NCBI GenBank assembly: GCA_965200875.1
Contig: OZ241456.1
Coordinates: 1,696,001 to 1,760,000, forward strand
From: Bdellovibrionales bacterium
GTDB taxonomy: Bacteria; Bdellovibrionota; Bdellovibrionia; Bdellovibrionales; UBA1609
Direction of reading: 5' to 3'
Length of the DNA stretch: 64,000 nucleotides
The notes beneath the pieces are model-generated. The model searched no databases, had not been told where the DNA came from, and saw only the letters and a program-made list of their open reading frames with translations. This document shows positions 1 to 64,000 of this stretch, one piece after another. The translations under genes and the position numbers were made by a program. Within the stretch, counting starts at the first letter, position 1. Every line of letters begins with the position of its first letter.

Positions 1-806
1 ACAGATATCTGAGTGGAATTTACTTCCAAAGTCATATCCAGAAAATCACAAGCATCTTCTATATTGAGTTTGTGTTCACTCAGTTCCTCTTCCGTAAGCT
101 CTATAACAGCCACTTTACCTTGATAAAAATATTCCGTTTGTTCAATAGTTTGGGAGAGCATGTTCATTTTTTCTAGGGAAGTGATGCCAAATAATTGATT
201 GTAAATATTTTCATTGTTTTGAATGTATTGGCAAAGCTCAGCACAAATTGTATGGGATCGTCCGGAATTTTTTATAAAATGAAACCTTTGTGTGTCAAAC
301 ACGATACTCATATATAAAGCCGTCGCTATTTTTTCATCCAAACCGATTCCCATTTCCTTTAGCAAAGAGTAGCAAATTTCTCCTGTACTGGCTGAGGAGA
401 TATCCACTAGGGAATGTGCAGTGGGTTTCGGTCCTGATTCCAATATGGGATGGTGGTCAATGTAAATAATTTCTTGGCACTTTTTCTCCAACTCCTGATA
501 AAGTGGTTGAATCCGTCTACAGTCATTTGTGTCGAACACCAAAGCCAATTCCGTATCTGAAATGGGGGTATTCAGCTTATCAAAATTTTCTGTATGTTTT
601 TCCGGGGATAAAAAATGGTATTTTTTAGAAACTTTATCCACAGTTATAGCCCGAACCGATTTATGGATTTTACGAAGACCATGATAGATCCCCAGCAAAG
701 AACCTAAACCGTCTCCATCGCACATTTTATGTGTAGTTAATATAAGGTTTTTTGCGGAATGAATTTTGCGGGTGAGGGTTTTGAGTTTAGCTTCCATATC
801 AGACAT
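1..806 (-). CDS. DHH family phosphoesterase (bifunctional oligoribonuclease/PAP phosphatase NrnA-like), truncated by window edge
   Basis: Hand translation from ATG at 806: MSDMEAKLKTLTRKIHSAKNLILTTHKMCDGDGLGS...IYIDHHP. Contains the HxxxDxD and DHH motifs. Not in the ORF track because it runs off the window. Confidence 0.85.
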   Translation of the reverse strand, partial: MSDMEAKLKTLTRKIHSAKNLILTTHKMCDGDGLGSLLGIYHGLRKIHKSVRAITVDKVSKKYHFLSPEKHTENFDKLNTPISDTELALVFDTNDCRRIQPLYQELEKKCQEIIYIDHHPILESGPKPTAHSLVDISSASTGEICYSLLKEMGIGLDEKIATALYMSIVFDTQRFHFIKNSGRSHTICAELCQYIQNNENIYNQLFGITSLEKMNMLSQTIEQTEYFYQGKVAVIELTEEELSEHKLNIEDACDFLDMTLEVNSTQIS

Positions 807-1241
807 CTCTGCTTGTTAATACCGCGGATTTTTTGCCGAGGAAGTTTCCAATATGAGACTTTTCCACTCCATGACAAACCGCCAAAGGATATTTTGATGC
901 TTTGGTTTGCTCTAAGTTTAACAAACTTTTTTTTCAAGGACTAAGAAAAAAATCAAACTGAGATATGGTAATCAAGCAGAAGACTGGAGAAATGTTTTCC
1001 CGAAGAGCAAGTGAAAAGAGCAAAATCAGGGATTTTTGGCTCTAAAATTTCACACCGGAGATTTTTCTTTGGAAAATAAATTTCTGTTCAAACTTTGAAG
1101 ATCCAACCAGCTTAATATAAATATATAGTAATTACAAATACTTATAAAGTTTTTTGCTAATTTTCCTTAAAAATAAGCTTTCCACTCTTGCCTTAGGATA
1201 ATTTTTAAATAATATATAGGTTTTTTAATGGAGAAGAAGAA

Positions 1242-1727
1242 ATGTCCAATAACAAAAGAAAGCCCATGACTGTTCATGGCAAAACCTTGTTGGAAAAAGA
1301 GTTACAGCATTTGGTGAAAGTGGAAAGACCTAAAATTATTTCCGCGATTGAAGTAGCACGCGGGCATGGAGATCTCAGCGAAAACGCAGATTATTCAGCT
1401 GCTAAAGAGCGACAGGCTCATATTGAAGGCAAAATTGCCTCTATCAGTGATGCTCTGGGCAATGCAGATGTGGTGGATCCCTCTCAAATCAGCTCTGATA
1501 AAGTGACTTTTGGAGCTTATGTGTGTTTGCAGGATGAAGATACAAAGCAAAAAAAAACTTATCAAATAGTGGGAGAGGATGAAGCGGATGTGAATCAAGG
1601 AAAAATTTCCATAAATTCTCCTTTGGCTCGCAGTCTTATTGGTCGCAAAAAAGGTGAGGAATTTGAATTTCAAAGCCCGCGGAGTGGAGAAAAAATTTAC
1701 TGTATTCTGGATTTTTACTTTAAATAA
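1242..1727 (+). CDS. greA: Transcription elongation factor GreA
   Basis: HGDLSENADY and YQIVGEDEAD...KISINSPLARSLIG motifs; GGAG RBS upstream. Confidence 0.97.
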   Translation: MSNNKRKPMTVHGKTLLEKELQHLVKVERPKIISAIEVARGHGDLSENADYSAAKERQAHIEGKIASISDALGNADVVDPSQISSDKVTFGAYVCLQDEDTKQKKTYQIVGEDEADVNQGKISINSPLARSLIGRKKGEEFEFQSPRSGEKIYCILDFYFK

Positions 1728-1805
1728 TCCTCCTAGAAAATTTTATTCTCTTTTTGTTCGCGTTATTGAATGACATCTTCTCTGTTTTTAATTTATGTGT
1801 AACTA

Positions 1806-3365
1806 ATGAAAGTTTTTTGGTTAAAGCTCTTTGCGATTTTAATGGCAGTGGCTTTGTCTTTTTCTGTTTTTTTGTCCTGGTTTTTTGCAGGCTTGGAGAG
1901 CCGAAATTTTAATCGTCAAAGTCAATCTTATCTGTCTAAGCAGTTTTCTCTTCTTTACAGGGATATTCAGCTTTCTTTAAAAAAAAACAGTTTATCCTCT
2001 TTTGCCAGCTTGCAAAAAATCATTTCTTTTTATTCCTCAAAACCGACTAAAAATTCAAAGCTATTCTCTAAATCAGCACCAGAAATTTCACAAATAAGCA
2101 TAATAAATGAATCGGGTATTGTATTGGCGCATTCTGAACCCTCTTACAAAAAAAATGCACTGTCACGCTCCTCTCCGTTTCTGTCTTTAATCCGGGAATA
2201 CCCTAAAGGATGGAATCAGATTGATAAAACTTCCTCTCCCTCTGTAATCACCATAGCCAAACCGGTTGTCATCTCCTCTACAAGATATTTTGTTACTTTG
2301 CATCATCCAGCAAAAAAAACGACAGATTTATTTGTTTCTTATTTTAAATGGACTTTGTTGTTTGGCAGTGTTTTTTTCATGGTTTTGTGTTTGATGATCT
2401 TTTTATATTTAAAATCATTAGCTGACGCCAAGGATTTTTTGCTGAGGGTTTTTGGAGCACGAAGTTTTCTCCCAAAAACCAAGAAAGGTACTGCATTATC
2501 TTTCCCTAAAGAATCAGAACGAAAAAAAGCTCTTTCTCACTTGGCCCGAACTGAAAATACTTATTTAAAAAGCATTCGTCCAAGCTTGGTTTCTTTTCTA
2601 CAGGCAAACCAAAAACCACCAGAGAAAATGAATTTTTCTGAACTTTCATTTTCTGACATTGTGGATAAAGCGATTTTTCAAAGCCGGTTGATGTATCCTG
2701 ATTTAAAGATAGAACGGGAAATAACTGCCGATATTAAACTCCCTGTGTTTGCTGATAAATTGTTTCAAGTGCTTTGGGAGCTGATTAAAAATGGATTTCA
2801 AGCTCTCCAAGAAAGGCAAGAAAGGGAAATACACTTGAATAACGGAAAAAATGCTGAACTAAACGGTTCAAAAGCCCTGCCCAGTGATAAGAAAATACAC
2901 TTGAATAACGGAAAAAATGCTGAACAGGCAGACATATATTCAGCCAAAGAGGAAACTGCCACCAAAACGGAAAATCCAGCCAAAAAGGTTTCCCAGCAAA
3001 AGAGCCTGAAAATTCGTACATTCAAAAAACAGAATAAATGGTTTTGTTGTGAAGTGGAAGACGAAGGCCCTGGAATGACCAGAACTATGATGGAAAAAGC
3101 AAGCCAGCTCTATTTTACAACAAAAAAAAACTCAACAGGCTTAGGACTGCCGTTCATTCAATCTGTTTTGTCCCGGATAGGAGGGATAATGAAACTGCAA
3201 TCTTCCGAAAAAAGAGGTCTTAAAGTTTCCCTTTTTATTCCTTTGGATTATATTACCCATATACAGTTTTTAAAGGAAACAGGTGCAGAAAATCAGAGAA
3301 CAGGCGCGGAAAATCAAAAAACTGGAACAGAAAGAAGAAATAGTGATCACAAAGTAAGAGTTTAA
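1806..3365 (+). CDS. Membrane sensor with Cache-like periplasmic region and HATPase_c domain; no recognisable HisKA H-box
   Basis: Two TM segments; N box ELIKNG, G1 EDEGPGM, F box YFTTK, G2 STGLGL. Confidence 0.75.
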   Translation: MKVFWLKLFAILMAVALSFSVFLSWFFAGLESRNFNRQSQSYLSKQFSLLYRDIQLSLKKNSLSSFASLQKIISFYSSKPTKNSKLFSKSAPEISQISIINESGIVLAHSEPSYKKNALSRSSPFLSLIREYPKGWNQIDKTSSPSVITIAKPVVISSTRYFVTLHHPAKKTTDLFVSYFKWTLLFGSVFFMVLCLMIFLYLKSLADAKDFLLRVFGARSFLPKTKKGTALSFPKESERKKALSHLARTENTYLKSIRPSLVSFLQANQKPPEKMNFSELSFSDIVDKAIFQSRLMYPDLKIEREITADIKLPVFADKLFQVLWELIKNGFQALQERQEREIHLNNGKNAELNGSKALPSDKKIHLNNGKNAEQADIYSAKEETATKTENPAKKVSQQKSLKIRTFKKQNKWFCCEVEDEGPGMTRTMMEKASQLYFTTKKNSTGLGLPFIQSVLSRIGGIMKLQSSEKRGLKVSLFIPLDYITHIQFLKETGAENQRTGAENQKTGTERRNSDHKVRV

Positions 3366-3386
3366 CTTTTATAAAGGAAAAAAACA

Positions 3387-4436
3387 TTGAGTCAAAATCA
3401 TACAAACCCACAACACCCTAGAAGGGAAAAGCCTCAAAATGCCGGTTCTTCTTTTGCTGATTGGATAGAAAAACTGAAGAAAAAAAATTCTGTTTCTTCC
3501 GCTCTAGATTTTTTTATTAAAACCTCCGATTTTCCCATATCATATTTTGAGTACCAAAGTGAAAAGGGCTGGCTTTCTTTAAAATACAGTAATTGTTTTT
3601 CGCTTAAAGACCCTCTTTGTCTGCGGTTATTTGAATCCGACTCCAATTTTGAACCAAGTAAGCTTTATAACCCAAAACAAATACCGGTTTTTCACTCACA
3701 TCTTAAGGAATGGTTTGAAGAAAAAGAATATCAGTGTTTTCCGTTTGTATTTAATAAAAAAGTGATAGGAATTTTTGTGTATTTATCAGGATCTTGTATA
3801 GAAAAAGAACATTTTTTTGTCTTAAACAGCCATATAAAAAATTTTTTATGGGAGGAAAAATGGGAGATGGAAAACTTAAGGGATGAGTTGACAAATGGTC
3901 TGAATAAAAAAGCTTTTCTTCAACGGCTTTTTGTTGAGGTAGCCCGCGCTAGGAGATTAAGTCTACCTTTGAGTCTTACTATATTGCGACTGGATCAATT
4001 TGAAACTTTGAAATCTGTCTATGGTTCTTATAAGCCGGAATTATTTATAAAATCCCTTATGAATAATTTTGTAAAAGACAGTCGCCTTTATGATATTTTT
4101 GGCTACTGGCCAGAGGGTTATTTAGGTCTGATGTTACCTCATACTTCTGAAAGAGGAGCCAGCCTGAAAGTGGAAAAAATGAGGTGGTCTGTTCAGTCCG
4201 CGGATTTTTTAAAAGTATTTCCCTCTCATGGTCGGCTGACCCTGAGTGCAGGGTTGGCAGAATATCCCCGTGTAAATCGCTCAGCGGAAAGTCTTTTTCG
4301 ATCAACTTTGAAAGCCCTAGCTTTTGCAGAAGGGGAAGGAGGAGGAAATATAACGGCTGTGGCCACTCCACCTGTGGGATTTAAGCCGGACTTTCCTGCA
4401 CAAAATATTGTAAACCCTTTGAGGGATTTAACTTGA
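3387..4436 (+). CDS. Degenerate GGDEF-domain protein
   Basis: DELTNGLNK...LSLTILRLDQF...LTLSAGLAEYP fold motifs; catalytic motif replaced by YWPEG; RLYD I-site retained. Confidence 0.8.
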   Translation: MSQNHTNPQHPRREKPQNAGSSFADWIEKLKKKNSVSSALDFFIKTSDFPISYFEYQSEKGWLSLKYSNCFSLKDPLCLRLFESDSNFEPSKLYNPKQIPVFHSHLKEWFEEKEYQCFPFVFNKKVIGIFVYLSGSCIEKEHFFVLNSHIKNFLWEEKWEMENLRDELTNGLNKKAFLQRLFVEVARARRLSLPLSLTILRLDQFETLKSVYGSYKPELFIKSLMNNFVKDSRLYDIFGYWPEGYLGLMLPHTSERGASLKVEKMRWSVQSADFLKVFPSHGRLTLSAGLAEYPRVNRSAESLFRSTLKALAFAEGEGGGNITAVATPPVGFKPDFPAQNIVNPLRDLT

Positions 4437-5674
4437 TGAGAGCCTGCTTGGAAGTGGATCTTAAAGCCTTTAAAAAAAATATGGAAATATTATCCGGCCT
4501 TCCTGAAAGAAAATGTTTTTTTTGTCCAATGATAAAAGCAAATGGCTATGGTCATGGTGCTAGGGATTTGGCAAAAACCATACAATCAATGGGATTTAAA
4601 AAAGTGGGAGTTATTTCCGTAGAAGAAGCTTTGGAGTTAAAAAGTGTATCAAAAAATATGGAAATTTATATTTTTGGCCCCTTTTTTCCAAATCAAATTG
4701 ATGTAATAGTAGGAGAAAACCAGTTTATTCCAGTGGTGGGGCAATGGGAGGATTTAAAAAGTTTAGGCGACCATTTCCCAAAAAAAGAAATACCTTTTCA
4801 TATCAAAATTAACATGGGAATGAATCGACTGGGATTTTCTCTATATGAAGTATCGGCTTTGATGAATTATATCCAAAATACTCCTCACCTGAAATTAAAA
4901 GGTGTCTCTTCTCATTTGCAAGAGGGGGAAAAAGCCGGAATGGAGGAAAACAAAACTGCTGAAGAAGAGTCCAAGGGAATAAAACCTGTTTCCTCCAAAA
5001 AACAGGAAACTTTGCTCAAAAAAGAAAAAAATAATACGAGCCAGCAAATTGACCAATTTAAAAGTGTGTGTGATGAGTTCAGGACCTGCTTTCCAACAAA
5101 TAATTTAGAGTTTCATCTGTTGAACAGTGCCGGAGGATGGGCTGTTTGGAGCCACTCCCTTTGGGATAGTTATTTGGGTTTTAGACCAGGTATTTCTTTA
5201 TATGGGATAAAACCTGAAGTGTTTTTTTACTCTGAAGAGGCAAAAAAAAAATATCATTCTGTAAAATTAAGGCCGGTTTGCCGGTTAAAATCCTTTGTGG
5301 TACAATCCCGTGTGTTATCTGCCGGTCAATCGGTTTCTTACAGAAAAACCTGGACGGCTAGGAAAAAAACAGTCTTGGCAGTGGTATCTATGGGATATGC
5401 AGATGGCTTCCCTTACCAGCTTTCCAATAAGGCCGAAGTGCTTTTTCGCGGAAAAAAAGTGCCTGTGATAGGCCGTGTCTGTATGGATTTTTTTATGATA
5501 GATGTGACAGCAGTGTTAGAGGAAACAGAAATACGCAAAGGGGAAGAGGTGGTAATTTTTGGTTCACAAGAAAATCTCTTTATTTCCCTTGAAGAACAGG
5601 CAGAAAAAGCGGGTTCTATCCCGTATGAAATTTTAACAGGTTTAGGGAATCGGGTGCGAAGAATATATGTTTAA
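4433..5674 (+). CDS. alr: Alanine racemase
   Basis: IKANGYGHG (PLP lysine), GMNRLG, GYADG, GRVCMD, IPYEILT. Confidence 0.96.
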   Translation: MMRACLEVDLKAFKKNMEILSGLPERKCFFCPMIKANGYGHGARDLAKTIQSMGFKKVGVISVEEALELKSVSKNMEIYIFGPFFPNQIDVIVGENQFIPVVGQWEDLKSLGDHFPKKEIPFHIKINMGMNRLGFSLYEVSALMNYIQNTPHLKLKGVSSHLQEGEKAGMEENKTAEEESKGIKPVSSKKQETLLKKEKNNTSQQIDQFKSVCDEFRTCFPTNNLEFHLLNSAGGWAVWSHSLWDSYLGFRPGISLYGIKPEVFFYSEEAKKKYHSVKLRPVCRLKSFVVQSRVLSAGQSVSYRKTWTARKKTVLAVVSMGYADGFPYQLSNKAEVLFRGKKVPVIGRVCMDFFMIDVTAVLEETEIRKGEEVVIFGSQENLFISLEEQAEKAGSIPYEILTGLGNRVRRIYV

Positions 5675-7274
5675 AAATGCTTTTATCAGTGTAAGTAACA
5701 AGGAAGGTCTGGTCAGTTTTGTTCGACCTTTAGTGGAAAAAGGCATGCGAGTAGTATCCACAGGAGGCACAGCTCGCTTATTAAAGAAATCGGGCCTGCC
5801 AGTTTTTACCGTGGAAAAGGAAACCGGTTTTGAAGAAGTAATGGGTGGAAGGGTAAAATCCCTGCATCCGCGTATTTATATGCCTCTGCTAGCTCGTTTA
5901 AATCATCCGGGGGATGAAAAAACTTTAAAATCCGCAGGGCTTTCCCCTTTTGATTTAGTGGTGTGTAATCTATATCCCTTTGAAAAAAAAAGTCAGGAAA
6001 GGGATCAAAATCCAGTGGAATGGATTGATGTAGGTGGTCCTTCTTTATTGCGGGCTGCGGCCAAAAACTTTGAAAGAATCACTGTGTTATGCAATCCCTC
6101 GGACTATCAACCTATTTTGTCTGCAAAAAAAGCTCCTTCTTTTGAAAAAAGAAAAAAACTGGCCAGTAAAGCTTTTTCTTTATTGGCAGATTATAATCTT
6201 CATATTGCAACATGGATGAAAACAGGAAAGGCTTTCTTAAAGCCGAAAAACAAAACTTATGTTGAAAAGTCTGAAACTTTATCTGAAGGTTCTCTCTCCT
6301 ACTCCCTGCAGGACTGGATAGAAAAAGAAAAATGTCATTTTGAAGGAAGTTTTTATAAAAATCTCATCTATGGGGAAAACCCCGATCAAAAAGCTGGCTG
6401 GTTTCAGATGAGGAAAACAGGACTGCATCAAGCTCAAATTCTTCAGGGAAAAAAAGAACTTTCCTTTAATAATATTTGTGACCTAGATTCTGCCCTTGGG
6501 ATTTTAAGGGAGTTTTCAGAACCCTGCTCGGTGGCTATAAAGCATAACAACCCCTGTGGTGTAGCCTGTGGGAATAATCTGGAAAATGCCATTCATTTAT
6601 GCCTTAATGCAGACCCAGTAAGTGTTTTTGGAGCTGTCTTGGCTTTAAATCGTCCTGTCTCTCTGGAATCTGCTGAGTCCTTAAGTTCTCTTTTTTTGTC
6701 TTTGGTTATTGCTCCTGATTACACGGCTGATGCTTTAAAGCTCTTTAAAGATAAAAAGAAAAAACTTTGTATAATGAAATGGCCGGATGGAATATATAAA
6801 AATCCTGATCAAATTAAAGCTCGTTTTGTGGAGGGCGGTCTTTTAGCCCAGGAAAAGCAGAAAATTATCGGGAATTGGCAGTCAAATTGGCAGTGTATAG
6901 GAAATAAGCCTGATTTTCTTGTTAAAGCTCAACTCTTAATGGCTTGGAAAATATGCACCCACTTGAAAAGCAATGCCATTGCTTTAGTGTCAAATGGTCA
7001 AACTGTTGGTCTTGGTATGGGACAGGTGAGTCGTATATCAGCTGTGGAAACAGCTATTCAACGGTGGAAAACTTTTCACACTCAAATATACTCTCCGGTG
7101 CTGGCCAGTGACGGTTTTTTCCCTTTCCCAGATTCCATAGAGGCTTGCGCCCGGGCCGGTATAAAATGGATTATTCAACCCGGTGGATCTTTCAGGGATC
7201 AGGAAGTGTTTTCAAAAGCTGAAACATTGGCAGTCAATATAGTAAATACCGGCCAGAGATGCTTTTCCCATTAA
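5667..7274 (+). CDS. purH: Bifunctional AICAR transformylase/IMP cyclohydrolase
   Basis: STGGT, GRVKSLHP, YGENP, KHNNPCG, KSNAI, ASDGFFPF, QPGGS. Confidence 0.97.
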   Translation: MFKNAFISVSNKEGLVSFVRPLVEKGMRVVSTGGTARLLKKSGLPVFTVEKETGFEEVMGGRVKSLHPRIYMPLLARLNHPGDEKTLKSAGLSPFDLVVCNLYPFEKKSQERDQNPVEWIDVGGPSLLRAAAKNFERITVLCNPSDYQPILSAKKAPSFEKRKKLASKAFSLLADYNLHIATWMKTGKAFLKPKNKTYVEKSETLSEGSLSYSLQDWIEKEKCHFEGSFYKNLIYGENPDQKAGWFQMRKTGLHQAQILQGKKELSFNNICDLDSALGILREFSEPCSVAIKHNNPCGVACGNNLENAIHLCLNADPVSVFGAVLALNRPVSLESAESLSSLFLSLVIAPDYTADALKLFKDKKKKLCIMKWPDGIYKNPDQIKARFVEGGLLAQEKQKIIGNWQSNWQCIGNKPDFLVKAQLLMAWKICTHLKSNAIALVSNGQTVGLGMGQVSRISAVETAIQRWKTFHTQIYSPVLASDGFFPFPDSIEACARAGIKWIIQPGGSFRDQEVFSKAETLAVNIVNTGQRCFSH

Positions 7275-7318
7275 TTTTTGCTGACAGAATAGTTAAAAAC
7301 AGGGAAAATATATAAATT

Positions 7319-8986
7319 ATGTTGGATGATACAAAAGATAAAAAGTGGCTGGTAAAGCATAATAATCGAATTATTGGCCCTTTTAGTGAAGAAGAATTAC
7401 AAACAGAGCTGGCAAAAGACTATATATCTCCTTTCGCTACTGTTTGTGTTCCAGAACAGCCATTCTGGGGATACATGGCTGCTTACCCGGAGTTCATTGT
7501 TCATACAGATATTACCAAATTAACACAGTTTGCGAATACACTGCACACAAATTTCACGAAAACACACAAACTTATATCCGATCACATCTCCAGTGAATAT
7601 TCACAAAGTGAGATTGATTCTGCTACTTCCACACCTCCACCATCTAAAAGTGAGGACGATCATCGTGTTACAGAAAACAAAACCACTCTGTTGGAAAAAC
7701 AGAAGAAAAAAATCAATTTTTTTTTAGTGGTGTTTTGTATGGTGATTGCAGGAATTTGTGCCTTTGTCTGGCATAATAATAAAGAGTCTCAGCTGGTCAC
7801 GGTTCCTAAAAACCTTCACTTGGGTGCGGATTGGTTTTCCGCAGGAGATTACTCCAAGGCTCTGCAAATATGGCAAAATCGAAAAAATCAATTAAGCCCG
7901 GCAGATCTTGTGTCATTTCAGGTTTTAAAATTTCAACTCAAAGACGATCTGTCCCAGGGAAGAGAATTAATGAGGTTAAAAACTGCTGGAAATTTAAATG
8001 AGGAAACCAGAAATATTATCAAAGCTTTAATGCAATTAAAAACCGGGAAACAAGAATCCGGCAGACAGGTTTTAGAGGAATTATTGAATAGTCAACCCTC
8101 ATCAGATATGGAAAAAGTGGCTTTTGCCAATTTGGCTTTATTATCTGGAAAAAAAAGAGACTGTGATTTTTTTGAAAAATATAAAGAATCCCGATTTGGA
8201 AATAAAAATCTTATTCATTTTGTGTTTGCTTTATGTGTTCTGCAAGTTGATGTGTCTGTTGAAAAAAGAAACAAGGCACAGGTTCTATTGGAGAGCATAA
8301 TTCAAAATCAAGGAGATTATTATCAGGAAGCTTTGGTGGGACTTGCTTATATCAAATATTTGAAAGCAGAGGATGTTTCCTCCTCAATTACAACTCTTTT
8401 GGACAGCAACCCTTACCTGACAGATGCTTATCGGCATAATGTTTTTATTGACCGAAAAATTTACTCGTGGCCGGAGTTAATTCCTCTGTGTGAGAAAATT
8501 TATTCTTCCCAAGCGGAAAACATGTTATTCATTACTTTTTATGCGTATTGTTTGGTCCGCTCCAATCATTATAAATCCGCAAAGGAGCTTATGGCAAAGA
8601 CCAGCTTGAATCCAAAAGACCCTCTGATCAAAGCTGTGCATGCCTACATTGATGATTTTCTGAATTTTAAAAATGAATATGTTTTGCTTTTAGGGGATGC
8701 TATTCGCTCCAACGCGCAAGCAAAGTATGTTCTGCCTCATATTTTGCAAGCCAGGTTTTGTGAAAAACACAAAGATTGGGATTGTGCCTTTCATAATTGG
8801 CAAATTGTTTTAAAAAACAGACCGGATTCTGTTTCTGGTTTAGGAGGTGTGGCTTATGCCAAATATAACCAAGGGCTTTATGAAGAGGCCAGAGAATATA
8901 TGACTCGTGGTTTTGTCATGGACAATACAGATCTTTACAGCCCTTTGCTTTTTGTTCAAAATGGACTCGAAAAAGTCCGCCAATAA
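7319..8986 (+). CDS. Membrane-anchored TPR-repeat protein with N-terminal GYF-like motif
   Basis: KWLVKH...IIGPFSEEEL N-terminus, one TM segment, helical TPR-like C-terminus. Confidence 0.65.
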   Translation: MLDDTKDKKWLVKHNNRIIGPFSEEELQTELAKDYISPFATVCVPEQPFWGYMAAYPEFIVHTDITKLTQFANTLHTNFTKTHKLISDHISSEYSQSEIDSATSTPPPSKSEDDHRVTENKTTLLEKQKKKINFFLVVFCMVIAGICAFVWHNNKESQLVTVPKNLHLGADWFSAGDYSKALQIWQNRKNQLSPADLVSFQVLKFQLKDDLSQGRELMRLKTAGNLNEETRNIIKALMQLKTGKQESGRQVLEELLNSQPSSDMEKVAFANLALLSGKKRDCDFFEKYKESRFGNKNLIHFVFALCVLQVDVSVEKRNKAQVLLESIIQNQGDYYQEALVGLAYIKYLKAEDVSSSITTLLDSNPYLTDAYRHNVFIDRKIYSWPELIPLCEKIYSSQAENMLFITFYAYCLVRSNHYKSAKELMAKTSLNPKDPLIKAVHAYIDDFLNFKNEYVLLLGDAIRSNAQAKYVLPHILQARFCEKHKDWDCAFHNWQIVLKNRPDSVSGLGGVAYAKYNQGLYEEAREYMTRGFVMDNTDLYSPLLFVQNGLEKVRQ

Positions 8987-9009
8987 AATGAAAAGTATTG
9001 GCTTTTCCT

Positions 9010-11229
9010 CTAATACTCCTCTCCGGTTTTATAAGTATAAGTGTAATATTGTGTTTGAAAGGAGCCTGGTGTTTTTAAACGAGAGAAAAACGGAAATCGA
9101 TCAGGCCAGCTATTTTTTTCCGGCTTTCCTGCTCCGATAAGAGTCAAAGTTTCCTTTGCTCTGGTGAGAGCCACATAAAGCAGGCGATCAAACTCCTGAA
9201 GTTCCATTTCTTTTTTCTGCTCCCGGATTTTTTTATGAAAAGAGGATTTTATTCTTCTGTCTTCTTTCTCCCATTTTGCAGATAAGGTCCATTTCCCTGT
9301 TTCTTTTTCCTTAATGAAATATTGCAGTTTTTCCACAGCTCTGAAACCGGAACATAATCCAATAAGAATAACATGCTTAAACTCTAGGCCCTTGGCAGAA
9401 TGAATAGTCATTAGCTGAACCCCTGAATTTTCAAGTGCTGATACAGCATTTTGAGAATGGCTTGCAGAGCTTAATTCCGTACTTTGATCTTCGTAAAGTA
9501 GATAATCTGTAAAGGCCAAAAGATTTCCCGGAGACTTTGATTCATAGTCTTTCAGGCAATATATAAATTTCCATAAATTGGCCTCCTGCACTCCTGTGGG
9601 ATCCTGATAGTAAGATAAGTCAAAAAAACCCAAGGATTCTAGGGCGTTTTGAAAACTTCTCGTGATTCCGATTTTATGTGTTTGTTCTAAATGATATTTT
9701 AATTTTTGAATAAGAGACTCTGCCTTACAGGTTTGAGTTAAAAAATTCCAAAGAGATGTCATGGATTTTTTTTTCTGTATTCCATCTGCTAATTTTTGGT
9801 CGGAAATACGACAATAAGGTGTTCTTAAAAGACCTATCAAATTTTCCTCATCATAAGGGTTAAAAAGAAAGCGCAACAAAAAAACCGCATCTATTATTTC
9901 TCTTCTGTTTTTGAAACTACCACTTGAATGCAACCAAATCGGTAATTTTTGATGCTTTAAATATTGAGCAAGCTTCTGCAAAGCTTTATTTTTCCGGGCC
10001 AAAACAACTATTTCTTCTGGTTTCGTATTTTGTTTTAGTAACTCCTTAATTCTGTTTGCGGTTTCCTGCATTTCCATTTCCTCTTTGTTTATTTGTTCTG
10101 GATGGGAATGGATACCAATAAAATGCGCCACTTTTTTTTCTTTTTTATAACTTTTGTTTTGTGGGTTTGAGTTTTCATATTTCGGAGAAAAAAAATCATT
10201 AAAGAAAGCTATCAGTTCAGAACTAGATCGGTAATTTGTCCGTAAATGCCTGATTTTACCATCTTCTCTTTTTTGAGCTTCCTGTTCTTTTTGTTGGAAA
10301 ACAGACACATCTGCTCCGCGAAAGTAATAAATACTTTGCTGAGGATCTCCCACAATAAACACTTGGCTGTTTTGACTTAACTGATTCAAAATATCTTTTT
10401 GAAGAGGGCTTGTGTCCTGATATTCATCTAAAAACCAAAAATCCATAAGATTAAACAATTTGTTTTTTTCTTTTTTAAGAATCTGCATGGTCATTGTTTC
10501 CATGTCATTTAATGTAATTTGACCAAGCTCTTTTTTTTGTTGATCCAAAGAAGGTATAATTTGCTGACCTATTGCTTTAAGCTCTTGGCAAAGGTGGATA
10601 AAGGTATCTAAAAGTTCCCATTCAGTTTTTTGCTCAAGGAGCGCGTTATCGCATGCTGTATGACTTTTTGAGGCTTTGGTTTTTAAAAATTTATGTTTTG
10701 TATCATCAGTCAGATTGACTCGTAGCTCCTCTTTATCAATAAAGGTACTTTCTGGATGATTTTGCACCTGCAAAACATAATGTTTCGAAATAGTGATGAT
10801 TTCCTCAAAAGAGTAATGATCCAAAAGATCTGTTCCTGTGTTTTTTTCAAAAATAACCTGCTTTAAAAGAGAAACAAACAGTTCATCTGATTCTTTTTCA
10901 TCCATAACTGTAACCCCTGGAGTGAGACCGATTTTATATCCATGAATCTGAATAAAATGATTAAAAATACCATGTAGAGTAGACACCTGAAAATGAGGAG
11001 AGTAGTTGATGTATTGAATAAGCTGTTTGTTTTGTAATTTCAGAGCGTTTATTATCATACGCTCTTTGAGTTCACGGGTGGCTTTACGGGTGAAAGTGCT
11101 TACAGCAACACGGGGAAATCGGTTTTTTTTCTGTTGATACTGCAAAACACAATCTATCAAGGTGTTGATCAAAGTTGTTGTTTTACCCGATCCAGCTCCG
11201 GCTTTGATAATTTCCAATTTTGTACTCAT
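9010..11229 (-). CDS. addA: UvrD-family helicase, AddA-like (no C-terminal nuclease domain)
   Basis: AGAGSGKT, TFTRKA, DEYQDTS, GDPQQSIYYFRGA, TIHSAKGLEF, LYVALTRA; adjacent to addB-like gene. Confidence 0.85.
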   Translation of the reverse strand: MSTKLEIIKAGAGSGKTTTLINTLIDCVLQYQQKKNRFPRVAVSTFTRKATRELKERMIINALKLQNKQLIQYINYSPHFQVSTLHGIFNHFIQIHGYKIGLTPGVTVMDEKESDELFVSLLKQVIFEKNTGTDLLDHYSFEEIITISKHYVLQVQNHPESTFIDKEELRVNLTDDTKHKFLKTKASKSHTACDNALLEQKTEWELLDTFIHLCQELKAIGQQIIPSLDQQKKELGQITLNDMETMTMQILKKEKNKLFNLMDFWFLDEYQDTSPLQKDILNQLSQNSQVFIVGDPQQSIYYFRGADVSVFQQKEQEAQKREDGKIRHLRTNYRSSSELIAFFNDFFSPKYENSNPQNKSYKKEKKVAHFIGIHSHPEQINKEEMEMQETANRIKELLKQNTKPEEIVVLARKNKALQKLAQYLKHQKLPIWLHSSGSFKNRREIIDAVFLLRFLFNPYDEENLIGLLRTPYCRISDQKLADGIQKKKSMTSLWNFLTQTCKAESLIQKLKYHLEQTHKIGITRSFQNALESLGFFDLSYYQDPTGVQEANLWKFIYCLKDYESKSPGNLLAFTDYLLYEDQSTELSSASHSQNAVSALENSGVQLMTIHSAKGLEFKHVILIGLCSGFRAVEKLQYFIKEKETGKWTLSAKWEKEDRRIKSSFHKKIREQKKEMELQEFDRLLYVALTRAKETLTLIGAGKPEKNSWPDRFPFFSRLKTPGSFQTQYYTYTYKTGEEY

Positions 11230-11250
11230 ATTATCCTCAGGTGATGAAGG

Positions 11251-14151
11251 TTAATTTAAATGTGGGGCACGACATATTTTTCTCCATTGGCATTTTTCAC
11301 AAATGGTTTTTACCTTAGGCTTTGCGGGAAAAAAACCAGCATGGATCTTTAAAATAAAAGTGTTTATTTGTTCATTCACCTTTTCCAAGATCGTATGTTT
11401 TTGCGATTCGGAGATTAAAGACCGCTTTTTAGGACTTCCTAAAAGTTGAATATAAGAAGAATTTTTAAGAGCCATCCCTTGATATTCAAAGTTTTTATAA
11501 CTTAAATAAAGTGCGGAATTTACTGGCAAAGCTGGTAGATCGGCAAGACCTCGTTCCAGAACCTGTATATAAAAAGCCATCTGAAAATTTTTCTGCTTTT
11601 CCCAAGAAGAAGCTATGGAACCGGTGGGAAGTGAACCTTTGTAATCCATAATCTGATAAGACTGACTATCAGAATCAATCCGATCTATTTTCCCGCTAAA
11701 TAATATATCCCCTTCCGCACTCAAAGACTCTGTTTCAAAACTCCAGTAACATTGATACTCTTTCTCACAAGCGAGAGTCCGATAATTTTTGAATAAAAAG
11801 CCTCTTTGTTTTTCCTGCTCTAAAAAAACAAGAGCTTTTTTCAGCAGTCGAGATTTTTCTTTTTCCCATATAAGCGGATGAACTTTTTGCAGGAAATGCT
11901 TAAAAGGTTTTTGGGCTTTTATATCCTCTATGATTTGTAAAATATCCTGTTCAAAAAGAAGATTCTCTTTTTGATGGGAGGTTTTGTCCCCGTCTCTGGT
12001 TGTTTCTCCCTCAGGGGATATTATTTTGAGCGAATTTAACTTTAATCGAAGAGCTTCAAAAAGTTTGTGTATAAGACTCCCTTTTTCCAAAGCGGGAATG
12101 TCCATATTTCTTTCCGGCCCCTCCCAGAGACAAAACATCTTTTTGGCCGCAAAAATGAAAGGGCATTTGATATAACTATCCAAAGATGAAGGGGAAAGAC
12201 TTTTTATTCTTTTCTGGAAAAAAGGCTCAGCCATTTTGTGTCCTGTGTCTTCTTGGAGAGATTGTTCCAACAACTTCCGCTGAACAGAATCCATATTATA
12301 AAGAATTTCTTTTACTGTAGGTCTCCTTTGTTGTTCGTCCCATAAACTGAGACTAGGTATATCAAAATGACTTATGTTTTCTTTTCTGTATTTCATGGCT
12401 TTTTCCAGCCAAAGGCATGAGGGGTTCAAAGCTGTTCCCAGAAAATCTGAAGTGGAAAACGACAGTATCAGTTTTTTATGTTTTTGGTGAATAAAACAGG
12501 AAATCATACGCTCTGTTTTATCAATGGGATCGGTTTTTATAAAAAACCCTAAATCTTTTGTTATGGACTGAGTTTCCAGCACAGAAAGAAAGCTTTGTTT
12601 TTCGTTTTTCAGGTTTTGTTCACTTAATCCCGCAATGTAAATCAGATCAGATTCCACCCAACCAAGAGCGTTAAAACTTAAACAATTAATGCCTTTTGAA
12701 TGACCAGAATGTATCTCCAATTCTTTTATGGAGAGATAATGCTCCAGTAAACTCAGCCAAGCCTGCCTCTTTAAGGGTAAAGCTTTTAAAGCAAAACCAG
12801 CTTTAGAGAAATCGTTTAAACATTCTTTTAAGGGTTGGTGGATAACAGCAGACACATCCGGCAAAAGATTTTTAGCCCATTTGATGAAGTCCTCATAAGA
12901 GACAAGCTCATCTTTTTTACCAAGCCGGTTTTTCGTATATACCCACTCAGGCCATTTTTCCAATTCTTTGATATTGCAGAACTCCGCCTTTAATTGGCTG
13001 AAGTTTGTGTATGCGTTTTGGTGAGAGCGTATAATTTGCAGGTATTCAGGTTTGAGAACAGATAAATGTGTCCACATTTTGGCCAGCCAAAGCTGAATAA
13101 CAGGGAAACTGATTAACGATACAGTTTCTGTTTTGTTGACGGGAATATTTTCTTTTTTCAGATAGCTTCCAAGGCAGGTCCAGTAATCTTCAATATGAGG
13201 GGCAAGGACGCTGATTTTGTCCGGCTTTACACCTTCGCGCAAAGCTTTGTTGATTTGGTGGGTTATGTCTTTTACTTCAGCGAGGGGAGTTGCAAATTTT
13301 TTGATTTTTAAAGAGTTTATGGGTAAAGGTGGTTTTTGGGCTTTGGAAAAAATCTTTTTTATATTCATCCAATCATAAAGATAATCAATATCTTCCTGAT
13401 GTTTTCCATCGAAGCAAAAGGGAATAAGAACTTTTGTGTTTATGTGGGATGTGATTTGATGTATAAGCTCTGACTCCACTTTATGGGTATCAAATCCCAG
13501 ATCAAAAATGATATTTTCGAATTGTTCTTTTGGAGAAAAAACCTCTTTATCAAAAGAAAGATTATCCAATAAAAGCGCGCTGGCCCATGAGGATTCGATG
13601 ATTTTTTTCTGTTCCAGATAACTCCAAAAATCCCCTGCAAGCTTGTGCCAGGCTTTCACATAAGAGTTCTGACCGGAAAAAGTTTTTATCCATTCTTCCA
13701 TCAGGTTTTCTTTTAAGGGGTGTTGTAAAAGATGAACCATTTGGGATATAAACTGGCAAATAAGATTTCCTGTTTTAAGCCCCCTTTGCCATTCCGGTTT
13801 TTTGGATTTGGCCCACTCATGGTAAATAAAAGTCAAAACCGTCCGGTCAATAATATGATGTTCAGGATAAGTTTTGCGCAGTAAAAAAGACCAAAAATCT
13901 CTAGCCCTCATAACAGAGTTTTCGTTTATATTTGACTCATTTTTTTTGAGCTGATTTAAAATAAAAAAACGAGATTTAATGTCTGTAGTAATCCATATAC
14001 TGTTATCGGGATTAAAATTTTGTAAAATGTCTTTTTTTTCCCTGATACATCCATCTGGCCAGAAAGAGCTTGCAGAATTATTGGAAAAACTTGGGAGGGT
14101 TTTCCCTCTCATATCCTGATTGAAAGTGACTTCATACACTGTCATGGACAT
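11251..14151 (-). CDS. addB: AddB-like PD-(D/E)XK nuclease with 4Fe-4S cysteines
   Basis: LSPSSLDSYIKCPF, GKIDRID...MDYK, QMAFY, CEKCQWRKIC. Confidence 0.85.
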   Translation of the reverse strand: MSMTVYEVTFNQDMRGKTLPSFSNNSASSFWPDGCIREKKDILQNFNPDNSIWITTDIKSRFFILNQLKKNESNINENSVMRARDFWSFLLRKTYPEHHIIDRTVLTFIYHEWAKSKKPEWQRGLKTGNLICQFISQMVHLLQHPLKENLMEEWIKTFSGQNSYVKAWHKLAGDFWSYLEQKKIIESSWASALLLDNLSFDKEVFSPKEQFENIIFDLGFDTHKVESELIHQITSHINTKVLIPFCFDGKHQEDIDYLYDWMNIKKIFSKAQKPPLPINSLKIKKFATPLAEVKDITHQINKALREGVKPDKISVLAPHIEDYWTCLGSYLKKENIPVNKTETVSLISFPVIQLWLAKMWTHLSVLKPEYLQIIRSHQNAYTNFSQLKAEFCNIKELEKWPEWVYTKNRLGKKDELVSYEDFIKWAKNLLPDVSAVIHQPLKECLNDFSKAGFALKALPLKRQAWLSLLEHYLSIKELEIHSGHSKGINCLSFNALGWVESDLIYIAGLSEQNLKNEKQSFLSVLETQSITKDLGFFIKTDPIDKTERMISCFIHQKHKKLILSFSTSDFLGTALNPSCLWLEKAMKYRKENISHFDIPSLSLWDEQQRRPTVKEILYNMDSVQRKLLEQSLQEDTGHKMAEPFFQKRIKSLSPSSLDSYIKCPFIFAAKKMFCLWEGPERNMDIPALEKGSLIHKLFEALRLKLNSLKIISPEGETTRDGDKTSHQKENLLFEQDILQIIEDIKAQKPFKHFLQKVHPLIWEKEKSRLLKKALVFLEQEKQRGFLFKNYRTLACEKEYQCYWSFETESLSAEGDILFSGKIDRIDSDSQSYQIMDYKGSLPTGSIASSWEKQKNFQMAFYIQVLERGLADLPALPVNSALYLSYKNFEYQGMALKNSSYIQLLGSPKKRSLISESQKHTILEKVNEQINTFILKIHAGFFPAKPKVKTICEKCQWRKICRAPHLN

Positions 14152-14162
14152 TATATATTTCC

Positions 14163-14774
14163 TTATGATGAAAAATCATTCTTTATTTTTAGCCAGTTTA
14201 CCAGACTAAAGACCTGTTTTTTCAGATGATCCAAAGATAAATTATTCCATATTACATAATCCGCTCCCTTTATTTTTTCCGATTGAGACATTTGAAATTT
14301 CATGCGATTTTCAATATCTTTCAGTTTCAGGTTACGGTATTTTTGGAGACGATTTTTTTGTTTTTTAGAATCAATGGCAATCACAACTTTGGTGTCAAAA
14401 AAATACTCCTTTTTTTTTTCAAACAGAAGTGGCAACTCGTAAAACACAACAGTTTTTCCGGCAGAAAGTAGCTTTTCTTCAGCTTTTTGCATTAAATCCT
14501 GGGTTACAGGATGAATAATTGATTCAATTTGATACAATAAAGCCTGGTTTTGAAAGGCTTTTTCTGCGATTTTTTGAGTATCAAAATAACCCTGATCATT
14601 CAAATATTGAGATCCTAATAAATCAAGCAGTTTAATGTAGCCTGGTTTTTGAGGAGCTATGGCTTTCCGGGCCAATACATCAGCAGAAATAAAATCCATC
14701 TTCATATTTTGCAATATCAAGCCAACAGTGGACTTGCCAGCCCCTATTATGCCCGTTATGGCTATTTTACGCAT
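14163..14774 (-). CDS. coaE: Dephospho-CoA kinase
   Basis: MRKIAITGIIGAGKST, IIHP, ELPLLFE; start moved to ATG 14774. Confidence 0.93.
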   Translation of the reverse strand: MRKIAITGIIGAGKSTVGLILQNMKMDFISADVLARKAIAPQKPGYIKLLDLLGSQYLNDQGYFDTQKIAEKAFQNQALLYQIESIIHPVTQDLMQKAEEKLLSAGKTVVFYELPLLFEKKKEYFFDTKVVIAIDSKKQKNRLQKYRNLKLKDIENRMKFQMSQSEKIKGADYVIWNNLSLDHLKKQVFSLVNWLKIKNDFSS

Positions 14775-14864
14775 AAAGTTCCTTTTTTTTATAGCCGATA
14801 AAATTAAAAGAAGCATTGTAACTATAGCAGAAAAAGAGATGAAAGAGGAAATTACAGGTTAATT

Positions 14865-16952
14865 ATGAGTTTAAAAATAAAAAAATTTGGAAAATTCAAA
14901 TTATTAAAGCAAGTTGCCAGAGGAGGTATGGCTGAAATTTTCCTAGCTTCTTCAGGCTCTGTTGAGAGTGTGCATAAATTTGTGGTGATAAAGAGAGTAT
15001 TGCTGGCCCACTCACATAATAAAGAATTTAAGAAAATGTTTCACACCGAGGGGAAAATTGCTGTTAACCTTAATCACAGCAATATCTGCTCCATTCATGA
15101 GTTTGGAATGGTAGATGACCAGTATTTTATCTGTATGGAATATATTTCCGGTAGAAATATACGTCAGCTGGTGAAAAAATTAAAAAGCCAGAAAAAAGCT
15201 CTTGATGTGGCTTTATGCGCCTATATTATAAAACATACATGTAATGGTCTGGATTATGCTCATAATTGCACAGACAACATAACCGGTCAGCCCTTCAATA
15301 TTATCCATCGTGATATCAGTCCCCAAAATATAATGGTGAGTTTTGATGGTGATGTAAAAATCATTGATTTTGGTATAGCCAAGATAGATGACTCTGAAGC
15401 CACAAAAGTTGGAGTCTTAAAAGGAAAGTTTGAATACATGAGTCCCGAACAGGCCAGAGGCAAGCCTTTGGATCGGCAAACAGATATTTTCTCATTAGGG
15501 AATGTTTTATGGGAAATGCTTGCAGGAAGAAAATTATTTACAGGCGCCAACGAGATTCAGCTTCTAAAAAAAATCAGAGATTGTCAAATTCCGAACTTAA
15601 AAAAAATCAATCCAAATGTCCCACAAAGGCTATTGGAAATAACAAATAAAGCTTTGAGTGCGAATAAAAACTTAAGGTATAAATCCGCCGCAGAAATGGG
15701 CAGTGATATTTCCGTTTTTTTGAATAAAACTTATCCTGATTTTACACATAATAATTTTAGCAAATGTATAAAGGAAGTATATGTAGAGGAAATGTTAGAA
15801 GAAAGAAATAACCGAAAAGCTTATTCCCAGGCTTTAATGTCAAAAAAACTAAGGCCAACCAGTGGAATAATGTCTCAGTCTTTACGGAATCAGACTATTG
15901 CTCAAAGCCGATCCACTTTCATAGGGTATAAGGAGAAATTGGATAAAGATGATGAAGAGGAAAATATCGGAACAAAATACGATGACTCTCAAATTACCAT
16001 CCGAAAAGATAGTCTTTCTGTCCCGCAAAATCATACTGTTACAGAAACAGATATGGAAACATCTGCAAGCCAATCTCAGGATATTACAAGAACAGAGTTT
16101 GCAGATGAACTGGAACATAACAATGTGTCCACAGTATATACAAAATACGAACAACACTCTCAATCAGGCAAAAAACAAAAAATCTCCATGACCTCAGATG
16201 GATACAGGAATACCATTACGACTGCTACATTGAATGGCAATGGCAATGGCAATGGCAATGGCAATAGTGAAAACTCAAATGTATTATCCAATACTTATGA
16301 CCCTTTTTTAAAAGTCAAAAACTCCGATTTATCTTCTGTTTCGCAAGTTTCCACCAGACACCGGAGAACCAAACATAAAAAGAGAAACATTTTTCGAAGA
16401 ATGATAATCGGAATATTGGCTTTAGGAATGATAGGTACTGCCTACACTTTTCGGAGTAATATTAAACCGTATGTTGTTGATATACTGCAAAAGTTGGATC
16501 AGTTAATGCCTGAAGATCTAACTTTTTCACGACCTGAAAAATCTGCCTCCTCAAACCTTGATGATGCGCAATCAAAATCCAATGTTCAAAACTTGAATAA
16601 GAAGTCAGATTTTCCTTCAAACCAGAGACAGGCTTTAAAACCCACAAAAGCGGAAAGACAACCAACAGCTATTGATAATAATTTACAGAGTGTAATGGAA
16701 AAAACCGTTTTTATCAGCACAGAACCTTCCGGTGCTCATATTTTTATTAACGATAAAAATGTGAAAAGTCTTACACCAACCTCGATAGTGGTGAATGTCA
16801 ATAATACCGTTCATTTAACTCTTAAAAGAGATGGGTATAAGGATAAAAAAGTGGTTTTGTCACCTCATTCCATTAACAAAGGAACGGCACACTTTTCTTT
16901 GCTCAAAAGCAATAACAGGAAACGAAGAGATGAAACCATTATTCTTCGTTAA
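14865..16952 (+). CDS. Hanks-type Ser/Thr protein kinase with TM segment and C-terminal PEGA domain
   Basis: GGMAEIF, VVIKRV, HRDISPQN, DFG, YMSPEQ; STEPSGAHIFIN...TP...KRDGY PEGA motif. Confidence 0.93.
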   Translation: MSLKIKKFGKFKLLKQVARGGMAEIFLASSGSVESVHKFVVIKRVLLAHSHNKEFKKMFHTEGKIAVNLNHSNICSIHEFGMVDDQYFICMEYISGRNIRQLVKKLKSQKKALDVALCAYIIKHTCNGLDYAHNCTDNITGQPFNIIHRDISPQNIMVSFDGDVKIIDFGIAKIDDSEATKVGVLKGKFEYMSPEQARGKPLDRQTDIFSLGNVLWEMLAGRKLFTGANEIQLLKKIRDCQIPNLKKINPNVPQRLLEITNKALSANKNLRYKSAAEMGSDISVFLNKTYPDFTHNNFSKCIKEVYVEEMLEERNNRKAYSQALMSKKLRPTSGIMSQSLRNQTIAQSRSTFIGYKEKLDKDDEEENIGTKYDDSQITIRKDSLSVPQNHTVTETDMETSASQSQDITRTEFADELEHNNVSTVYTKYEQHSQSGKKQKISMTSDGYRNTITTATLNGNGNGNGNGNSENSNVLSNTYDPFLKVKNSDLSSVSQVSTRHRRTKHKKRNIFRRMIIGILALGMIGTAYTFRSNIKPYVVDILQKLDQLMPEDLTFSRPEKSASSNLDDAQSKSNVQNLNKKSDFPSNQRQALKPTKAERQPTAIDNNLQSVMEKTVFISTEPSGAHIFINDKNVKSLTPTSIVVNVNNTVHLTLKRDGYKDKKVVLSPHSINKGTAHFSLLKSNNRKRRDETIILR
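16233..16265 (+). repeat. (AATGGC)x5 microsatellite encoding an Asn-Gly tract in the kinase linker
   Basis: Five perfect hexamer copies plus AAT. Confidence 0.9.
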
Positions 16953-16986
16953 TATAATTAATGGCTTAATAAAAAGGAGATGAGCT

Positions 16987-17454
16987 TTGATACAGTTATT
17001 CATATTAATTTTTATTTGTTTTTCCGCCTGCATGAAAAATTTTGGATTAGGAGAAAGCACACAACACTGTAGCCTTTATCAGTATAACCAAGAAAATGGG
17101 GTATGGATAGATTCTTTTGGACAACAGGTGACATGCACTATTGTTGATAACAATCGCATATTTCCCTATTATCCAGGGGAAGGCTGTGATTATTGGAGGG
17201 AGTTTTACAGTATAGATCCAACTGTTAAATTTGCAGAGGTTCCTATAAAAGTGGGTTCAGGAGCGCATGCTATTGGCCAGACTTATTGCGTAAAGCAACG
17301 GTATATCAGTAAGGATAACTCGGGACAAGTGTTATTGATAGATGAAGGGGTTTTTTGCTTAAGGGCGCATCCCTCTATCGAAAAAGAGTGGATATTTTCC
17401 AGCTGTGAAGGGGTTCAGAAAAAAAATCCCAATGCAGAAGAAACAGGATCTTAA
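16987..17454 (+). CDS. Hypothetical Cys-rich lipoprotein
   Basis: Signal peptide with FSAC lipobox; AAGGAG RBS; several Cys. Confidence 0.7.
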   Translation: MIQLFILIFICFSACMKNFGLGESTQHCSLYQYNQENGVWIDSFGQQVTCTIVDNNRIFPYYPGEGCDYWREFYSIDPTVKFAEVPIKVGSGAHAIGQTYCVKQRYISKDNSGQVLLIDEGVFCLRAHPSIEKEWIFSSCEGVQKKNPNAEETGS

Positions 17455-17479
17455 AGCTTTTCGCCGGTTAAAATAAAAA

Positions 17480-18373
17480 TCATTGAGAAAACTTTAATTT
17501 ATCTTTTAAAAGTAAAAAGTCGTTGTGGCTTGTCTTTCTCAGAGTTCTGTGTTTTTTAAGAGCTTTTTTCATTTTTACCAAGTGCTTATTTGAAATTTGT
17601 GCTCTTTTTTTTCCGTCAATAGTTAGAAAGACACTTTGGTTTTTACTGTTGACTGTAAAAGACATTTCACAGGTGTTCGGGACAATGACAGGGCGATTTG
17701 TCAGGCTGTGAGAGCATATAGGAGTGATGGAAAACGCATTTACCTGAGGATGCAAGATAGGCCCTCCTGCGGCCAAATTATAAGCCGTGGAACCGGTGGG
17801 GGAAGAGACAATCAATCCATCTGATTTTACAGAGTAAATATTTTGATTTTGAATGGCGACGGAAATATTGATTAAATGACTGAAAGCCCCTCTTTCAATC
17901 ACCATATCGTTAAGAGCTAGGAATGTATCCTCCCGATCTGTTTCCCCTTTTACGGAAACTTTAAGGAGTGCTCTTTCTTCTTCTTTCATTTCTCCTTTCA
18001 GGATGGATTTTAAACAGGAAATAATGGATTCTTGGCGGTGGACAGTTAAAAAACCAAAAGAACCCATGTTGATACCTAAAAATGGAACACTGTGGTTGGA
18101 AACAGATTGCACTGCTTGTAAATATGTGCCATCTCCACCCAACACAATCGCCAGATCGATATCAAAATCAAGAGGAGGTCTTTTTGCCAAAGAGGACTGA
18201 GAAAAAGTTTTTATGTTAATGTTATGCTCTTTTAGCCACTTTTCTGTTTGGCGAACCGTCTGTATGATGTATGACGAGTTATCTCTATACACAATCACTG
18301 CGACTTTAACAGTTTTTTTAAAAAAATCAGTTTGTGTCAATGGTTGTCTCTCAAAAGTTCTTTTGGTTTTCAA
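17480..18373 (-). CDS. nadK: NAD kinase
   Basis: GGDGT, LND, DGLIVSSPTGSTAYNLAAGGP. Confidence 0.95.
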   Translation of the reverse strand: MKTKRTFERQPLTQTDFFKKTVKVAVIVYRDNSSYIIQTVRQTEKWLKEHNINIKTFSQSSLAKRPPLDFDIDLAIVLGGDGTYLQAVQSVSNHSVPFLGINMGSFGFLTVHRQESIISCLKSILKGEMKEEERALLKVSVKGETDREDTFLALNDMVIERGAFSHLINISVAIQNQNIYSVKSDGLIVSSPTGSTAYNLAAGGPILHPQVNAFSITPICSHSLTNRPVIVPNTCEMSFTVNSKNQSVFLTIDGKKRAQISNKHLVKMKKALKKHRTLRKTSHNDFLLLKDKLKFSQ

Positions 18374-18446
18374 AGTTTTCCGGCTTTAATGTGTTTTAAG
18401 TTTAAACCCACTCGCTTTGAGAGTCTTCAACCCTTATAAAGAGGAA

Positions 18447-19916
18447 TCAAAGCCGTTTCGATTTAAACAAACTTATAAAACTGGATTTATGTTTTTCAAA
18501 AGGAGCGGATCTTTGTTTTTTTGTTTTCTCACGCTTTTCGGGGATATTCAGGCTTAGCTGTTTCGGATCTTTGTTTTCCAGTTCCTGTTTTTTTATTTGA
18601 TCCTGCCAAGCTCGTGCTTTTTCCATTAAAATATCTTTTGGCAGTTTTTTTTTATCCATTGGTTCATTATTGATTTTCGGAGACAAAGTTATTTTATTCA
18701 CAGATGATATATCTAGGGGTTCTGAATTATCATTTTGACCAAACTGTTTCGGATTCGAATTATTATTCTCCTCTTTGGACAAACGACAGGCAGGTTTGGA
18801 AAACGGCAAGTCGATTTTAGTTGAAACATTTTGTTTCGGTTTTTTTGCAATTTTTTCCGATTCCGAGTTTGATTTATTTTCTGCCAAAATAGGGGGAGAG
18901 TTTTCAGTGGGAGGCTCACTTCTTTTCGAACCAATTTTGGTTGAGCTTTCCGGGCTTTCAAAGCCTGTGGCGATGACAGTCACTTTCACTTCGTCTGATG
19001 GGTCATTGGAATCAACTATAGCTCCAAAAATAATTTCCGCATCAGGATGAGCTTCTGAAGTGATGAGTTCTGCAGTTTCGCTGACCTCTTTTAAAGAAAG
19101 ATCAGGCCCTCCTGTAATATTGATAATCAAGCCCGATGCCCCTTTAAAGGAAGTATCTTCCAACAGAGGAGAAGATATAGCTATTTGCCCGGCAGATAAA
19201 GCTCTGTTTTCTCCTTTGGCGGAACCTGCTCCTATAATAGCCAAGCCTTTTTCCGACATGATTGTTTTTATGTCTGCAAAATCCAAATTAATTAAACCTC
19301 TTTCGTTTATTAAATCCACAATGCTTCGTACCGCTTTTAATAAAATATTATCCACACTTTTGAAAGCGGATAACAAAGAGGTGCTTTCGTCTGCGGTTTT
19401 TAGAAGTTTTTGATTGGGGATAACAATCAATGTATCTACATTTTCCTTTAGAAACTGGATTCCCATTTCCGCATGCCGGCTTCTTCTGTGGCCTTCAAAA
19501 AAGAAAGGACGAGTAACCACTCCTACAGTTAAAGATCCTTGTTCTTTGGCAATACGAGCAATGACACCCGCTGAACCAGTACCTGTGCCTCCTCCCATAC
19601 CAGCAGTGATAAACACCATGTCAGCACCTTTTAAAGCTGTCATTATTTCATCGCAGGATTCAATGGCAGCCTGCCTGCCGATTTCCGGGTTAGCACCCGC
19701 GCCCAAACCTTTTGTGAGCTTGGCACCCAGCTGAATGGCGCAGTCCAAATTTCCATGTTCTTCCAAGGCCTGGAGATCTGTATTTGCGACGATAAAATGC
19801 ACACCCTTTAAACCAGCTTGATACATGGTTTTAAGAGCATTACCTCCTCCCCCGCCAATACCAACGATTTTTATGTTGGCTCTGGATTTTATAGCTTCTT
19901 CATCAATTTGAAACAT
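18447..19916 (-). CDS. ftsZ: Cell division protein FtsZ with long C-terminal linker
   Basis: GIGGGGGNA, GMGGGTGTG, NLDFAD; start set to ATG 19916 (MFQIDEE). Confidence 0.97.
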   Translation of the reverse strand: MFQIDEEAIKSRANIKIVGIGGGGGNALKTMYQAGLKGVHFIVANTDLQALEEHGNLDCAIQLGAKLTKGLGAGANPEIGRQAAIESCDEIMTALKGADMVFITAGMGGGTGTGSAGVIARIAKEQGSLTVGVVTRPFFFEGHRRSRHAEMGIQFLKENVDTLIVIPNQKLLKTADESTSLLSAFKSVDNILLKAVRSIVDLINERGLINLDFADIKTIMSEKGLAIIGAGSAKGENRALSAGQIAISSPLLEDTSFKGASGLIINITGGPDLSLKEVSETAELITSEAHPDAEIIFGAIVDSNDPSDEVKVTVIATGFESPESSTKIGSKRSEPPTENSPPILAENKSNSESEKIAKKPKQNVSTKIDLPFSKPACRLSKEENNNSNPKQFGQNDNSEPLDISSVNKITLSPKINNEPMDKKKLPKDILMEKARAWQDQIKKQELENKDPKQLSLNIPEKREKTKKQRSAPFEKHKSSFISLFKSKRL

Positions 19917-19927
19917 AATGTCCTTTG

Positions 19928-21148
19928 TCAGGTAAAAACATCCTGTACCCATCTTTTAATTTTTAAAGCTCTGCCATCTGGATAATGCGAACGATAATCC
20001 AATGTTTTTTCGTTTTGAGTATAGCATAAAATTCCTAAAGCTGTTGCAAACTCATTCTTGTTTTCAATTTCACTAAGGCCAGGAAACTGTTTGATAATTG
20101 CTTTTTTTACAGGTTTTTCCATAAGAGCACGTCCTGTTTCTGCAAGGCCTTTTAAAGAGCTTCCTCCTCCTGTTAAAATGAAACCTTCCTCCAGACGATT
20201 GAAATAAGCCAAAGATTCCAATTGGGCTTTTGCGGATTCAAAAAGCAGTTCCGCCCGTGCGGTTAAAATGGCATTTATTTTTTCCAGACTGGTATTAATT
20301 TCCCATTTTTTCAGTTCTTCTAGGGTTTTATCGTTATCCCATTCAGTACCCCGTAAAATATTTCCATATTCTTTTTTTATGTGTTCAGCTATGTCTCTGG
20401 GTATTTTTAATTCCGCCATCAGGTCATGTGTAAAATCCTCTCCCCCTATGGGCAGAAGGCCAATATAATGAACGCGAGAATTAATCACGACGGTAAAGCA
20501 GGTTTGGTCTTGTCCAATATCTAGGACACATATCCCGGATTTTTTTTCACTTTCATTTAATAGGGATAAACTGGTCGCGAAAGGTTGCAGTACAAGACCT
20601 TTTGCGGAATAGCCGGCATACCGTAAACATTGAAGTGCATTTTGCACATTGGTTTCCGGGACAGAGATCATGATCACAGAGGTTTCCAGTCGCAAACCGG
20701 ATAAACCCAAAGGATTAAAAAAAGGACCTTCTCTATCTACCGTAAAGCTTTTAGGAAGAACATGTAACAAACGATGATTAGTGGGCAGAGGAACCGCTTT
20801 TGCCGTTTCCACCGCTTTATTCAGATCATCAAGAGTAACTTGGCCAGAGGATATAATAGACATTCCCTGTGAGGAAAAAGTGTGATAATCCCCGCTGATT
20901 CCCAAAAAGATCTGGGAAACTTGCAACCCCGCCATGACCTCAGCCTCTTCTATGGCTTGTTGAAGAGCACCAGCAGTTTCTTTCATATTGACAATACGCC
21001 CTTTATAAAGCCCCTTATGAGGAACACGGGAAGTTCCCTCCAAAGTAAGAGAACCGGAAGAAAGAGAACCAATCAGACATCTAACACTTACAGCACCTAA
21101 ATCAATGCCTGCAACTGCTTTTTTGTCTTCAATGTTAAAACGGCCCAT
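19928..21148 (-). CDS. ftsA: Cell division protein FtsA
   Basis: GIDLG, VLDIG, GGEDFT, LTGGGS; position between ftsQ and ftsZ. Confidence 0.95.
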   Translation of the reverse strand: MGRFNIEDKKAVAGIDLGAVSVRCLIGSLSSGSLTLEGTSRVPHKGLYKGRIVNMKETAGALQQAIEEAEVMAGLQVSQIFLGISGDYHTFSSQGMSIISSGQVTLDDLNKAVETAKAVPLPTNHRLLHVLPKSFTVDREGPFFNPLGLSGLRLETSVIMISVPETNVQNALQCLRYAGYSAKGLVLQPFATSLSLLNESEKKSGICVLDIGQDQTCFTVVINSRVHYIGLLPIGGEDFTHDLMAELKIPRDIAEHIKKEYGNILRGTEWDNDKTLEELKKWEINTSLEKINAILTARAELLFESAKAQLESLAYFNRLEEGFILTGGGSSLKGLAETGRALMEKPVKKAIIKQFPGLSEIENKNEFATALGILCYTQNEKTLDYRSHYPDGRALKIKRWVQDVFT

Positions 21149-21180
21149 AAATAAAATATCCTTATTGGTTTTTTTTAAGG

Positions 21181-21930
21181 TTAGATGGCCTTGCCTGTAC
21201 TCACAACAATTTTTTGAGAGAATCGTGCATCAATAACGCGCCATTTAATATTTTTTTGATTCAAATACCTTAAGACGCTATCAATTCTTTTGTTTTTTAG
21301 TTGCGTTGGGTCATAACCGGCTTTTATAGGCTTTCCATTTTTGGATAAAATGAAAGTCAGACTTTTTTCCTGATGGGAGTATTTTATTTCTGAAATCTCC
21401 TGACGGCTAAAAGCCCCTTGTTCCGGCATAATGGAAAGAAAGCGAATAGCTTGTTCCCGGATTTTACTTTGTGTTAAAAAAACCGCTCCTCTCAATATAG
21501 GGAGGTCGGGAATCTGGTTAAAAGACAGGGGAGCTAGTATTTGTCCACTCATGGAGAGAGGGTGTATTTTTTCGCTGGAAGGGTTTAAAAACACCAATAA
21601 AGGCCTTCTGGGCTTTATTTGCACAAAAAAACGGTTGGGAAACAATCTAAGTATTTTTACCTCACCCACTCTGGGTTCGGAAACAAGCACCTGCATTAAA
21701 TCCTCCAGAGAAACTTGCCATAATTTTCTTCCAATAAACGGTCTTAGTTTTTTAGATAACAGAGATTGGATCTTATTTTTAGGGCTTTCCCATACGGGTG
21801 ATTCTTCAAGCTTCAGCTGAATTTCCCCAACAATAAACCATTTATGCAATCCATAAAAGGAAAATCCCAGCAAAAACAAAACCACTGAAATCAATACAAT
21901 ACTTATTACATATTTGTTGAGGATTTTCAT
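21181..21930 (-). CDS. ftsQ: Cell division protein FtsQ/DivIB
   Basis: N-terminal TM, POTRA-like region, C-terminal IDARF; synteny. Confidence 0.85.
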   Translation of the reverse strand: MKILNKYVISIVLISVVLFLLGFSFYGLHKWFIVGEIQLKLEESPVWESPKNKIQSLLSKKLRPFIGRKLWQVSLEDLMQVLVSEPRVGEVKILRLFPNRFFVQIKPRRPLLVFLNPSSEKIHPLSMSGQILAPLSFNQIPDLPILRGAVFLTQSKIREQAIRFLSIMPEQGAFSRQEISEIKYSHQEKSLTFILSKNGKPIKAGYDPTQLKNKRIDSVLRYLNQKNIKWRVIDARFSQKIVVSTGKAI

Positions 21931-22022
21931 ATTTTTTAACCTCTTTGGTTTAAGGACCATATATTTATTTTTATTCCACAGTTCATGGGAATCAGCAAGT
22001 CCATCGGTAAAAAGAATTTTCT

Positions 22023-22952
22023 TTATCTGTAGTCCAAGGAAGCACCTTCCAGAATTTTTAATATCAGATTATTAAAATCAATGCCTTCATGTTTTGCCGA
22101 CTTAGGGAGTAGGGAATGAGTGGTAAGTCCTGGAAGAGTGTTGATTTCTGTTAACAGAGGATTGGCGCAGTGCTCCACAATAAAATCCACCCGGCAATAA
22201 GTTCTAACATCTGAAAGGCTGGCGGTTTTACAGGCTATATCCTTACATTTTTTTAAGGTTTTTTTATCCAGCCCGGGAGGAAGGATATATTGTGTTTTTT
22301 TTGATTTGTATTTACTGTTGTAGTCGTAAAATCCCTCTTCCGGTAAAATTTCCACGGGAGTAAGAGCTTTTCCTTTGAGAACAGACACGGCTATTTCCAT
22401 TCCTTCAATGTAGGATTCCACCAAAATTTTTTTGTCATATTGTAAGGCCATTTTGAGAGCTGGTTCCACTTCCTTCTTTTTTTTGCAAATGCCAATACCC
22501 AAAGTGGAACCTTCTCTGGCAGGTTTTATAACAAAAGGCAGGGGAAGAGTGATTTGTGCCTCTTTTTCGCTTTGCTTTTCCAAATTCAAATTTTGATAGC
22601 GAGGAGTGGGGATATTCCATTTTTTGATATAATCCTTGAAAAAACACTTATCCATACAAAGGGTACTGGCTAATACTCCACTTCCTGTATAAGGGATTTT
22701 TAAATATTCAAAAATTCCTTGTAAAGTGCCGTCTTCCGCGTATTTTCCATGAACAGCTAGAAATGCCATGTCCGGTTTTAAAACAGATAATTTTTTTAAG
22801 AGATTTTTGTCAGCGAAAATAGTCGCATAATGTATATTCAGCTCTTTAAACGCCTGCGACACGGCCCGAGCGGACATAAGGCTTATTTCATTTTCTGCCC
22901 CCAGACCTCCCTGGACAAGGGCTATTGTTTTTTTTTTATATCTCTGAGTCAT
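22023..22952 (-). CDS. ddl: D-alanine--D-alanine ligase
   Basis: HGKYAEDG, KPAREGS, EINTLPG. Confidence 0.96.
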   Translation of the reverse strand: MTQRYKKKTIALVQGGLGAENEISLMSARAVSQAFKELNIHYATIFADKNLLKKLSVLKPDMAFLAVHGKYAEDGTLQGIFEYLKIPYTGSGVLASTLCMDKCFFKDYIKKWNIPTPRYQNLNLEKQSEKEAQITLPLPFVIKPAREGSTLGIGICKKKKEVEPALKMALQYDKKILVESYIEGMEIAVSVLKGKALTPVEILPEEGFYDYNSKYKSKKTQYILPPGLDKKTLKKCKDIACKTASLSDVRTYCRVDFIVEHCANPLLTEINTLPGLTTHSLLPKSAKHEGIDFNNLILKILEGASLDYR

Positions 22953-23062
22953 GTTCTTCAGTCTATCAGTTTGTTGGGATTTTTTTCAGATTTTTTTAGC
23001 TAAACCGGCCTTGAAAAAATCCCTTTGGCGGGCCTGAAAACCTTTTATTATAAGGGGGGATC

Positions 23063-23572
23063 TTACCATTTAGATATCCAGCCAACAAACCAGATATTTC
23101 CAAAGAGATCATGGCAGTTACAAGGCTCTCCCACTGGTCTGATATTTGTTGCACAATAGAACACACCTTGTCGGCAGATAGCACTCCATTCCAGTGGCAC
23201 CACTGGCACTATAGGCCCTATTATAATTGGTGGGTTATAATTATGACTGTGAGGGTGGGTATGGTGGTGGTAGTGTCCACTGCAACCATCGTGACCGCCG
23301 TGGTATCTTCTACAGCTTCCATGAGCCAGCTTTATTTCTTCTTCTGTTTGTTGTTTTAATGTATCCTCTGTATTCTCGAAATACCTTGGATCATCATCTT
23401 CGTATAGCTCATCTCCCATTGTATGCAGTGGGGCAGTTTCTACAACAGCAGGCAGATTTTCTGCGTCTGTATCGTGAAATCTCACTTCCACCATGCCACC
23501 AGCTTGAGCTGGAGAGTAACCAAATTGGATATAAATCAAGGTGATAAATAAAAACAAACCGGTTTTTTTCAT
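23063..23572 (-). CDS. Hypothetical secreted His-rich, Cys-containing protein
   Basis: Signal peptide, His-rich tract, C-terminal CRQGVFYC...PCNC; AAGGAG RBS. Confidence 0.7.
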   Translation of the reverse strand: MKKTGLFLFITLIYIQFGYSPAQAGGMVEVRFHDTDAENLPAVVETAPLHTMGDELYEDDDPRYFENTEDTLKQQTEEEIKLAHGSCRRYHGGHDGCSGHYHHHTHPHSHNYNPPIIIGPIVPVVPLEWSAICRQGVFYCATNIRPVGEPCNCHDLFGNIWFVGWISKW

Positions 23573-23907
23573 ATTTTAACTCCTTTTATGAACTTTGACT
23601 CCACTGCCAGAAAAAATCCATAAATTTTCCGGAAGAGAATTTTTTATACATTATTTTTTTATAAACTGCCAGTTTATATTAAAAATAATTTTAGTATGGA
23701 AACTCTTTGAGTGTACTTTTTTCACCTTTGTTTATTATTTGTTCGTTACCCAATCACCCGAAAGCGATGGTTTTGACTATTGTCACATTATCTGAATATC
23801 CAAAAACCTCTAAAGGATGATATAAAAGCCTTCAGTCAGGTATAATGCGAATTTCTGGAAATCTGATTTTCATATTCCTATTTTGAGGATTTAAAAAAAG
23901 TAAGGAA

Positions 23908-24629
23908 TCAAAAAGATAGTTTTGTATTATTATCTGAATCTTTATATCGCTTTAATGCGTCTTCTGTAATATTTATATTAATTTTGCTTTCTGTTTTTTT
24001 CTTAATAGTTTTGAAAAAGTGTCGATACTTGTAATTTATTTTACAAATTAAAGTGTGTTCCCCATCCTCCATTTTAATATTGGATAAAATATCAGTGGAA
24101 TGTTTATTTAAAGCATCATTAAGAAACTTTTGTTTTTGTGATTTTTCTTTTTCAGTGCTTGTTGAAGGGGAATAAATAAACTTTTTATAATTTTCATATA
24201 ATTCTTGCCAAACTTTATTAATACTTTCTTTACTTCCTGTAATACAACATTGTATTAAAAGCTCTTTGCTTTCATCAGGTTTTAATAAAAACTCTGGGCT
24301 GGATTTTGGCAAATAAAAAGAAGCTACAGAAACTTCATTGACTGTGATTAAGAATCCAAAAGTTCTTTTAGAGGTTTATCATTTAAAGAAACTTCAGAAA
24401 CAATGCAGTTATTTTTGTCTACATAAAGTTTTTTGACCATTACATTTTCATTCCAAATTAAACTTTGAAATTTATCTTTGCTGGATAAAATATTAAGGTC
24501 TTTAATTCTTATGGGGCGATCTTCTTCTGCCGTCATAAAAATACTTCCGCTGATGATTTGGTTGACAAGCATTTTTTCTGGTTGCCTTTCAAACAAAGCA
24601 TTTAAGTTTTGTACACTTCTTGATTTCAT
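23908..24629 (-). pseudogene. Probable frameshifted orphan gene (two overlapping-frame ORFs)
   Basis: ORF 24348-24629; the frame of ORF 23908-24312 is open from ~24375, overlapping the first ORF's stop; very AT-rich. Confidence 0.45.
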
Positions 24630-24922
24630 AATTAAACATATAATTTTTTAATGATTTAACTTCAAAAATTTAAAGCTTCAAAAGTGAATTGTCAAATAAT
24701 TTTTCTTTATAAATTACAAAAGTCCATGCTGTGCCCTTTAAAAAAGCAGTTTTTAAAGCATATTCCAGCCTTTCACCCCTGCTTTCAGTAAAACAAGCTT
24801 TTACAAGAACAAACCTTTGGCCGGAACAACAGTAAAAAAACAAGCAACAGTAAAAAAACAAGAAAGCTAAAGATAACTATACTCTACTCTTTTTAAAAAA
24901 ATCAGCATAGGGGGAGAGGTAG

Positions 24923-24987
24923 CTCTGTAACAACTCTCAGGAAAGGTTTGAAATAGCAGGGGCTACTCTGTAACAACTCTCAGGAAA
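24923..24987 (+). repeat. Two 22-bp direct repeats CTCTGTAACAACTCTCAGGAAA
   Basis: Identical copies at 24923-24944 and 24966-24987. Confidence 0.85.
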
Positions 24988-25051
24988 AGTCAGTAATAAG
25001 CTTCTTTTTGTAAAGCAACCGGTGTAACAAAACAACAGCAAAAAAACCAAC

Positions 25052-25080
25052 TTGACTTTTCGACTATCCTCTGATATTCA
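25052..25080 (+). promoter_or_regulatory. Sigma70-like promoter motif TTGACT-N-TGATATT, repeated before every array gene (also 25571, 26047, 26645, 27265, 27861)
   Basis: TTGACTTTTYGACTATCCTCTGATATTYA conserved in all six units. Confidence 0.55.
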
Positions 25081-25089
25081 TTACTCACT

Positions 25090-25446
25090 ATGGCTACTGC
25101 TTTAATCAAACAAGTGCAATATCTTAAAGAAAATGGCTTCACAGAACAACAAGCCAATACCTTGATCTATTTCCAAAGAGATCATATTGAACATGTAATG
25201 GCCACTAAGAAAGACCTCGCTGAAGTTCACGCCAACTTAAAAAAAGATATCGAGTATGTCAAAAAAGACATCGAACAACTGCGCGCCGATACCAAAAAAG
25301 ACATCGCAGAGGTCAAAAAAGAGATCGAACTTCTGCGCACGGAAACTAAAAAAGATATGGCTCTCTTAAAAAAAGACATGATTTTAAAACTTTCTGCTAT
25401 CATGGGTAGTATGATTACCATCGCTTGTATCGTAATTAAACTTTAA
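25090..25446 (+). CDS. DUF1640/CCDC90-like coiled-coil membrane-anchored protein, copy 1 (stalk 7-11-7-11-7)
   Basis: LKENGFTEQQA head, MATKKDL neck, KDI repeats, C-terminal TM. Confidence 0.85.
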   Translation: MATALIKQVQYLKENGFTEQQANTLIYFQRDHIEHVMATKKDLAEVHANLKKDIEYVKKDIEQLRADTKKDIAEVKKEIELLRTETKKDMALLKKDMILKLSAIMGSMITIACIVIKL

Positions 25447-25457
25447 ACTAAGTGGTA

Positions 25458-25476
25458 AAAGTCAGCGACTGACTTT
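25458..25476. terminator. Hairpin AAAGTCAG-CGA-CTGACTTT after array copy 1
   Basis: Perfect 8-bp inverted repeat just downstream of the stop codon. Confidence 0.4.
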
Positions 25477-25608
25477 GACTATGTAAATTCTGCGCAGGAA
25501 AAGTCAACGACTGGTTTTTCTTGTAAAGCAACCGGTGTAACAAAACCACAACAACAGCAAAAAAATCAACTTGACTTTTCGACTATCCTCTGATATTCAT
25601 TACTCACT

Positions 25609-25950
25609 ATGGCTACTGCTTTAATCAAACAAGTGCAATATCTTAAAGAAAATGGCTTCACAGAACAACAAGCCAATACCCTGATCTATTTCCAAAGAGA
25701 TCATATTGAACATGTAATGGCCACTAAGAAAGACCTTGCTGAAGTACACGCCAACTTAAAAAAAGACATCGAGTATGTCAAAAAAGACATTGAATATCTG
25801 CGTATGGAAACTAAAAAAGATATTGAATATCTGCGCACGGAAACTAAAAAAGATATCGCAGAAATCAAAAAAGACTTGATACTAAAACTTTCAGTGATTA
25901 TGGGAAGTATGATTACCATTGCGGGGGTTCTCTTAGGATTCCTGAATTAA
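25609..25950 (+). CDS. DUF1640/CCDC90-like protein, copy 2 (stalk 7-11-11-7)
   Basis: Same head and neck; anchor LSVIMGSMITIAGVLLGFLN. Confidence 0.85.
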   Translation: MATALIKQVQYLKENGFTEQQANTLIYFQRDHIEHVMATKKDLAEVHANLKKDIEYVKKDIEYLRMETKKDIEYLRTETKKDIAEIKKDLILKLSVIMGSMITIAGVLLGFLN

Positions 25951-26119
25951 ACTTTAATCTGATTGATAAACAACTGGCTTTTGTTCTAAAACAACATCTA
26001 AAAACCTCTAAAAAATGGGTAACAAAACCACAGCAAAAAAATCAACTTGACTTTTTGACTATCCTCTGATATTTATTTGCTTGTATCGTAATTAAACTTT
26101 AAACTAAGTGGGAAAATCT

Positions 26120-26548
26120 ATGAGTCAAGCTTTAATCAAACAAGTGCAATATCTCAAAGAAAATGGCTTCACAGAACAACAAGCCAATACCCTGATCTAT
26201 TTCCAAAGAGATCATATTGAACATGTAATGGCCACTAAGAAAGACCTCGCTGAAGTACACGCCAACTTAAAAAAAGACATCGAGTATGTCAAAAAAGACA
26301 TTGAATATCTGCGTACGGAAACTAAAAAAGACATTGAATATCTGCGTACGGAAACTAAAAAAGACATTGAATATCTGCGTACGGAAACTAAAAAAGATAT
26401 CGCAGAAATCAAAAAAGATATTGAATATCTGCGCACGGAAACTAAAAAAGATATCGCAGAAATCAAAAAAGACTTGATACTAAAACTTTCAGTGATTATG
26501 GGAAGTATGATTACCATTGCGGGGGTTCTCTTAGGATTCCTGAATTAA
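26120..26548 (+). CDS. DUF1640/CCDC90-like protein, copy 3 (stalk 7-11-11-11-7-11-7)
   Basis: As above; ATG start MSQALIK aligned with copies 1-2. Confidence 0.85.
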   Translation: MSQALIKQVQYLKENGFTEQQANTLIYFQRDHIEHVMATKKDLAEVHANLKKDIEYVKKDIEYLRTETKKDIEYLRTETKKDIEYLRTETKKDIAEIKKDIEYLRTETKKDIAEIKKDLILKLSVIMGSMITIAGVLLGFLN

Positions 26549-26717
26549 ACTTTAATCTGATTGATAAACAACTGGCTTTTGTTCTAAAACAACATCTAAA
26601 AACCTCTAAAAAATGGGTAACAAAACCACAGCAAAAAAATCAACTTGACTTTTCGACTATCCTCTGATATTCATTTGCTTGTATCGTAATTAAACTTTAA
26701 ACTAAGTGGGAAAATCT

Positions 26718-27167
26718 ATGAGTCAAGCTTTAATCAAACAAGTGCAATATCTTAAAGAAAATGGCTTCACAGAACAACAAGCCAATACCCTGATCTATTT
26801 CCAAAGAGATCATATTGAACATGTAATGGCCACCAAGAAAGACTTAGCTGAAGTTCACGCCAACTTAAAAAAAGACATCGAGTATGTCAAAAAAGACATC
26901 GAACAACTGCGCGCCGATACCAAAAAAGATATCGCAGAGGTCAAAAAAGACATTGAATATCTCCGTACGGAAACTAAAAAAGATATTGAATATCTGCGTA
27001 CGGAAACTAAAAAAGATATCGCAGAAATCAAAAAAGACATTGAATATCTGCGCACGGAAACTAAAAAAGATATCGCAGAAATCAAAAAAGACTTGATACT
27101 AAAACTTTCAGTGATTATGGGAAGTATGATTACCATTGCGGGGGTTCTCTTAGGATTCCTGAATTAA
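26718..27167 (+). CDS. DUF1640/CCDC90-like protein, copy 4 (stalk 7-11-7-11-11-7-11-7)
   Basis: As above. Confidence 0.85.
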   Translation: MSQALIKQVQYLKENGFTEQQANTLIYFQRDHIEHVMATKKDLAEVHANLKKDIEYVKKDIEQLRADTKKDIAEVKKDIEYLRTETKKDIEYLRTETKKDIAEIKKDIEYLRTETKKDIAEIKKDLILKLSVIMGSMITIAGVLLGFLN

Positions 27168-27356
27168 ACTTTAATCTGATTGATAAACAACTGGCTTTTG
27201 TTCTAAAACAACATCTAAAAACCTCTAAAGAATGGGTAATAAAATCACAACAATAAAAACCAACTTGACTTTTTGACTATCCTCTGATATTTATTTGCTT
27301 GTATCGTAATTAAACTTTAAACTAAGTATTAAACTTTAAACTAAGTGGGAAAATCT

Positions 27357-27764
27357 ATGAGTCAAGCTTTAATCAAACAAGTGCAATATCTTAAAGAAAA
27401 TGGCTTCACAGAACAACAAGCCAATACCCTGATCTATTTCCAAAGAGATCATATCGAACATGTAATGGCCACTAAGAAAGACCTCGCTGAAGTACACGCC
27501 AACTTAAAAAAAGACATCGAGTATGTCAAAAAAGACATTGAATATCTGCGTACGGAAACTAAAAAAGACATCGAACTTCTGCGCACGGAAACTAAAAAAG
27601 ACATTGAATATCTGCGCACGGAAACTAAAAAAGATATTGAATATCTGCGCACGGAAACTAAAAAAGATATCGCAGAAATCAAAAAAGACTTGATACTAAA
27701 ACTTTCAGTGATTATGGGAAGTATGATTACCATTGCGGGGGTTCTCTTAGGATTCCTGAATTAA
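27357..27764 (+). CDS. DUF1640/CCDC90-like protein, copy 5 (stalk 7-11-11-11-11-7)
   Basis: As above. Confidence 0.85.
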   Translation: MSQALIKQVQYLKENGFTEQQANTLIYFQRDHIEHVMATKKDLAEVHANLKKDIEYVKKDIEYLRTETKKDIELLRTETKKDIEYLRTETKKDIEYLRTETKKDIAEIKKDLILKLSVIMGSMITIAGVLLGFLN

Positions 27765-27933
27765 ACTTTAATCTGATTGATAAACAACTGGCTTTTGTTC
27801 TAAAACAACATCTAAAAACCTCTAAAAAATGGGTAACAAAACCACAGCAAAAAAATCAACTTGACTTTTCGACTATCCTCTGATATTCATTTGCTTGTAT
27901 CGTAATTAAACTTTAAACTAAGTGGGAAAATCT

Positions 27934-28404
27934 ATGAGTCAAGCTTTAATCAAACAAGTGCAATATCTTAAAGAAAATGGCTTCACAGAACAACAAGCCA
28001 ATACCCTGATCTATTTCCAAAGAGATCATATTGAACATGTAATGGCCACCAAGAAAGACTTAGCTGAAGTTCACGCCAACTTAAAAAAAGACATCGAGTA
28101 TGTCAAAAAAGACATCGAACAACTGCGCGCCGATACCAAAAAAGATATCGCAGAGGTCAAAAAAGACATTGAATATGTTAAAAAAGATATCGAACTTCTG
28201 CGCACGGAAACTAAAAAAGACATTGAATATCTGCGCACGGAAACTAAAAAAGATATCGCAGAAATCAAAAAAGACATTGAATATCTGCGCACGGAAACTA
28301 AAAAAGATATCGCAGAAATCAAAAAAGACTTGATACTAAAACTTTCAGTGATTATGGGAAGTATGATTACCATTGCGGGAGTTCTCTTAGGATTCCTGAA
28401 TTAA
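27934..28404 (+). CDS. DUF1640/CCDC90-like protein, copy 6 (stalk 7-11-7-7-11-11-7-11-7)
   Basis: As above. Confidence 0.85.
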   Translation: MSQALIKQVQYLKENGFTEQQANTLIYFQRDHIEHVMATKKDLAEVHANLKKDIEYVKKDIEQLRADTKKDIAEVKKDIEYVKKDIELLRTETKKDIEYLRTETKKDIAEIKKDIEYLRTETKKDIAEIKKDLILKLSVIMGSMITIAGVLLGFLN

Positions 28405-28471
28405 ACTTTAATCTGATTGATAAACAACTGGCTTTTGTTCTAAAACAACATCTAAAAACCTCTAAAAAACG

Positions 28472-28502
28472 AAAAAACCCGTCTGAGATAGACAGGCTTT
28501 TT
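28472..28502. terminator. Putative bidirectional intrinsic terminator
   Basis: AAAAAACCCGTCT-GAGAT-AGACAGGCTTTTT imperfect hairpin flanked by A/T runs between convergent genes. Confidence 0.55.
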
Positions 28503-28542
28503 CACAACAATGGAATTTATAAAATAAGAACAAAAATAAAGC

Positions 28543-29202
28543 TTATTGCCAGACAAAACCACTTACATCTTGTGAGATTAAATAATACCCCAAGGCGCTG
28601 TCTACTTTCGCACCTTTTAAATTCGCCCCTCGAAAATTCGTTTCTTTAACCTTCGCCCCGCGCAAATCCGCACCTTGCAAATTCGCATTACTAAAATTTG
28701 CACCGGTCAAATCCGTATTACTCAAATCTGCTCCACTCAAATTCGCATTACTAAAATTTATCCCTTGCAAAACCACACCACTATAATTTACCCCGCTCAA
28801 ATCCCTACCGCTAAAATCACCACCTGCTCCCGTGTCAGCACCTGCTCCTGTGTCAGCACCTGCTCCCGTGTCAGCTCCAGGTTGAACACCTGCTCCCGTG
28901 TCAGCACCTGCTCCTGTGTCAGCACCTGCTCCCGTGTCAGCTCCAGGTTGAACACCTGCTCCCGTGTCAGCACCAGGTTGAACACCTGCTCCCGTGTCAG
29001 CACCTGCTCCTGTGTCAGCACCTGCTCCCGTGTCAGCACCAGGTTGAACACCTGCTCCCGTGTCAGCACCAGGTTGAACACCTGCTCCGGCGGTGTTCGC
29101 ACCAGCTTCCGGCTGATTTTCTGCACCACTCGAACCAGTGTCTTTTTTCTCACAACCTAAAAAACATAAGCTTAAAAATAATAAAACAATTATAGTTTTC
29201 AT
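28543..29202 (-). CDS. Lipoprotein with Gly/Ala repeat linker and C-terminal pentapeptide repeats
   Basis: FLGC lipobox; AGVQPGADTG/AGADTG repeats; ANLSGADLSNTDLTGANFS pentapeptides. Confidence 0.88.
   Translation of the reverse strand: MKTIIVLLFLSLCFLGCEKKDTGSSGAENQPEAGANTAGAGVQPGADTGAGVQPGADTGAGADTGAGADTGAGVQPGADTGAGVQPGADTGAGADTGAGADTGAGVQPGADTGAGADTGAGADTGAGGDFSGRDLSGVNYSGVVLQGINFSNANLSGADLSNTDLTGANFSNANLQGADLRGAKVKETNFRGANLKGAKVDSALGYYLISQDVSGFVWQ
28821..29087 (-). repeat. Mixed 30-bp/18-bp coding tandem repeat
   Basis: CACCTGCTCCCGTGTCAG-type units interspersed with CCAGGTTGAA-containing units. Confidence 0.9.
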
Positions 29203-29310
29203 AAAATACTCCTTTTTAAAGTGAATTAATTATCCAGCTATCTTTATAACACTATCGGCTAAAATTATAAAAAAACTTTTCTCAAAAATTAAATAAAACA
29301 AATAGATAAG

Positions 29311-30624
29311 TTAAAAGAAATCGGCAAAACCGCCAGCAGAACAGTCGTTATAATTGGAGTCATCTTTTTCCAAATCATTTTCATATTCACTCAACATCTC
29401 CCATAACTTATCATTATGATCATCGTCAGGTTCTTTTGCACAATCGTGTCCTTTATCATCATCACTGCAAGCATTTTGCCAAGCGGTCCAACACATAAGC
29501 GTGCGTGCGCAACCCGCTGATCTGTCATCTGCATTTTCTACATCATTACAAACATTTTGTAAAAGCCCGAAAGCCAGATCAAATATATGTTCGTTTCCAT
29601 CACCTTCTTCAGCAGAATAAGCAAATATATTCCGTACACCCATATCCTCTCCGTGCATACAGGAAAGAGCGTTAAAAAGCTCTTTATCTCTTGTGGAAGA
29701 TAATTGAATTGTACCATCAGCTGACGAACCTTTATGATATCTAACTTTTATGTTATTAGCATTAGCTTCAAGTATCCAAATTCTCCTATTTGTACGCTTA
29801 TCAGCAGAATTAATAAGATCATTTTCATGACTATAACTATTCCCTCCTAGGCAAAGCTTATCATCATGATCAGGAACATTCTCATTCTCATGTGTAAATT
29901 TCAGATCCCCAGCCAAAGTCAAAAGCAAGGCTTCCAAAATATCATCTCCTTCATTTATGTCATCCTTTAAGATCTCTGCTGATTCTGCATCATCCTCCAC
30001 TAACCACTTAATGGTTTTTAACAACCGACTTCTTTTTACAGTATCAGTATCACCAGACGATGGCCCCAAGCCTGCCTTAATTTGTGTGATCCATTTTGTA
30101 ACACCAATTTGCACATAACATTTAAAATCGTCTCTGCTCACTCCATCATCATCATCGTCACCAATGTTATTCAGATCATCCTCCACTACTGCGGCAGATC
30201 TTGTTTTTTCGTTGCCCGTACCGGCTTTTCTTCCCATAAGGAGATCGTGAACTTTTTCCAGTTTACCTACTGTTTCGTCTCCTCTGTTCATGCAGAGTCT
30301 TTTTTCTTCAAATTCCTCGTAAATGCTTTCGCAAATCTCCTCGCAGGTTTCATTGCCTTTGCAAAGATCACCTTCGTCATCCTCACACTCTTCAGCTTCG
30401 TTATCATCGTCATCATCATCACTATCATCGTCATCGTCATCATCGTTGTTATTGCTATTTGTGCTAGCCTGATTCGTGGAATTTTGACTATCAAAAGCAG
30501 AACAGGAAACAAAAGAAGAACTGGCCATAGCCATCGTGACCATAAGGCTTAGGAAAAGCCATAAACGATTTTTTAACAAAGAAATTACAGGTCTAACCAT
30601 CACTATTTTTTTTAATAAATTCAT
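29311..30624 (-). CDS. Hypothetical Asp-rich, Cys-rich (lipo)protein
   Basis: Hydrophobic N-terminus with FVSC, poly-Asp tract, many Cys; start codon uncertain. Confidence 0.75.
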   Translation of the reverse strand: MNLLKKIVMVRPVISLLKNRLWLFLSLMVTMAMASSSFVSCSAFDSQNSTNQASTNSNNNDDDDDDDSDDDDDDNEAEECEDDEGDLCKGNETCEEICESIYEEFEEKRLCMNRGDETVGKLEKVHDLLMGRKAGTGNEKTRSAAVVEDDLNNIGDDDDDGVSRDDFKCYVQIGVTKWITQIKAGLGPSSGDTDTVKRSRLLKTIKWLVEDDAESAEILKDDINEGDDILEALLLTLAGDLKFTHENENVPDHDDKLCLGGNSYSHENDLINSADKRTNRRIWILEANANNIKVRYHKGSSADGTIQLSSTRDKELFNALSCMHGEDMGVRNIFAYSAEEGDGNEHIFDLAFGLLQNVCNDVENADDRSAGCARTLMCWTAWQNACSDDDKGHDCAKEPDDDHNDKLWEMLSEYENDLEKDDSNYNDCSAGGFADFF

Positions 30625-30924
30625 CTTTTGTATCCTCTTTTTTTACTCTTATAAGGTTTACTATAAACTCCGTTCGGAAAATAAACTTGTGTTCTTAAAA
30701 ATTTTTCTGATTTCAAAACCAAGGTCCTGTATTATTAGTAAAGGGTTTTCTGTTTTTTTCATAAACATTCTTTTATTTTCCAGAAAAATAATATGAATAC
30801 TACACATTCAGGCAAGTTCATTCCACCTAAAGCCAACAACCGTGGCACTTTGTATGCGAGCACATAAAGATAAGAAATATTAAAATGATAGAAATATGTT
30901 AAAGGGTGTTTCACGCTCGACAAA

Positions 30925-31899
30925 TTAGAGCTTTAAGCTTTCCTGTAGCTCTTTAATTTTCTCTGCTGATACACCAGTGATTTCAATGATATCAGAAATC
31001 TGCATATTTTTTTTGAGCATATTCAAAGCTATTTGTTCCATGCCTGTCTTCAAGCCTTTTTGCATGCCTTGTTCTATGCCTTCTTCTCGGCCTTTGTTAA
31101 AGGCATAAGCTTTCTCTGCACGCTGATCTCTTAAAAACTTCTCTCGTGCTTCCTCTTCTCGGCGCAAATCCTCATCCTGGGACAAATCTTTTAAATGTTC
31201 CATTGCTCTTCTCATCTCTTCCCCCTTACTCGTTGATAATATATCCCACTCTCTTTTTCCTATGTGGCAGGACTCTTTTAAAAGATAGCACCATAAGTCC
31301 CGCAAATCAACTATCTCCTTCAGACTCTCTGGCCTCGCTCTCATAAACTTACTTAATTCCACAAACACTATCTTTTCATCATCGATCAAGGAAGAATGTG
31401 GCTCTTTATCCGATCGCAAAGAAAAGGAATTGATAAAATCTCTATATTTTTTTACCGGAAGAACATCAAAGTCTGTGAAAATCAAGGAATATGCAGGGCA
31501 AATACTGCTGTAATCTGCTGACTTCTTTAAACTCTCCGTGTAAAGTCTAGACCAATAAAAAAGCACTCTTTTCAAAAAACCTATTTTTAAGACAGACTGT
31601 ATTTCCACATTCACAGTTTCTCCGGTACTGAGTCTTATTCTCAAATCCAGAACAATTTGCTTGTTGTCTGCCAAAGAGGGATAAAGGGAGCTATCTAAGA
31701 GAGTTAATGTTTCTTCATCAACAAGGGAATCCAATGCTTTTTTATCTCCTATGAAGGATATATCTTGCACTTTTTGATTGGGAGGAAGAGGCAAAAAGGC
31801 ATTTAAAAGAGATTTCAGGACTTCTTTGTTTTTAGAGAAATAGGTCTTGAACATGAGGTCCTGGCTTAAGTTTAAAAATTTGCTACGATTTGTTTTCAT
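30925..31899 (-). CDS. Rpn family recombination-promoting nuclease / PD-(D/E)XK putative transposase
   Basis: DLMFKTYF, LDLRI...VNVEIQ, RVLFYWSRLY, FVELSKF, GREEGIEQG...IALNMLKK...IIEITGVS; GGAG RBS supports ATG 31899. Confidence 0.92.
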   Translation of the reverse strand: MKTNRSKFLNLSQDLMFKTYFSKNKEVLKSLLNAFLPLPPNQKVQDISFIGDKKALDSLVDEETLTLLDSSLYPSLADNKQIVLDLRIRLSTGETVNVEIQSVLKIGFLKRVLFYWSRLYTESLKKSADYSSICPAYSLIFTDFDVLPVKKYRDFINSFSLRSDKEPHSSLIDDEKIVFVELSKFMRARPESLKEIVDLRDLWCYLLKESCHIGKREWDILSTSKGEEMRRAMEHLKDLSQDEDLRREEEAREKFLRDQRAEKAYAFNKGREEGIEQGMQKGLKTGMEQIALNMLKKNMQISDIIEITGVSAEKIKELQESLKL

Positions 31900-31945
31900 G
31901 GTAAAGCTCCTTTGAAAAGGTGGTTTATTGTTAATAAATAGTTCA

Positions 31946-31962
31946 TGCAAAATCCGTGCCAA
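31946..31962 (-). promoter_or_regulatory. Sigma-54 -24/-12 promoter (proximal)
   Basis: Minus strand TTGGCACGGATTTTGCA matches consensus TTGGCACG-N4-TTGC. Confidence 0.75.
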
Positions 31963-32001
31963 AATGATCTCAGCTAATATTTATCCCATAAAAATAGTCC
32001 T

Positions 32002-32018
32002 TGCAAAATCCATGCCAA
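32002..32018 (-). promoter_or_regulatory. Sigma-54 -24/-12 promoter (distal)
   Basis: Minus strand TTGGCATGGATTTTGCA. Confidence 0.7.
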
Positions 32019-32310
32019 ATAGCATTTTCGGTGTTTAAAGAATGATAAGAATAGTCAATTCTTTGATAAAAGGTGTTTTTTGACCTGATAAAGGGAACTT
32101 CGCTTATGCTGGATAAAAATCTAAAGTATTCAAATAACCCACCGATACGATAATTTTAACCTTTGGAAAAAAGTGAATTTACCCGGAAAAATGAAATTTT
32201 GAATTTCTTTAAAAAACTTTTTCAAAATAGCTGTGGCATATCCTTCCACAATAGTTGATTTCATACAACAGCAAAAGCTACTTGGATAAAGAAACGATGA
32301 AAGAAATATT

Positions 32311-33393
32311 ATGGAAATAATCAATCCTGTAGTACAGACAATACATAACAATCCCAACGGGTTTATTATAGTTGTTTTTATAATCATGGTCTTTTTTGCC
32401 ATCTTGGAATTTAGGAACAATGCTGAACAAGCTGAACAAAAAGACTTTAAGCCCCTTATTATCAGTTTGGGAATATTAGGCACTTTTATAGGGATATTTT
32501 GCGGGCTTTGGAACTTTGATACAAAAGATATTTCTAAAAGTGTGCCGACACTTCTGGAAGGCTTGAAATTGGCTTTTGTGACATCCATCTTGGGTATGCT
32601 TATTGCCATAGTTCTCTCTGTTATTGAAAACTTTAAAAAACAAGACCCTAAAGAAACCCCAGAGATTTTAAAAGCCATTTTAAATGAGCAAAAAGTGGCC
32701 AATAAAAATAACACTTTGATATTCAGTGCCATTACACACTTAACCGGCGAAACTAGCAGTCAATTACAAGAACTAAACATATCCTTAAAAAAAGCTTTAC
32801 ACAATCTTTCCAAGGGAGCTACAGAGGAAATTATCCGAGCTTTAAAGAGTGTTATTGCCGACTTTAATAGAAACTTAACGGAACAATTTGGTGATAATTT
32901 TAAACAGCTGAATGAATCTGTAAAGAATATGATTATATGGCAGGAAAACTATAAAAAAGCGATAGAACAGATAGAGAAAAATCTGCAACAAGCAGTGGAG
33001 AATATCGGAAAAACCGCTGACTACACAAAACAGTTTACAGAATATTACGAAAAAATATCTCATATCAGCAGTGATTTGCAAAGAATTCTTAAAACTAACG
33101 AAAATCAAATCAAAAATATAGAAAAACACTTGGAAAATTTAAGAAAAACTGGAGAGGAGATGCGTTTGATAACAATTTCCACAAATGATTTTTCAAAAAC
33201 GATACAAAGCTCCCTTTCTGAACAATCTGCGGGCTTAAATCGTTTAAGCGAGGAGCTAACCAAACAGCTGGAAAGTGCCTTGGGCAATCTTAACCGCGCA
33301 CTCACTACCCTGACTGAAAAATTTGAAAAGGACTATAAGAGTTATTTGGAACATTTTAAGGATCTTTTGGATAAACTAAATTACAAAAAATAA
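32311..33393 (+). CDS. zorA: ZorA-like protein (MotA/TolQ/ExbB channel plus coiled-coil tail)
   Basis: SLGILGTFIGIFCGLWNFD...LLEGLKLAFVTSILG; DFNRNLTEQFGDNFKQLNESV...WQENYK tail. Confidence 0.8.
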   Translation: MEIINPVVQTIHNNPNGFIIVVFIIMVFFAILEFRNNAEQAEQKDFKPLIISLGILGTFIGIFCGLWNFDTKDISKSVPTLLEGLKLAFVTSILGMLIAIVLSVIENFKKQDPKETPEILKAILNEQKVANKNNTLIFSAITHLTGETSSQLQELNISLKKALHNLSKGATEEIIRALKSVIADFNRNLTEQFGDNFKQLNESVKNMIIWQENYKKAIEQIEKNLQQAVENIGKTADYTKQFTEYYEKISHISSDLQRILKTNENQIKNIEKHLENLRKTGEEMRLITISTNDFSKTIQSSLSEQSAGLNRLSEELTKQLESALGNLNRALTTLTEKFEKDYKSYLEHFKDLLDKLNYKK

Positions 33394-33492
33394 TGAATTA
33401 GTGCAAAACCTTAAACTGAAGATCAAGAACAGGAAATATGCTGAGCATATTGCTGAGTTAAGCGGGTTTATTCAGAATTGGTTAAATAAAAA

Positions 33493-34344
33493 ATGACTAT
33501 CAAATTAAATCAATTTTATGATCTTTTGGAAGCTTTGCGAAAGTTTGGCATTACAAACTTTTCGGCCCTAGAAATTGAAAAGGAAAAAAAACAATTTGAG
33601 ACATACGGGCTGGATACAGATATATCAGATGTATTCCCAACCAATAGCGGAGAGTTATTTGTTGTTTTAAAAGATGGTTCTATTGGAAAAGCTGTCATTC
33701 ATATTGTGGATATGTCCACTTGGCCCTCTAAGTGGGGATATCCTAGGTTTCATATTTGGGACTGTAAAAAGTTAACAGAAATGCGGGTGAATAAAAAGTA
33801 CCACAGATACAAGGCTACCAGTCAAAAAACCGGAAAGTTTTATTTGATTAACAAAGAAAGAAAATGGTATGAGTCTCTTGAAATATGTTCTTATTGTCTT
33901 ACGCTTTATAACAAGCGTTTTAAAACAAACTGTACAAAACAAAATTTTCTTCTGAAGGAATATATCGAAAAACCTTTAAACTCTTCAGGTTTTTTGAAGG
34001 TACAGTGGGATATTTGTACTGTGCCCAATACTTATACAGAGAGCTGGCCTGCGATATCCGAGGAAATGAAAAAAAGAGCAAAATATATATGTACCTTATG
34101 CTGGAAAGATCTTTCTCGTCCTCAATGTAAAAAATTCCTACACACACATCATATTAACGCTGATAAAAAAAACAATACCAGTGGAAACTTACAAGTTCTT
34201 TGCATAAAGTGTCATTCCAAAGAGCACAATCACGAACACATAAAATTCAGCAAAATGTATAAAGAATATTTAAACAGCGTTTGCTCTGAATGCCAATGCT
34301 CCAAAAATACCAATAAAATAAAGCTTGGAGGGTTAAAACCATGA
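33493..34344 (+). CDS. HNH endonuclease (ZorE-like effector) with additional N-terminal domain
   Basis: CTLC...LHTHHINADKKNNTSGNLQVLCIKCHSKEH; N-terminal RFHIWDC and CSYC; ATGA overlap with zorB. Confidence 0.82.
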   Translation: MTIKLNQFYDLLEALRKFGITNFSALEIEKEKKQFETYGLDTDISDVFPTNSGELFVVLKDGSIGKAVIHIVDMSTWPSKWGYPRFHIWDCKKLTEMRVNKKYHRYKATSQKTGKFYLINKERKWYESLEICSYCLTLYNKRFKTNCTKQNFLLKEYIEKPLNSSGFLKVQWDICTVPNTYTESWPAISEEMKKRAKYICTLCWKDLSRPQCKKFLHTHHINADKKNNTSGNLQVLCIKCHSKEHNHEHIKFSKMYKEYLNSVCSECQCSKNTNKIKLGGLKP

Positions 34345-35057
34345 AATCCACAAAAGAATGGATCAGTATCTCTGATATGATGACAGGGTTGATGATGGTT
34401 TTTCTGTTTATCTCCATTCTTTATATGAGTCAGGTTGAGAAGCAAAGTAAAGAAATTAAAGAAATAAATATAGAAATTCAGGAGATAGCCACAGGGTATA
34501 AAGATTATAAAAGTGTTATTTATAAAGAGCTTAATAAAGAATTTCAAGTAGATCTTAAGAGATGGAATGCGAAAATCCTTGAAGATTCTTTAGTGATAAG
34601 GTTTTTATCCTTCAACATTATGTTTAAAGCGGGTAGCAGTATAGTAGAACCTGCATTTCAAAAAATTTTGGAGGATTTTTGTCCAAGATATTTTAAACTG
34701 CTTTACAGTTTGAAACAAAATATAGAAGAAATCAGAATAGAAGGTCATACATCATCAGAGTGGGGAAAACTACCACCAAAATCTGCCTACTTCAAAAATA
34801 TGAAATTATCACAAAACAGAACAAGATCTGTTTTACAATATTGTGTAACTCTAAAAAATGTGGAAAAAGAGATTAATGAATGGGCTAGAAAAAAACTGAC
34901 AGCCAATGGACTCTCCTCCAGCCGGCCTCTGAAAAAATGCAAACAAGATACTATAAGACATCGCTCTTGTAACCGAAGAGTGGAATTTCGCATTCAGATA
35001 GATGAATCCAGTATATTGCGTAAAATAATACAAATCTTTAAAAAGGTATCTCTATGA
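34341..35057 (+). CDS. zorB: ZorB-like OmpA/MotB family protein
   Basis: WISISDMMTGLMMVFLFI (conserved Asp), IRIEGHTS, LSQNRTRSV, NRRVEFRI. Confidence 0.85.
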   Translation: MKSTKEWISISDMMTGLMMVFLFISILYMSQVEKQSKEIKEINIEIQEIATGYKDYKSVIYKELNKEFQVDLKRWNAKILEDSLVIRFLSFNIMFKAGSSIVEPAFQKILEDFCPRYFKLLYSLKQNIEEIRIEGHTSSEWGKLPPKSAYFKNMKLSQNRTRSVLQYCVTLKNVEKEINEWARKKLTANGLSSSRPLKKCKQDTIRHRSCNRRVEFRIQIDESSILRKIIQIFKKVSL

Positions 35058-35138
35058 TTCAAATCAAAGGAGTCACATTGACTTTTTTGCAAAGTACTGA
35101 TACAAAACTGATACATATAAATATTCATTCCAAAGTTT

Positions 35139-37472
35139 ATGAAAACCGGAGTTTTTAAAAGCACTATGGTTGAAGATCAAACAAACAAGCCAGAAATTTT
35201 AAAACATTATCGTCTGACTCAAAAAGAGTATCAGCTTATCGAAAAATCTTTAGGGCACACACCATCTCGTTTGGAGTTAGCCTTGTTTTCTGCTTTGTGG
35301 AGCGAGCATTGTTCCTACAAAAGTTCAGCTGTTCATTTAAAAAAACTGTTTTTTGATTCTCCCAAAGTATTAAGTGCTTTAGGAGAAAACGCAGGAGTGG
35401 TGGATATAGGCAGAGGGGAAAAAGTAGCTTTTAAAGTGGAAAGCCACAATCACCCTTCCCGCATTACCCCTTATCATGGAGCTTCCACAGGCGTGGGGGG
35501 GATTTTACGAGATGTTTTTGTTATGAACGCCCGACCTGTGGCACTGGCCAACTACCTCTGTTTTGGAGAGTCCTCTGCAAAACAAAGAGAGGAGTTATTG
35601 GATGGAGTGGTACAAGGGATTGGCGGTTATGGAAACTCCATTGGCATTCCCACCGTGACCGGACAAACAGAGTTTGATTCCTCTTATAACGAAAATATCG
35701 TGGTAAACGCTTTGGCCCTTGGTTATTTTGGTTCTCAAGAGGAAGTGATGCGCTCCCAAGCGAAAGGCCCTCAGAATTTATTGGTATATGCGGGAGCGCG
35801 TACAGGTAGAGATGGTATTCACGGCGCGTCTATGGCCAGTGAATCCTTTAGCGGAGAACAAAAAGAAGATAAGAAAACCTGCGTACAGATAGGGGATCCT
35901 TTTTATGGAAAACTTTTAATGGAAGCCTGTCTGGAGGTGATGAAAAAATCTCTGGTTATTTCCGCTCAGGATATGGGTGCAGCGGGTTTAACCAGCTCTT
36001 CTTTTGAAATGATCTCCAAAGGAGGGTTGGGGATGCGACTTTTTTTGGATCAAGTGCCTTTAAGGGATTTCAGTATGACAGCGGAAGAAATTTTACTTTC
36101 GGAAAGTCAGGAAAGAGTTTTGTTGGTGGTTCATCCTGATAAATATGAAGAGCTGGAGAAGGTTTTTACCAAGTGGGGGTTACCGATTTCCGTGATAGGG
36201 AAACTAAAAAAAGAGCGGGAAGTAGAGTTACTTTGGAAAGAAAAACTTTTGCTTAAAATCAACCCTGAGCTTATAGAAAAAACCCCTCGTTATAATCGTT
36301 CGTATCACAGATGGAAATCAAAACATAAGACAAAAACAATAGAAAAATATATGTTTCCGGCTGGGAAAAGTTTATCTGCTGTTTTGCTTTCTTTGTTAAA
36401 AGATGAAAGAGGCAACAGCCGAAAGTTTATATACAAGCAGTATGACCAAAGAGTGAAAGCGAGCACAGTTTGGGATTGCTCCTTTCCTTTTGGTGTGATT
36501 CGTTTGCCAGAGTCTGGCAGGGCCTTGGCTGTGTGTATGGGAGGAAGACCTCATATTATGAGAATGGACAGCCTAGAAGGTGGAAAAGACGCAGTTTATG
36601 AACCGGCTTTAAAGCTATCCGGCATGGGTTTCACCCCTTTGGCCTTAACAGATGGCCTTAACTTTGGATCTCCGAAAAAAAAAGAAGTGATGAGTTCTTT
36701 CGTGGCTTGCGTGGAGGGAATGGCATCGGCCAGCCGTTCTTTGGAAACCCCCATAGTGAGTGGCAATGTGAGTTTTTACAACGAAACACGAGGAAAAAGC
36801 ATCAGCCCCACACCTATTACTGGTATGATCGGTATTAGAGATTCCATGAAAGGTCTTTTTAAAAATACTGATGGGAAACACCGGCAAAAACAGGTATCAA
36901 AAATCTTAAGCCAAGAAAATACAAGCCCAAAAAAAGCTTTATACCTTGTGAGTGCTCATCAAATTTTTTGTAGTGGTTTAGTTGGTGAAGTTTATAAACA
37001 AAAGCCTCGCTTTTACGGATCTTTGGATTCTGAAGTCTGTCGGAAGTTTATTCATCTCATTTTAAAAGCTGGGGCTGTAGCTCCTCCCTGTTATATTCGG
37101 CTTGTGGGAAAATTTGGGCTAGCTTATGCCCTATCTCGTATAGCAATAGATCCTTTTTTTCATTCAGCTTTAGAAGAAAACAATTTTTCAAATGGATCTG
37201 GCATGGCTATCAACACAAATTATGACCTTTTTCAGGAAAGGCTTTATGAGTTTTTGTTGGTGCTAAATGAGGCGGATATTCCGGTTTGGAGAAAGTATTT
37301 TTCTTTGGGCAATCCGCCACCACCTACCGACAAAGAAAAAAACTCTCCTCCTCACTGGCCCTTTAAAATGGAAAAACTGGGCACTGTCATCAATCAGCCT
37401 TTACTTTCTTTTAATAAAGACATTGTTTTATCTGTTTCTGAACTGAAAACAGCTTATCTTCAACGTTCATAA
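35139..37472 (+). CDS. purL: Phosphoribosylformylglycinamidine synthase subunit PurL
   Basis: WSEHCSYKSS, KVESHNHPS, DMGAAGL, LLSESQER, SGNVSFYNET. Confidence 0.95.
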   Translation: MKTGVFKSTMVEDQTNKPEILKHYRLTQKEYQLIEKSLGHTPSRLELALFSALWSEHCSYKSSAVHLKKLFFDSPKVLSALGENAGVVDIGRGEKVAFKVESHNHPSRITPYHGASTGVGGILRDVFVMNARPVALANYLCFGESSAKQREELLDGVVQGIGGYGNSIGIPTVTGQTEFDSSYNENIVVNALALGYFGSQEEVMRSQAKGPQNLLVYAGARTGRDGIHGASMASESFSGEQKEDKKTCVQIGDPFYGKLLMEACLEVMKKSLVISAQDMGAAGLTSSSFEMISKGGLGMRLFLDQVPLRDFSMTAEEILLSESQERVLLVVHPDKYEELEKVFTKWGLPISVIGKLKKEREVELLWKEKLLLKINPELIEKTPRYNRSYHRWKSKHKTKTIEKYMFPAGKSLSAVLLSLLKDERGNSRKFIYKQYDQRVKASTVWDCSFPFGVIRLPESGRALAVCMGGRPHIMRMDSLEGGKDAVYEPALKLSGMGFTPLALTDGLNFGSPKKKEVMSSFVACVEGMASASRSLETPIVSGNVSFYNETRGKSISPTPITGMIGIRDSMKGLFKNTDGKHRQKQVSKILSQENTSPKKALYLVSAHQIFCSGLVGEVYKQKPRFYGSLDSEVCRKFIHLILKAGAVAPPCYIRLVGKFGLAYALSRIAIDPFFHSALEENNFSNGSGMAINTNYDLFQERLYEFLLVLNEADIPVWRKYFSLGNPPPPTDKEKNSPPHWPFKMEKLGTVINQPLLSFNKDIVLSVSELKTAYLQRS

Positions 37473-38356
37473 GAAACTTTTAAGAAAGAAAGAGGGTGGT
37501 GTTCTTTAATGGTTTTCTTCAGATGTTTTTGTTTGACAGAAGTGTATATCTGAGTGGTTTTTATACTGGAGTGCCCTAGTAAAAACTGAATGCTTCTTAA
37601 GTCTGCACCGTTTTCCAGAAGACTGGTGGCAAAACCGTGGCGAAACTGATGAGGGCTTTTGACTTCCATAAATCCGGCTTTTTTAGACCAAGAGGAAAGC
37701 CATCTCCAAACATCCACCCTAGATGGCCTCTGCCCTTTATTATTGATTAAAACAGAGTGAGTTTTACGCGCTTTCAACAAAGCCGGGCGGTGCTTTTGAA
37801 TATAGTCACTGAGCCGGGTAAAGAGTTCCTGTGTGAGAGGTAAAATTCTTTGTTTTTTTCTTTTGCCAGTGACAATAAGAGAATAATCTAGATCATTTAT
37901 ATCCTGTAAATTCAGCTGAATAATCTCACTAATTCTGCATCCCAGCCCAAACAGTAAAAGCAAAGTAATATGATTTCTAACGGTTTTGTGATTTTCTTTC
38001 ACATTCGCGGATTGATAAAGCTTTTGAAACTCCTCCTGGGAGATAAATCTGGGAAGATTTTTTTGCGCAGGCACGGGTTTAAGTTTTCGTAAAGCTGTGT
38101 TTTCTCCTTTGGATTCCAAAAAACGAAAGTAAGTTCTAATACTGCTGATAATTCTGGCTTTGGATCGAGGGTTTAACCCCTGTTTATCAATATACTCATA
38201 GAAAAGAGAAATATCTCTGTTATCCACATTTTCCTTTAAAAATTGGCTGTAAAGTCGCAAATCTCTTTTGTAAGCGGATAAAGTGTGAACGGAACGATGA
38301 ATTTCCAACTCTTCCAGAAATTGATTGAGGTATTTTTTTCCATGCAAGTTTTTCAT
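37460..38356 (-). CDS. xerD: Tyrosine recombinase XerD/XerC family
   Basis: GCRISE, GKRKKQR, SPHQFRHGFATSLLENGADLRSIQFLLGH...TTQIY. Confidence 0.85.
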   Translation of the reverse strand: MKNLHGKKYLNQFLEELEIHRSVHTLSAYKRDLRLYSQFLKENVDNRDISLFYEYIDKQGLNPRSKARIISSIRTYFRFLESKGENTALRKLKPVPAQKNLPRFISQEEFQKLYQSANVKENHKTVRNHITLLLLFGLGCRISEIIQLNLQDINDLDYSLIVTGKRKKQRILPLTQELFTRLSDYIQKHRPALLKARKTHSVLINNKGQRPSRVDVWRWLSSWSKKAGFMEVKSPHQFRHGFATSLLENGADLRSIQFLLGHSSIKTTQIYTSVKQKHLKKTIKEHHPLSFLKVSYER

Positions 38357-38826
38357 TATGTTGGTGAATAAAAACAGGACCAAGATGGTTCGATTATTAT
38401 ACCTCCGATGCTATATCCCTCTTTAAGAGCTTTTCCCCTCTGTAAAATAATTTGTACATTGGCACTATTCTTTCCAATGGAACAGCTATTAATATTAATA
38501 TTACCAACCGAGAGTCGTGCTTTGCAGTTAAAGGGCAAAAAACTACTGAGGCAAGTGGCAGAGCTGGATTTAATTTTTCCTTTAACAGTGGCACTTCCAT
38601 TATAGTTTAACAGACTGACATTTGTTTTAGGGGGCAAAATAACATGTATATCAACAGCATTTCCCATTACTTCACCTGTTAATTTTACTGATGATTGTGT
38701 GGCCACAGCCGTAGCCTTTGGAGAGGTAGCTTTCTTTGGTCCGATATTTCCTTTTGGTTCTCCACAGCCAGCCAATATAAAAGACAGAATAAATAAAATA
38801 ATAATCTGTAAGTTTATAAGATTCAT
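38356..38826 (-). CDS. Hypothetical lipoprotein
   Basis: LAGC lipobox; AAGGAG RBS before ATG 38826; TAATG coupling to xerD. Confidence 0.75.
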   Translation of the reverse strand: MNLINLQIIILFILSFILAGCGEPKGNIGPKKATSPKATAVATQSSVKLTGEVMGNAVDIHVILPPKTNVSLLNYNGSATVKGKIKSSSATCLSSFLPFNCKARLSVGNININSCSIGKNSANVQIILQRGKALKEGYSIGGIIIEPSWSCFYSPT

Positions 38827-38845
38827 GGTTAACTCCTTTTTTTTT

Positions 38846-39868
38846 CTAATTGTTGTGAACAGCAATGTCACTTCTTTTACTCACGCCAAAGGCTTTTAAA
38901 ATATCCAACCCTATAAAAGTACCCATTTTCTGATAACAGCTATCATCAGGATTAACAGCTCTAAAGGTATCCACTCTATCTCCAGATCTCCATGTCCTGC
39001 AATCAAAAGGACCGCTTGTGAAAAACCAGCACTTTTTGTTTCTGGACGCAAGCGTGGGAATGGGTGACCTGGGAGTCTCTTTATTGTATTGGGAAATATA
39101 TTTTTGATCACGATTGTTACAGGAGTTTTTTCCTTGGAAGGTAGTACGAAATTGCATAGTCCATATAGAACCACTGTATAAGGTAGTGGGTGTAGGATTA
39201 TCTCGATTAGATACAACCGGAGTAACAGAATCCACCACTAAAACTATGGAACCCCCATTTTCCTGAAAAAAACCGTGAAAGTAATCTTTATTATCTTTTT
39301 TAAACCATACATTGTATCTGGCATTGTCTCCCTTTCCTGATCTAAACTGTATTCTTCGGAAATCCTTTTCTCTTCCATGATCACGGTAAGTGATAGTAAT
39401 CTGCCCGGCATAGCGATTGTTATCGGTTTTTCCCAGTTTGACATATACTCTCATGTCTTCAATATCATCCATGCTATTGATAGGAACACCCAATCGAAAG
39501 TCTTCAAATACAGAAGTATCCGTTATGGTCAAAGGCGCGCTTGTGCCATATCTTCCTTCAAGCTCCAAAATCTCTCCGCTTTTATAAAGAGGATCTTTAT
39601 TGCCACTTCCATTTCCTCCTGAGGAACCACTTGAAAAAGCAGTGCCTCTGGGTACATCCGGGTTGAACCCATAGCCAGAATCAGGGGAAGTGGAATCTTG
39701 TGTATTATCTGCGATAGGAGAACCTGGAGTAAAGCCAAAAGAACCGTCATTGCTACCTTGTTGTTGCATATTACTAGGGCCACCCTCTTTTTCCGCACAG
39801 TTTGTCAATAATAATAGAATACAAATTGTTATGAGACTTAATGAAAAAGAAATAATATATTTTTTCAT
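38846..39868 (-). CDS. Hypothetical lipoprotein
   Basis: LTNC lipobox, Ser/Gly linker, Cys-containing C-terminal domain. Confidence 0.75.
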   Translation of the reverse strand: MKKYIISFSLSLITICILLLLTNCAEKEGGPSNMQQQGSNDGSFGFTPGSPIADNTQDSTSPDSGYGFNPDVPRGTAFSSGSSGGNGSGNKDPLYKSGEILELEGRYGTSAPLTITDTSVFEDFRLGVPINSMDDIEDMRVYVKLGKTDNNRYAGQITITYRDHGREKDFRRIQFRSGKGDNARYNVWFKKDNKDYFHGFFQENGGSIVLVVDSVTPVVSNRDNPTPTTLYSGSIWTMQFRTTFQGKNSCNNRDQKYISQYNKETPRSPIPTLASRNKKCWFFTSGPFDCRTWRSGDRVDTFRAVNPDDSCYQKMGTFIGLDILKAFGVSKRSDIAVHNN

Positions 39869-40022
39869 TTCTGAAAGTTCCTTAGTCTGATTTTTGTCCA
39901 AACCAACCCCAAAACACTTCGTTTGAGGATCAATTATATTTTATCTAATCGGAAAAAATAAACCGGATATTAAATTTTTATGAAAATCAGATAAAAAAGG
40001 CATTAAAAACACAGTTGAGCTT

Positions 40023-40805
40023 TTAAGTTGCGTTTTTATTAACATTTTTGACTTGCTGAAAAGCCTCTAGAATATTCATGGGAATTGGAAAGACAATGGT
40101 CTTGGAACCTTCTGAGGAAATTTCATTTAAAGCCTGAAGATAGGCTAGCTGTATGGCAGCAGGGGAGGATGAGATGATTTGTGAGGCCTCTTTCAGTTTT
40201 TCCGCCCTTTGAAATTCCCCTTCGGCACTGATGACCTTGGCCCGGCGCTCTCTTTCCGCTTCGGCTTGACGAGCCATAGCTCTTTGCATTTCCTTAGGGA
40301 GATCAATATGTTTCACCTCCACTTTTGAAATTTTAATGCCCCAAGGTTCTGTTTCATGGTCTAGGATATTTTGAAGAGTGTGATTGATTTTATCTCTTTT
40401 GGCCAGAAGATCATCTAGCTGATATTGCCCAAGAGTGGCTCGTAAAGTGGTTTGTGCTAGCTGATAAGTGGCTTCTCCGTAATTTTCCACTTTAAGAGTG
40501 GCTTTTTCCGGGTCAGTAATACGAAAATAAAGCACAGCATTTACTTTTAAACTGATATTATCTAAGGTAATCACATCCTGAGGCGGAACATCCATAGTAA
40601 TAGTTCTGGTTTCCACTCTTTTAATTTGTTCCACGGCGGGAATCAGAATAATCAGACCGGGGCCACGGACACCCACAAATCGACCGAATCGAAGTACCAC
40701 ACCTCTTTGCCACTCTGGCAGGATTTTGATAACAGAGAAAATGAGAAATAGAGCAACAACGCCAATACCTATTATTGTACCGATACCAATATCGTCATAA
40801 AACAT
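40023..40805 (-). CDS. Slipin / SPFH (band 7) protein
   Basis: QDVITLDN, AQTTLR, MQRAMARQAEAERERRAK. Confidence 0.95.
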   Translation of the reverse strand: MFYDDIGIGTIIGIGVVALFLIFSVIKILPEWQRGVVLRFGRFVGVRGPGLIILIPAVEQIKRVETRTITMDVPPQDVITLDNISLKVNAVLYFRITDPEKATLKVENYGEATYQLAQTTLRATLGQYQLDDLLAKRDKINHTLQNILDHETEPWGIKISKVEVKHIDLPKEMQRAMARQAEAERERRAKVISAEGEFQRAEKLKEASQIISSSPAAIQLAYLQALNEISSEGSKTIVFPIPMNILEAFQQVKNVNKNAT

Positions 40806-40921
40806 AATATCTCCCCCTTTGGATTATGTGTTTTTTTTAAACCAGCTGATTTTTTAACGGGCGACTTATTAGCCATATATAAACCCGACAAATAGGAACT
40901 GTCAAATCTCAATCAATGAAA

Positions 40922-42718
40922 TTAAAATTTGTTTTCCGTAAAAGGCTTCACCTTCAATATTAGATGACTACAGGACAAAACTTTTACCTTATCCCCTTTT
41001 TTTACTGTTTCTTGGCATTCAAATCGCCAATTTTCTCCATTCACGAACAGCAATCCACTGGAGCTATCTTCATTGACATGAACCACTTCCGCAGGCGGAG
41101 CACTTGGATCCATAAAATCATCAATGATTTTTGGTTTTTTTCTTTTGAATGTGCTCAAAGCCAGATAAGTAACAGTGCCCATAAAAAGGGCGAACAAACC
41201 AGTAATGGAAAAAATAAGAGAAACAGGAATATCCACTCCTCCGGTTTTAGCCGGATCAAACAACAAAAAACTGCCTAGCAGAAAAGAAACGACAGCTCCC
41301 GCACCAAATATACCAAAACCGGATATAAATAATTCTGCCAGACACAAAATAACGCTGAGTAACAATAAAATTAGGCCGGCCCAAGAAAAATCCAGTTTGT
41401 GCATTCCCACAAAGGAAATCACCAATCCTATAGCTCCAAGCACACCAGGAGCACCCAAACCCGGATGCGTTATCTCGTAATATAGTAAAAACAGGCTTCC
41501 GGTGAATAGAATATAAATAATTTCCGGGGCCAAAATCAGGGAAACAAGCTGATAACGAAATCCCAGAGGGAGTGGCATAATTTCCCCCACCTGCACTATA
41601 TTTTGTTTTCCGTCTCTGACAATAACCTTTCGCCCTTCAGCAAATTGTAAAAAATCCCGCTTTGTTTTTCCCACAAAATCAATACCTCCTTCTTTTTTAG
41701 CTTCTTTGGCACTAAGGGCTTTGGCTTCAGTAACAATTTCCCGGCCAAACTTTTGACTGCGCTTTCTCAGTTGGGTGAGAGAATCCAGCCAGGAAACAGT
41801 GTCATTAATCAGTTTTTTTCTTAAGTCCTTTGATATTGCCCGTCCTCCACCCGCAATGGGGGTAGCCGCTCCTATATTAGTGGCTTCAATACCACCATTG
41901 ACATGGCAGGCTTGCATGATAATGGCTCCAGCACTTCCTGCGTGCGCGCCGGCTGGATGTATCAAACACAGGACCGGAAAATCCGTGTTTAAAATGCGAT
42001 CCACGATTTTCCGAGTGGTGAACAATAATCCTCCGGGGGTATTAATAAGGAGAAGCAAAGCCGAACAATTTTTTTCGTTTACTGTATGGATAGCTCGGTC
42101 AATTATATCCAAAACAACCGCTCCAATCACTCCTTCTATTTTAAGCTCCACTGTGCAGGGGTTTCTTTTTTGTGTGGTACTCGCGCTTTCTTTGATTCTG
42201 CTTTTCCTTTTTGAGAAAGAAAGTCTTTCAGCAGTATCATCATCAAAACGACTTTTTTCACTGTATGCTCTTTGTTTGTTTTCTTCTTTATGGCCCGGGT
42301 TTTTTGTTGCTAGGCGATCAGAAAACACTGTTTTATTGTTCTCAACTTTTTGTTTGTTCTGTTGTTTTTTTCTTTCGCCGGTGTTTTTGTCAGCATTTTT
42401 CTTTTGGGAATCGAATGGATAAGGTTGTAGATCCTCCCAAAGCTTTTTTATCAGCTCTCTTTTGATAGAAAATAAACCCTGTGGTTTCTTTTTATCAGAT
42501 TGTTCTTTTGCAGGCTCTTTTGTTTGGATGTGCTCTGGCTTTGAAAGTGGCTTTGAAAGCTCTGCTTTATTTGAATCCAAAAATAAATAATTTGACAATT
42601 TGTCAAAAGCCAGACCAGACGGATTGAAAGCAAGCCAAGCTGTTAGGATGCCTGTCATAAAAAGAAACAACCCGGATGTTTTTATATGGTGACGACCCTT
42701 TTTTCGATAATTTTTCAT
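40922..42718 (-). CDS. nfeD: NfeD family membrane-bound serine protease with long N-terminal extension
   Basis: INTPGGL, AGSAG, NIGAATP, C-terminal VNGENW OB fold; coupled to slipin. Confidence 0.9.
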   Translation of the reverse strand: MKNYRKKGRHHIKTSGLFLFMTGILTAWLAFNPSGLAFDKLSNYLFLDSNKAELSKPLSKPEHIQTKEPAKEQSDKKKPQGLFSIKRELIKKLWEDLQPYPFDSQKKNADKNTGERKKQQNKQKVENNKTVFSDRLATKNPGHKEENKQRAYSEKSRFDDDTAERLSFSKRKSRIKESASTTQKRNPCTVELKIEGVIGAVVLDIIDRAIHTVNEKNCSALLLLINTPGGLLFTTRKIVDRILNTDFPVLCLIHPAGAHAGSAGAIIMQACHVNGGIEATNIGAATPIAGGGRAISKDLRKKLINDTVSWLDSLTQLRKRSQKFGREIVTEAKALSAKEAKKEGGIDFVGKTKRDFLQFAEGRKVIVRDGKQNIVQVGEIMPLPLGFRYQLVSLILAPEIIYILFTGSLFLLYYEITHPGLGAPGVLGAIGLVISFVGMHKLDFSWAGLILLLLSVILCLAELFISGFGIFGAGAVVSFLLGSFLLFDPAKTGGVDIPVSLIFSITGLFALFMGTVTYLALSTFKRKKPKIIDDFMDPSAPPAEVVHVNEDSSSGLLFVNGENWRFECQETVKKGDKVKVLSCSHLILKVKPFTENKF

Positions 42719-42928
42719 AATATCAAGCCTTTAAACATTACATAGTCCGCCGTGAAAAACCCATAGTGTTTCAATTATCAATACTTTTTCACGGACTACT
42801 ATTTAATATTTTAACATATTTTTTTTCAAAACACTTATGAAAATTGTTGAAAAAAACAAGCTTCTTTCAAAGACTTGCTTTTTATACAGCTTAAAAATAA
42901 AGTAACATTAGATATTGAATGATCTAGG

Positions 42929-43738
42929 TCATTTTTTCCCGGCTTTTTTTCCACCGATTTTTTTATTCACGCTTTTTCTTTTGGACTTCTTTTTAGCAAC
43001 ATTAAAGCGACTGATAATTTCTTCCATCTTTGGACCGGTTACAGATTTTGTGTGATTATGCTCTCTTATGAAGCATTGATCATCCACATAGCTGATTTTG
43101 GCCTGTGATTCAATTTTTAAACGAATAACAGAAAGCCCTCGATATTTGATGGTGTCCATATTTCTTAAGATACTTGATTTTAGGTGTATGGATTGCACAC
43201 TACTTCTTCCAATAATTGTTTTTTGCAAAGTTTTAGGTTTTTTGCTCCCTTCTCTTACTATTTTATTAATAAGACCAAACAAAGTTTTTATTTCCTGTCT
43301 CAGTTTTTGACTGTCGTATTTCCTGAGTTTTTTTTCTATGTTATTTGCCTCTTTTGTACCACTGTATAAGGCATCCAACTTTTGTTTGCTTCTCTCAAAA
43401 GGTGTTTCCAATAAAACACTTGCCAGAATATCCGCAATCATTTCTTCATCATCGCTTTGCCTCATCTGTTTTGTAGAGAGAATTCCATGATGACACCATA
43501 AAGTGTCTTCCGCACTGATTTTATATCCATGCGATTCTTTTTTTGTGTCAATACTTATGACTGGCATATTAAAAAGCTAAGGAAGGGGGTAGCCCAAAAG
43601 TATACTGTCAATCAATTTTTGTTTTTCATCTACAGTCCAAACAAGTTTTCTCTGATAACGGCGATTAACCAACAACTTTCCATCTCTATACCAAGTATAG
43701 GCTTCCTGTATACTTGAACCTCTAGGTGTTATACTCAT
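42929..43738 (-). pseudogene. Deleted relic of a DUF262 (GmrSD-like) domain gene
   Basis: Hand translation from ATG 43738: MSITPRGSSIQEAYTWYRDGKLLVNRRYQRKLVWTVDEKQKLIDSILLGYPLP*, in frame with ORF 42929-43567; DGxQR motif absent. Confidence 0.75.
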
Positions 43739-43796
43739 AGCGTGCTCCTGTTATTATCACTTTTTCATATTGTGTAAAAATTTAAAAACTTTCAAG

Positions 43797-44288
43797 TTAA
43801 TTTTGAAAGAAAGTTTGCCGGAGAAGATTCCAAGCCTGTTGTTTGGTGTTTTGTATTTTCAGTGAGTCTTTACCTGTAAAATCACTTAGCGGATTTAACA
43901 CACAGCCAGGAACAGATAAGGTCTCTTTCGCATTAATGGATACCGCTTGTGTGATTTTTTTGTTTATCAAAGAATAACCCAAGTTCGCCCCAAAAATCAC
44001 AAAACCTCTGGGAAGAAAACGAGTAAGCAGGTTATCCAACATGGCTTTTTCCAAATGAGTTTGGTTTAACACTTCCAAAATCAGTGCCTGAGAAGAACCG
44101 ATGGCTTTTGCCATTTTTTGAATCAAATGTTTTTCTTCCACGCTCTTCACTGGATCGCAAAAAAACAGGAAGTCAGCTTTTGTTGTTGAGTTGTTTAGCA
44201 GGCGATAGACCGAACGCAAAGCCTCAGGCTGAATAACGGAGGAAACTCCCAAAACAGTACGTACATAATAAAACTGTAACGCATTCAT
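43797..44288 (-). CDS. Hypothetical protein
   Basis: 163-aa ORF with AAGG-like RBS; no recognised family. Confidence 0.65.
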   Translation of the reverse strand: MNALQFYYVRTVLGVSSVIQPEALRSVYRLLNNSTTKADFLFFCDPVKSVEEKHLIQKMAKAIGSSQALILEVLNQTHLEKAMLDNLLTRFLPRGFVIFGANLGYSLINKKITQAVSINAKETLSVPGCVLNPLSDFTGKDSLKIQNTKQQAWNLLRQTFFQN

Positions 44289-44320
44289 TCACATAACCTT
44301 TTTTAATTGCGAGTAAAACT

Positions 44321-44547
44321 TCTTGGTCAAGGTCACTGGCCTTTTAACCACCGATTTAAAATATCTCTTGGTCAAGGTCACTGGCCTTTTAACCACCGAT
44401 TTAAAATATCTCTTGGTCAAGGTCACTGGCCTTTTAACCACCGATTTAAAATATCTCTTGGTCAAGGTCACTGGCCTTTTAACCACCGATTTAAAATATC
44501 TCTTGGTCAAGGTCACTGGCCTTTTAACCACCGATTTAAAATATCTC
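44321..44547. repeat. Perfect 45-bp tandem repeat x5 overlapping the nrdB stop codon
   Basis: TCTTGGTCAAGGTCACTGGCCTTTTAACCACCGATTTAAAATATC at 44321, 44366, 44411, 44456, 44501. Confidence 0.97.
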
Positions 44548-45534
44548 ATCGAAGGCAACTTCTCCTTTTATGCCTACTTGATAGGCAGAGGGTTTTCTCT
44601 CAAAGAAGTTGGTCAGCTCTTGCGTGTCCTGAAGATCCATGAAACTAAACGGGTTTCGAGCTTTGAATTGAGGAGGTATACCCAGTTGCTCCAAACGCGA
44701 ATTAGTAATATACTGAAGATAGGTTTTCATATCTTTCAAGCTAAGCCCCACCACTCCACGCTCTAGGATCTCTTCAGCAAAAGAGAGTTCACAGTCAATG
44801 GCCTCATGGAACATGGCTATAATCATATTATTCATGCTGGGATGAAAAATATCCGGCTGTTCTTTTCTAGCCACTTCAATAACTTTGAAGGCAAATTGAA
44901 TATGAAAGCTTTCATCCCGAAAAACCCAGTTAGTACCTGTAGCCAGTCCGTTTAACAGACCTTTGGAGCGTAAAAAATAAACATACGCAAAAGCCGCGAA
45001 GAAAAACAAGCCCTCAATAGCTCCGGCAAAACAAATCAGGTTCATCAAAAAGCGTCTTTTATCTTCCAGAGTTTCCAATTTTTTTAATTGCTCTATAGTG
45101 TCCATCCATTTAAAGCTAAAATCCGCTTTTTTCTTAATGGAGGGAATCTCATTGATGGCAGAAAAGGCTTTTGCCCTTTCGCTGTGATCAGGAATATAGG
45201 AGTCTAGGAGAGTTAGATAAAATTGTACATGAAGCATTTCCTCATAAAGCTGGCGACCCAGATACATACGAGCTTCCGGGGAGTTAACATGCTTGTATAA
45301 ATTCAAAACCAGATTGTTTCCTACAATGGTGTCACCAGTGGCAAAAAAGGCCACAAGCCTTTGAATCAGAAATTTTTCATTGGGACTCAGTTTTTCATTC
45401 AAGTCCCCAATGTCCGGGCTGAAATCCACTTCATCCACAGTCCATGTATTTTTAATGGCATTTCTGTACATTTCGTAAAACACAGGATACTTCATAGGTC
45501 GCAAAGTCAGTTCGAAACCAGGATCCAATATCAT
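44536..45534 (-). CDS. nrdB: Ribonucleotide-diphosphate reductase beta subunit (class I)
   Basis: FFATGD, EEMLHVQFY, IEGLFF, RDESFH, NFFE; AAGGAGG RBS before ATG 45534. Confidence 0.95.
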   Translation of the reverse strand: MILDPGFELTLRPMKYPVFYEMYRNAIKNTWTVDEVDFSPDIGDLNEKLSPNEKFLIQRLVAFFATGDTIVGNNLVLNLYKHVNSPEARMYLGRQLYEEMLHVQFYLTLLDSYIPDHSERAKAFSAINEIPSIKKKADFSFKWMDTIEQLKKLETLEDKRRFLMNLICFAGAIEGLFFFAAFAYVYFLRSKGLLNGLATGTNWVFRDESFHIQFAFKVIEVARKEQPDIFHPSMNNMIIAMFHEAIDCELSFAEEILERGVVGLSLKDMKTYLQYITNSRLEQLGIPPQFKARNPFSFMDLQDTQELTNFFERKPSAYQVGIKGEVAFDEIF

Positions 45535-45565
45535 TAAAGAGCCTCCTTTATATTTGAGTTTAATA

Positions 45566-48043
45566 TCATTGGCAAGCCTCACATATTTCCGGGTTTTCCA
45601 AGTTCAAGTCAGGACCACCAGATTGTGTGTCATATCCGGCGTTGCCATTTACGGTAACTTTACTGATACCGGTAGCCGGACGGGAGCGAAGATAATATGT
45701 GGTTTTAACACCTTTTTTCCACGCGTACATATACATACTGGAGAGCTTTCCTATGGAAGGGTTTTCAATAAACAAATTCAGGGATTGGCTTTGATCCACA
45801 AAGGGTGCTCTCGCCACACAAAGATCAATCAGGGCTTTTTGGGAAAGCTCCCAAGCTGTTCGATACACTTTTTTTATGTCATCTGGGATTTCAGGGATAT
45901 TTTGGATAGAACCTTCATTGACTTTTATGGCTTGCCGGATTTTTTCCGTCCAAAGACCTTTTTCCCTCAAGGCCGAAACCAAGTATTTATTAATCTGAAT
46001 AAACTCCCCAGATAAAGTCTCCCTTTTGAACAGGTTGGACACCTGAGGTTCAATAGCTTCATATACTCCTGTTATGGAGGCTATGGTGGCAGTGGGAGCA
46101 ATGGCGATAAGAAGAGAGTTTCTAAGTCCGTGTTTTTTAATTCTTTCTTTCAATAGGTCCCATCTGGCTTTATCAGTGGGTTTTTCACGCCATAAGTCAA
46201 ACTGCAATACACCAAGGCTTGCACGGGTATCCTCAAAGGCCGGATGAGGACCTTGTTTTTCACTTATTAGGCAGGAAGTATTAAGAGCGTGATAGTAAAT
46301 TTCTTCCTGAATACGAGCCGATAGGGAAATAGCCTCTTCAGAGTCAAAAGGAATGTTTAATTGAAAAAACAAATCCTGCAATCCCATTACACCAAGCCCC
46401 ACCGGCCTCCATTTTTTGTTGGACGAAAAGGCGTGTCGAATAGGATAAAAATTAATATCAATAACCCGATCTAGAAACAAGATAGCTTTTTCAACCGTGT
46501 TTTGAAGTTTTTCCCAATCCACTTTTTTTTGAGGATGGTAGTGATTTTTCATATTAATGGACCCTAGGTTGCAAACGGCTGTTTCGTTTTTAGAAGTCAC
46601 TTCCAAAATTTCTGTGCAGAGGTTGGATAAATGAATAATATTTTCTTTTTTTAAAGTTTGATTGGACTTTTTGTTACTTTGATCTTTAAAGGTCATCCAG
46701 CCATTTCCCGTTTCCGCCAGAGTTCTCATCATGCGGGAATAAATGGCGCGGGCAGGCACTTGGCGCAAAGCCAAACCCTTTGCTTCCGCGGTTTCGTAAA
46801 TTTTTTCAAACTCCTCACCAAAAGTGTCTGTAAGTTCGGGCACAGTCTTGGGATCAAACAAAGACCACATTTCGTTACCTTCCACCCGTTTCATAAAGAG
46901 ATCCGGAATCCAATTTGCCAAATTAAGATTATGGGTTCTTTGATTTTCATCTCCCGTATTATTTCTTAGCTCCAAAAACTCCTCTATGTCAGGATGCCAA
47001 GGCTCCATGTAAATACAGGCCGCGCCTTTTCTTTTTCCCCCTTGATTGACAGCAGCTACGGAGGAATCCATTGTTTTTAAAAAGGGCACAATCCCTTTGG
47101 AGTGGCCATTAGTACCTTTTATGAGGGATCCTCTGCAACGAATCCGGTTGAAGGACACACCAATACCTCCTGCAAATTTTGAGAGAAGGGCAATATCTTT
47201 ATACTTATCGTAAATGGAGGAAAGGTCATCTGCTGGAGAGTCCAACAAATAACAGGAAGAAAGCTGAGGCAGGTTTGAAGCGGAATTAAATAAAGTGGGT
47301 GAGCTAGGCATGTAGTCTAATTGAGATATTAACTCATAAAACTCCTTGGCTTCCTTAAAAGTATTGGAAAGCCCGCAGGCCACCCGCATAAAGAAATATT
47401 CGGGGGTTTCAATGACTTCCCTAGTTTCCAGATGTTTTAACAGATAGCGATCATAAAGCGTGCGAATACCAAAATATTCCAGTTTCCGGGAGCGATTTTT
47501 ATCCACAACGATATTAAGTGGTTCTTTATGCTCTTTTACAAACTGGTAGGCGGTTTTTGAAATAAGGCCACATTTATACCCGGCTTTTATGGAATCAAAA
47601 AAGTTTTGGATGTTTTGGTTTTGCACTTCTTCATCAATGTATCGAACCATCAAACGAGAAGCCAGTTTAGAGTAATTAGGATCCTCAACGATAAGCAGGG
47701 AGGCGGTTTGAATGCAGAGTTTGTCCAGTTCTTTTGTAGTGGCACCATCGTATAAGCCACTGATGACTTTAGTGGCCACTCTCATAGGATCCACTTCTTT
47801 CAGATGAGAGGCACAAGCTAAAACTACATTTATGATCTTATTGACATTAACTGGCTCTAGGTCTCCGTTCCGCTTTTTTACGCGCATAACTTTGGGACCA
47901 ACAGATTCATCAGTTTCAGGTTTGCTCTTCACTTGTTTTTCCTTTGTTGCCGGCCTTGTTCGCTTATGATTTTCTGGATTTTCCAGGTCAGATTTTTCTA
48001 AAGTCGCACTTTTCCCGGGTTCTTCCACATTTGTTGTATCCAT
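45566..48043 (-). CDS. nrdA: Ribonucleoside-diphosphate reductase alpha subunit with ATP cone
   Basis: VKKRNG ATP cone, SPTLFN, SSCYL, SNLCTEI, VCNLGS, APTAT, KTTYY, CEACQ. Confidence 0.97.
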   Translation of the reverse strand: MDTTNVEEPGKSATLEKSDLENPENHKRTRPATKEKQVKSKPETDESVGPKVMRVKKRNGDLEPVNVNKIINVVLACASHLKEVDPMRVATKVISGLYDGATTKELDKLCIQTASLLIVEDPNYSKLASRLMVRYIDEEVQNQNIQNFFDSIKAGYKCGLISKTAYQFVKEHKEPLNIVVDKNRSRKLEYFGIRTLYDRYLLKHLETREVIETPEYFFMRVACGLSNTFKEAKEFYELISQLDYMPSSPTLFNSASNLPQLSSCYLLDSPADDLSSIYDKYKDIALLSKFAGGIGVSFNRIRCRGSLIKGTNGHSKGIVPFLKTMDSSVAAVNQGGKRKGAACIYMEPWHPDIEEFLELRNNTGDENQRTHNLNLANWIPDLFMKRVEGNEMWSLFDPKTVPELTDTFGEEFEKIYETAEAKGLALRQVPARAIYSRMMRTLAETGNGWMTFKDQSNKKSNQTLKKENIIHLSNLCTEILEVTSKNETAVCNLGSINMKNHYHPQKKVDWEKLQNTVEKAILFLDRVIDINFYPIRHAFSSNKKWRPVGLGVMGLQDLFFQLNIPFDSEEAISLSARIQEEIYYHALNTSCLISEKQGPHPAFEDTRASLGVLQFDLWREKPTDKARWDLLKERIKKHGLRNSLLIAIAPTATIASITGVYEAIEPQVSNLFKRETLSGEFIQINKYLVSALREKGLWTEKIRQAIKVNEGSIQNIPEIPDDIKKVYRTAWELSQKALIDLCVARAPFVDQSQSLNLFIENPSIGKLSSMYMYAWKKGVKTTYYLRSRPATGISKVTVNGNAGYDTQSGGPDLNLENPEICEACQ

Positions 48044-48330
48044 GTATTTTCCTCTTTGAAAATCTTTGTATGCTTATACACTATATGCTTATGGAGTGTC
48101 TTCATAAGAAACACTGCGACACCTAAAAAATAACTGGTAAAAAATCCAGATAATAAATTTTATAACGCTGGCCGTAATCATTTGACAAATCCATTTTTGT
48201 CGGGAAGAGGAAAATACAGACCAATGATAATTGAAAAAGTCTTTCACCTATTGCTATCACTTGATTTTTTTATAATTTTCCAAGGACTAATTGCAAGGTT
48301 TTATAACGAAAAAATAAAGAATGAAAGAAG

Positions 48331-48444
48331 CACTTTACCAATACTCAACGCGAGGCGAGTTCGGCTTTGAGCACACCGCGACTGAAAGACGCGTGTGTGG
48401 CAAAACGCATGTTTGAGACCGAGCGGTGAAGTATTGGTAAAGTG
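48331..48444. repeat. Palindromic (REP/MITE/RPE-like) element with perfect 15-bp terminal inverted repeats
   Basis: CACTTTACCAATACT ... AGTATTGGTAAAGTG; internal core recurs at 58078-58127. Confidence 0.75.
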
Positions 48445-48534
48445 TACTCCCCCACTAAACGGACTTATTTAGGACCGATTAAACATAGGACTTTCAATTT
48501 TTCCAGAAAGATCAAATAAACAAATTTACAAATC

Positions 48535-49950
48535 TCATGGAGGGGTGGATTCCTGTAGGTTTTCCACGATAGCCGGCATATTTTCTTTTAATCCCTTTTT
48601 TTTGATTTTTTCCAATAGAGTGGTGCGATTCAGCTTTAAAAGCTTGGCCGCCTGATTACGATTCCATTTTGTTTTTTCCAGAGCTTTTAAAATTATTTTA
48701 TTTTCAAAGTGATTGACAGTGTTGTTGAAATCTAGGCCGGTTTCAGGAATATCCATGACTTCTTGGGTATCCTGATGAGGGGATTGACGATATTTCAGAG
48801 GTAGATCTGTGTCCTGTACAATATTATCCTTATTCAAAACACAAAGCCGTTCAATCATGTTTTCTAGCTCTCTGATATTTCCCGGCCATTCATACTGGCA
48901 TAAATTATTTATAGCGGATTCCGACAAACCTTTGAATTTATTGAACCTGTTTTTGTTAAAGCTTCTTATAAAATAGTCAATTAAAAGGGGAATATCCTCT
49001 GTTCTCTCTCTTAGAGGTGCTATGGAAAGAGGAATAACATTCAGACGATAATATAAATCTTTTCGGAAAGTGCCTTTTTTTACAGCCTGTTCCAGATCTT
49101 CGTTGCTGGCAGAAATAATCCGCGCTTGAGATTGAATAATAGAGTCCCCTCCCACTGGCTGAAACTCTTTTTCCTGAAGAACCCTGAGAAGTTTCACTTG
49201 TGTGGATAGATCCATAGTGCTGATTTCATCTAGAAAAAGAGTGCCCCCCTCCGCCATTTGAAAGCGTCCGATACGATCTTTTATAGCACCAGTGAAAGAA
49301 CCTTTTTTGTGGCCAAATAGCTCACTTTCCAGAAGATCTTTGGGAATGGCTCCACAATGCACAGGAATAAAAGGCCCTCGACTGAGTGGGGAATTAAAAT
49401 GTATGGATTTGGCAACCAGCTCTTTTCCAGTTCCGCTTTCGCCTGTAATGAGTACGGTGGAACAGGAGTGGGAGATTTTTTTTATCATCTCCAGTAAATT
49501 AAGAAGGAGTCGGCTTTGCCCGATAATCTGATCAAACCGATATTGTTTTTTCACGCAAGAACGTAGCTGAGCGTTTTCTGTTTCCAGCTGGGATTGAAAC
49601 AAAGCTTTTGAACATAAATTGATAATTTCTCCAATATTAAAAGGCTTTGTTATAAAATGAAACGCCCCTTTTTTCGTAGCTGATACAGCCAGATCAATGG
49701 TTCCATAGCCAGTCATTACAATCACCTGTGTATTGGAGTTTCTTTCTTTTATGGGCTTCATTAATTCCAAACCATCTCCATCCGGTAATTTCAAGTCCAG
49801 CAGAACAATATCAAAGCTGGCATTTGCAGGGAGTTTATGAAAAGCTTGTTTTGAGTCCAGTTTTACAGTCAAATACCCATGATGCTCCAAGGTTTTGGAA
49901 AGAGATTGGCTGAGTGTATTTTCGTCATCAATAATCAGAATTTTTTTCAT
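48535..49950 (-). CDS. Sigma-54-dependent response regulator (NtrC family: REC-AAA-HTH)
   Basis: LLDLKLPD, GESGTGKE, GSFTGA, LFLDEI, WPGNIREL, Fis-type HTH. Confidence 0.95.
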   Translation of the reverse strand: MKKILIIDDENTLSQSLSKTLEHHGYLTVKLDSKQAFHKLPANASFDIVLLDLKLPDGDGLELMKPIKERNSNTQVIVMTGYGTIDLAVSATKKGAFHFITKPFNIGEIINLCSKALFQSQLETENAQLRSCVKKQYRFDQIIGQSRLLLNLLEMIKKISHSCSTVLITGESGTGKELVAKSIHFNSPLSRGPFIPVHCGAIPKDLLESELFGHKKGSFTGAIKDRIGRFQMAEGGTLFLDEISTMDLSTQVKLLRVLQEKEFQPVGGDSIIQSQARIISASNEDLEQAVKKGTFRKDLYYRLNVIPLSIAPLRERTEDIPLLIDYFIRSFNKNRFNKFKGLSESAINNLCQYEWPGNIRELENMIERLCVLNKDNIVQDTDLPLKYRQSPHQDTQEVMDIPETGLDFNNTVNHFENKIILKALEKTKWNRNQAAKLLKLNRTTLLEKIKKKGLKENMPAIVENLQESTPP

Positions 49951-50187
49951 GGCGACTTTTACTTTAAAAAAACTATTTTTGTTGCTCTAAATATAAAGAT
50001 TAAATGAGTTTCGGTTTCTTCACTATGTATCATCTAAAAATCTGGACTGGTCGCCCGCCTCAGACTTCCGATCGTTTAAACTTCAGTCAGTTAATTGTCT
50101 GGTTTTTTTCAAATTATCAGACTTTTGGTGCTAATACTTTCCACGAAAGAATAACATTCCCAAAAAAAAAAGCGATCTCAAAAAATA

Positions 50188-52125
50188 TCACCGGCTTAGA
50201 ATCAGCTGAACTTTCCGATCGGAAGGAAGAGGAGACGCAGGATTGGGAATGGTACGTACAACCTGCCCAGATCCTCTTACCTGCAAGCGCACCTTTTCCC
50301 GCTTTGCCTTTTGATAGGCACCTCTCAAACTTAACCCAATAAAATCCGGGGTTTTTCCATCCTGAGAAGATAACCCTCGATTAATAGGCTCTTTTTCTTT
50401 ATATGTTTTTTGGGATTCCCGCAAAATATTTCGCTCACTGATTAAAACAGGAGAGAGGCCAGACTGCCTGACAGCATATTCCGCCACTCTTGAAAAAACA
50501 GGAGCTGCAACAGTGGAACCATAAAATTTTTCTTGGGGCTGATGAACCACCACATAAATCACAAATTTGGGATCATTAGCGGGAATAAAGCCGGCAAAAC
50601 TGGAAATGTACTGTCCTTTCACATATCCCCCTTCTTCTGTATCAACCACTTGAGCAGTGCCGGTCTTGCCAGCGGTTTGAAATCCTTTTACCTGCGCCTT
50701 GTTGCCTGTTCCATCTTCTGAAACCGCCGATATCAACATCACTGTCATATTTTTAGCCTGCTCCGGGGTAAGAGCCTCCCCTAAAACCACCGGTTTAAAA
50801 AATTCTCTTTTTCCATTTTCTTTATAGTAAACAGATTCCACAAGATAAGGTTTCATTAACAAACCTCCATTGGCAATGGCAGAATAAGCCGCCACCATTT
50901 GCAAAGGAGTGACGGAAACAGCATGGCCAAAACCAATAGTGGCAAGCTGTAGCTTTTTCCAAGGGATTTTATGTAAAATCCCTGCGTTTTCACCAGGGAA
51001 AGAAATACCCAACTTGGAACCGAAACCAAAACTTTTCAAACTCTGATATAAAAAATCATCCCCTAAGCCCAAGGCCACCTGGGCCGCTCCCACATTGGAG
51101 GAATAAGATAAAATATCTCTTAAAGTCATATTTTTAAATTGGTGCGTGGACTCAGCCTCCTGAATAATATGACCGTCAATGGAAAGCTGGCCTTCTAGGC
51201 CATCATACACAGTGGAAGGGGGAATGTTTTTTTTCAAAGCCGAGGATATAATGAAAGGCTTTAAGGTGCTTCCTGGTTCAAAAGCATCTGTCACAGAGCG
51301 ATTCCTGAATAAATGGGGATCTGACTTAAAAGGCTGATTGAGATTAAAGGAAGGGGAATGAGCCATAGCCAAAATTTTACCGGTCTCAGGTTCCATAATG
51401 ATCCCCAAAGCAGATTTGGCGGAATATTCTTTAATAACTTTTTTTAATTCCTTTTCAAAAAAAAACTGCAAATCACTGTCAATAGTAAGATAAATATCAG
51501 CACCATTTGTCCTGAGCGTAATTAAATTGGTTTTAATGTCAGAAAAAAGTGGCCGTCCCATAGCGTCTCTGCGTGCAAGTACTTGTTTTTTCTCTCCACT
51601 TAAAATTTGATCATAACTCAGTTCAATGCCTTCCAAACCATGCCCATCACGCCCCACAAAACCCAGTATCTGAGCTAAAAGTGAACCACTGGGGTACACC
51701 CTTTTAGGTTCTTCCAGAAAAGCCAACCCTCTGATTTTCCAGGATTCCACAATCCGAGACTCCTTCTCACTGATATGTCTTTTCAACCACAAAAACCTAC
51801 GATTTTTATTTGAAATCCTCTTATAAATTTTTATTCTGGACATTTTTAAAAGCTGGCTCAGTTTTTGAGCTGTTTGACGGGGATTTTTAATCAGGGAAGG
51901 ATCTGCGAACAAGGACTGAGAGGCAACCGTGATAGCCAACTCCCGCCCATCACGATCATAAATAATTCCTCTTCGGGGTTTTAATTTAATAACGGTCTCA
52001 AAGTTTTTTTTCTTTGCCGAAATCAACTTCTGATTCGGGAAGAATTGAAGCCAAGCTCCCCGAATAAAAAAAGAAAAATAAAACAAACACAAAATAAAAC
52101 AAGTAAAAACAATTCTGGATTTCAT
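50188..52125 (-). CDS. ftsI: Penicillin-binding protein 3 (FtsI) with PASTA domain
   Basis: RGIIYDR, EPGSTLK, SSN, KTGT, C-terminal PASTA. Confidence 0.93.
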   Translation of the reverse strand: MKSRIVFTCFILCLFYFSFFIRGAWLQFFPNQKLISAKKKNFETVIKLKPRRGIIYDRDGRELAITVASQSLFADPSLIKNPRQTAQKLSQLLKMSRIKIYKRISNKNRRFLWLKRHISEKESRIVESWKIRGLAFLEEPKRVYPSGSLLAQILGFVGRDGHGLEGIELSYDQILSGEKKQVLARRDAMGRPLFSDIKTNLITLRTNGADIYLTIDSDLQFFFEKELKKVIKEYSAKSALGIIMEPETGKILAMAHSPSFNLNQPFKSDPHLFRNRSVTDAFEPGSTLKPFIISSALKKNIPPSTVYDGLEGQLSIDGHIIQEAESTHQFKNMTLRDILSYSSNVGAAQVALGLGDDFLYQSLKSFGFGSKLGISFPGENAGILHKIPWKKLQLATIGFGHAVSVTPLQMVAAYSAIANGGLLMKPYLVESVYYKENGKREFFKPVVLGEALTPEQAKNMTVMLISAVSEDGTGNKAQVKGFQTAGKTGTAQVVDTEEGGYVKGQYISSFAGFIPANDPKFVIYVVVHQPQEKFYGSTVAAPVFSRVAEYAVRQSGLSPVLISERNILRESQKTYKEKEPINRGLSSQDGKTPDFIGLSLRGAYQKAKREKVRLQVRGSGQVVRTIPNPASPLPSDRKVQLILSR

Positions 52126-52215
52126 TTGCAGGTCCTTTTAAATTTTCGAATACTGTACTCCTCCAATTTGATTTTTTTTGCCACTTTATACAGCCTTTCG
52201 AAACCACCTCACAAA

Positions 52216-52515
52216 TTACTGTGGAACCACAGCCTTCTCTCCGATCACCAAAATAACCTGCCCTTCTTTAGCCCAATTTAAAGTCATTCTGGAATGTGCC
52301 CATTTTTCCAATCGTTCCGAGCGGGTTAAACGAGCCTGCTTCATCAGATTTTTATAATATTGATCCTGAAGCATACTGTAAGATCGGGATTTTTCCAAAA
52401 AATCATAATTCATGTCTCTTAATCGCATTTTAAAAAAAACAATGACAAATAAAAAGCCAATCACAATAACCACATTAAAAAAAGGCTTAAAATTATACTC
52501 AGACAAATCATACAT
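52216..52515 (-). CDS. ftsL: Cell division protein FtsL-like
   Basis: TM plus coiled coil between rsmH and ftsI; GAGGA RBS before ATG 52515. Confidence 0.65.
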   Translation of the reverse strand: MYDLSEYNFKPFFNVVIVIGFLFVIVFFKMRLRDMNYDFLEKSRSYSMLQDQYYKNLMKQARLTRSERLEKWAHSRMTLNWAKEGQVILVIGEKAVVPQ

Positions 52516-52608
52516 TTTAACATTCCTCAGTTTGAACTTCAGATTGAATTTCAGGATTAAGTGATAACAAACCCACCCCGTTAAAATCCTGATAAATATC
52601 AAACTGGC

Positions 52609-53523
52609 TTACTCTTTCCTTTCAAACACTCGCAGTTTGGCACTTCGTGATCTAGGATTTTTCCTTATCTCCTCTTTTCGAGGCATAATCACTTTTTTAG
52701 TGAGATTTCTACCCTCTGTCACATCCAAACTCCGAAAAATATTTTTTACAATTCGATCTTCCAAAGAATGAAAAGTCAAAACAAAAACCCGGCCTTTTGG
52801 ATTAAGAGACCGAATCATCTTTGGCAGATTTTCCTTTAAACCCTCCAACTCATTGTTGACCTTCAATCGAAGAGCCAAAAAGTAAGGTGTGGCCGGGTGC
52901 ACTCCCTTCTTCCTCCAACCTTGTTTTTTCACAATCAAGTCTGCCAGTTCCTTTGTGCCTTTGATAGGAGCGCGTTTTCTCTGGCTTAGCAAGGCTTTTA
53001 CCACCAATGATGAATTATGTATTTCTCCATAAGTATAAAATAAATCCAATAATTCTTTTTCACTCCATTGATTAATTATATCCTTGGCGGAAAAAGACTG
53101 TGTTCCATTCATTCTCATATCTAGAGGGCCGTCCCTGTAAAAACTGAATCCTCTTTGTTCCTGATCCAGCTGTGGCGAACTGACTCCTAGATCCATGATA
53201 ATTATATCAAAGCCTTTTCCTTTCAGAAACCGCGGAAAATGATTTTTCATCAAATCAGAATAATTATGAAAATTGGCATGCAAAACCTGCAAAACTCCCT
53301 TAGGAAAATAAGGTTTTATATGTGTTATGCCCCAATTTACTGCTGATATATCACAATCCAAGGCTATCACTGAAACAGAAGAATAACGATTGAGGATGGC
53401 TTTTGTATGACCACCTGCGCCAAAAGTAGCATCCAAGACCCATTTTCCGGAAAAAAAAGGAGGGAAATACTCCAACATTTCCGCTAGGAGCACGGGCTTA
53501 TGCTTAAATAAATTAATATCCAT
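52609..53523 (-). CDS. rsmH: 16S rRNA m4C1402 methyltransferase RsmH
   Basis: HKPVLL, DATFGAGGH, DLGVSSPQLD, FHSLEDRIVK, NPRSRSAKLR. Confidence 0.97.
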   Translation of the reverse strand: MDINLFKHKPVLLAEMLEYFPPFFSGKWVLDATFGAGGHTKAILNRYSSVSVIALDCDISAVNWGITHIKPYFPKGVLQVLHANFHNYSDLMKNHFPRFLKGKGFDIIIMDLGVSSPQLDQEQRGFSFYRDGPLDMRMNGTQSFSAKDIINQWSEKELLDLFYTYGEIHNSSLVVKALLSQRKRAPIKGTKELADLIVKKQGWRKKGVHPATPYFLALRLKVNNELEGLKENLPKMIRSLNPKGRVFVLTFHSLEDRIVKNIFRSLDVTEGRNLTKKVIMPRKEEIRKNPRSRSAKLRVFERKE

Positions 53524-53587
53524 TTATAAGAAAAGTCCTGATTTTTTGCAAATCTACTTCATAAGAGGCAACAGATTTTCAAGAAAT

Positions 53588-54046
53588 CTAATGAAGAGTC
53601 TTGACAAAATCCAACACCTCCTGAGCATGGCCTGGAACTTTTACCTTTCTCCACTCTTTCAAAAGCTCCCCTTTTTTATTGAGAATAAAAGTACTTCTTT
53701 CAATACCGAGGATTTTTTTGCCATACAGATTTTTTTCTTTAATCACATCAAAAGCCTTACAAAGTGTTTCATCGGGATCACTAATTAAATCAAAGCGATA
53801 GCCGTATTTTGCTTTAAACTTCTCATGAGAGGAGAGACTGTCCCTTGAAACCCCTAGGATATGAGTGTCAAGCTCCCGAAATTTTTTATACAGATGGGTA
53901 AAGTCCGTACCCTCAGCTGTACAACCGGGAGTATCATCTTTGGGATAAAAGTAAAGGACAATATTCTCACCCTTAAAATCCTTTAAACAACACTTTCCCC
54001 CGCCACCCGTAACAGAAAGACTCATTTCAAGTGTTTTTTTTTCCAT
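53588..54046 (-). CDS. bcp: Peroxiredoxin Bcp
   Basis: YFYPKDDTPGCTAE, GIERSTF. Confidence 0.93.
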   Translation of the reverse strand: MEKKTLEMSLSVTGGGGKCCLKDFKGENIVLYFYPKDDTPGCTAEGTDFTHLYKKFRELDTHILGVSRDSLSSHEKFKAKYGYRFDLISDPDETLCKAFDVIKEKNLYGKKILGIERSTFILNKKGELLKEWRKVKVPGHAQEVLDFVKTLH

Positions 54047-54171
54047 AAAGGTTTTTTCCTTCTTTTCTGGCGGTTAAATAACTAATTCATTTGCCTTTTT
54101 TTGCCATTCCGGCTAAATTTCCATAAATCACATAAACACATATTTTTAACCTCCAACAAAAGAAACAGTCA

Positions 54172-54708
54172 ATGCTTAATATCAAAACCTCTGTGCTTAT
54201 TACTGCCGAACATATACAAAAAAAAGTACAGGAACTGGCTCAAATTCTTAACAAAAAATTCGAAAATAAGCAAATTATCGCCATAGGAGTCTTAAAAGGT
54301 TCTTTTACTTTTTATTCCGACTTAATACGCGCTCTTTCCTGCCGGGTATTATGTGATTTTTGCGCAACATCCAGTTATGGAAAAAAAAGAGAGCCTTCAA
54401 AAGAAATTAAGCTCACTATGGATACAGATCTGGATATTTCTGGAAAACATATACTTCTTGTGGAAGATATAGTGGATCGAGGCTTGACACTTAAATTTTT
54501 GCAATCCCACTTTAAACATCGAAATCCTTTGTCGCTCACCACTATAACCCTCATTGCCAAACCCCAAAATACCCGGCAGGTGAAATGTCAGCTGGACCAT
54601 ATCGGATTTGAAGTAGAGGCAGACTCTTTTTTAGTGGGATATGGTCTGGATTATCAGGAGCAGTTCCGCCATCTTCCTTATATAGCGGAAATTAACAGTC
54701 TGAACTAA
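54172..54708 (+). CDS. hpt: Hypoxanthine phosphoribosyltransferase
   Basis: VLKGS, LVEDIVDRGLT, VGYGLDY. Confidence 0.94.
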   Translation: MLNIKTSVLITAEHIQKKVQELAQILNKKFENKQIIAIGVLKGSFTFYSDLIRALSCRVLCDFCATSSYGKKREPSKEIKLTMDTDLDISGKHILLVEDIVDRGLTLKFLQSHFKHRNPLSLTTITLIAKPQNTRQVKCQLDHIGFEVEADSFLVGYGLDYQEQFRHLPYIAEINSLN

Positions 54709-55397
54709 ACCCACGAGTTTTTTTTTAAGCCAGAAGCTTTAAACTTTTTTAAAGAATGCTCCATTTGCCTGTTAAGCTGTATCCAATCTTCATCTGTCCA
54801 TTCCTCGGTTTTTCTTAAGTTCATGGCTTTTCTGGAAAAGAATTTTCTTTTTTCCTTCGGCAAAACTGCTGGCCTTAAAGGTAAGGGCGCGCCAGAATAA
54901 CTCATTTCAAAAAAAACCGGCCAGTTAAAACAATGTCCAGGATCCACTTTACCCCTGTAACCAGCAATATGTTCATGCCCAATAACTCTTTTTGGATTTT
55001 TTAAAGCGGGATAATGAACTTTCAGTTTCTCCAAAATCATTTGAAGTGACCTGTATTGTTTTTTTGTATACTCAAATAAATTGCCGTTTCTGTTCACCAA
55101 TTCCACTCCAATGGAAAAATCATTAAACTGCCTCCACTCTTTTTTCCCTTCCTGTAAATAACTTTCCCCCGCGTGCCAGGCCCTGAAGCACTTTCCCTGT
55201 AGACAGGAAACCAATTCATAAGCAGAACCATCCTGATCCACCACAAAATGACTGGAAGCCTTGGTTTTTGGATTCTGAAACAGATCCAAAGTTTTTGAAA
55301 AAGAGACACAAGTGTAATGAATCACTAAAAACTCCACAGTTATTTCCACGGGATCGTAATTGAATAAAAGTGGCTTTTCAGAGATGACAAGAGACAT
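54705..55397 (-). CDS. N-acetylmuramoyl-L-alanine amidase (Amidase_2; AmpD/AmiD-like)
   Basis: VIHYT, ASSHF, AWHAG, SIGVEL, IGHEHIA...KVDPG. Confidence 0.9.
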   Translation of the reverse strand: MSLVISEKPLLFNYDPVEITVEFLVIHYTCVSFSKTLDLFQNPKTKASSHFVVDQDGSAYELVSCLQGKCFRAWHAGESYLQEGKKEWRQFNDFSIGVELVNRNGNLFEYTKKQYRSLQMILEKLKVHYPALKNPKRVIGHEHIAGYRGKVDPGHCFNWPVFFEMSYSGAPLPLRPAVLPKEKRKFFSRKAMNLRKTEEWTDEDWIQLNRQMEHSLKKFKASGLKKNSWV

Positions 55398-55549
55398 TTT
55401 TTTTATTATAGTGACAGCTTGCAGAATGAAACAAGTATTTTTGCACATAAAAATATACAATCTTATGACTTACGGGCAAAACCAAAATGTATGAGAGGGG
55501 ATTTCCACTGACGGGAAAATGACATAACTTTTAAAGAAAGGAAAGAAAC

Positions 55550-56584
55550 ATGGGTGAATTTTTTTTTGAGATCGGCATATTTGCAAGCAAGGTTTTTATT
55601 ATTGCGTTTTTAGTGGGAGGATTACTCATTATATCCGGTTCTGCGTTTTCCGAACACAAAAAATGGAAAAAGAAAAAAAAATTGGAAGTGGAGGATATAG
55701 GTGACAATCTGCAAGCTTATCGTTTAAAAATACAGTCTGTCACCCACTCCACGAAAAATATAAAAAAACAAATCAAAACTCTGAAAAAGCAAAAGCAAAA
55801 AGAAGAAAGTGAGGAAAAACCCCGAGCATACATATTGAATTTTAAAGGGGATATGGAAGCTTCTCAGGTGGAGCTTTTGCGAGAGGAGATCTCCATTTTA
55901 CTGAAAACAGCTGATCCCAAAAAAGATGAAGTTATTATAAAGCTCAACAACCGTGGAGGGCTGGTTCATAGTCATGGCTTAGGAGCAAGCCAGCTGGAAA
56001 GATTGAGAACTAAAGGGTTTCAGCTGACTGTCTGTGTGGATGAAGTAGCGGGGAGTGGAGGTTACCTGATGGCCTGTGTGGCCAACAAAATTTTATCAGC
56101 ACCTTTTGCAGTTATCGGTTCTATAGGGGTATTGGCGCAACTTCCCAATTTTTACAGATTTTTACAAAAGCAAAATGTGGATTATGAAGAGCACTCCGCC
56201 GGCACACACAAAAGAACACTGACTTTATTTGGAAAATCCACAGAGGAAAAAAGAGAAAAACTAAAAGAACAATTGGAAGAGGTGCATACTCATTTCAAAA
56301 ATTACATTGTAAAATACCGACCTGAAGTGGATCTTTCCAAGATCGCAACAGGCGAGCACTGGCTGGGAACAAAAGCCAAAGAGCTGGGTTTAGTGGATGA
56401 CATTCAGGTCAGTGATGATTACATTCTCTCTTTGCTGGACACCAAAAAAGTGTATAAGCTCAGCTTGAAAGAAGAAGAGCTGACAAACATTCAGCGTCTG
56501 CTTTCAAAAAAAATAAAACAAATTACCGCTGGCAGTTTTTTTGGGTTTATAAAAAAACTTTTTCAGTTAGGCCAAAAAAAATAA
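55550..56584 (+). CDS. sohB: Protease SohB (S49)
   Basis: FKGDMEAS, AGSGGYLMAC, GSIGV, ATGEHW. Confidence 0.92.
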   Translation: MGEFFFEIGIFASKVFIIAFLVGGLLIISGSAFSEHKKWKKKKKLEVEDIGDNLQAYRLKIQSVTHSTKNIKKQIKTLKKQKQKEESEEKPRAYILNFKGDMEASQVELLREEISILLKTADPKKDEVIIKLNNRGGLVHSHGLGASQLERLRTKGFQLTVCVDEVAGSGGYLMACVANKILSAPFAVIGSIGVLAQLPNFYRFLQKQNVDYEEHSAGTHKRTLTLFGKSTEEKREKLKEQLEEVHTHFKNYIVKYRPEVDLSKIATGEHWLGTKAKELGLVDDIQVSDDYILSLLDTKKVYKLSLKEEELTNIQRLLSKKIKQITAGSFFGFIKKLFQLGQKK

Positions 56585-56609
56585 ATTTTTGATTTTAATC
56601 AGATTTTCT

Positions 56610-56637
56610 GGGGGGTTCAGATGGTTTCAACCCCCTT
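56610..56637. terminator. Hairpin between convergent genes
   Basis: GGGGGTT...AACCCCC inverted repeat. Confidence 0.5.
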
Positions 56638-56669
56638 CGCGTGAAGTTTACTTGTATGATCGATTAATT

Positions 56670-57983
56670 TTAATTCTTGCGACAACGAAATAACACTCTG
56701 GCCTGAGAACCCAAAGACACTGGATCTGCTATGATAACCTGCCGACCTTCCACCCGAAATCTCACATCCATCCCAGCCACCTTAAGATATACGCTCCGAA
56801 CCTCTGGAAAACAAGGAAGAGAAATAGGTGGCATTTCCAGTAAATTATTGGCTATAGGACCGAGTTGGCTGTTATAGTCCGTGGAGCAAACAGAACCCAG
56901 ATGACCTGGGCGGATATTTCCATATTTGGACATAATATCAGGAGAAGGCTTTGAAGCCTCAGCGTAAATACGACCTTCCACACCTCCTGACTGAGCTTGG
57001 CAATTCCCGTCGCCGGGTTTAACAATAATAGAGTGGAAAGAAACTATGGAAAAGGGGTTCTTGTGACTGGCCTTTCTGAAAAAAGTTTCTGGTTCATCAT
57101 AAAGCTCCAACTGAGGCACACTGCCAACTCTTCCTTCAGGAACCCGACCTCCATAACTTCTTTCATCTTCATCTGAAATAACAATGACTGTAAAAAGAGA
57201 GTGTGGCCTGAAAAACACATTGTTTTCCGCATTATCCAATGCCATATTCAAAGCATAAATCCCGCGTTCATCATCCATATTACCCACAACAGGCTTTATC
57301 TTCTCCTGAAAATACTGTACATTTTGCCGATGCCTTAAAACATCTCCTGAAGGATTGGAAAGAAATTTCTGACCATTGGGAAACACCACAAAACGCCCAT
57401 TATTTTTATTATATCCTATTTCAGTGGTTGTAATGGCTATCTGATAATCTGCTTTTTTTATATCCTCCAAAAAAGTATTAAACTGATTAGCGATTCCTGC
57501 CAGTTCCGGCTCCATGGATTTTGAGTTATCCACAACAAACAAAATATCCATTCGGCCAAGCCGGGTTTTAATGGAGTTATTAGGTCTATAACGATTATCA
57601 GACTCTCTATTACTGGTATGATGATCATTGTCATCATCATCGTCATCGTCATAGCCATCATCATCATCGTCATCGTCATCATCCCTACGGTCATGGGGGG
57701 AGTGGTCATCATCAGAATCAGGAATGGAAAGATTATTAGGGTTTTTTCCATCATAGTTATCAGGAGGGATATTTCCATCATAGATATCGGCCTCCATTTC
57801 CAGATCATTATGACATTCCACACCTTCCACATCTAAGTCCTCTCCACAATCAAATTCCGGTATATCAGTAAAACTCAGATCCTGACAGCCACCAATATAA
57901 ACCACCAGAAAACCCACCACAATAAAAGTGGTGAATGTCAAAACTTTTACATATTGTTTTCCAAGATTACTAAAAAATTTCAT
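56670..57983 (-). CDS. vWA (MIDAS) domain lipoprotein with poly-Asp linker
   Basis: IGGC lipobox; DILFVVDNSKSM; ISDEDE. Confidence 0.8.
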   Translation of the reverse strand: MKFFSNLGKQYVKVLTFTTFIVVGFLVVYIGGCQDLSFTDIPEFDCGEDLDVEGVECHNDLEMEADIYDGNIPPDNYDGKNPNNLSIPDSDDDHSPHDRRDDDDDDDDDGYDDDDDDDNDHHTSNRESDNRYRPNNSIKTRLGRMDILFVVDNSKSMEPELAGIANQFNTFLEDIKKADYQIAITTTEIGYNKNNGRFVVFPNGQKFLSNPSGDVLRHRQNVQYFQEKIKPVVGNMDDERGIYALNMALDNAENNVFFRPHSLFTVIVISDEDERSYGGRVPEGRVGSVPQLELYDEPETFFRKASHKNPFSIVSFHSIIVKPGDGNCQAQSGGVEGRIYAEASKPSPDIMSKYGNIRPGHLGSVCSTDYNSQLGPIANNLLEMPPISLPCFPEVRSVYLKVAGMDVRFRVEGRQVIIADPVSLGSQARVLFRCRKN

Positions 57984-58077
57984 ATTATCTTTAACGGAAT
58001 AAATTATGAAAAACTAAATAGGCGCGTGTGAAAAACCACTTAACATATTGTTATCACTTGATTTTTTTATAAATAGA

Positions 58078-58127
58078 TTTGAACACACCGCGACTAAAAG
58101 TCGCGTGCGTGGAAAACACGCATGTTT
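58078..58127. repeat. Second copy of palindromic element core
   Basis: TTTGAACACACCGCGACTAAAAGTCGCGTGCGTGGAAAACACGCATGTTT, closely similar to 48366-48414. Confidence 0.75.
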
Positions 58128-58419
58128 TCACCCGGCAGGTGAGAGGTATGAGAATAGCATGCCACATATAAAGACTTCTTCATAATCTAAATTTTTAAAA
58201 ATAAACTCTTTTCCCTTCCAAGTTTTTATGTATATTATTGAAAAAGTAGAAAATATGGGATTTAGTATAACTTTTAAAGCTTATTTTGTAAAAAATTCAA
58301 ACAATCGTCTAAAAAGCAAATATAAAACAAAAGAAAAAAAGGAGAAAACAGGTATAAAGTCTTTGAACGGTTTTTGCATGTAAATAAATATACAGGAAAC
58401 TTTTACTAAGGAGTAGAAA

Positions 58420-58623
58420 ATGAGAACCACCTATTTAAAAGAAAATTATGAATACAAGGAGAGTGAGAAAACAGACTTTTTAAGAGAACAAACAGAGTGT
58501 CCTATCTGTCACGGAGAATTGGACATCTTTATAGAGTGTATCGGCAATCACCAAATTAAAGAAGAAGCACGTTGTACTCAATGTATGGCTTTATCAAGAG
58601 TACAGGATCACCTGCTCCACTGA
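58420..58623 (+). CDS. Small zinc-ribbon-like protein
   Basis: CPIC...CTQC; strong AAGGAG RBS. Confidence 0.75.
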   Translation: MRTTYLKENYEYKESEKTDFLREQTECPICHGELDIFIECIGNHQIKEEARCTQCMALSRVQDHLLH

Positions 58624-58959
58624 ACAGGAATGTAAAATCGTCAAATTTTACACACATAAGTGTTAAATTTTTGACGATTCATTTATTTCCTCACAAATTA
58701 TACTTTTCGATCTTTATAGTTCATTCACGAGTCTTAATCCCTTTTTCAGAGGTAGTTATTTGAAAGCTCGACAAATTACCAACTAAAAACGAGTAAATTC
58801 CAGCTCTGTTCTATACATTTCAGATTTTTTAATAAAAATCTTGACATTAAAAAAAAGATTTCCTATATAGAGCTTGGGCTTTTTCTGTATTGCTATTCAT
58901 TTCTCACACACTTTACGCACTTTTTAAAACGATCTTTGCAGTAAAAAAAAGGAATAAAA

Positions 58960-59268
58960 ATGATTAATTTCAGCACTGATAATTTTATATTTAAAGGTTT
59001 TGATCCTTCTGATGACCTGAAAGTGTATTGTAAAGAAATTTACAGTCGGGTAGAAGGCAAAGCACCCAGTGAATCCACAAAAATTGCCTTTATCAGTAAA
59101 ACCAATAAAGGATATGAAGGATCTTTTCGAGTCACATCTGCTTCTGGAATCTTTAAAGCCAATTCAAAAAACCCTTCAGCTAAGCCCTTAATTGATGAAC
59201 TATATAAAAAAATGTCTCTTCAAATTTTAGACTGGAGTAAAACCCGCGGGCTTAACTTCAAAGAATAA
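58960..59268 (+). CDS. Hypothetical protein, possibly HPF/RaiA-like fold
   Basis: FKGFDPSDDLKVY N-terminus, ~100 aa; AAGGA RBS. Confidence 0.55.
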   Translation: MINFSTDNFIFKGFDPSDDLKVYCKEIYSRVEGKAPSESTKIAFISKTNKGYEGSFRVTSASGIFKANSKNPSAKPLIDELYKKMSLQILDWSKTRGLNFKE

Positions 59269-59300
59269 GCATTCTCCACGCTATATAAAAAAATATACCA

Positions 59301-60032
59301 ATGCAACAACAGGAAAATCCTTTTTTAAATCTTTTTTTTAATATCCTGATACCCATTGTTATTTTAAACAAAGGTCATCTCCTTTTTGGCAGTCAATCGG
59401 GGGTTTTAGCCCTTTTACTAGCTTTGTTATTTCCGCTTCTTTATGGCTTGTTTGATTTTTTAAAAAACAAGAGAAAAAACATCATCTCTGCTTTTGGTAT
59501 CCTGAATGTTTTGTTCACAGGTGGCTTGGCACTTTATAAACTGGATGGGATATGGTTCGCTGTTAAAGAGGCTGGTTTTCCTTTACTGATAGGAATTTTT
59601 GTTTTCATATCCGCTTATACGAAAAAAAATTTTTTTGAATATTTAACCCGAAGTGCTCATTTGTTAAGATGGGATATCCTAGAAGAAAAAATACAAAGCT
59701 CTTCTTCTGCAAGTTCTTTTAAAACACTATTTAAAAAATCCACTATTATGTTTTCCTTGTCTTTTTTTATCAGTGCGGGTTTAAACTTTGGTCTGGCTCT
59801 TTATATTTTTTCTGAAAAAGAGCTTACGGAAATATCTTCGGCAGAAAAAGAGATTATTTTAAACCAAAAAATTGCAGATATGACTTGGCTGGGTTTTCTG
59901 GTTATTGGATTGCCTATGGCAGTTTTTGCCATTGGAATTTTTTGGTGGTTTTTAAAACAGCTAACAAAAATAACTGGCCTTCCTTTGGAAACAATATTGA
60001 CCACTAACAAACATCTAAAAAAACCTTCCTGA
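59301..60032 (+). CDS. VC0807-like / septation IspZ-like membrane protein
   Basis: NILIPIVIL, FAVKEAGFP, multiple TM segments. Confidence 0.7.
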   Translation: MQQQENPFLNLFFNILIPIVILNKGHLLFGSQSGVLALLLALLFPLLYGLFDFLKNKRKNIISAFGILNVLFTGGLALYKLDGIWFAVKEAGFPLLIGIFVFISAYTKKNFFEYLTRSAHLLRWDILEEKIQSSSSASSFKTLFKKSTIMFSLSFFISAGLNFGLALYIFSEKELTEISSAEKEIILNQKIADMTWLGFLVIGLPMAVFAIGIFWWFLKQLTKITGLPLETILTTNKHLKKPS

Positions 60033-60068
60033 TTATTCAATAACAAAGAATCAACAGTCAGTTATAAC

Positions 60069-61898
60069 CTATAACCGGCAAGTTTTTTTGCGAATGGATA
60101 TTTTTTTCGGTGCGGTAAATTCTTCTCCTGGTGGAGGAACTTTTTGTTTCATATAAATAAGCTCAATATGTTTAACAGCTCGGCTGGTTTTCTTTGTGTT
60201 CCATTGATCACATAAATATTGTAAATAATATTTACTGTATTTTTTATGTTTATATACCAGATTTTCCAGCATTTTTCTAAACCGAAAAACCGGAAAAGTG
60301 GTGTCATATCTATGAGGTTTCTCCATATCCAAAGGCTTTCCTTTCCGCCAAAGATCTATCTTCTCTTCTGTGTCTTTGGTAACCGCAGAGAGAATAATCC
60401 ACCCGGTGGTATCCATAGGTTTAGGAGCAAACATATTCCAATACTGATATAAATGAAAAAAAGCTCCAAAGCCATTCCACTGCTTGGACATATATTGTCC
60501 ATAATATTTAAAATTCACAGTACGAATATTCCAAGCCAACACATATAAAAAACAAATAAAGAAAAAAACAGCCAATCCAACAGATAAGAAGGTGCGTCTT
60601 TGATGTGATTTTTCCGAAGCTTTCAGTGCTGGTATAAAGTACCCAAGTTTTCTTCTGTTTTTAGCTGTCTTTTTGTAAAGCCAGTCTCCTGCACAGGAAA
60701 TCCATTTTGTTCTCAAAAGTGGAGCCAGATAAAAAAACAAAGCAGAATGAGATAATAATACCCTGAAAGCCTGAAAACGCCCATGCCATTTTGTTTCTGG
60801 ATCAAATACCACCCAAGAGTTTCTTTTTTCCGACTCTGAAAGGGCCTGTTCATCCGATTGAATGGTAAAAACAGATACCTTCTGCAAAATCAAAAAGGTT
60901 TTTATCAGAAAAACAGTTTTTCTGCAAAAAGAACAATGCCCATCATAATAAACCTTAAGGACTTTTTTCTTATTTGGAAAGCAAGATATTTTTTCCCAAA
61001 ATTCCGGTGGCAAAAGAGCTAGCCACCCTGCCATACAAATATACGAAAAAAGCCCAAGATGCAAAAAAAAGCCTAAAGACAAATGAAACAAACACATACA
61101 CAAAATAAGTACTGTTTTTACACGCCATAAAAAGCCAAAAAATACAAATAGAAAGAAAATTAAATTTTCAACCACATAATAAGTTATGAAAGACAACATT
61201 CGCATAAGACTAGGATACTGCAATAAAATATCACCCCATACTGTTCTAAAGTTTTCCAACATTAAAGCGTAATACACTCCCTGATTAGTTTTCCATACTT
61301 CATGGGATTTCAGTATATAAGTAAAATAATACACCAATAAAATTTGCAAAATAAATACCACGGAGTTTACAGAAAAAACCGGCTTTTCTTTTTGATCGCG
61401 TAAAGCACCATCTATGGAAAAATATTTTCCCAAAGGAAGGCGCAAAGCCCAAAATAACAACATACCAAGCAGTATATCTCCTGAGTTAAGAATCAAAAAA
61501 TTGCGGGATTGAAAAGACACCAATAATATCCATGATCCCAACAAAGCCCATTTTGTTTTATATCCAACAAGCAACATTAAAAAAAATATTATTGCTAAAA
61601 TAAATAATGCCCACTGGTATACCAAAAGCGGAGACACAAAATTCAAGGAACTAACACTGGACTGAAAAGAACCCTTATTCCAGAAAGCCCAAAAAGGCAA
61701 AAGACCTTTATTGCTGTAAAATAAAGTAAACCAGGGCATACGAGTGAATATAAAATCCACGATTAAAATTAAAGAAACAAGCACTCTAAACAAAGCCAAA
61801 GAACGTGTATCTAAAGAGAAATTATATTTAATTTCCTGAGCCAGATGTTTCCAAAAAGTTTTTTTTGGTTTCAAACTTTTTTGATTAGCATTTTCCAA
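60069..61898 (-). CDS. HTTM-domain membrane protein with inserted DCC1/DUF393 thiol-disulfide domain
   Basis: DTRSLALFR, RNFLILNSGD, FHL, YDGHCSFC, QYWNMFAP. Confidence 0.82.
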   Translation of the reverse strand: MENANQKSLKPKKTFWKHLAQEIKYNFSLDTRSLALFRVLVSLILIVDFIFTRMPWFTLFYSNKGLLPFWAFWNKGSFQSSVSSLNFVSPLLVYQWALFILAIIFFLMLLVGYKTKWALLGSWILLVSFQSRNFLILNSGDILLGMLLFWALRLPLGKYFSIDGALRDQKEKPVFSVNSVVFILQILLVYYFTYILKSHEVWKTNQGVYYALMLENFRTVWGDILLQYPSLMRMLSFITYYVVENLIFFLFVFFGFLWRVKTVLILCMCLFHLSLGFFLHLGLFSYICMAGWLALLPPEFWEKISCFPNKKKVLKVYYDGHCSFCRKTVFLIKTFLILQKVSVFTIQSDEQALSESEKRNSWVVFDPETKWHGRFQAFRVLLSHSALFFYLAPLLRTKWISCAGDWLYKKTAKNRRKLGYFIPALKASEKSHQRRTFLSVGLAVFFFICFLYVLAWNIRTVNFKYYGQYMSKQWNGFGAFFHLYQYWNMFAPKPMDTTGWIILSAVTKDTEEKIDLWRKGKPLDMEKPHRYDTTFPVFRFRKMLENLVYKHKKYSKYYLQYLCDQWNTKKTSRAVKHIELIYMKQKVPPPGEEFTAPKKISIRKKTCRL

Positions 61899-61948
61899 AG
61901 CTCATCTCCTCTTCAGACATCAGATTCCTCTGATCCTTGTTTTATATC

Positions 61949-63406
61949 TTATTCTGTTTGAGATTTTCCAAAGGAATCAAATATACTTTGAGCCACATCT
62001 TGGTAATGGGAGGAACAGATACTAAATACTTTCCCTCCTGTCATGGTACTTAAATCCGCTATCTTATCGGAAAAATCCCCCTCAGGAAAAAAAATCTGTT
62101 GAGCCTGGTTTTGATTCAGACAATCTGTATCATCTTCAATAATAATGATTCCATACACTTCAAATCTTTTGTTTACTCCGTGAACACTCCTAAACTGTTC
62201 AATCACCTCTTTTGGTTCCGTAGAGAAATCAGATTCCCCTCCTCTCTCCTTGGAATTACTGATAATAACAACAGCCAGATCTGCTTCTTTCCGGAAAAAA
62301 TCCTCATTCTTAACCAAAGCGGATTTTAAAGACTTCAAAGGCTGTTCTTGGAGACTTTGACAAAAAGGCGGTAAATGACATACATTCAGGTTTTCCGGTC
62401 TGCCCATGTTTCCTGTAACTCTATATTCTCCCGTTTTGTGTGTTGAAACACTGTCCAAAAAAATCTGATCATAATCCGACATTCCCTTCTGCAAATAGTA
62501 CAAATTTAATATCTTCCCCGCCTTTTCCAATGGCATGATCTCTCCCTTTAAAGCTCCATAATTCAAAAAGAAAACACCTGTCTCTCCATAATCTGCGTTA
62601 GTAAGAGCGAATCGCCAATTCAAAGTGGAAAAGTATCTTAAAAATCCTGAAAATTTTTCCTTAAATTGTCTTAAATGAGGAATCATGGATACAGATGTAT
62701 CCATAACAAACAGGATATCCAAAGGTCGAGGGATAAATACTATGGGAGGCACTTCCTCCAATACCGGAGACGGAGTGGAAAAAGAGGGAAGAGGATTTTC
62801 TTTCACTTCGGGTATACGATTCATCAGGTCTTGGCCATTTTTCACAAGTTCAAAAGCCGTGGTATCTCGTGCCTCTAAATGAGGTACAGGGCCTGATATG
62901 ACAGACTGAGTGGGAAGAGACGACGGAGGAGAAACTGGCGCGGGAGATGGCGAAGGTGGAGGTAAGGGCTGAGGAGAAACTGGCAAAGGTGGAGGTAAGG
63001 GCTGAGGAGAAACTGGCGAAGGTGGAGGTAAGGGCTGAGGAGAAGACGGAGGATTATCTTTTGTCAGAGAAAGAGCTGTTTCCGGTTCCGGCAAATGGAG
63101 AGTTGGAATATCTGCACCAGCTAGCTGAATCAACTCTGTTTTTCCATCTAAAACAACCAGCTCTTTTTCTTCAGGTTGTTGATAAATAATTTTTTCTCTC
63201 TTCGGTCTGTTTAGACTTATATCTTTTCTCTGAAACAATTTCATTGAGTTTCGATCTGTTATCCTTGGTAAACTTTTACTATCTGATTCATTTTCTTCCA
63301 TGTCAAAAAAATATACAGCTTTGTTGCAGGAAACAAGAAAAATACAAAATACCACTAAAACATATTTCACATTTAATTTCCTCTTTAAATTAAATACACC
63401 TGACAA
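61949..63406 (-). CDS. vWA (MIDAS) domain lipoprotein with Pro-rich linker
   Basis: LVSC lipobox; SPQPLPPP repeats; DILFVMDTSVSM; FFRKEADLAVVIISN; start uncertain. Confidence 0.78.
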   Translation of the reverse strand: MSGVFNLKRKLNVKYVLVVFCIFLVSCNKAVYFFDMEENESDSKSLPRITDRNSMKLFQRKDISLNRPKREKIIYQQPEEKELVVLDGKTELIQLAGADIPTLHLPEPETALSLTKDNPPSSPQPLPPPSPVSPQPLPPPLPVSPQPLPPPSPSPAPVSPPSSLPTQSVISGPVPHLEARDTTAFELVKNGQDLMNRIPEVKENPLPSFSTPSPVLEEVPPIVFIPRPLDILFVMDTSVSMIPHLRQFKEKFSGFLRYFSTLNWRFALTNADYGETGVFFLNYGALKGEIMPLEKAGKILNLYYLQKGMSDYDQIFLDSVSTHKTGEYRVTGNMGRPENLNVCHLPPFCQSLQEQPLKSLKSALVKNEDFFRKEADLAVVIISNSKERGGESDFSTEPKEVIEQFRSVHGVNKRFEVYGIIIIEDDTDCLNQNQAQQIFFPEGDFSDKIADLSTMTGGKVFSICSSHYQDVAQSIFDSFGKSQTE

Positions 63407-63586
63407 GAACTATGCTTTTAAAGCTTTCGCTCTTTAATAAGAAAGAGAGTAGTCCTGATGCTAAAGCACATTATAAATAAGAATACCAAAAGCCAAACAA
63501 ATGAGTATGGGTTAATGAGTGACCTGGTCTACTGTCTTGTCATAGATAAAAAAACCGAAAACGACTTTATATTTTTGCCCGTCTTT

Positions 63587-64000
63587 TTATAAAGATCGAA
63601 TGATAACAGTCGCTAAAGGAGAGTAGTCCGGTTCACAAATACTGAGTGCTCTTCCTCCCGTCATCCGAACAAATTGATGGATATTTTTACTGTAAGAAAC
63701 CTTCGCAAAGTTATATTTTTCATCGTTATTACTGTTAAAACAAGTATCATCTCCTGGAAAAATAGAAATACTATATATTAATATTTTCTTCTCCTTTCCG
63801 TAATTTTCCTGAAAACGGCGAATAAACAAATTCGCAGCAGAGGATTCTCTAATATGCACATCATCCCCGTTTGTAAAAATAATTGCTACAAAAATGGCTT
63901 CTTTTCTGAGAAAATTTTTATTGGCAGAAAGAGAATTAATAAGAGAACCAATGGGAGAGCGAACATTGCTTTGGCAGTAAGGAGGCAAGTCACAAGGGTT
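63587..64000 (-). CDS. C-terminal part of a further vWA-type paralogue (5' end outside window)
   Basis: LPPYCQ...FLRKEAIFVAIIFTN...TGGRALSIC closely parallels the 61949-63406 product. Confidence 0.75.
   Translation of the reverse strand, partial: NPCDLPPYCQSNVRSPIGSLINSLSANKNFLRKEAIFVAIIFTNGDDVHIRESSAANLFIRRFQENYGKEKKILIYSISIFPGDDTCFNSNNDEKYNFAKVSYSKNIHQFVRMTGGRALSICEPDYSPLATVIIRSL

Follow-up and report, generated by a model that had tools for sequence, protein, structure and literature searches.

Proteins of the DUF1640/CCDC90 family are conserved from bacteria to human mitochondria, and their mitochondrial roles are still debated. Elsewhere, in Braun's lipoprotein Lpp and in the tail of Zorya ZorA, a coiled coil linked to the membrane sets a functional distance by its length. 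Within the family, the head of MCUR1 binds MCU and stalk length is crucial, according to a review summarising Adlakha 2019 (PMC8224590), and Put6 and Put7 are matrix-facing mitochondrial proteins (PMC7519068). A beta-layer motif, [aliphatic]-A-T-K-[polar]-[DE], is described for DUF1640 proteins in PMC4786415. The Bdr proteins of Borrelia are reported to associate with the inner membrane, with their function given as unknown in that source (PMC10016077). No bacterial partner or function was found in those parts of the DUF1640, PF07798 and CCDC90-like literature that were available, and Adlakha et al. 2019 may already cover prokaryotic paralogue numbers and stalk periodicity.

Here we describe six tandem genes of this family in a sponge-associated member of the Bdellovibrionales, whose genome (G000) comprises 1.87 Mb in two contigs. 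Located on the 1.83-Mb contig, the array is flanked by ddl/ftsZ and purL, and positions refer to the window, the whole 64,000-nucleotide stretch of DNA that was analysed. Six intact open reading frames, taken from a listing with translations, span 25090-28404 on the + strand: 25090-25446 (118 aa), 25609-25950 (113), 26108-26548 (146), 26706-27167 (153), 27345-27764 (139) and 27922-28404 (160), with spacers of 162, 157, 157, 177 and 157 bp. The GTG starts called for copies 3-6 are probably four codons too early, and the true starts are most likely the ATG codons at 26120, 26718, 27357 and 27934, because identical proteins among the public gene calls measure 149 aa (copy 4), 156 aa (copy 6) and 142 aa (copy 3). 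Read in this way, copy 3 (26120..26548) encodes 142 aa rather than the 146 from GTG 26108, copy 4 (26718..27167) 149 aa, copy 5 (27357..27764) 135 aa and copy 6 (27934..28404) 156 aa, in addition to copies 1 (25090..25446) and 2 (25609..25950), all on the + strand. The original prediction of six intact tandem genes with a common head, neck and membrane anchor was confirmed by the reading frames and their identities, as was, by nucleotide identity, its claim that the anchor is the same in copies 2-6 and variant in copy 1.

On sequence grounds, the six proteins belong to the known CCDC90-like/DUF1640 family, as had been proposed. Every copy matches Pfam PF07798, with E values of 4.2e-6, 1.3e-5, 3.4e-8, 2.3e-9, 2e-7 and 3.1e-9 for copies 1-6 (range 1.3e-5 to 2.3e-9); the cut-off of 33.5 bits is exceeded by copies 3, 4 and 6 (34.0, 37.8 and 37.3 bits), and the three shortest copies score 25.6-31.5 bits. 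The public gene calls that match copies 3, 4 and 6 exactly bear precomputed PF07798 labels. The beta-layer neck motif is present as V-M-A-T-K-K-D at the start of the stalk in all six copies, and a profile of the family hits the PDB trimer 6h9l over neck and stalk (E 3e-14) and CCDC90B 6h9m in the head region (E 0.055).

The anatomy foreseen for these proteins, a trimer with head, neck, stalk and anchor, recurs in structure models of copy 2. The AF2 monomer (mean pLDDT 86.4) contains helices at residues 2-14, 19-36 and 40-112, with a break at ATK (residues 37-39), and its top Foldseek match is the CCDC90B head 6h9m_A (probability 0.97 but E 0.11, TM 0.46/0.54). The continuous helix 40-112, together with a hydrophobic stretch in the last 20-25 residues, makes up the stalk and, after it, a single C-terminal membrane helix. 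Both 6h9l and 6h9m are solved trimers of three chains each, and a homotrimer model of copy 2 scored 0.68 against 0.00 for the best control. The same mark was cleared by 20 out of 30 solved pairs and by 1 out of 23 single chains, and the pass of copy 2 may reflect the model's memory of solved family trimers. Three runs agreed in at least 95% of contacts, with partner pLDDT of at least 83, and the contacts are in register (57-57, 61-61, 64-64, 68-68 and 72-72). The products are thus predicted to be tail-anchored parallel homotrimers with a two-helix head, a beta-layer neck, a coiled-coil stalk and one C-terminal membrane helix. Inspection of the six sequences revealed no signal peptide, a hydrophilic N-terminus and no hydrophobic stretch other than the last 20-25 residues, and the proteins are predicted to lie on the cytoplasmic side of the inner membrane, where their likeliest role is that of a membrane-anchored scaffold. 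If they work like MCUR1/CCDC90B and yeast Put6/Put7, the head would likely bind a partner while the stalk sets its distance from the membrane; at 0.148 nm per residue, the head would stand ~8 to 14.5 nm away in the array and 2 to 22.5 nm away across the whole family.

The stalks consist solely of 21-bp (heptad) and 33-bp (hendecad) modules, each opened by the word AAAAAAGA, and Tandem Repeats Finder detects repeats with periods of 21, 33, 54 and 87 bp at the array. An independent parse reproduced exactly the module strings given before, namely 7-11-7-11-7, 7-11-11-7, 7-11-11-11-7-11-7, 7-11-7-11-11-7-11-7, 7-11-11-11-11-7 and 7-11-7-7-11-11-7-11-7 for copies 1-6, as well as the stalk lengths of 43, 36, 65, 72, 58 and 79 aa. 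These strings leave out KKDLAEVHANL, a stretch previously labelled as neck, which is an in-register hendecad. Counting this neck-adjacent stretch as an additional leading 11, the strings become 11-7-11-7-11-7, 11-7-11-11-7, 11-7-11-11-11-7-11-7, 11-7-11-7-11-11-7-11-7, 11-7-11-11-11-11-7 and 11-7-11-7-7-11-11-7-11-7, so that the claimed hendecad count of 2 or 4 holds as originally counted but becomes 3 or 5 with the neck stretch included. When measurement starts at the T of ATK and stops at the membrane helix, stalk lengths are 62, 55, 84, 91, 77 and 98 residues. Both module sizes preserve the core register, with I at a, L/V at d and T at h, so that every product would still be able to fold.

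At the DNA level, the first 150 nt are 94-100% identical across the six copies, and copies 2-6 agree at 99-100% over the last 84 nt and the following 62 nt, while the tail of copy 1 is different. The modules fall into 21 DNA variants distributed among the copies as a mosaic: variant 3 is found in copies 1, 4 and 6, variant 18 in copies 4, 5 and 6, and variant 13 as three modules of copy 3 and one of copy 5, with three perfect 33-bp repeats inside copy 3 (26291-26397). The mosaic and the identities uphold one part of the proposed recombination-driven repertoire, the modular variation of the stalk by recombination or slippage. We suggest that the array grew by recent tandem duplication, and that stalk lengths would have diverged via replication slippage and unequal exchange at the common module starts. 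Steps of one heptad are the most frequent, probably because the heptad is the shortest repeat distance spanned. A single 29-residue block separates two near-identical metagenome homologues, indicating that stalk length changes by module blocks in distant relatives as well.

Every copy is preceded by its own conserved promoter-like unit on the + strand. The unit of copy 1 (25052..25080) consists of TTGACT, a 17-nt spacer and TATTCA, with TG two bases upstream, and is followed 9 nt on by the ATG, so that a leaderless mRNA is predicted. The copy 1 unit is absent from a simple consensus scan, its -10 hexamer matching at only 3 of 6 positions. The unit of copy 2 (25571..25599) also lies 9 nt before its ATG, that of copy 3 (26047..26075) is 44 nt from the ATG, and those of copies 4, 5 and 6 are at 26645..26673, 27265..27293 and 27861..27889; the leader of copy 5 contains a direct duplication, two copies of a 19-bp unit (27309-27346). 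Copies 1-2 are leaderless and start with MAT, and copies 3-6 have a leader and start with MSQ. The motif TTGAYTTT...TGATAY has 10 sites genome-wide, 9 of them upstream of family genes. In G000 and two related genomes (G009 and G003), leaderless family members have their ATG 9-10 nt past the -10 element, a spacing from which leaderless mRNAs are predicted for these members. The sole terminator-like hairpin at the locus (28469..28505, both strands) lies between copy 6 and a convergent pentapeptide-repeat gene.

The family has ten members in G000, the six of the array and four dispersed paralogues. Similarity of the dispersed copies is confined to the stretch from promoter through stop codon, and the duplicated unit is thus promoter plus reading frame. 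Module strings were also to be compared across related genomes: in four genomes of the genus, 25 family genes were parsed (10 in G000, 8 in G009, 4 in G003 and 3 in G005), and every one of them contains only spacings of 7 and 11 residues (107 heptads and 101 hendecads). No internal stops were found among the family matches in G000 and the related genomes. Of 15 genomes of the genus, 5, among them G000, contain PF07798; the family is thus patchy and its role dispensable. In a further genome, G010, homologues of a neighbouring 93-aa gene adjoin a DNA methyltransferase-like ORF and an N6-methylase-like ORF, both recognised by eye from translations.

Taken together, we consider it reasonably probable that the array consists of recently duplicated DUF1640/CCDC90-like genes, each with its own promoter-like unit, whose products are predicted membrane trimers and whose stalk lengths have drifted by slippage or exchange. 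Three other explanations appear improbable. One or a few repeat-bearing genes could have been expanded by the assembler, since repeats of this length can break short-read graphs and no Logan contig or read from four sequencing runs spans the array. However, the copies are non-identical, with their 21 module variants, unequal spacers and a separate tail in copy 1; G000 is in only two contigs; and G009, a one-contig genome, holds a five-gene array of the same family. In run X1, which may be the sample behind the genome assembly, word depth is 17-19 in the single-copy flanks and 18.5 in a piece specific to copy 1, whereas pieces common to several copies (1-3 exact copies in the assembly) reach 47-76, or 2.5 to 4 times the flanks, which supports a multi-copy locus without fixing the number at six; an artefact is the least credible of the three. 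We also think it quite unlikely that the array is part of an anti-phage island, as a membrane-anchored sensor or decoy working with or like Zorya. The suggestion that it lies close to defence genes holds in position, as a Zorya type II operon (PADLOC-DB 2.0; zorA E 2.6e-64, zorE E 2.6e-42, zorB E 1.1e-80) is located 3.9 kb downstream at 32311-35057, and a 75-aa paralogue adjoins an Eco57I/MmeI-like restriction-modification gene; the patchiness of the family and the methylase-like ORFs of G010 point in the same direction. Yet this linkage is not conserved: three of the four dispersed paralogues have housekeeping genes as neighbours (thyA-folA/dapD, an acyl-CoA carboxylase operon and cytochrome oxidase), and a search with Pfam only found no Zorya-like genes around the G009 array. 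Moreover, the two copies tested gave only weak matches in PADLOC-DB 2.0 (LeoC E 3.2e-5 and 3.6e-4, JetA 2.7e-4, PDC-M09A 5.9e-4), no enzymatic or effector domain was found in the array proteins, and 50,697 phage records yielded 0 matches. An outward-facing, Bdr-like family, with head and stalk in the periplasm and repeat changes as variation seen by host or phages, has an equally slim chance. The overall plan is that of Borrelia Bdr, copy 6 matches one Bdr protein by BLASTP (E 6e-7 in a single comparison, pairwise scores being inflated by coiled-coil composition), and PF07798 gives sub-threshold matches in 2 of 6 Bdr proteins (E 9.6e-6 and 3.1e-4). Against this stand the missing signal peptide and hydrophilic N-terminus, the matrix-facing eukaryotic relatives and an hhalign comparison of 18 DUF1640 heads with 7 Bdr heads, which reached a probability of just 7.1% over 16 columns.

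The remaining alternative is that length itself is selected, such that otherwise identical trimers offer one head at graded heights to partners of different heights or to a layered zone; as a corollary, length differences would force self-sorting into homotrimers. The six array copies, and likewise all ten G000 paralogues, differ in stalk length, and the heptad steps noted in the original prediction are found in four of the five sorted gaps. At least four such gaps of seven residues arose in 0.7% of 200,000 simulations (P ~0.007), in which module numbers were fixed and module types drawn independently, whereas the copies are recent duplicates and hence non-independent. Copies 4 and 6 have unequal stalks despite 100% identical heads and flanks, exactly five hendecads occur in 8 of the 11 array genes of G000 and G009 with heptads varying from 1 to 5, and stalk length reportedly matters in MCUR1 (PMC8224590). 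These features, from the heptad steps and the absence of equal lengths to the constancy of five hendecads and the pair 4/6, are as compatible with selection for distinct lengths as with fast slippage. Nevertheless, the two length groups coincide with two duplication lineages, copies 1-2 and copies 3-6, and the sorted gaps of the G009 array are 7, 7, 11 and 3, which repeats the heptad ladder in part only. Equal lengths, moreover, occur in 0 of 82 within-genome pairs, taken from the ten G000 paralogues, eight parsed G009 genes and parsed relatives, and in 5 of 218 between-genome pairs, which is not a significant difference (crude P 0.15). The heptad ladder can be accounted for by recent duplication plus module gain and loss, because the three closest pairs by head DNA identity, 1/2 (98%), 3/5 (99%) and 4/6 (100%), are each a net seven residues apart. 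We therefore regard a selected ladder as unlikely; rather than a ruler set kept by selection, the range of lengths is more likely a tolerated side effect of a repeat that changes rapidly. Slightly more doubtful still is the wider speculation that two register-preserving modules under selection place identical heads in discrete layers 2 to 22 nm under the inner membrane, with lengths that self-sort, as natural rulers for the sub-membrane space.

If length variety is drift only, the array is an ordinary lineage-specific expansion of a gene family in a host-associated bacterium. Even so, it is a natural experiment, in which a near-constant head and anchor are joined by stalks of six lengths built from two modules, with four more lengths elsewhere in the genome, and which thereby supplies ready-made constructs for asking whether stalk length sets function and whether trimers sort by length. 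It is also a clean case of the gain, loss and exchange of 7- and 11-residue coiled-coil modules at the DNA level.

The likeness to Borrelia Bdr suggested earlier is one of architecture, and the comparison of the heads does not support homology. Both families have many paralogues per genome, whose repeat regions are of unequal length with an 18-residue (7+11) periodicity; in both, the short head at the N-terminus carries a G-F-S/T-E turn and a membrane helix closes the C-terminus. However, Bdr genes reside on cp32 prophage-plasmids and linear plasmids, whereas the array is chromosomal and tandem, and the neck of the cp32-1 type Bdr lacks the A-T-K motif. The KID repeat (PF02524) is not listed for the six array proteins at E up to 0.1 (for copy 4, among the best 25 of 26 families); in six Bdr proteins, it is the top Pfam match in three and the second in one, and it is not listed for those of Borrelia sp. 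RT5S and B. miyamotoi. Bdr was found in 519 plasmid records, of which only four come from outside Borrelia and Borreliella, and a tblastn search of 72,556 plasmids with copy 6 matched 5 records, none of them Borrelia. Lpp and ZorA are single genes with one fixed length and no sequence relation to the array, which is a set of paralogues; a ruler reading would need distance-setting in the array as in Lpp and ZorA. The closest system remains the CCDC90-like/DUF1640 family itself (MCUR1, CCDC90B, Put6/Put7 and prokaryotic members), with the same A-T-K-x-D neck, hendecad-containing stalk and C-terminal membrane helix, and with a head that is probably alike. The known partners in that family (MCU, proline metabolism) are mitochondrial, whereas the array is bacterial and its proteins have neither a targeting peptide nor a first membrane helix. 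What sets this genome apart within the family is the presence of ten paralogues in 1.87 Mb, six of them in tandem, with near-identical heads and stalks that are strict strings of two module types.

The tandem array of DUF1640/CCDC90-like genes consists of six intact genes, all on the + strand within 25052-28505 of the window (ORF listing), at 25090-25446, 25609-25950, 26120-26548, 26718-27167, 27357-27764 and 27934-28404 (copies 1-6). In each protein, an almost invariant head of 37 residues, which carries MATALIKQVQYLKENGFTEQQANTLIYFQRDHIEHVM in copies 1-2 and an MSQ start in copies 3-6, is followed by the motif A-T-K-K-D, a stalk and a hydrophobic tail of 20-25 residues. The start codon of copies 3-6 is most likely the ATG four codons past the GTG of the ORF listing, since copies 4, 6 and 3 have identical counterparts among public gene calls, with lengths of 149, 156 and 142 aa. 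The stalk is built from KKDIxxV/I heptads (7 aa, 21 bp) and KKDIExLRxxT hendecads (11 aa, 33 bp). The array was correctly and carefully observed in the original prediction, and our re-parse of the six copies reproduced its module strings and stalk lengths exactly. One boundary has moved: KKDLAEVHANL, there assigned to an almost invariant neck, is itself an in-register hendecad; the remaining module strings stand. With this unit counted, each stalk holds 3 or 5 hendecads. Counted from the ATK threonine up to the membrane helix, the stalks of copies 1-6 are 62, 55, 84, 91, 77 and 98 residues long. We conclude that the array is a lineage-specific, tandemly expanded set of proteins of a known family, with unusually clean modular stalks.

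PF07798 (CCDC90-like, formerly DUF1640) was detected in all six copies (Pfam, E 1.3e-5 to 2.3e-9), three of them above the curated cut-off. The neck fits [aliphatic]-A-T-K-[polar]-[DE], the beta-layer motif placed by Hartmann et al. at the start of the DUF1640 stalk (PMC4786415). A profile of 18 family members matched PDB entry 6h9l (three chains, 'uncharacterized protein') over neck and stalk at E 3e-14 and human CCDC90B (6h9m) over the head at E 0.055. Together, the PF07798 matches, the neck motif and the 6h9l match bear out the proposed family membership. The AF2 monomer of copy 2 (mean pLDDT 86.4) contains helices at residues 2-14 and 19-36, a break at 37-39 and a single helix at 40-112, and its best PDB match is 6h9m_A (Foldseek, probability 0.97, E 0.11). 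A trimeric head-neck-stalk-anchor organization had also been put forward. Modelled as a homotrimer, copy 2 scored 0.68 versus 0.00 for the best control. Of the solved pairs, 20 of 30 reached the mark used, as did 1 of 23 single chains; contact agreement between runs was at least 95%, with partner pLDDT of at least 83. Contacts of the predicted homotrimer run parallel, with I (a), L/V (d) and T (h) in register. As trimers of the CCDC90-like family are already solved, this score is a likeness rather than proof of assembly.

Core positions are spaced only by 7 or 11 residues in all 25 family genes parsed (107 heptads, 101 hendecads), and none of the family matches examined has an internal stop. 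The heads of copies 1-6 share 94-100% DNA identity, copies 2-6 have the same 3' ends and following 62 nt, and the upstream regions of copies 3, 4 and 6 are 98-100% identical; copy 1 has a tail of its own, and an additional duplication (19-bp unit, two copies) lies upstream of copy 5. The closest pairs by head identity are 1/2 (98%), 3/5 (99%) and 4/6 (100%), with a net seven-residue difference within each. Every module begins with AAAAAAGA, and the 45 modules represent 21 DNA variants spread as a mosaic among the copies. Copies 1, 4 and 6 share an identical variant 3 (EQLRADT), copies 4, 5 and 6 have variant 18, and variant 13 occurs once in copy 5 and as three consecutive units in copy 3, a triplet scored as 3.2 copies at 100% (TRF). 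This mosaic and the three perfect repeats in copy 3 support stalk variation through recombination, as suggested earlier, or slippage. As to mechanism, we infer that recent tandem duplication came first, followed by slippage and unequal exchange at module starts. A near-identical pair of distant-branch metagenome homologues differs by one 29-residue block, and stalk length therefore changes by module blocks in distant relatives too.

The six copies might instead reflect an over-expanded assembly, and no array-spanning contig was found in four sequencing runs (Logan contigs). In related strains the modules may be ordered differently or the copies fewer, as hinted by joints in a run from a different study (X3), but the sides of these joints are under 30 nt and are flagged as unreliable. 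In X1, a run that may come from the sample the genome was assembled from, depth was 17-19 on the flanks, 18.5 on a copy-1-specific piece and 47-76 on pieces common to the copies, which have 1-3 exact copies in the assembly; private differences are also present in individual copies. Over-expansion is unlikely because the common pieces are deeper than the flanks and the copies carry private differences, although the depth data leave the exact number six unfixed.

Each copy is preceded by TTGACT, 17 nt and TATTCA or TATTTA, and a TG lies two bases ahead of this -10 hexamer. Searched with a regular expression, the genome has 10 sites of this promoter motif, 9 of them upstream of family genes, and the tenth paralogue of the source genome carries the motif with variant spacing. 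The orphan site (TTGACTTTT...TGATACAAA, ~35078-35110, +) lies 32 nt before the ATG of a purL-like gene (35139-37472) and may be what is left of a lost paralogue, or else a promoter that was captured. A simple consensus scan did not list the array sites, because their -10 hexamer matches at only 3 of 6 positions; its terminator-like hairpin at the array falls only after copy 6. The ATG lies 9-10 nt from the -10 hexamer in copies 1-2, the four dispersed paralogues of the source genome and most family genes of two other genomes of the genus (G009 and G003), and leaderless mRNAs are therefore predicted; the distance is 44-63 nt in copies 3-6. The motif was not evident before two adjacent G003 genes.

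The source genome (1.87 Mb, two contigs, 37% G+C) carries its four dispersed paralogues on contig C1. The shortest (24.8 kb; 24794-25021, +), with 75 aa, comprises head, neck, one heptad and anchor and directly follows an Eco57I/MmeI-like type IIG restriction-modification gene, and those at 348, 463 and 793 kb encode 206, 173 and 167 aa; the other settings of dispersed paralogues are thyA-folA/dapD, the inside of an acyl-CoA carboxylase operon and a cytochrome oxidase subunit. With copy 2 as query, the family was found in 3 of 14 other genomes of the genus, and with PF07798 in 5 of 15, the source genome included. Relatives with the family are titled 'MAG: Bdellovibrionales bacterium', and sponge metagenomes are among the runs containing the window stretch. 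G009 has a five-gene array with other genes interposed and three dispersed copies parsed, a set that leaves out weaker matches at 852 kb and 280 kb, as it does those of G008; four copies are present in G003, including one adjacent pair, and three in G005. Of 301 genomes sampled evenly across the phylum, 37 have matches, usually 1-5 each, with 12 and 9 in two genomes of one genus, these being matches and not copy numbers; G163 and G191, each a one-contig genome, have a single match apiece. A metagenome scan returned 17 distant loci (29-45% identity), and a simple filter picked out a family gene in one of them; the seven read by eye each held a single gene, with no sign of another array. Five records of a plasmid collection match at 30-33% identity (Arsenophonus, Methylocapsa, Aliivibrio). 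Phage origin was rejected, with no tblastn match in the phage collection, as was carriage by a mobile element: similarity among dispersed copies ends at the promoter and the stop codon, and terminal repeats were not seen.

Upstream of the array lie the end of a division cluster (ftsZ, ftsA, ddl), a His-rich secreted protein (23063-23572, -; 169 aa, signal-peptide-like start, HYHHHTHPHSH, no Pfam match) and two small genes of 134 and 93 aa (23908-24629, -) that point away from copy 1. In G009 this pair lies in divergent orientation to the final gene of the array, and in G010, another genome of the genus, homologues of the 93-aa gene lie beside ORFs resembling, by eye, a DNA methyltransferase and an N6-methylase. 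Downstream is a pentapeptide-repeat lipoprotein-like gene (28543-29202, -) with its own 30/66/96-bp repeats encoding G-A-G-A-D-T / G-V-Q-P-G-A-D-T; its relatives occupy several dozen stretches across the genome (tblastn), a large expansion for 1.87 Mb. It is followed by a single-copy gene (29311-30624, -) for an acidic Cys-rich protein of 437 aa, which has no match in Pfam and combines a hydrophobic stretch at the N-terminus with many cysteines and long runs of acidic residues, and by a PDDEXK_2 transposase-like gene (30925-31962, -) with four further genome copies at 91-97% identity and several at ~37%. The G009 array adjoins folD, gcvT and tuf, a different setting, and keeps homologues of the 93-aa gene (84% identity), the 134-aa gene, the acidic protein (55%, inside the array) and PDDEXK_2 (a flanking fragment).

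It had been suggested that the array, lying close to defence genes, could be an undescribed system. The nearness is real in the window, where a Zorya type II operon of order A-E-B (32311-35057, +) comprises zorA/ZorA2 (32311-33393, E 2.6e-64), zorE/ZorE2 (33493-34344, E 2.6e-42) and zorB/ZorB2 (34341-35057, E 1.1e-80; PADLOC), with purL next, but it is not a conserved link. PADLOC matches to GajB/Cas4 at 9010-14151 were set aside as reflecting folds common to AddAB-like repair genes, which the UvrD-like helicase and PD-(D/E)XK nuclease encoded there resemble, and a Hanks-type Ser/Thr kinase of 695 aa near the division genes (14865-16952, +), with PD-T4-6 matches reaching E 3.3e-64, may serve a housekeeping role. 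We also rejected the flanking genes (93-aa, 134-aa, 437-aa acidic and PDDEXK_2) as partners, since they do not track the family across the genus: the 93-aa gene occurs in two genomes in which no PF07798 match was found (G010 and G011), searches did not recover it from G005, a genome with the family, and in G003 it is distant from the family members. Apart from PDDEXK_2, moreover, the flanking genes are single-copy in the source genome and absent from the four dispersed loci. Because the neighbours fail to track the family and are absent from these loci, we conclude that the array genes stand alone. A defence role finds little support. The lengths themselves bear on the idea that the stalks form a molecular ruler. 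The two original length groups (36, 43 | 58-79 residues) match the lineages of copies 1-2 and 3-6, so that the accompanying rule of 2 or 4 hendecads is a trait of descent. At least four gaps of exactly 7 arose in 0.7% of simulations with independent module draws, an independence that real copies do not have, and the sorted gaps of the G009 array are 7, 7, 11 and 3. Equal stalk lengths occur in 0 of 82 within-genome paralogue pairs versus 5 of 218 between-genome pairs, a rate that would give 1.9 equal pairs within genomes (P(0) ~0.15), and five hendecads are present in 8 of the 11 array genes of the source genome and G009. These patterns leave room for selection on length without being proof of it, and the ruler is a minority possibility worth a bench test.

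The accessible parts of the literature on DUF1640, PF07798 or CCDC90-like proteins name no bacterial function. According to a review (PMC8224590) in its summary of Adlakha et al. 2019, MCUR1 uses its head to bind the N-terminal domain of MCU, an interaction for which stalk length is crucial. In yeast, Put6 and Put7 face the matrix and are described as parts of a large complex (PMC7519068). The array heads are predicted to be cytoplasmic because the copies are without a signal peptide and their only hydrophobic helix is C-terminal. At 0.148 nm per residue, such a head would stand on a stalk of ~8-14.5 nm in the array, or 2-22.5 nm in the whole family, and the array proteins would act as a scaffold for a putative partner.

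A resemblance to the Borrelia Bdr paralogues had also been noted. In cp32-1 Bdr, a KID repeat is the top Pfam match and PF07798 is not listed, sub-threshold PF07798 matches cover stalk and anchor in 2 of 6 Bdr proteins tested, and a proteomics table (PMC6856195) labels one B. miyamotoi protein 'DUF1640 domain-containing'. Outside the window, a protein of the source genome (C1:355335-355898, -) has a hydrophobic helix at its N-terminus and, after it, repeats of 18 and 11 residues (KKDLSNYITDTNKKIDDS / RIDTNKKIDDL) that resemble KID repeats, a topology reverse to that of the DUF1640 genes. Copy 6 aligned with Bdr at E 6e-7 (BLASTP, single comparison), mostly over repeats, and a head-only profile comparison of DUF1640 with Bdr gave a probability of 7%. 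Judged from these sequences, common descent of Bdr and the array proteins is uncertain and head homology is not supported, but the likeness is real as architecture, cp32-1 Bdr combining 18-residue repeats with a short head that has a G-F-S-E turn and with a hydrophobic helix at the C-terminus.
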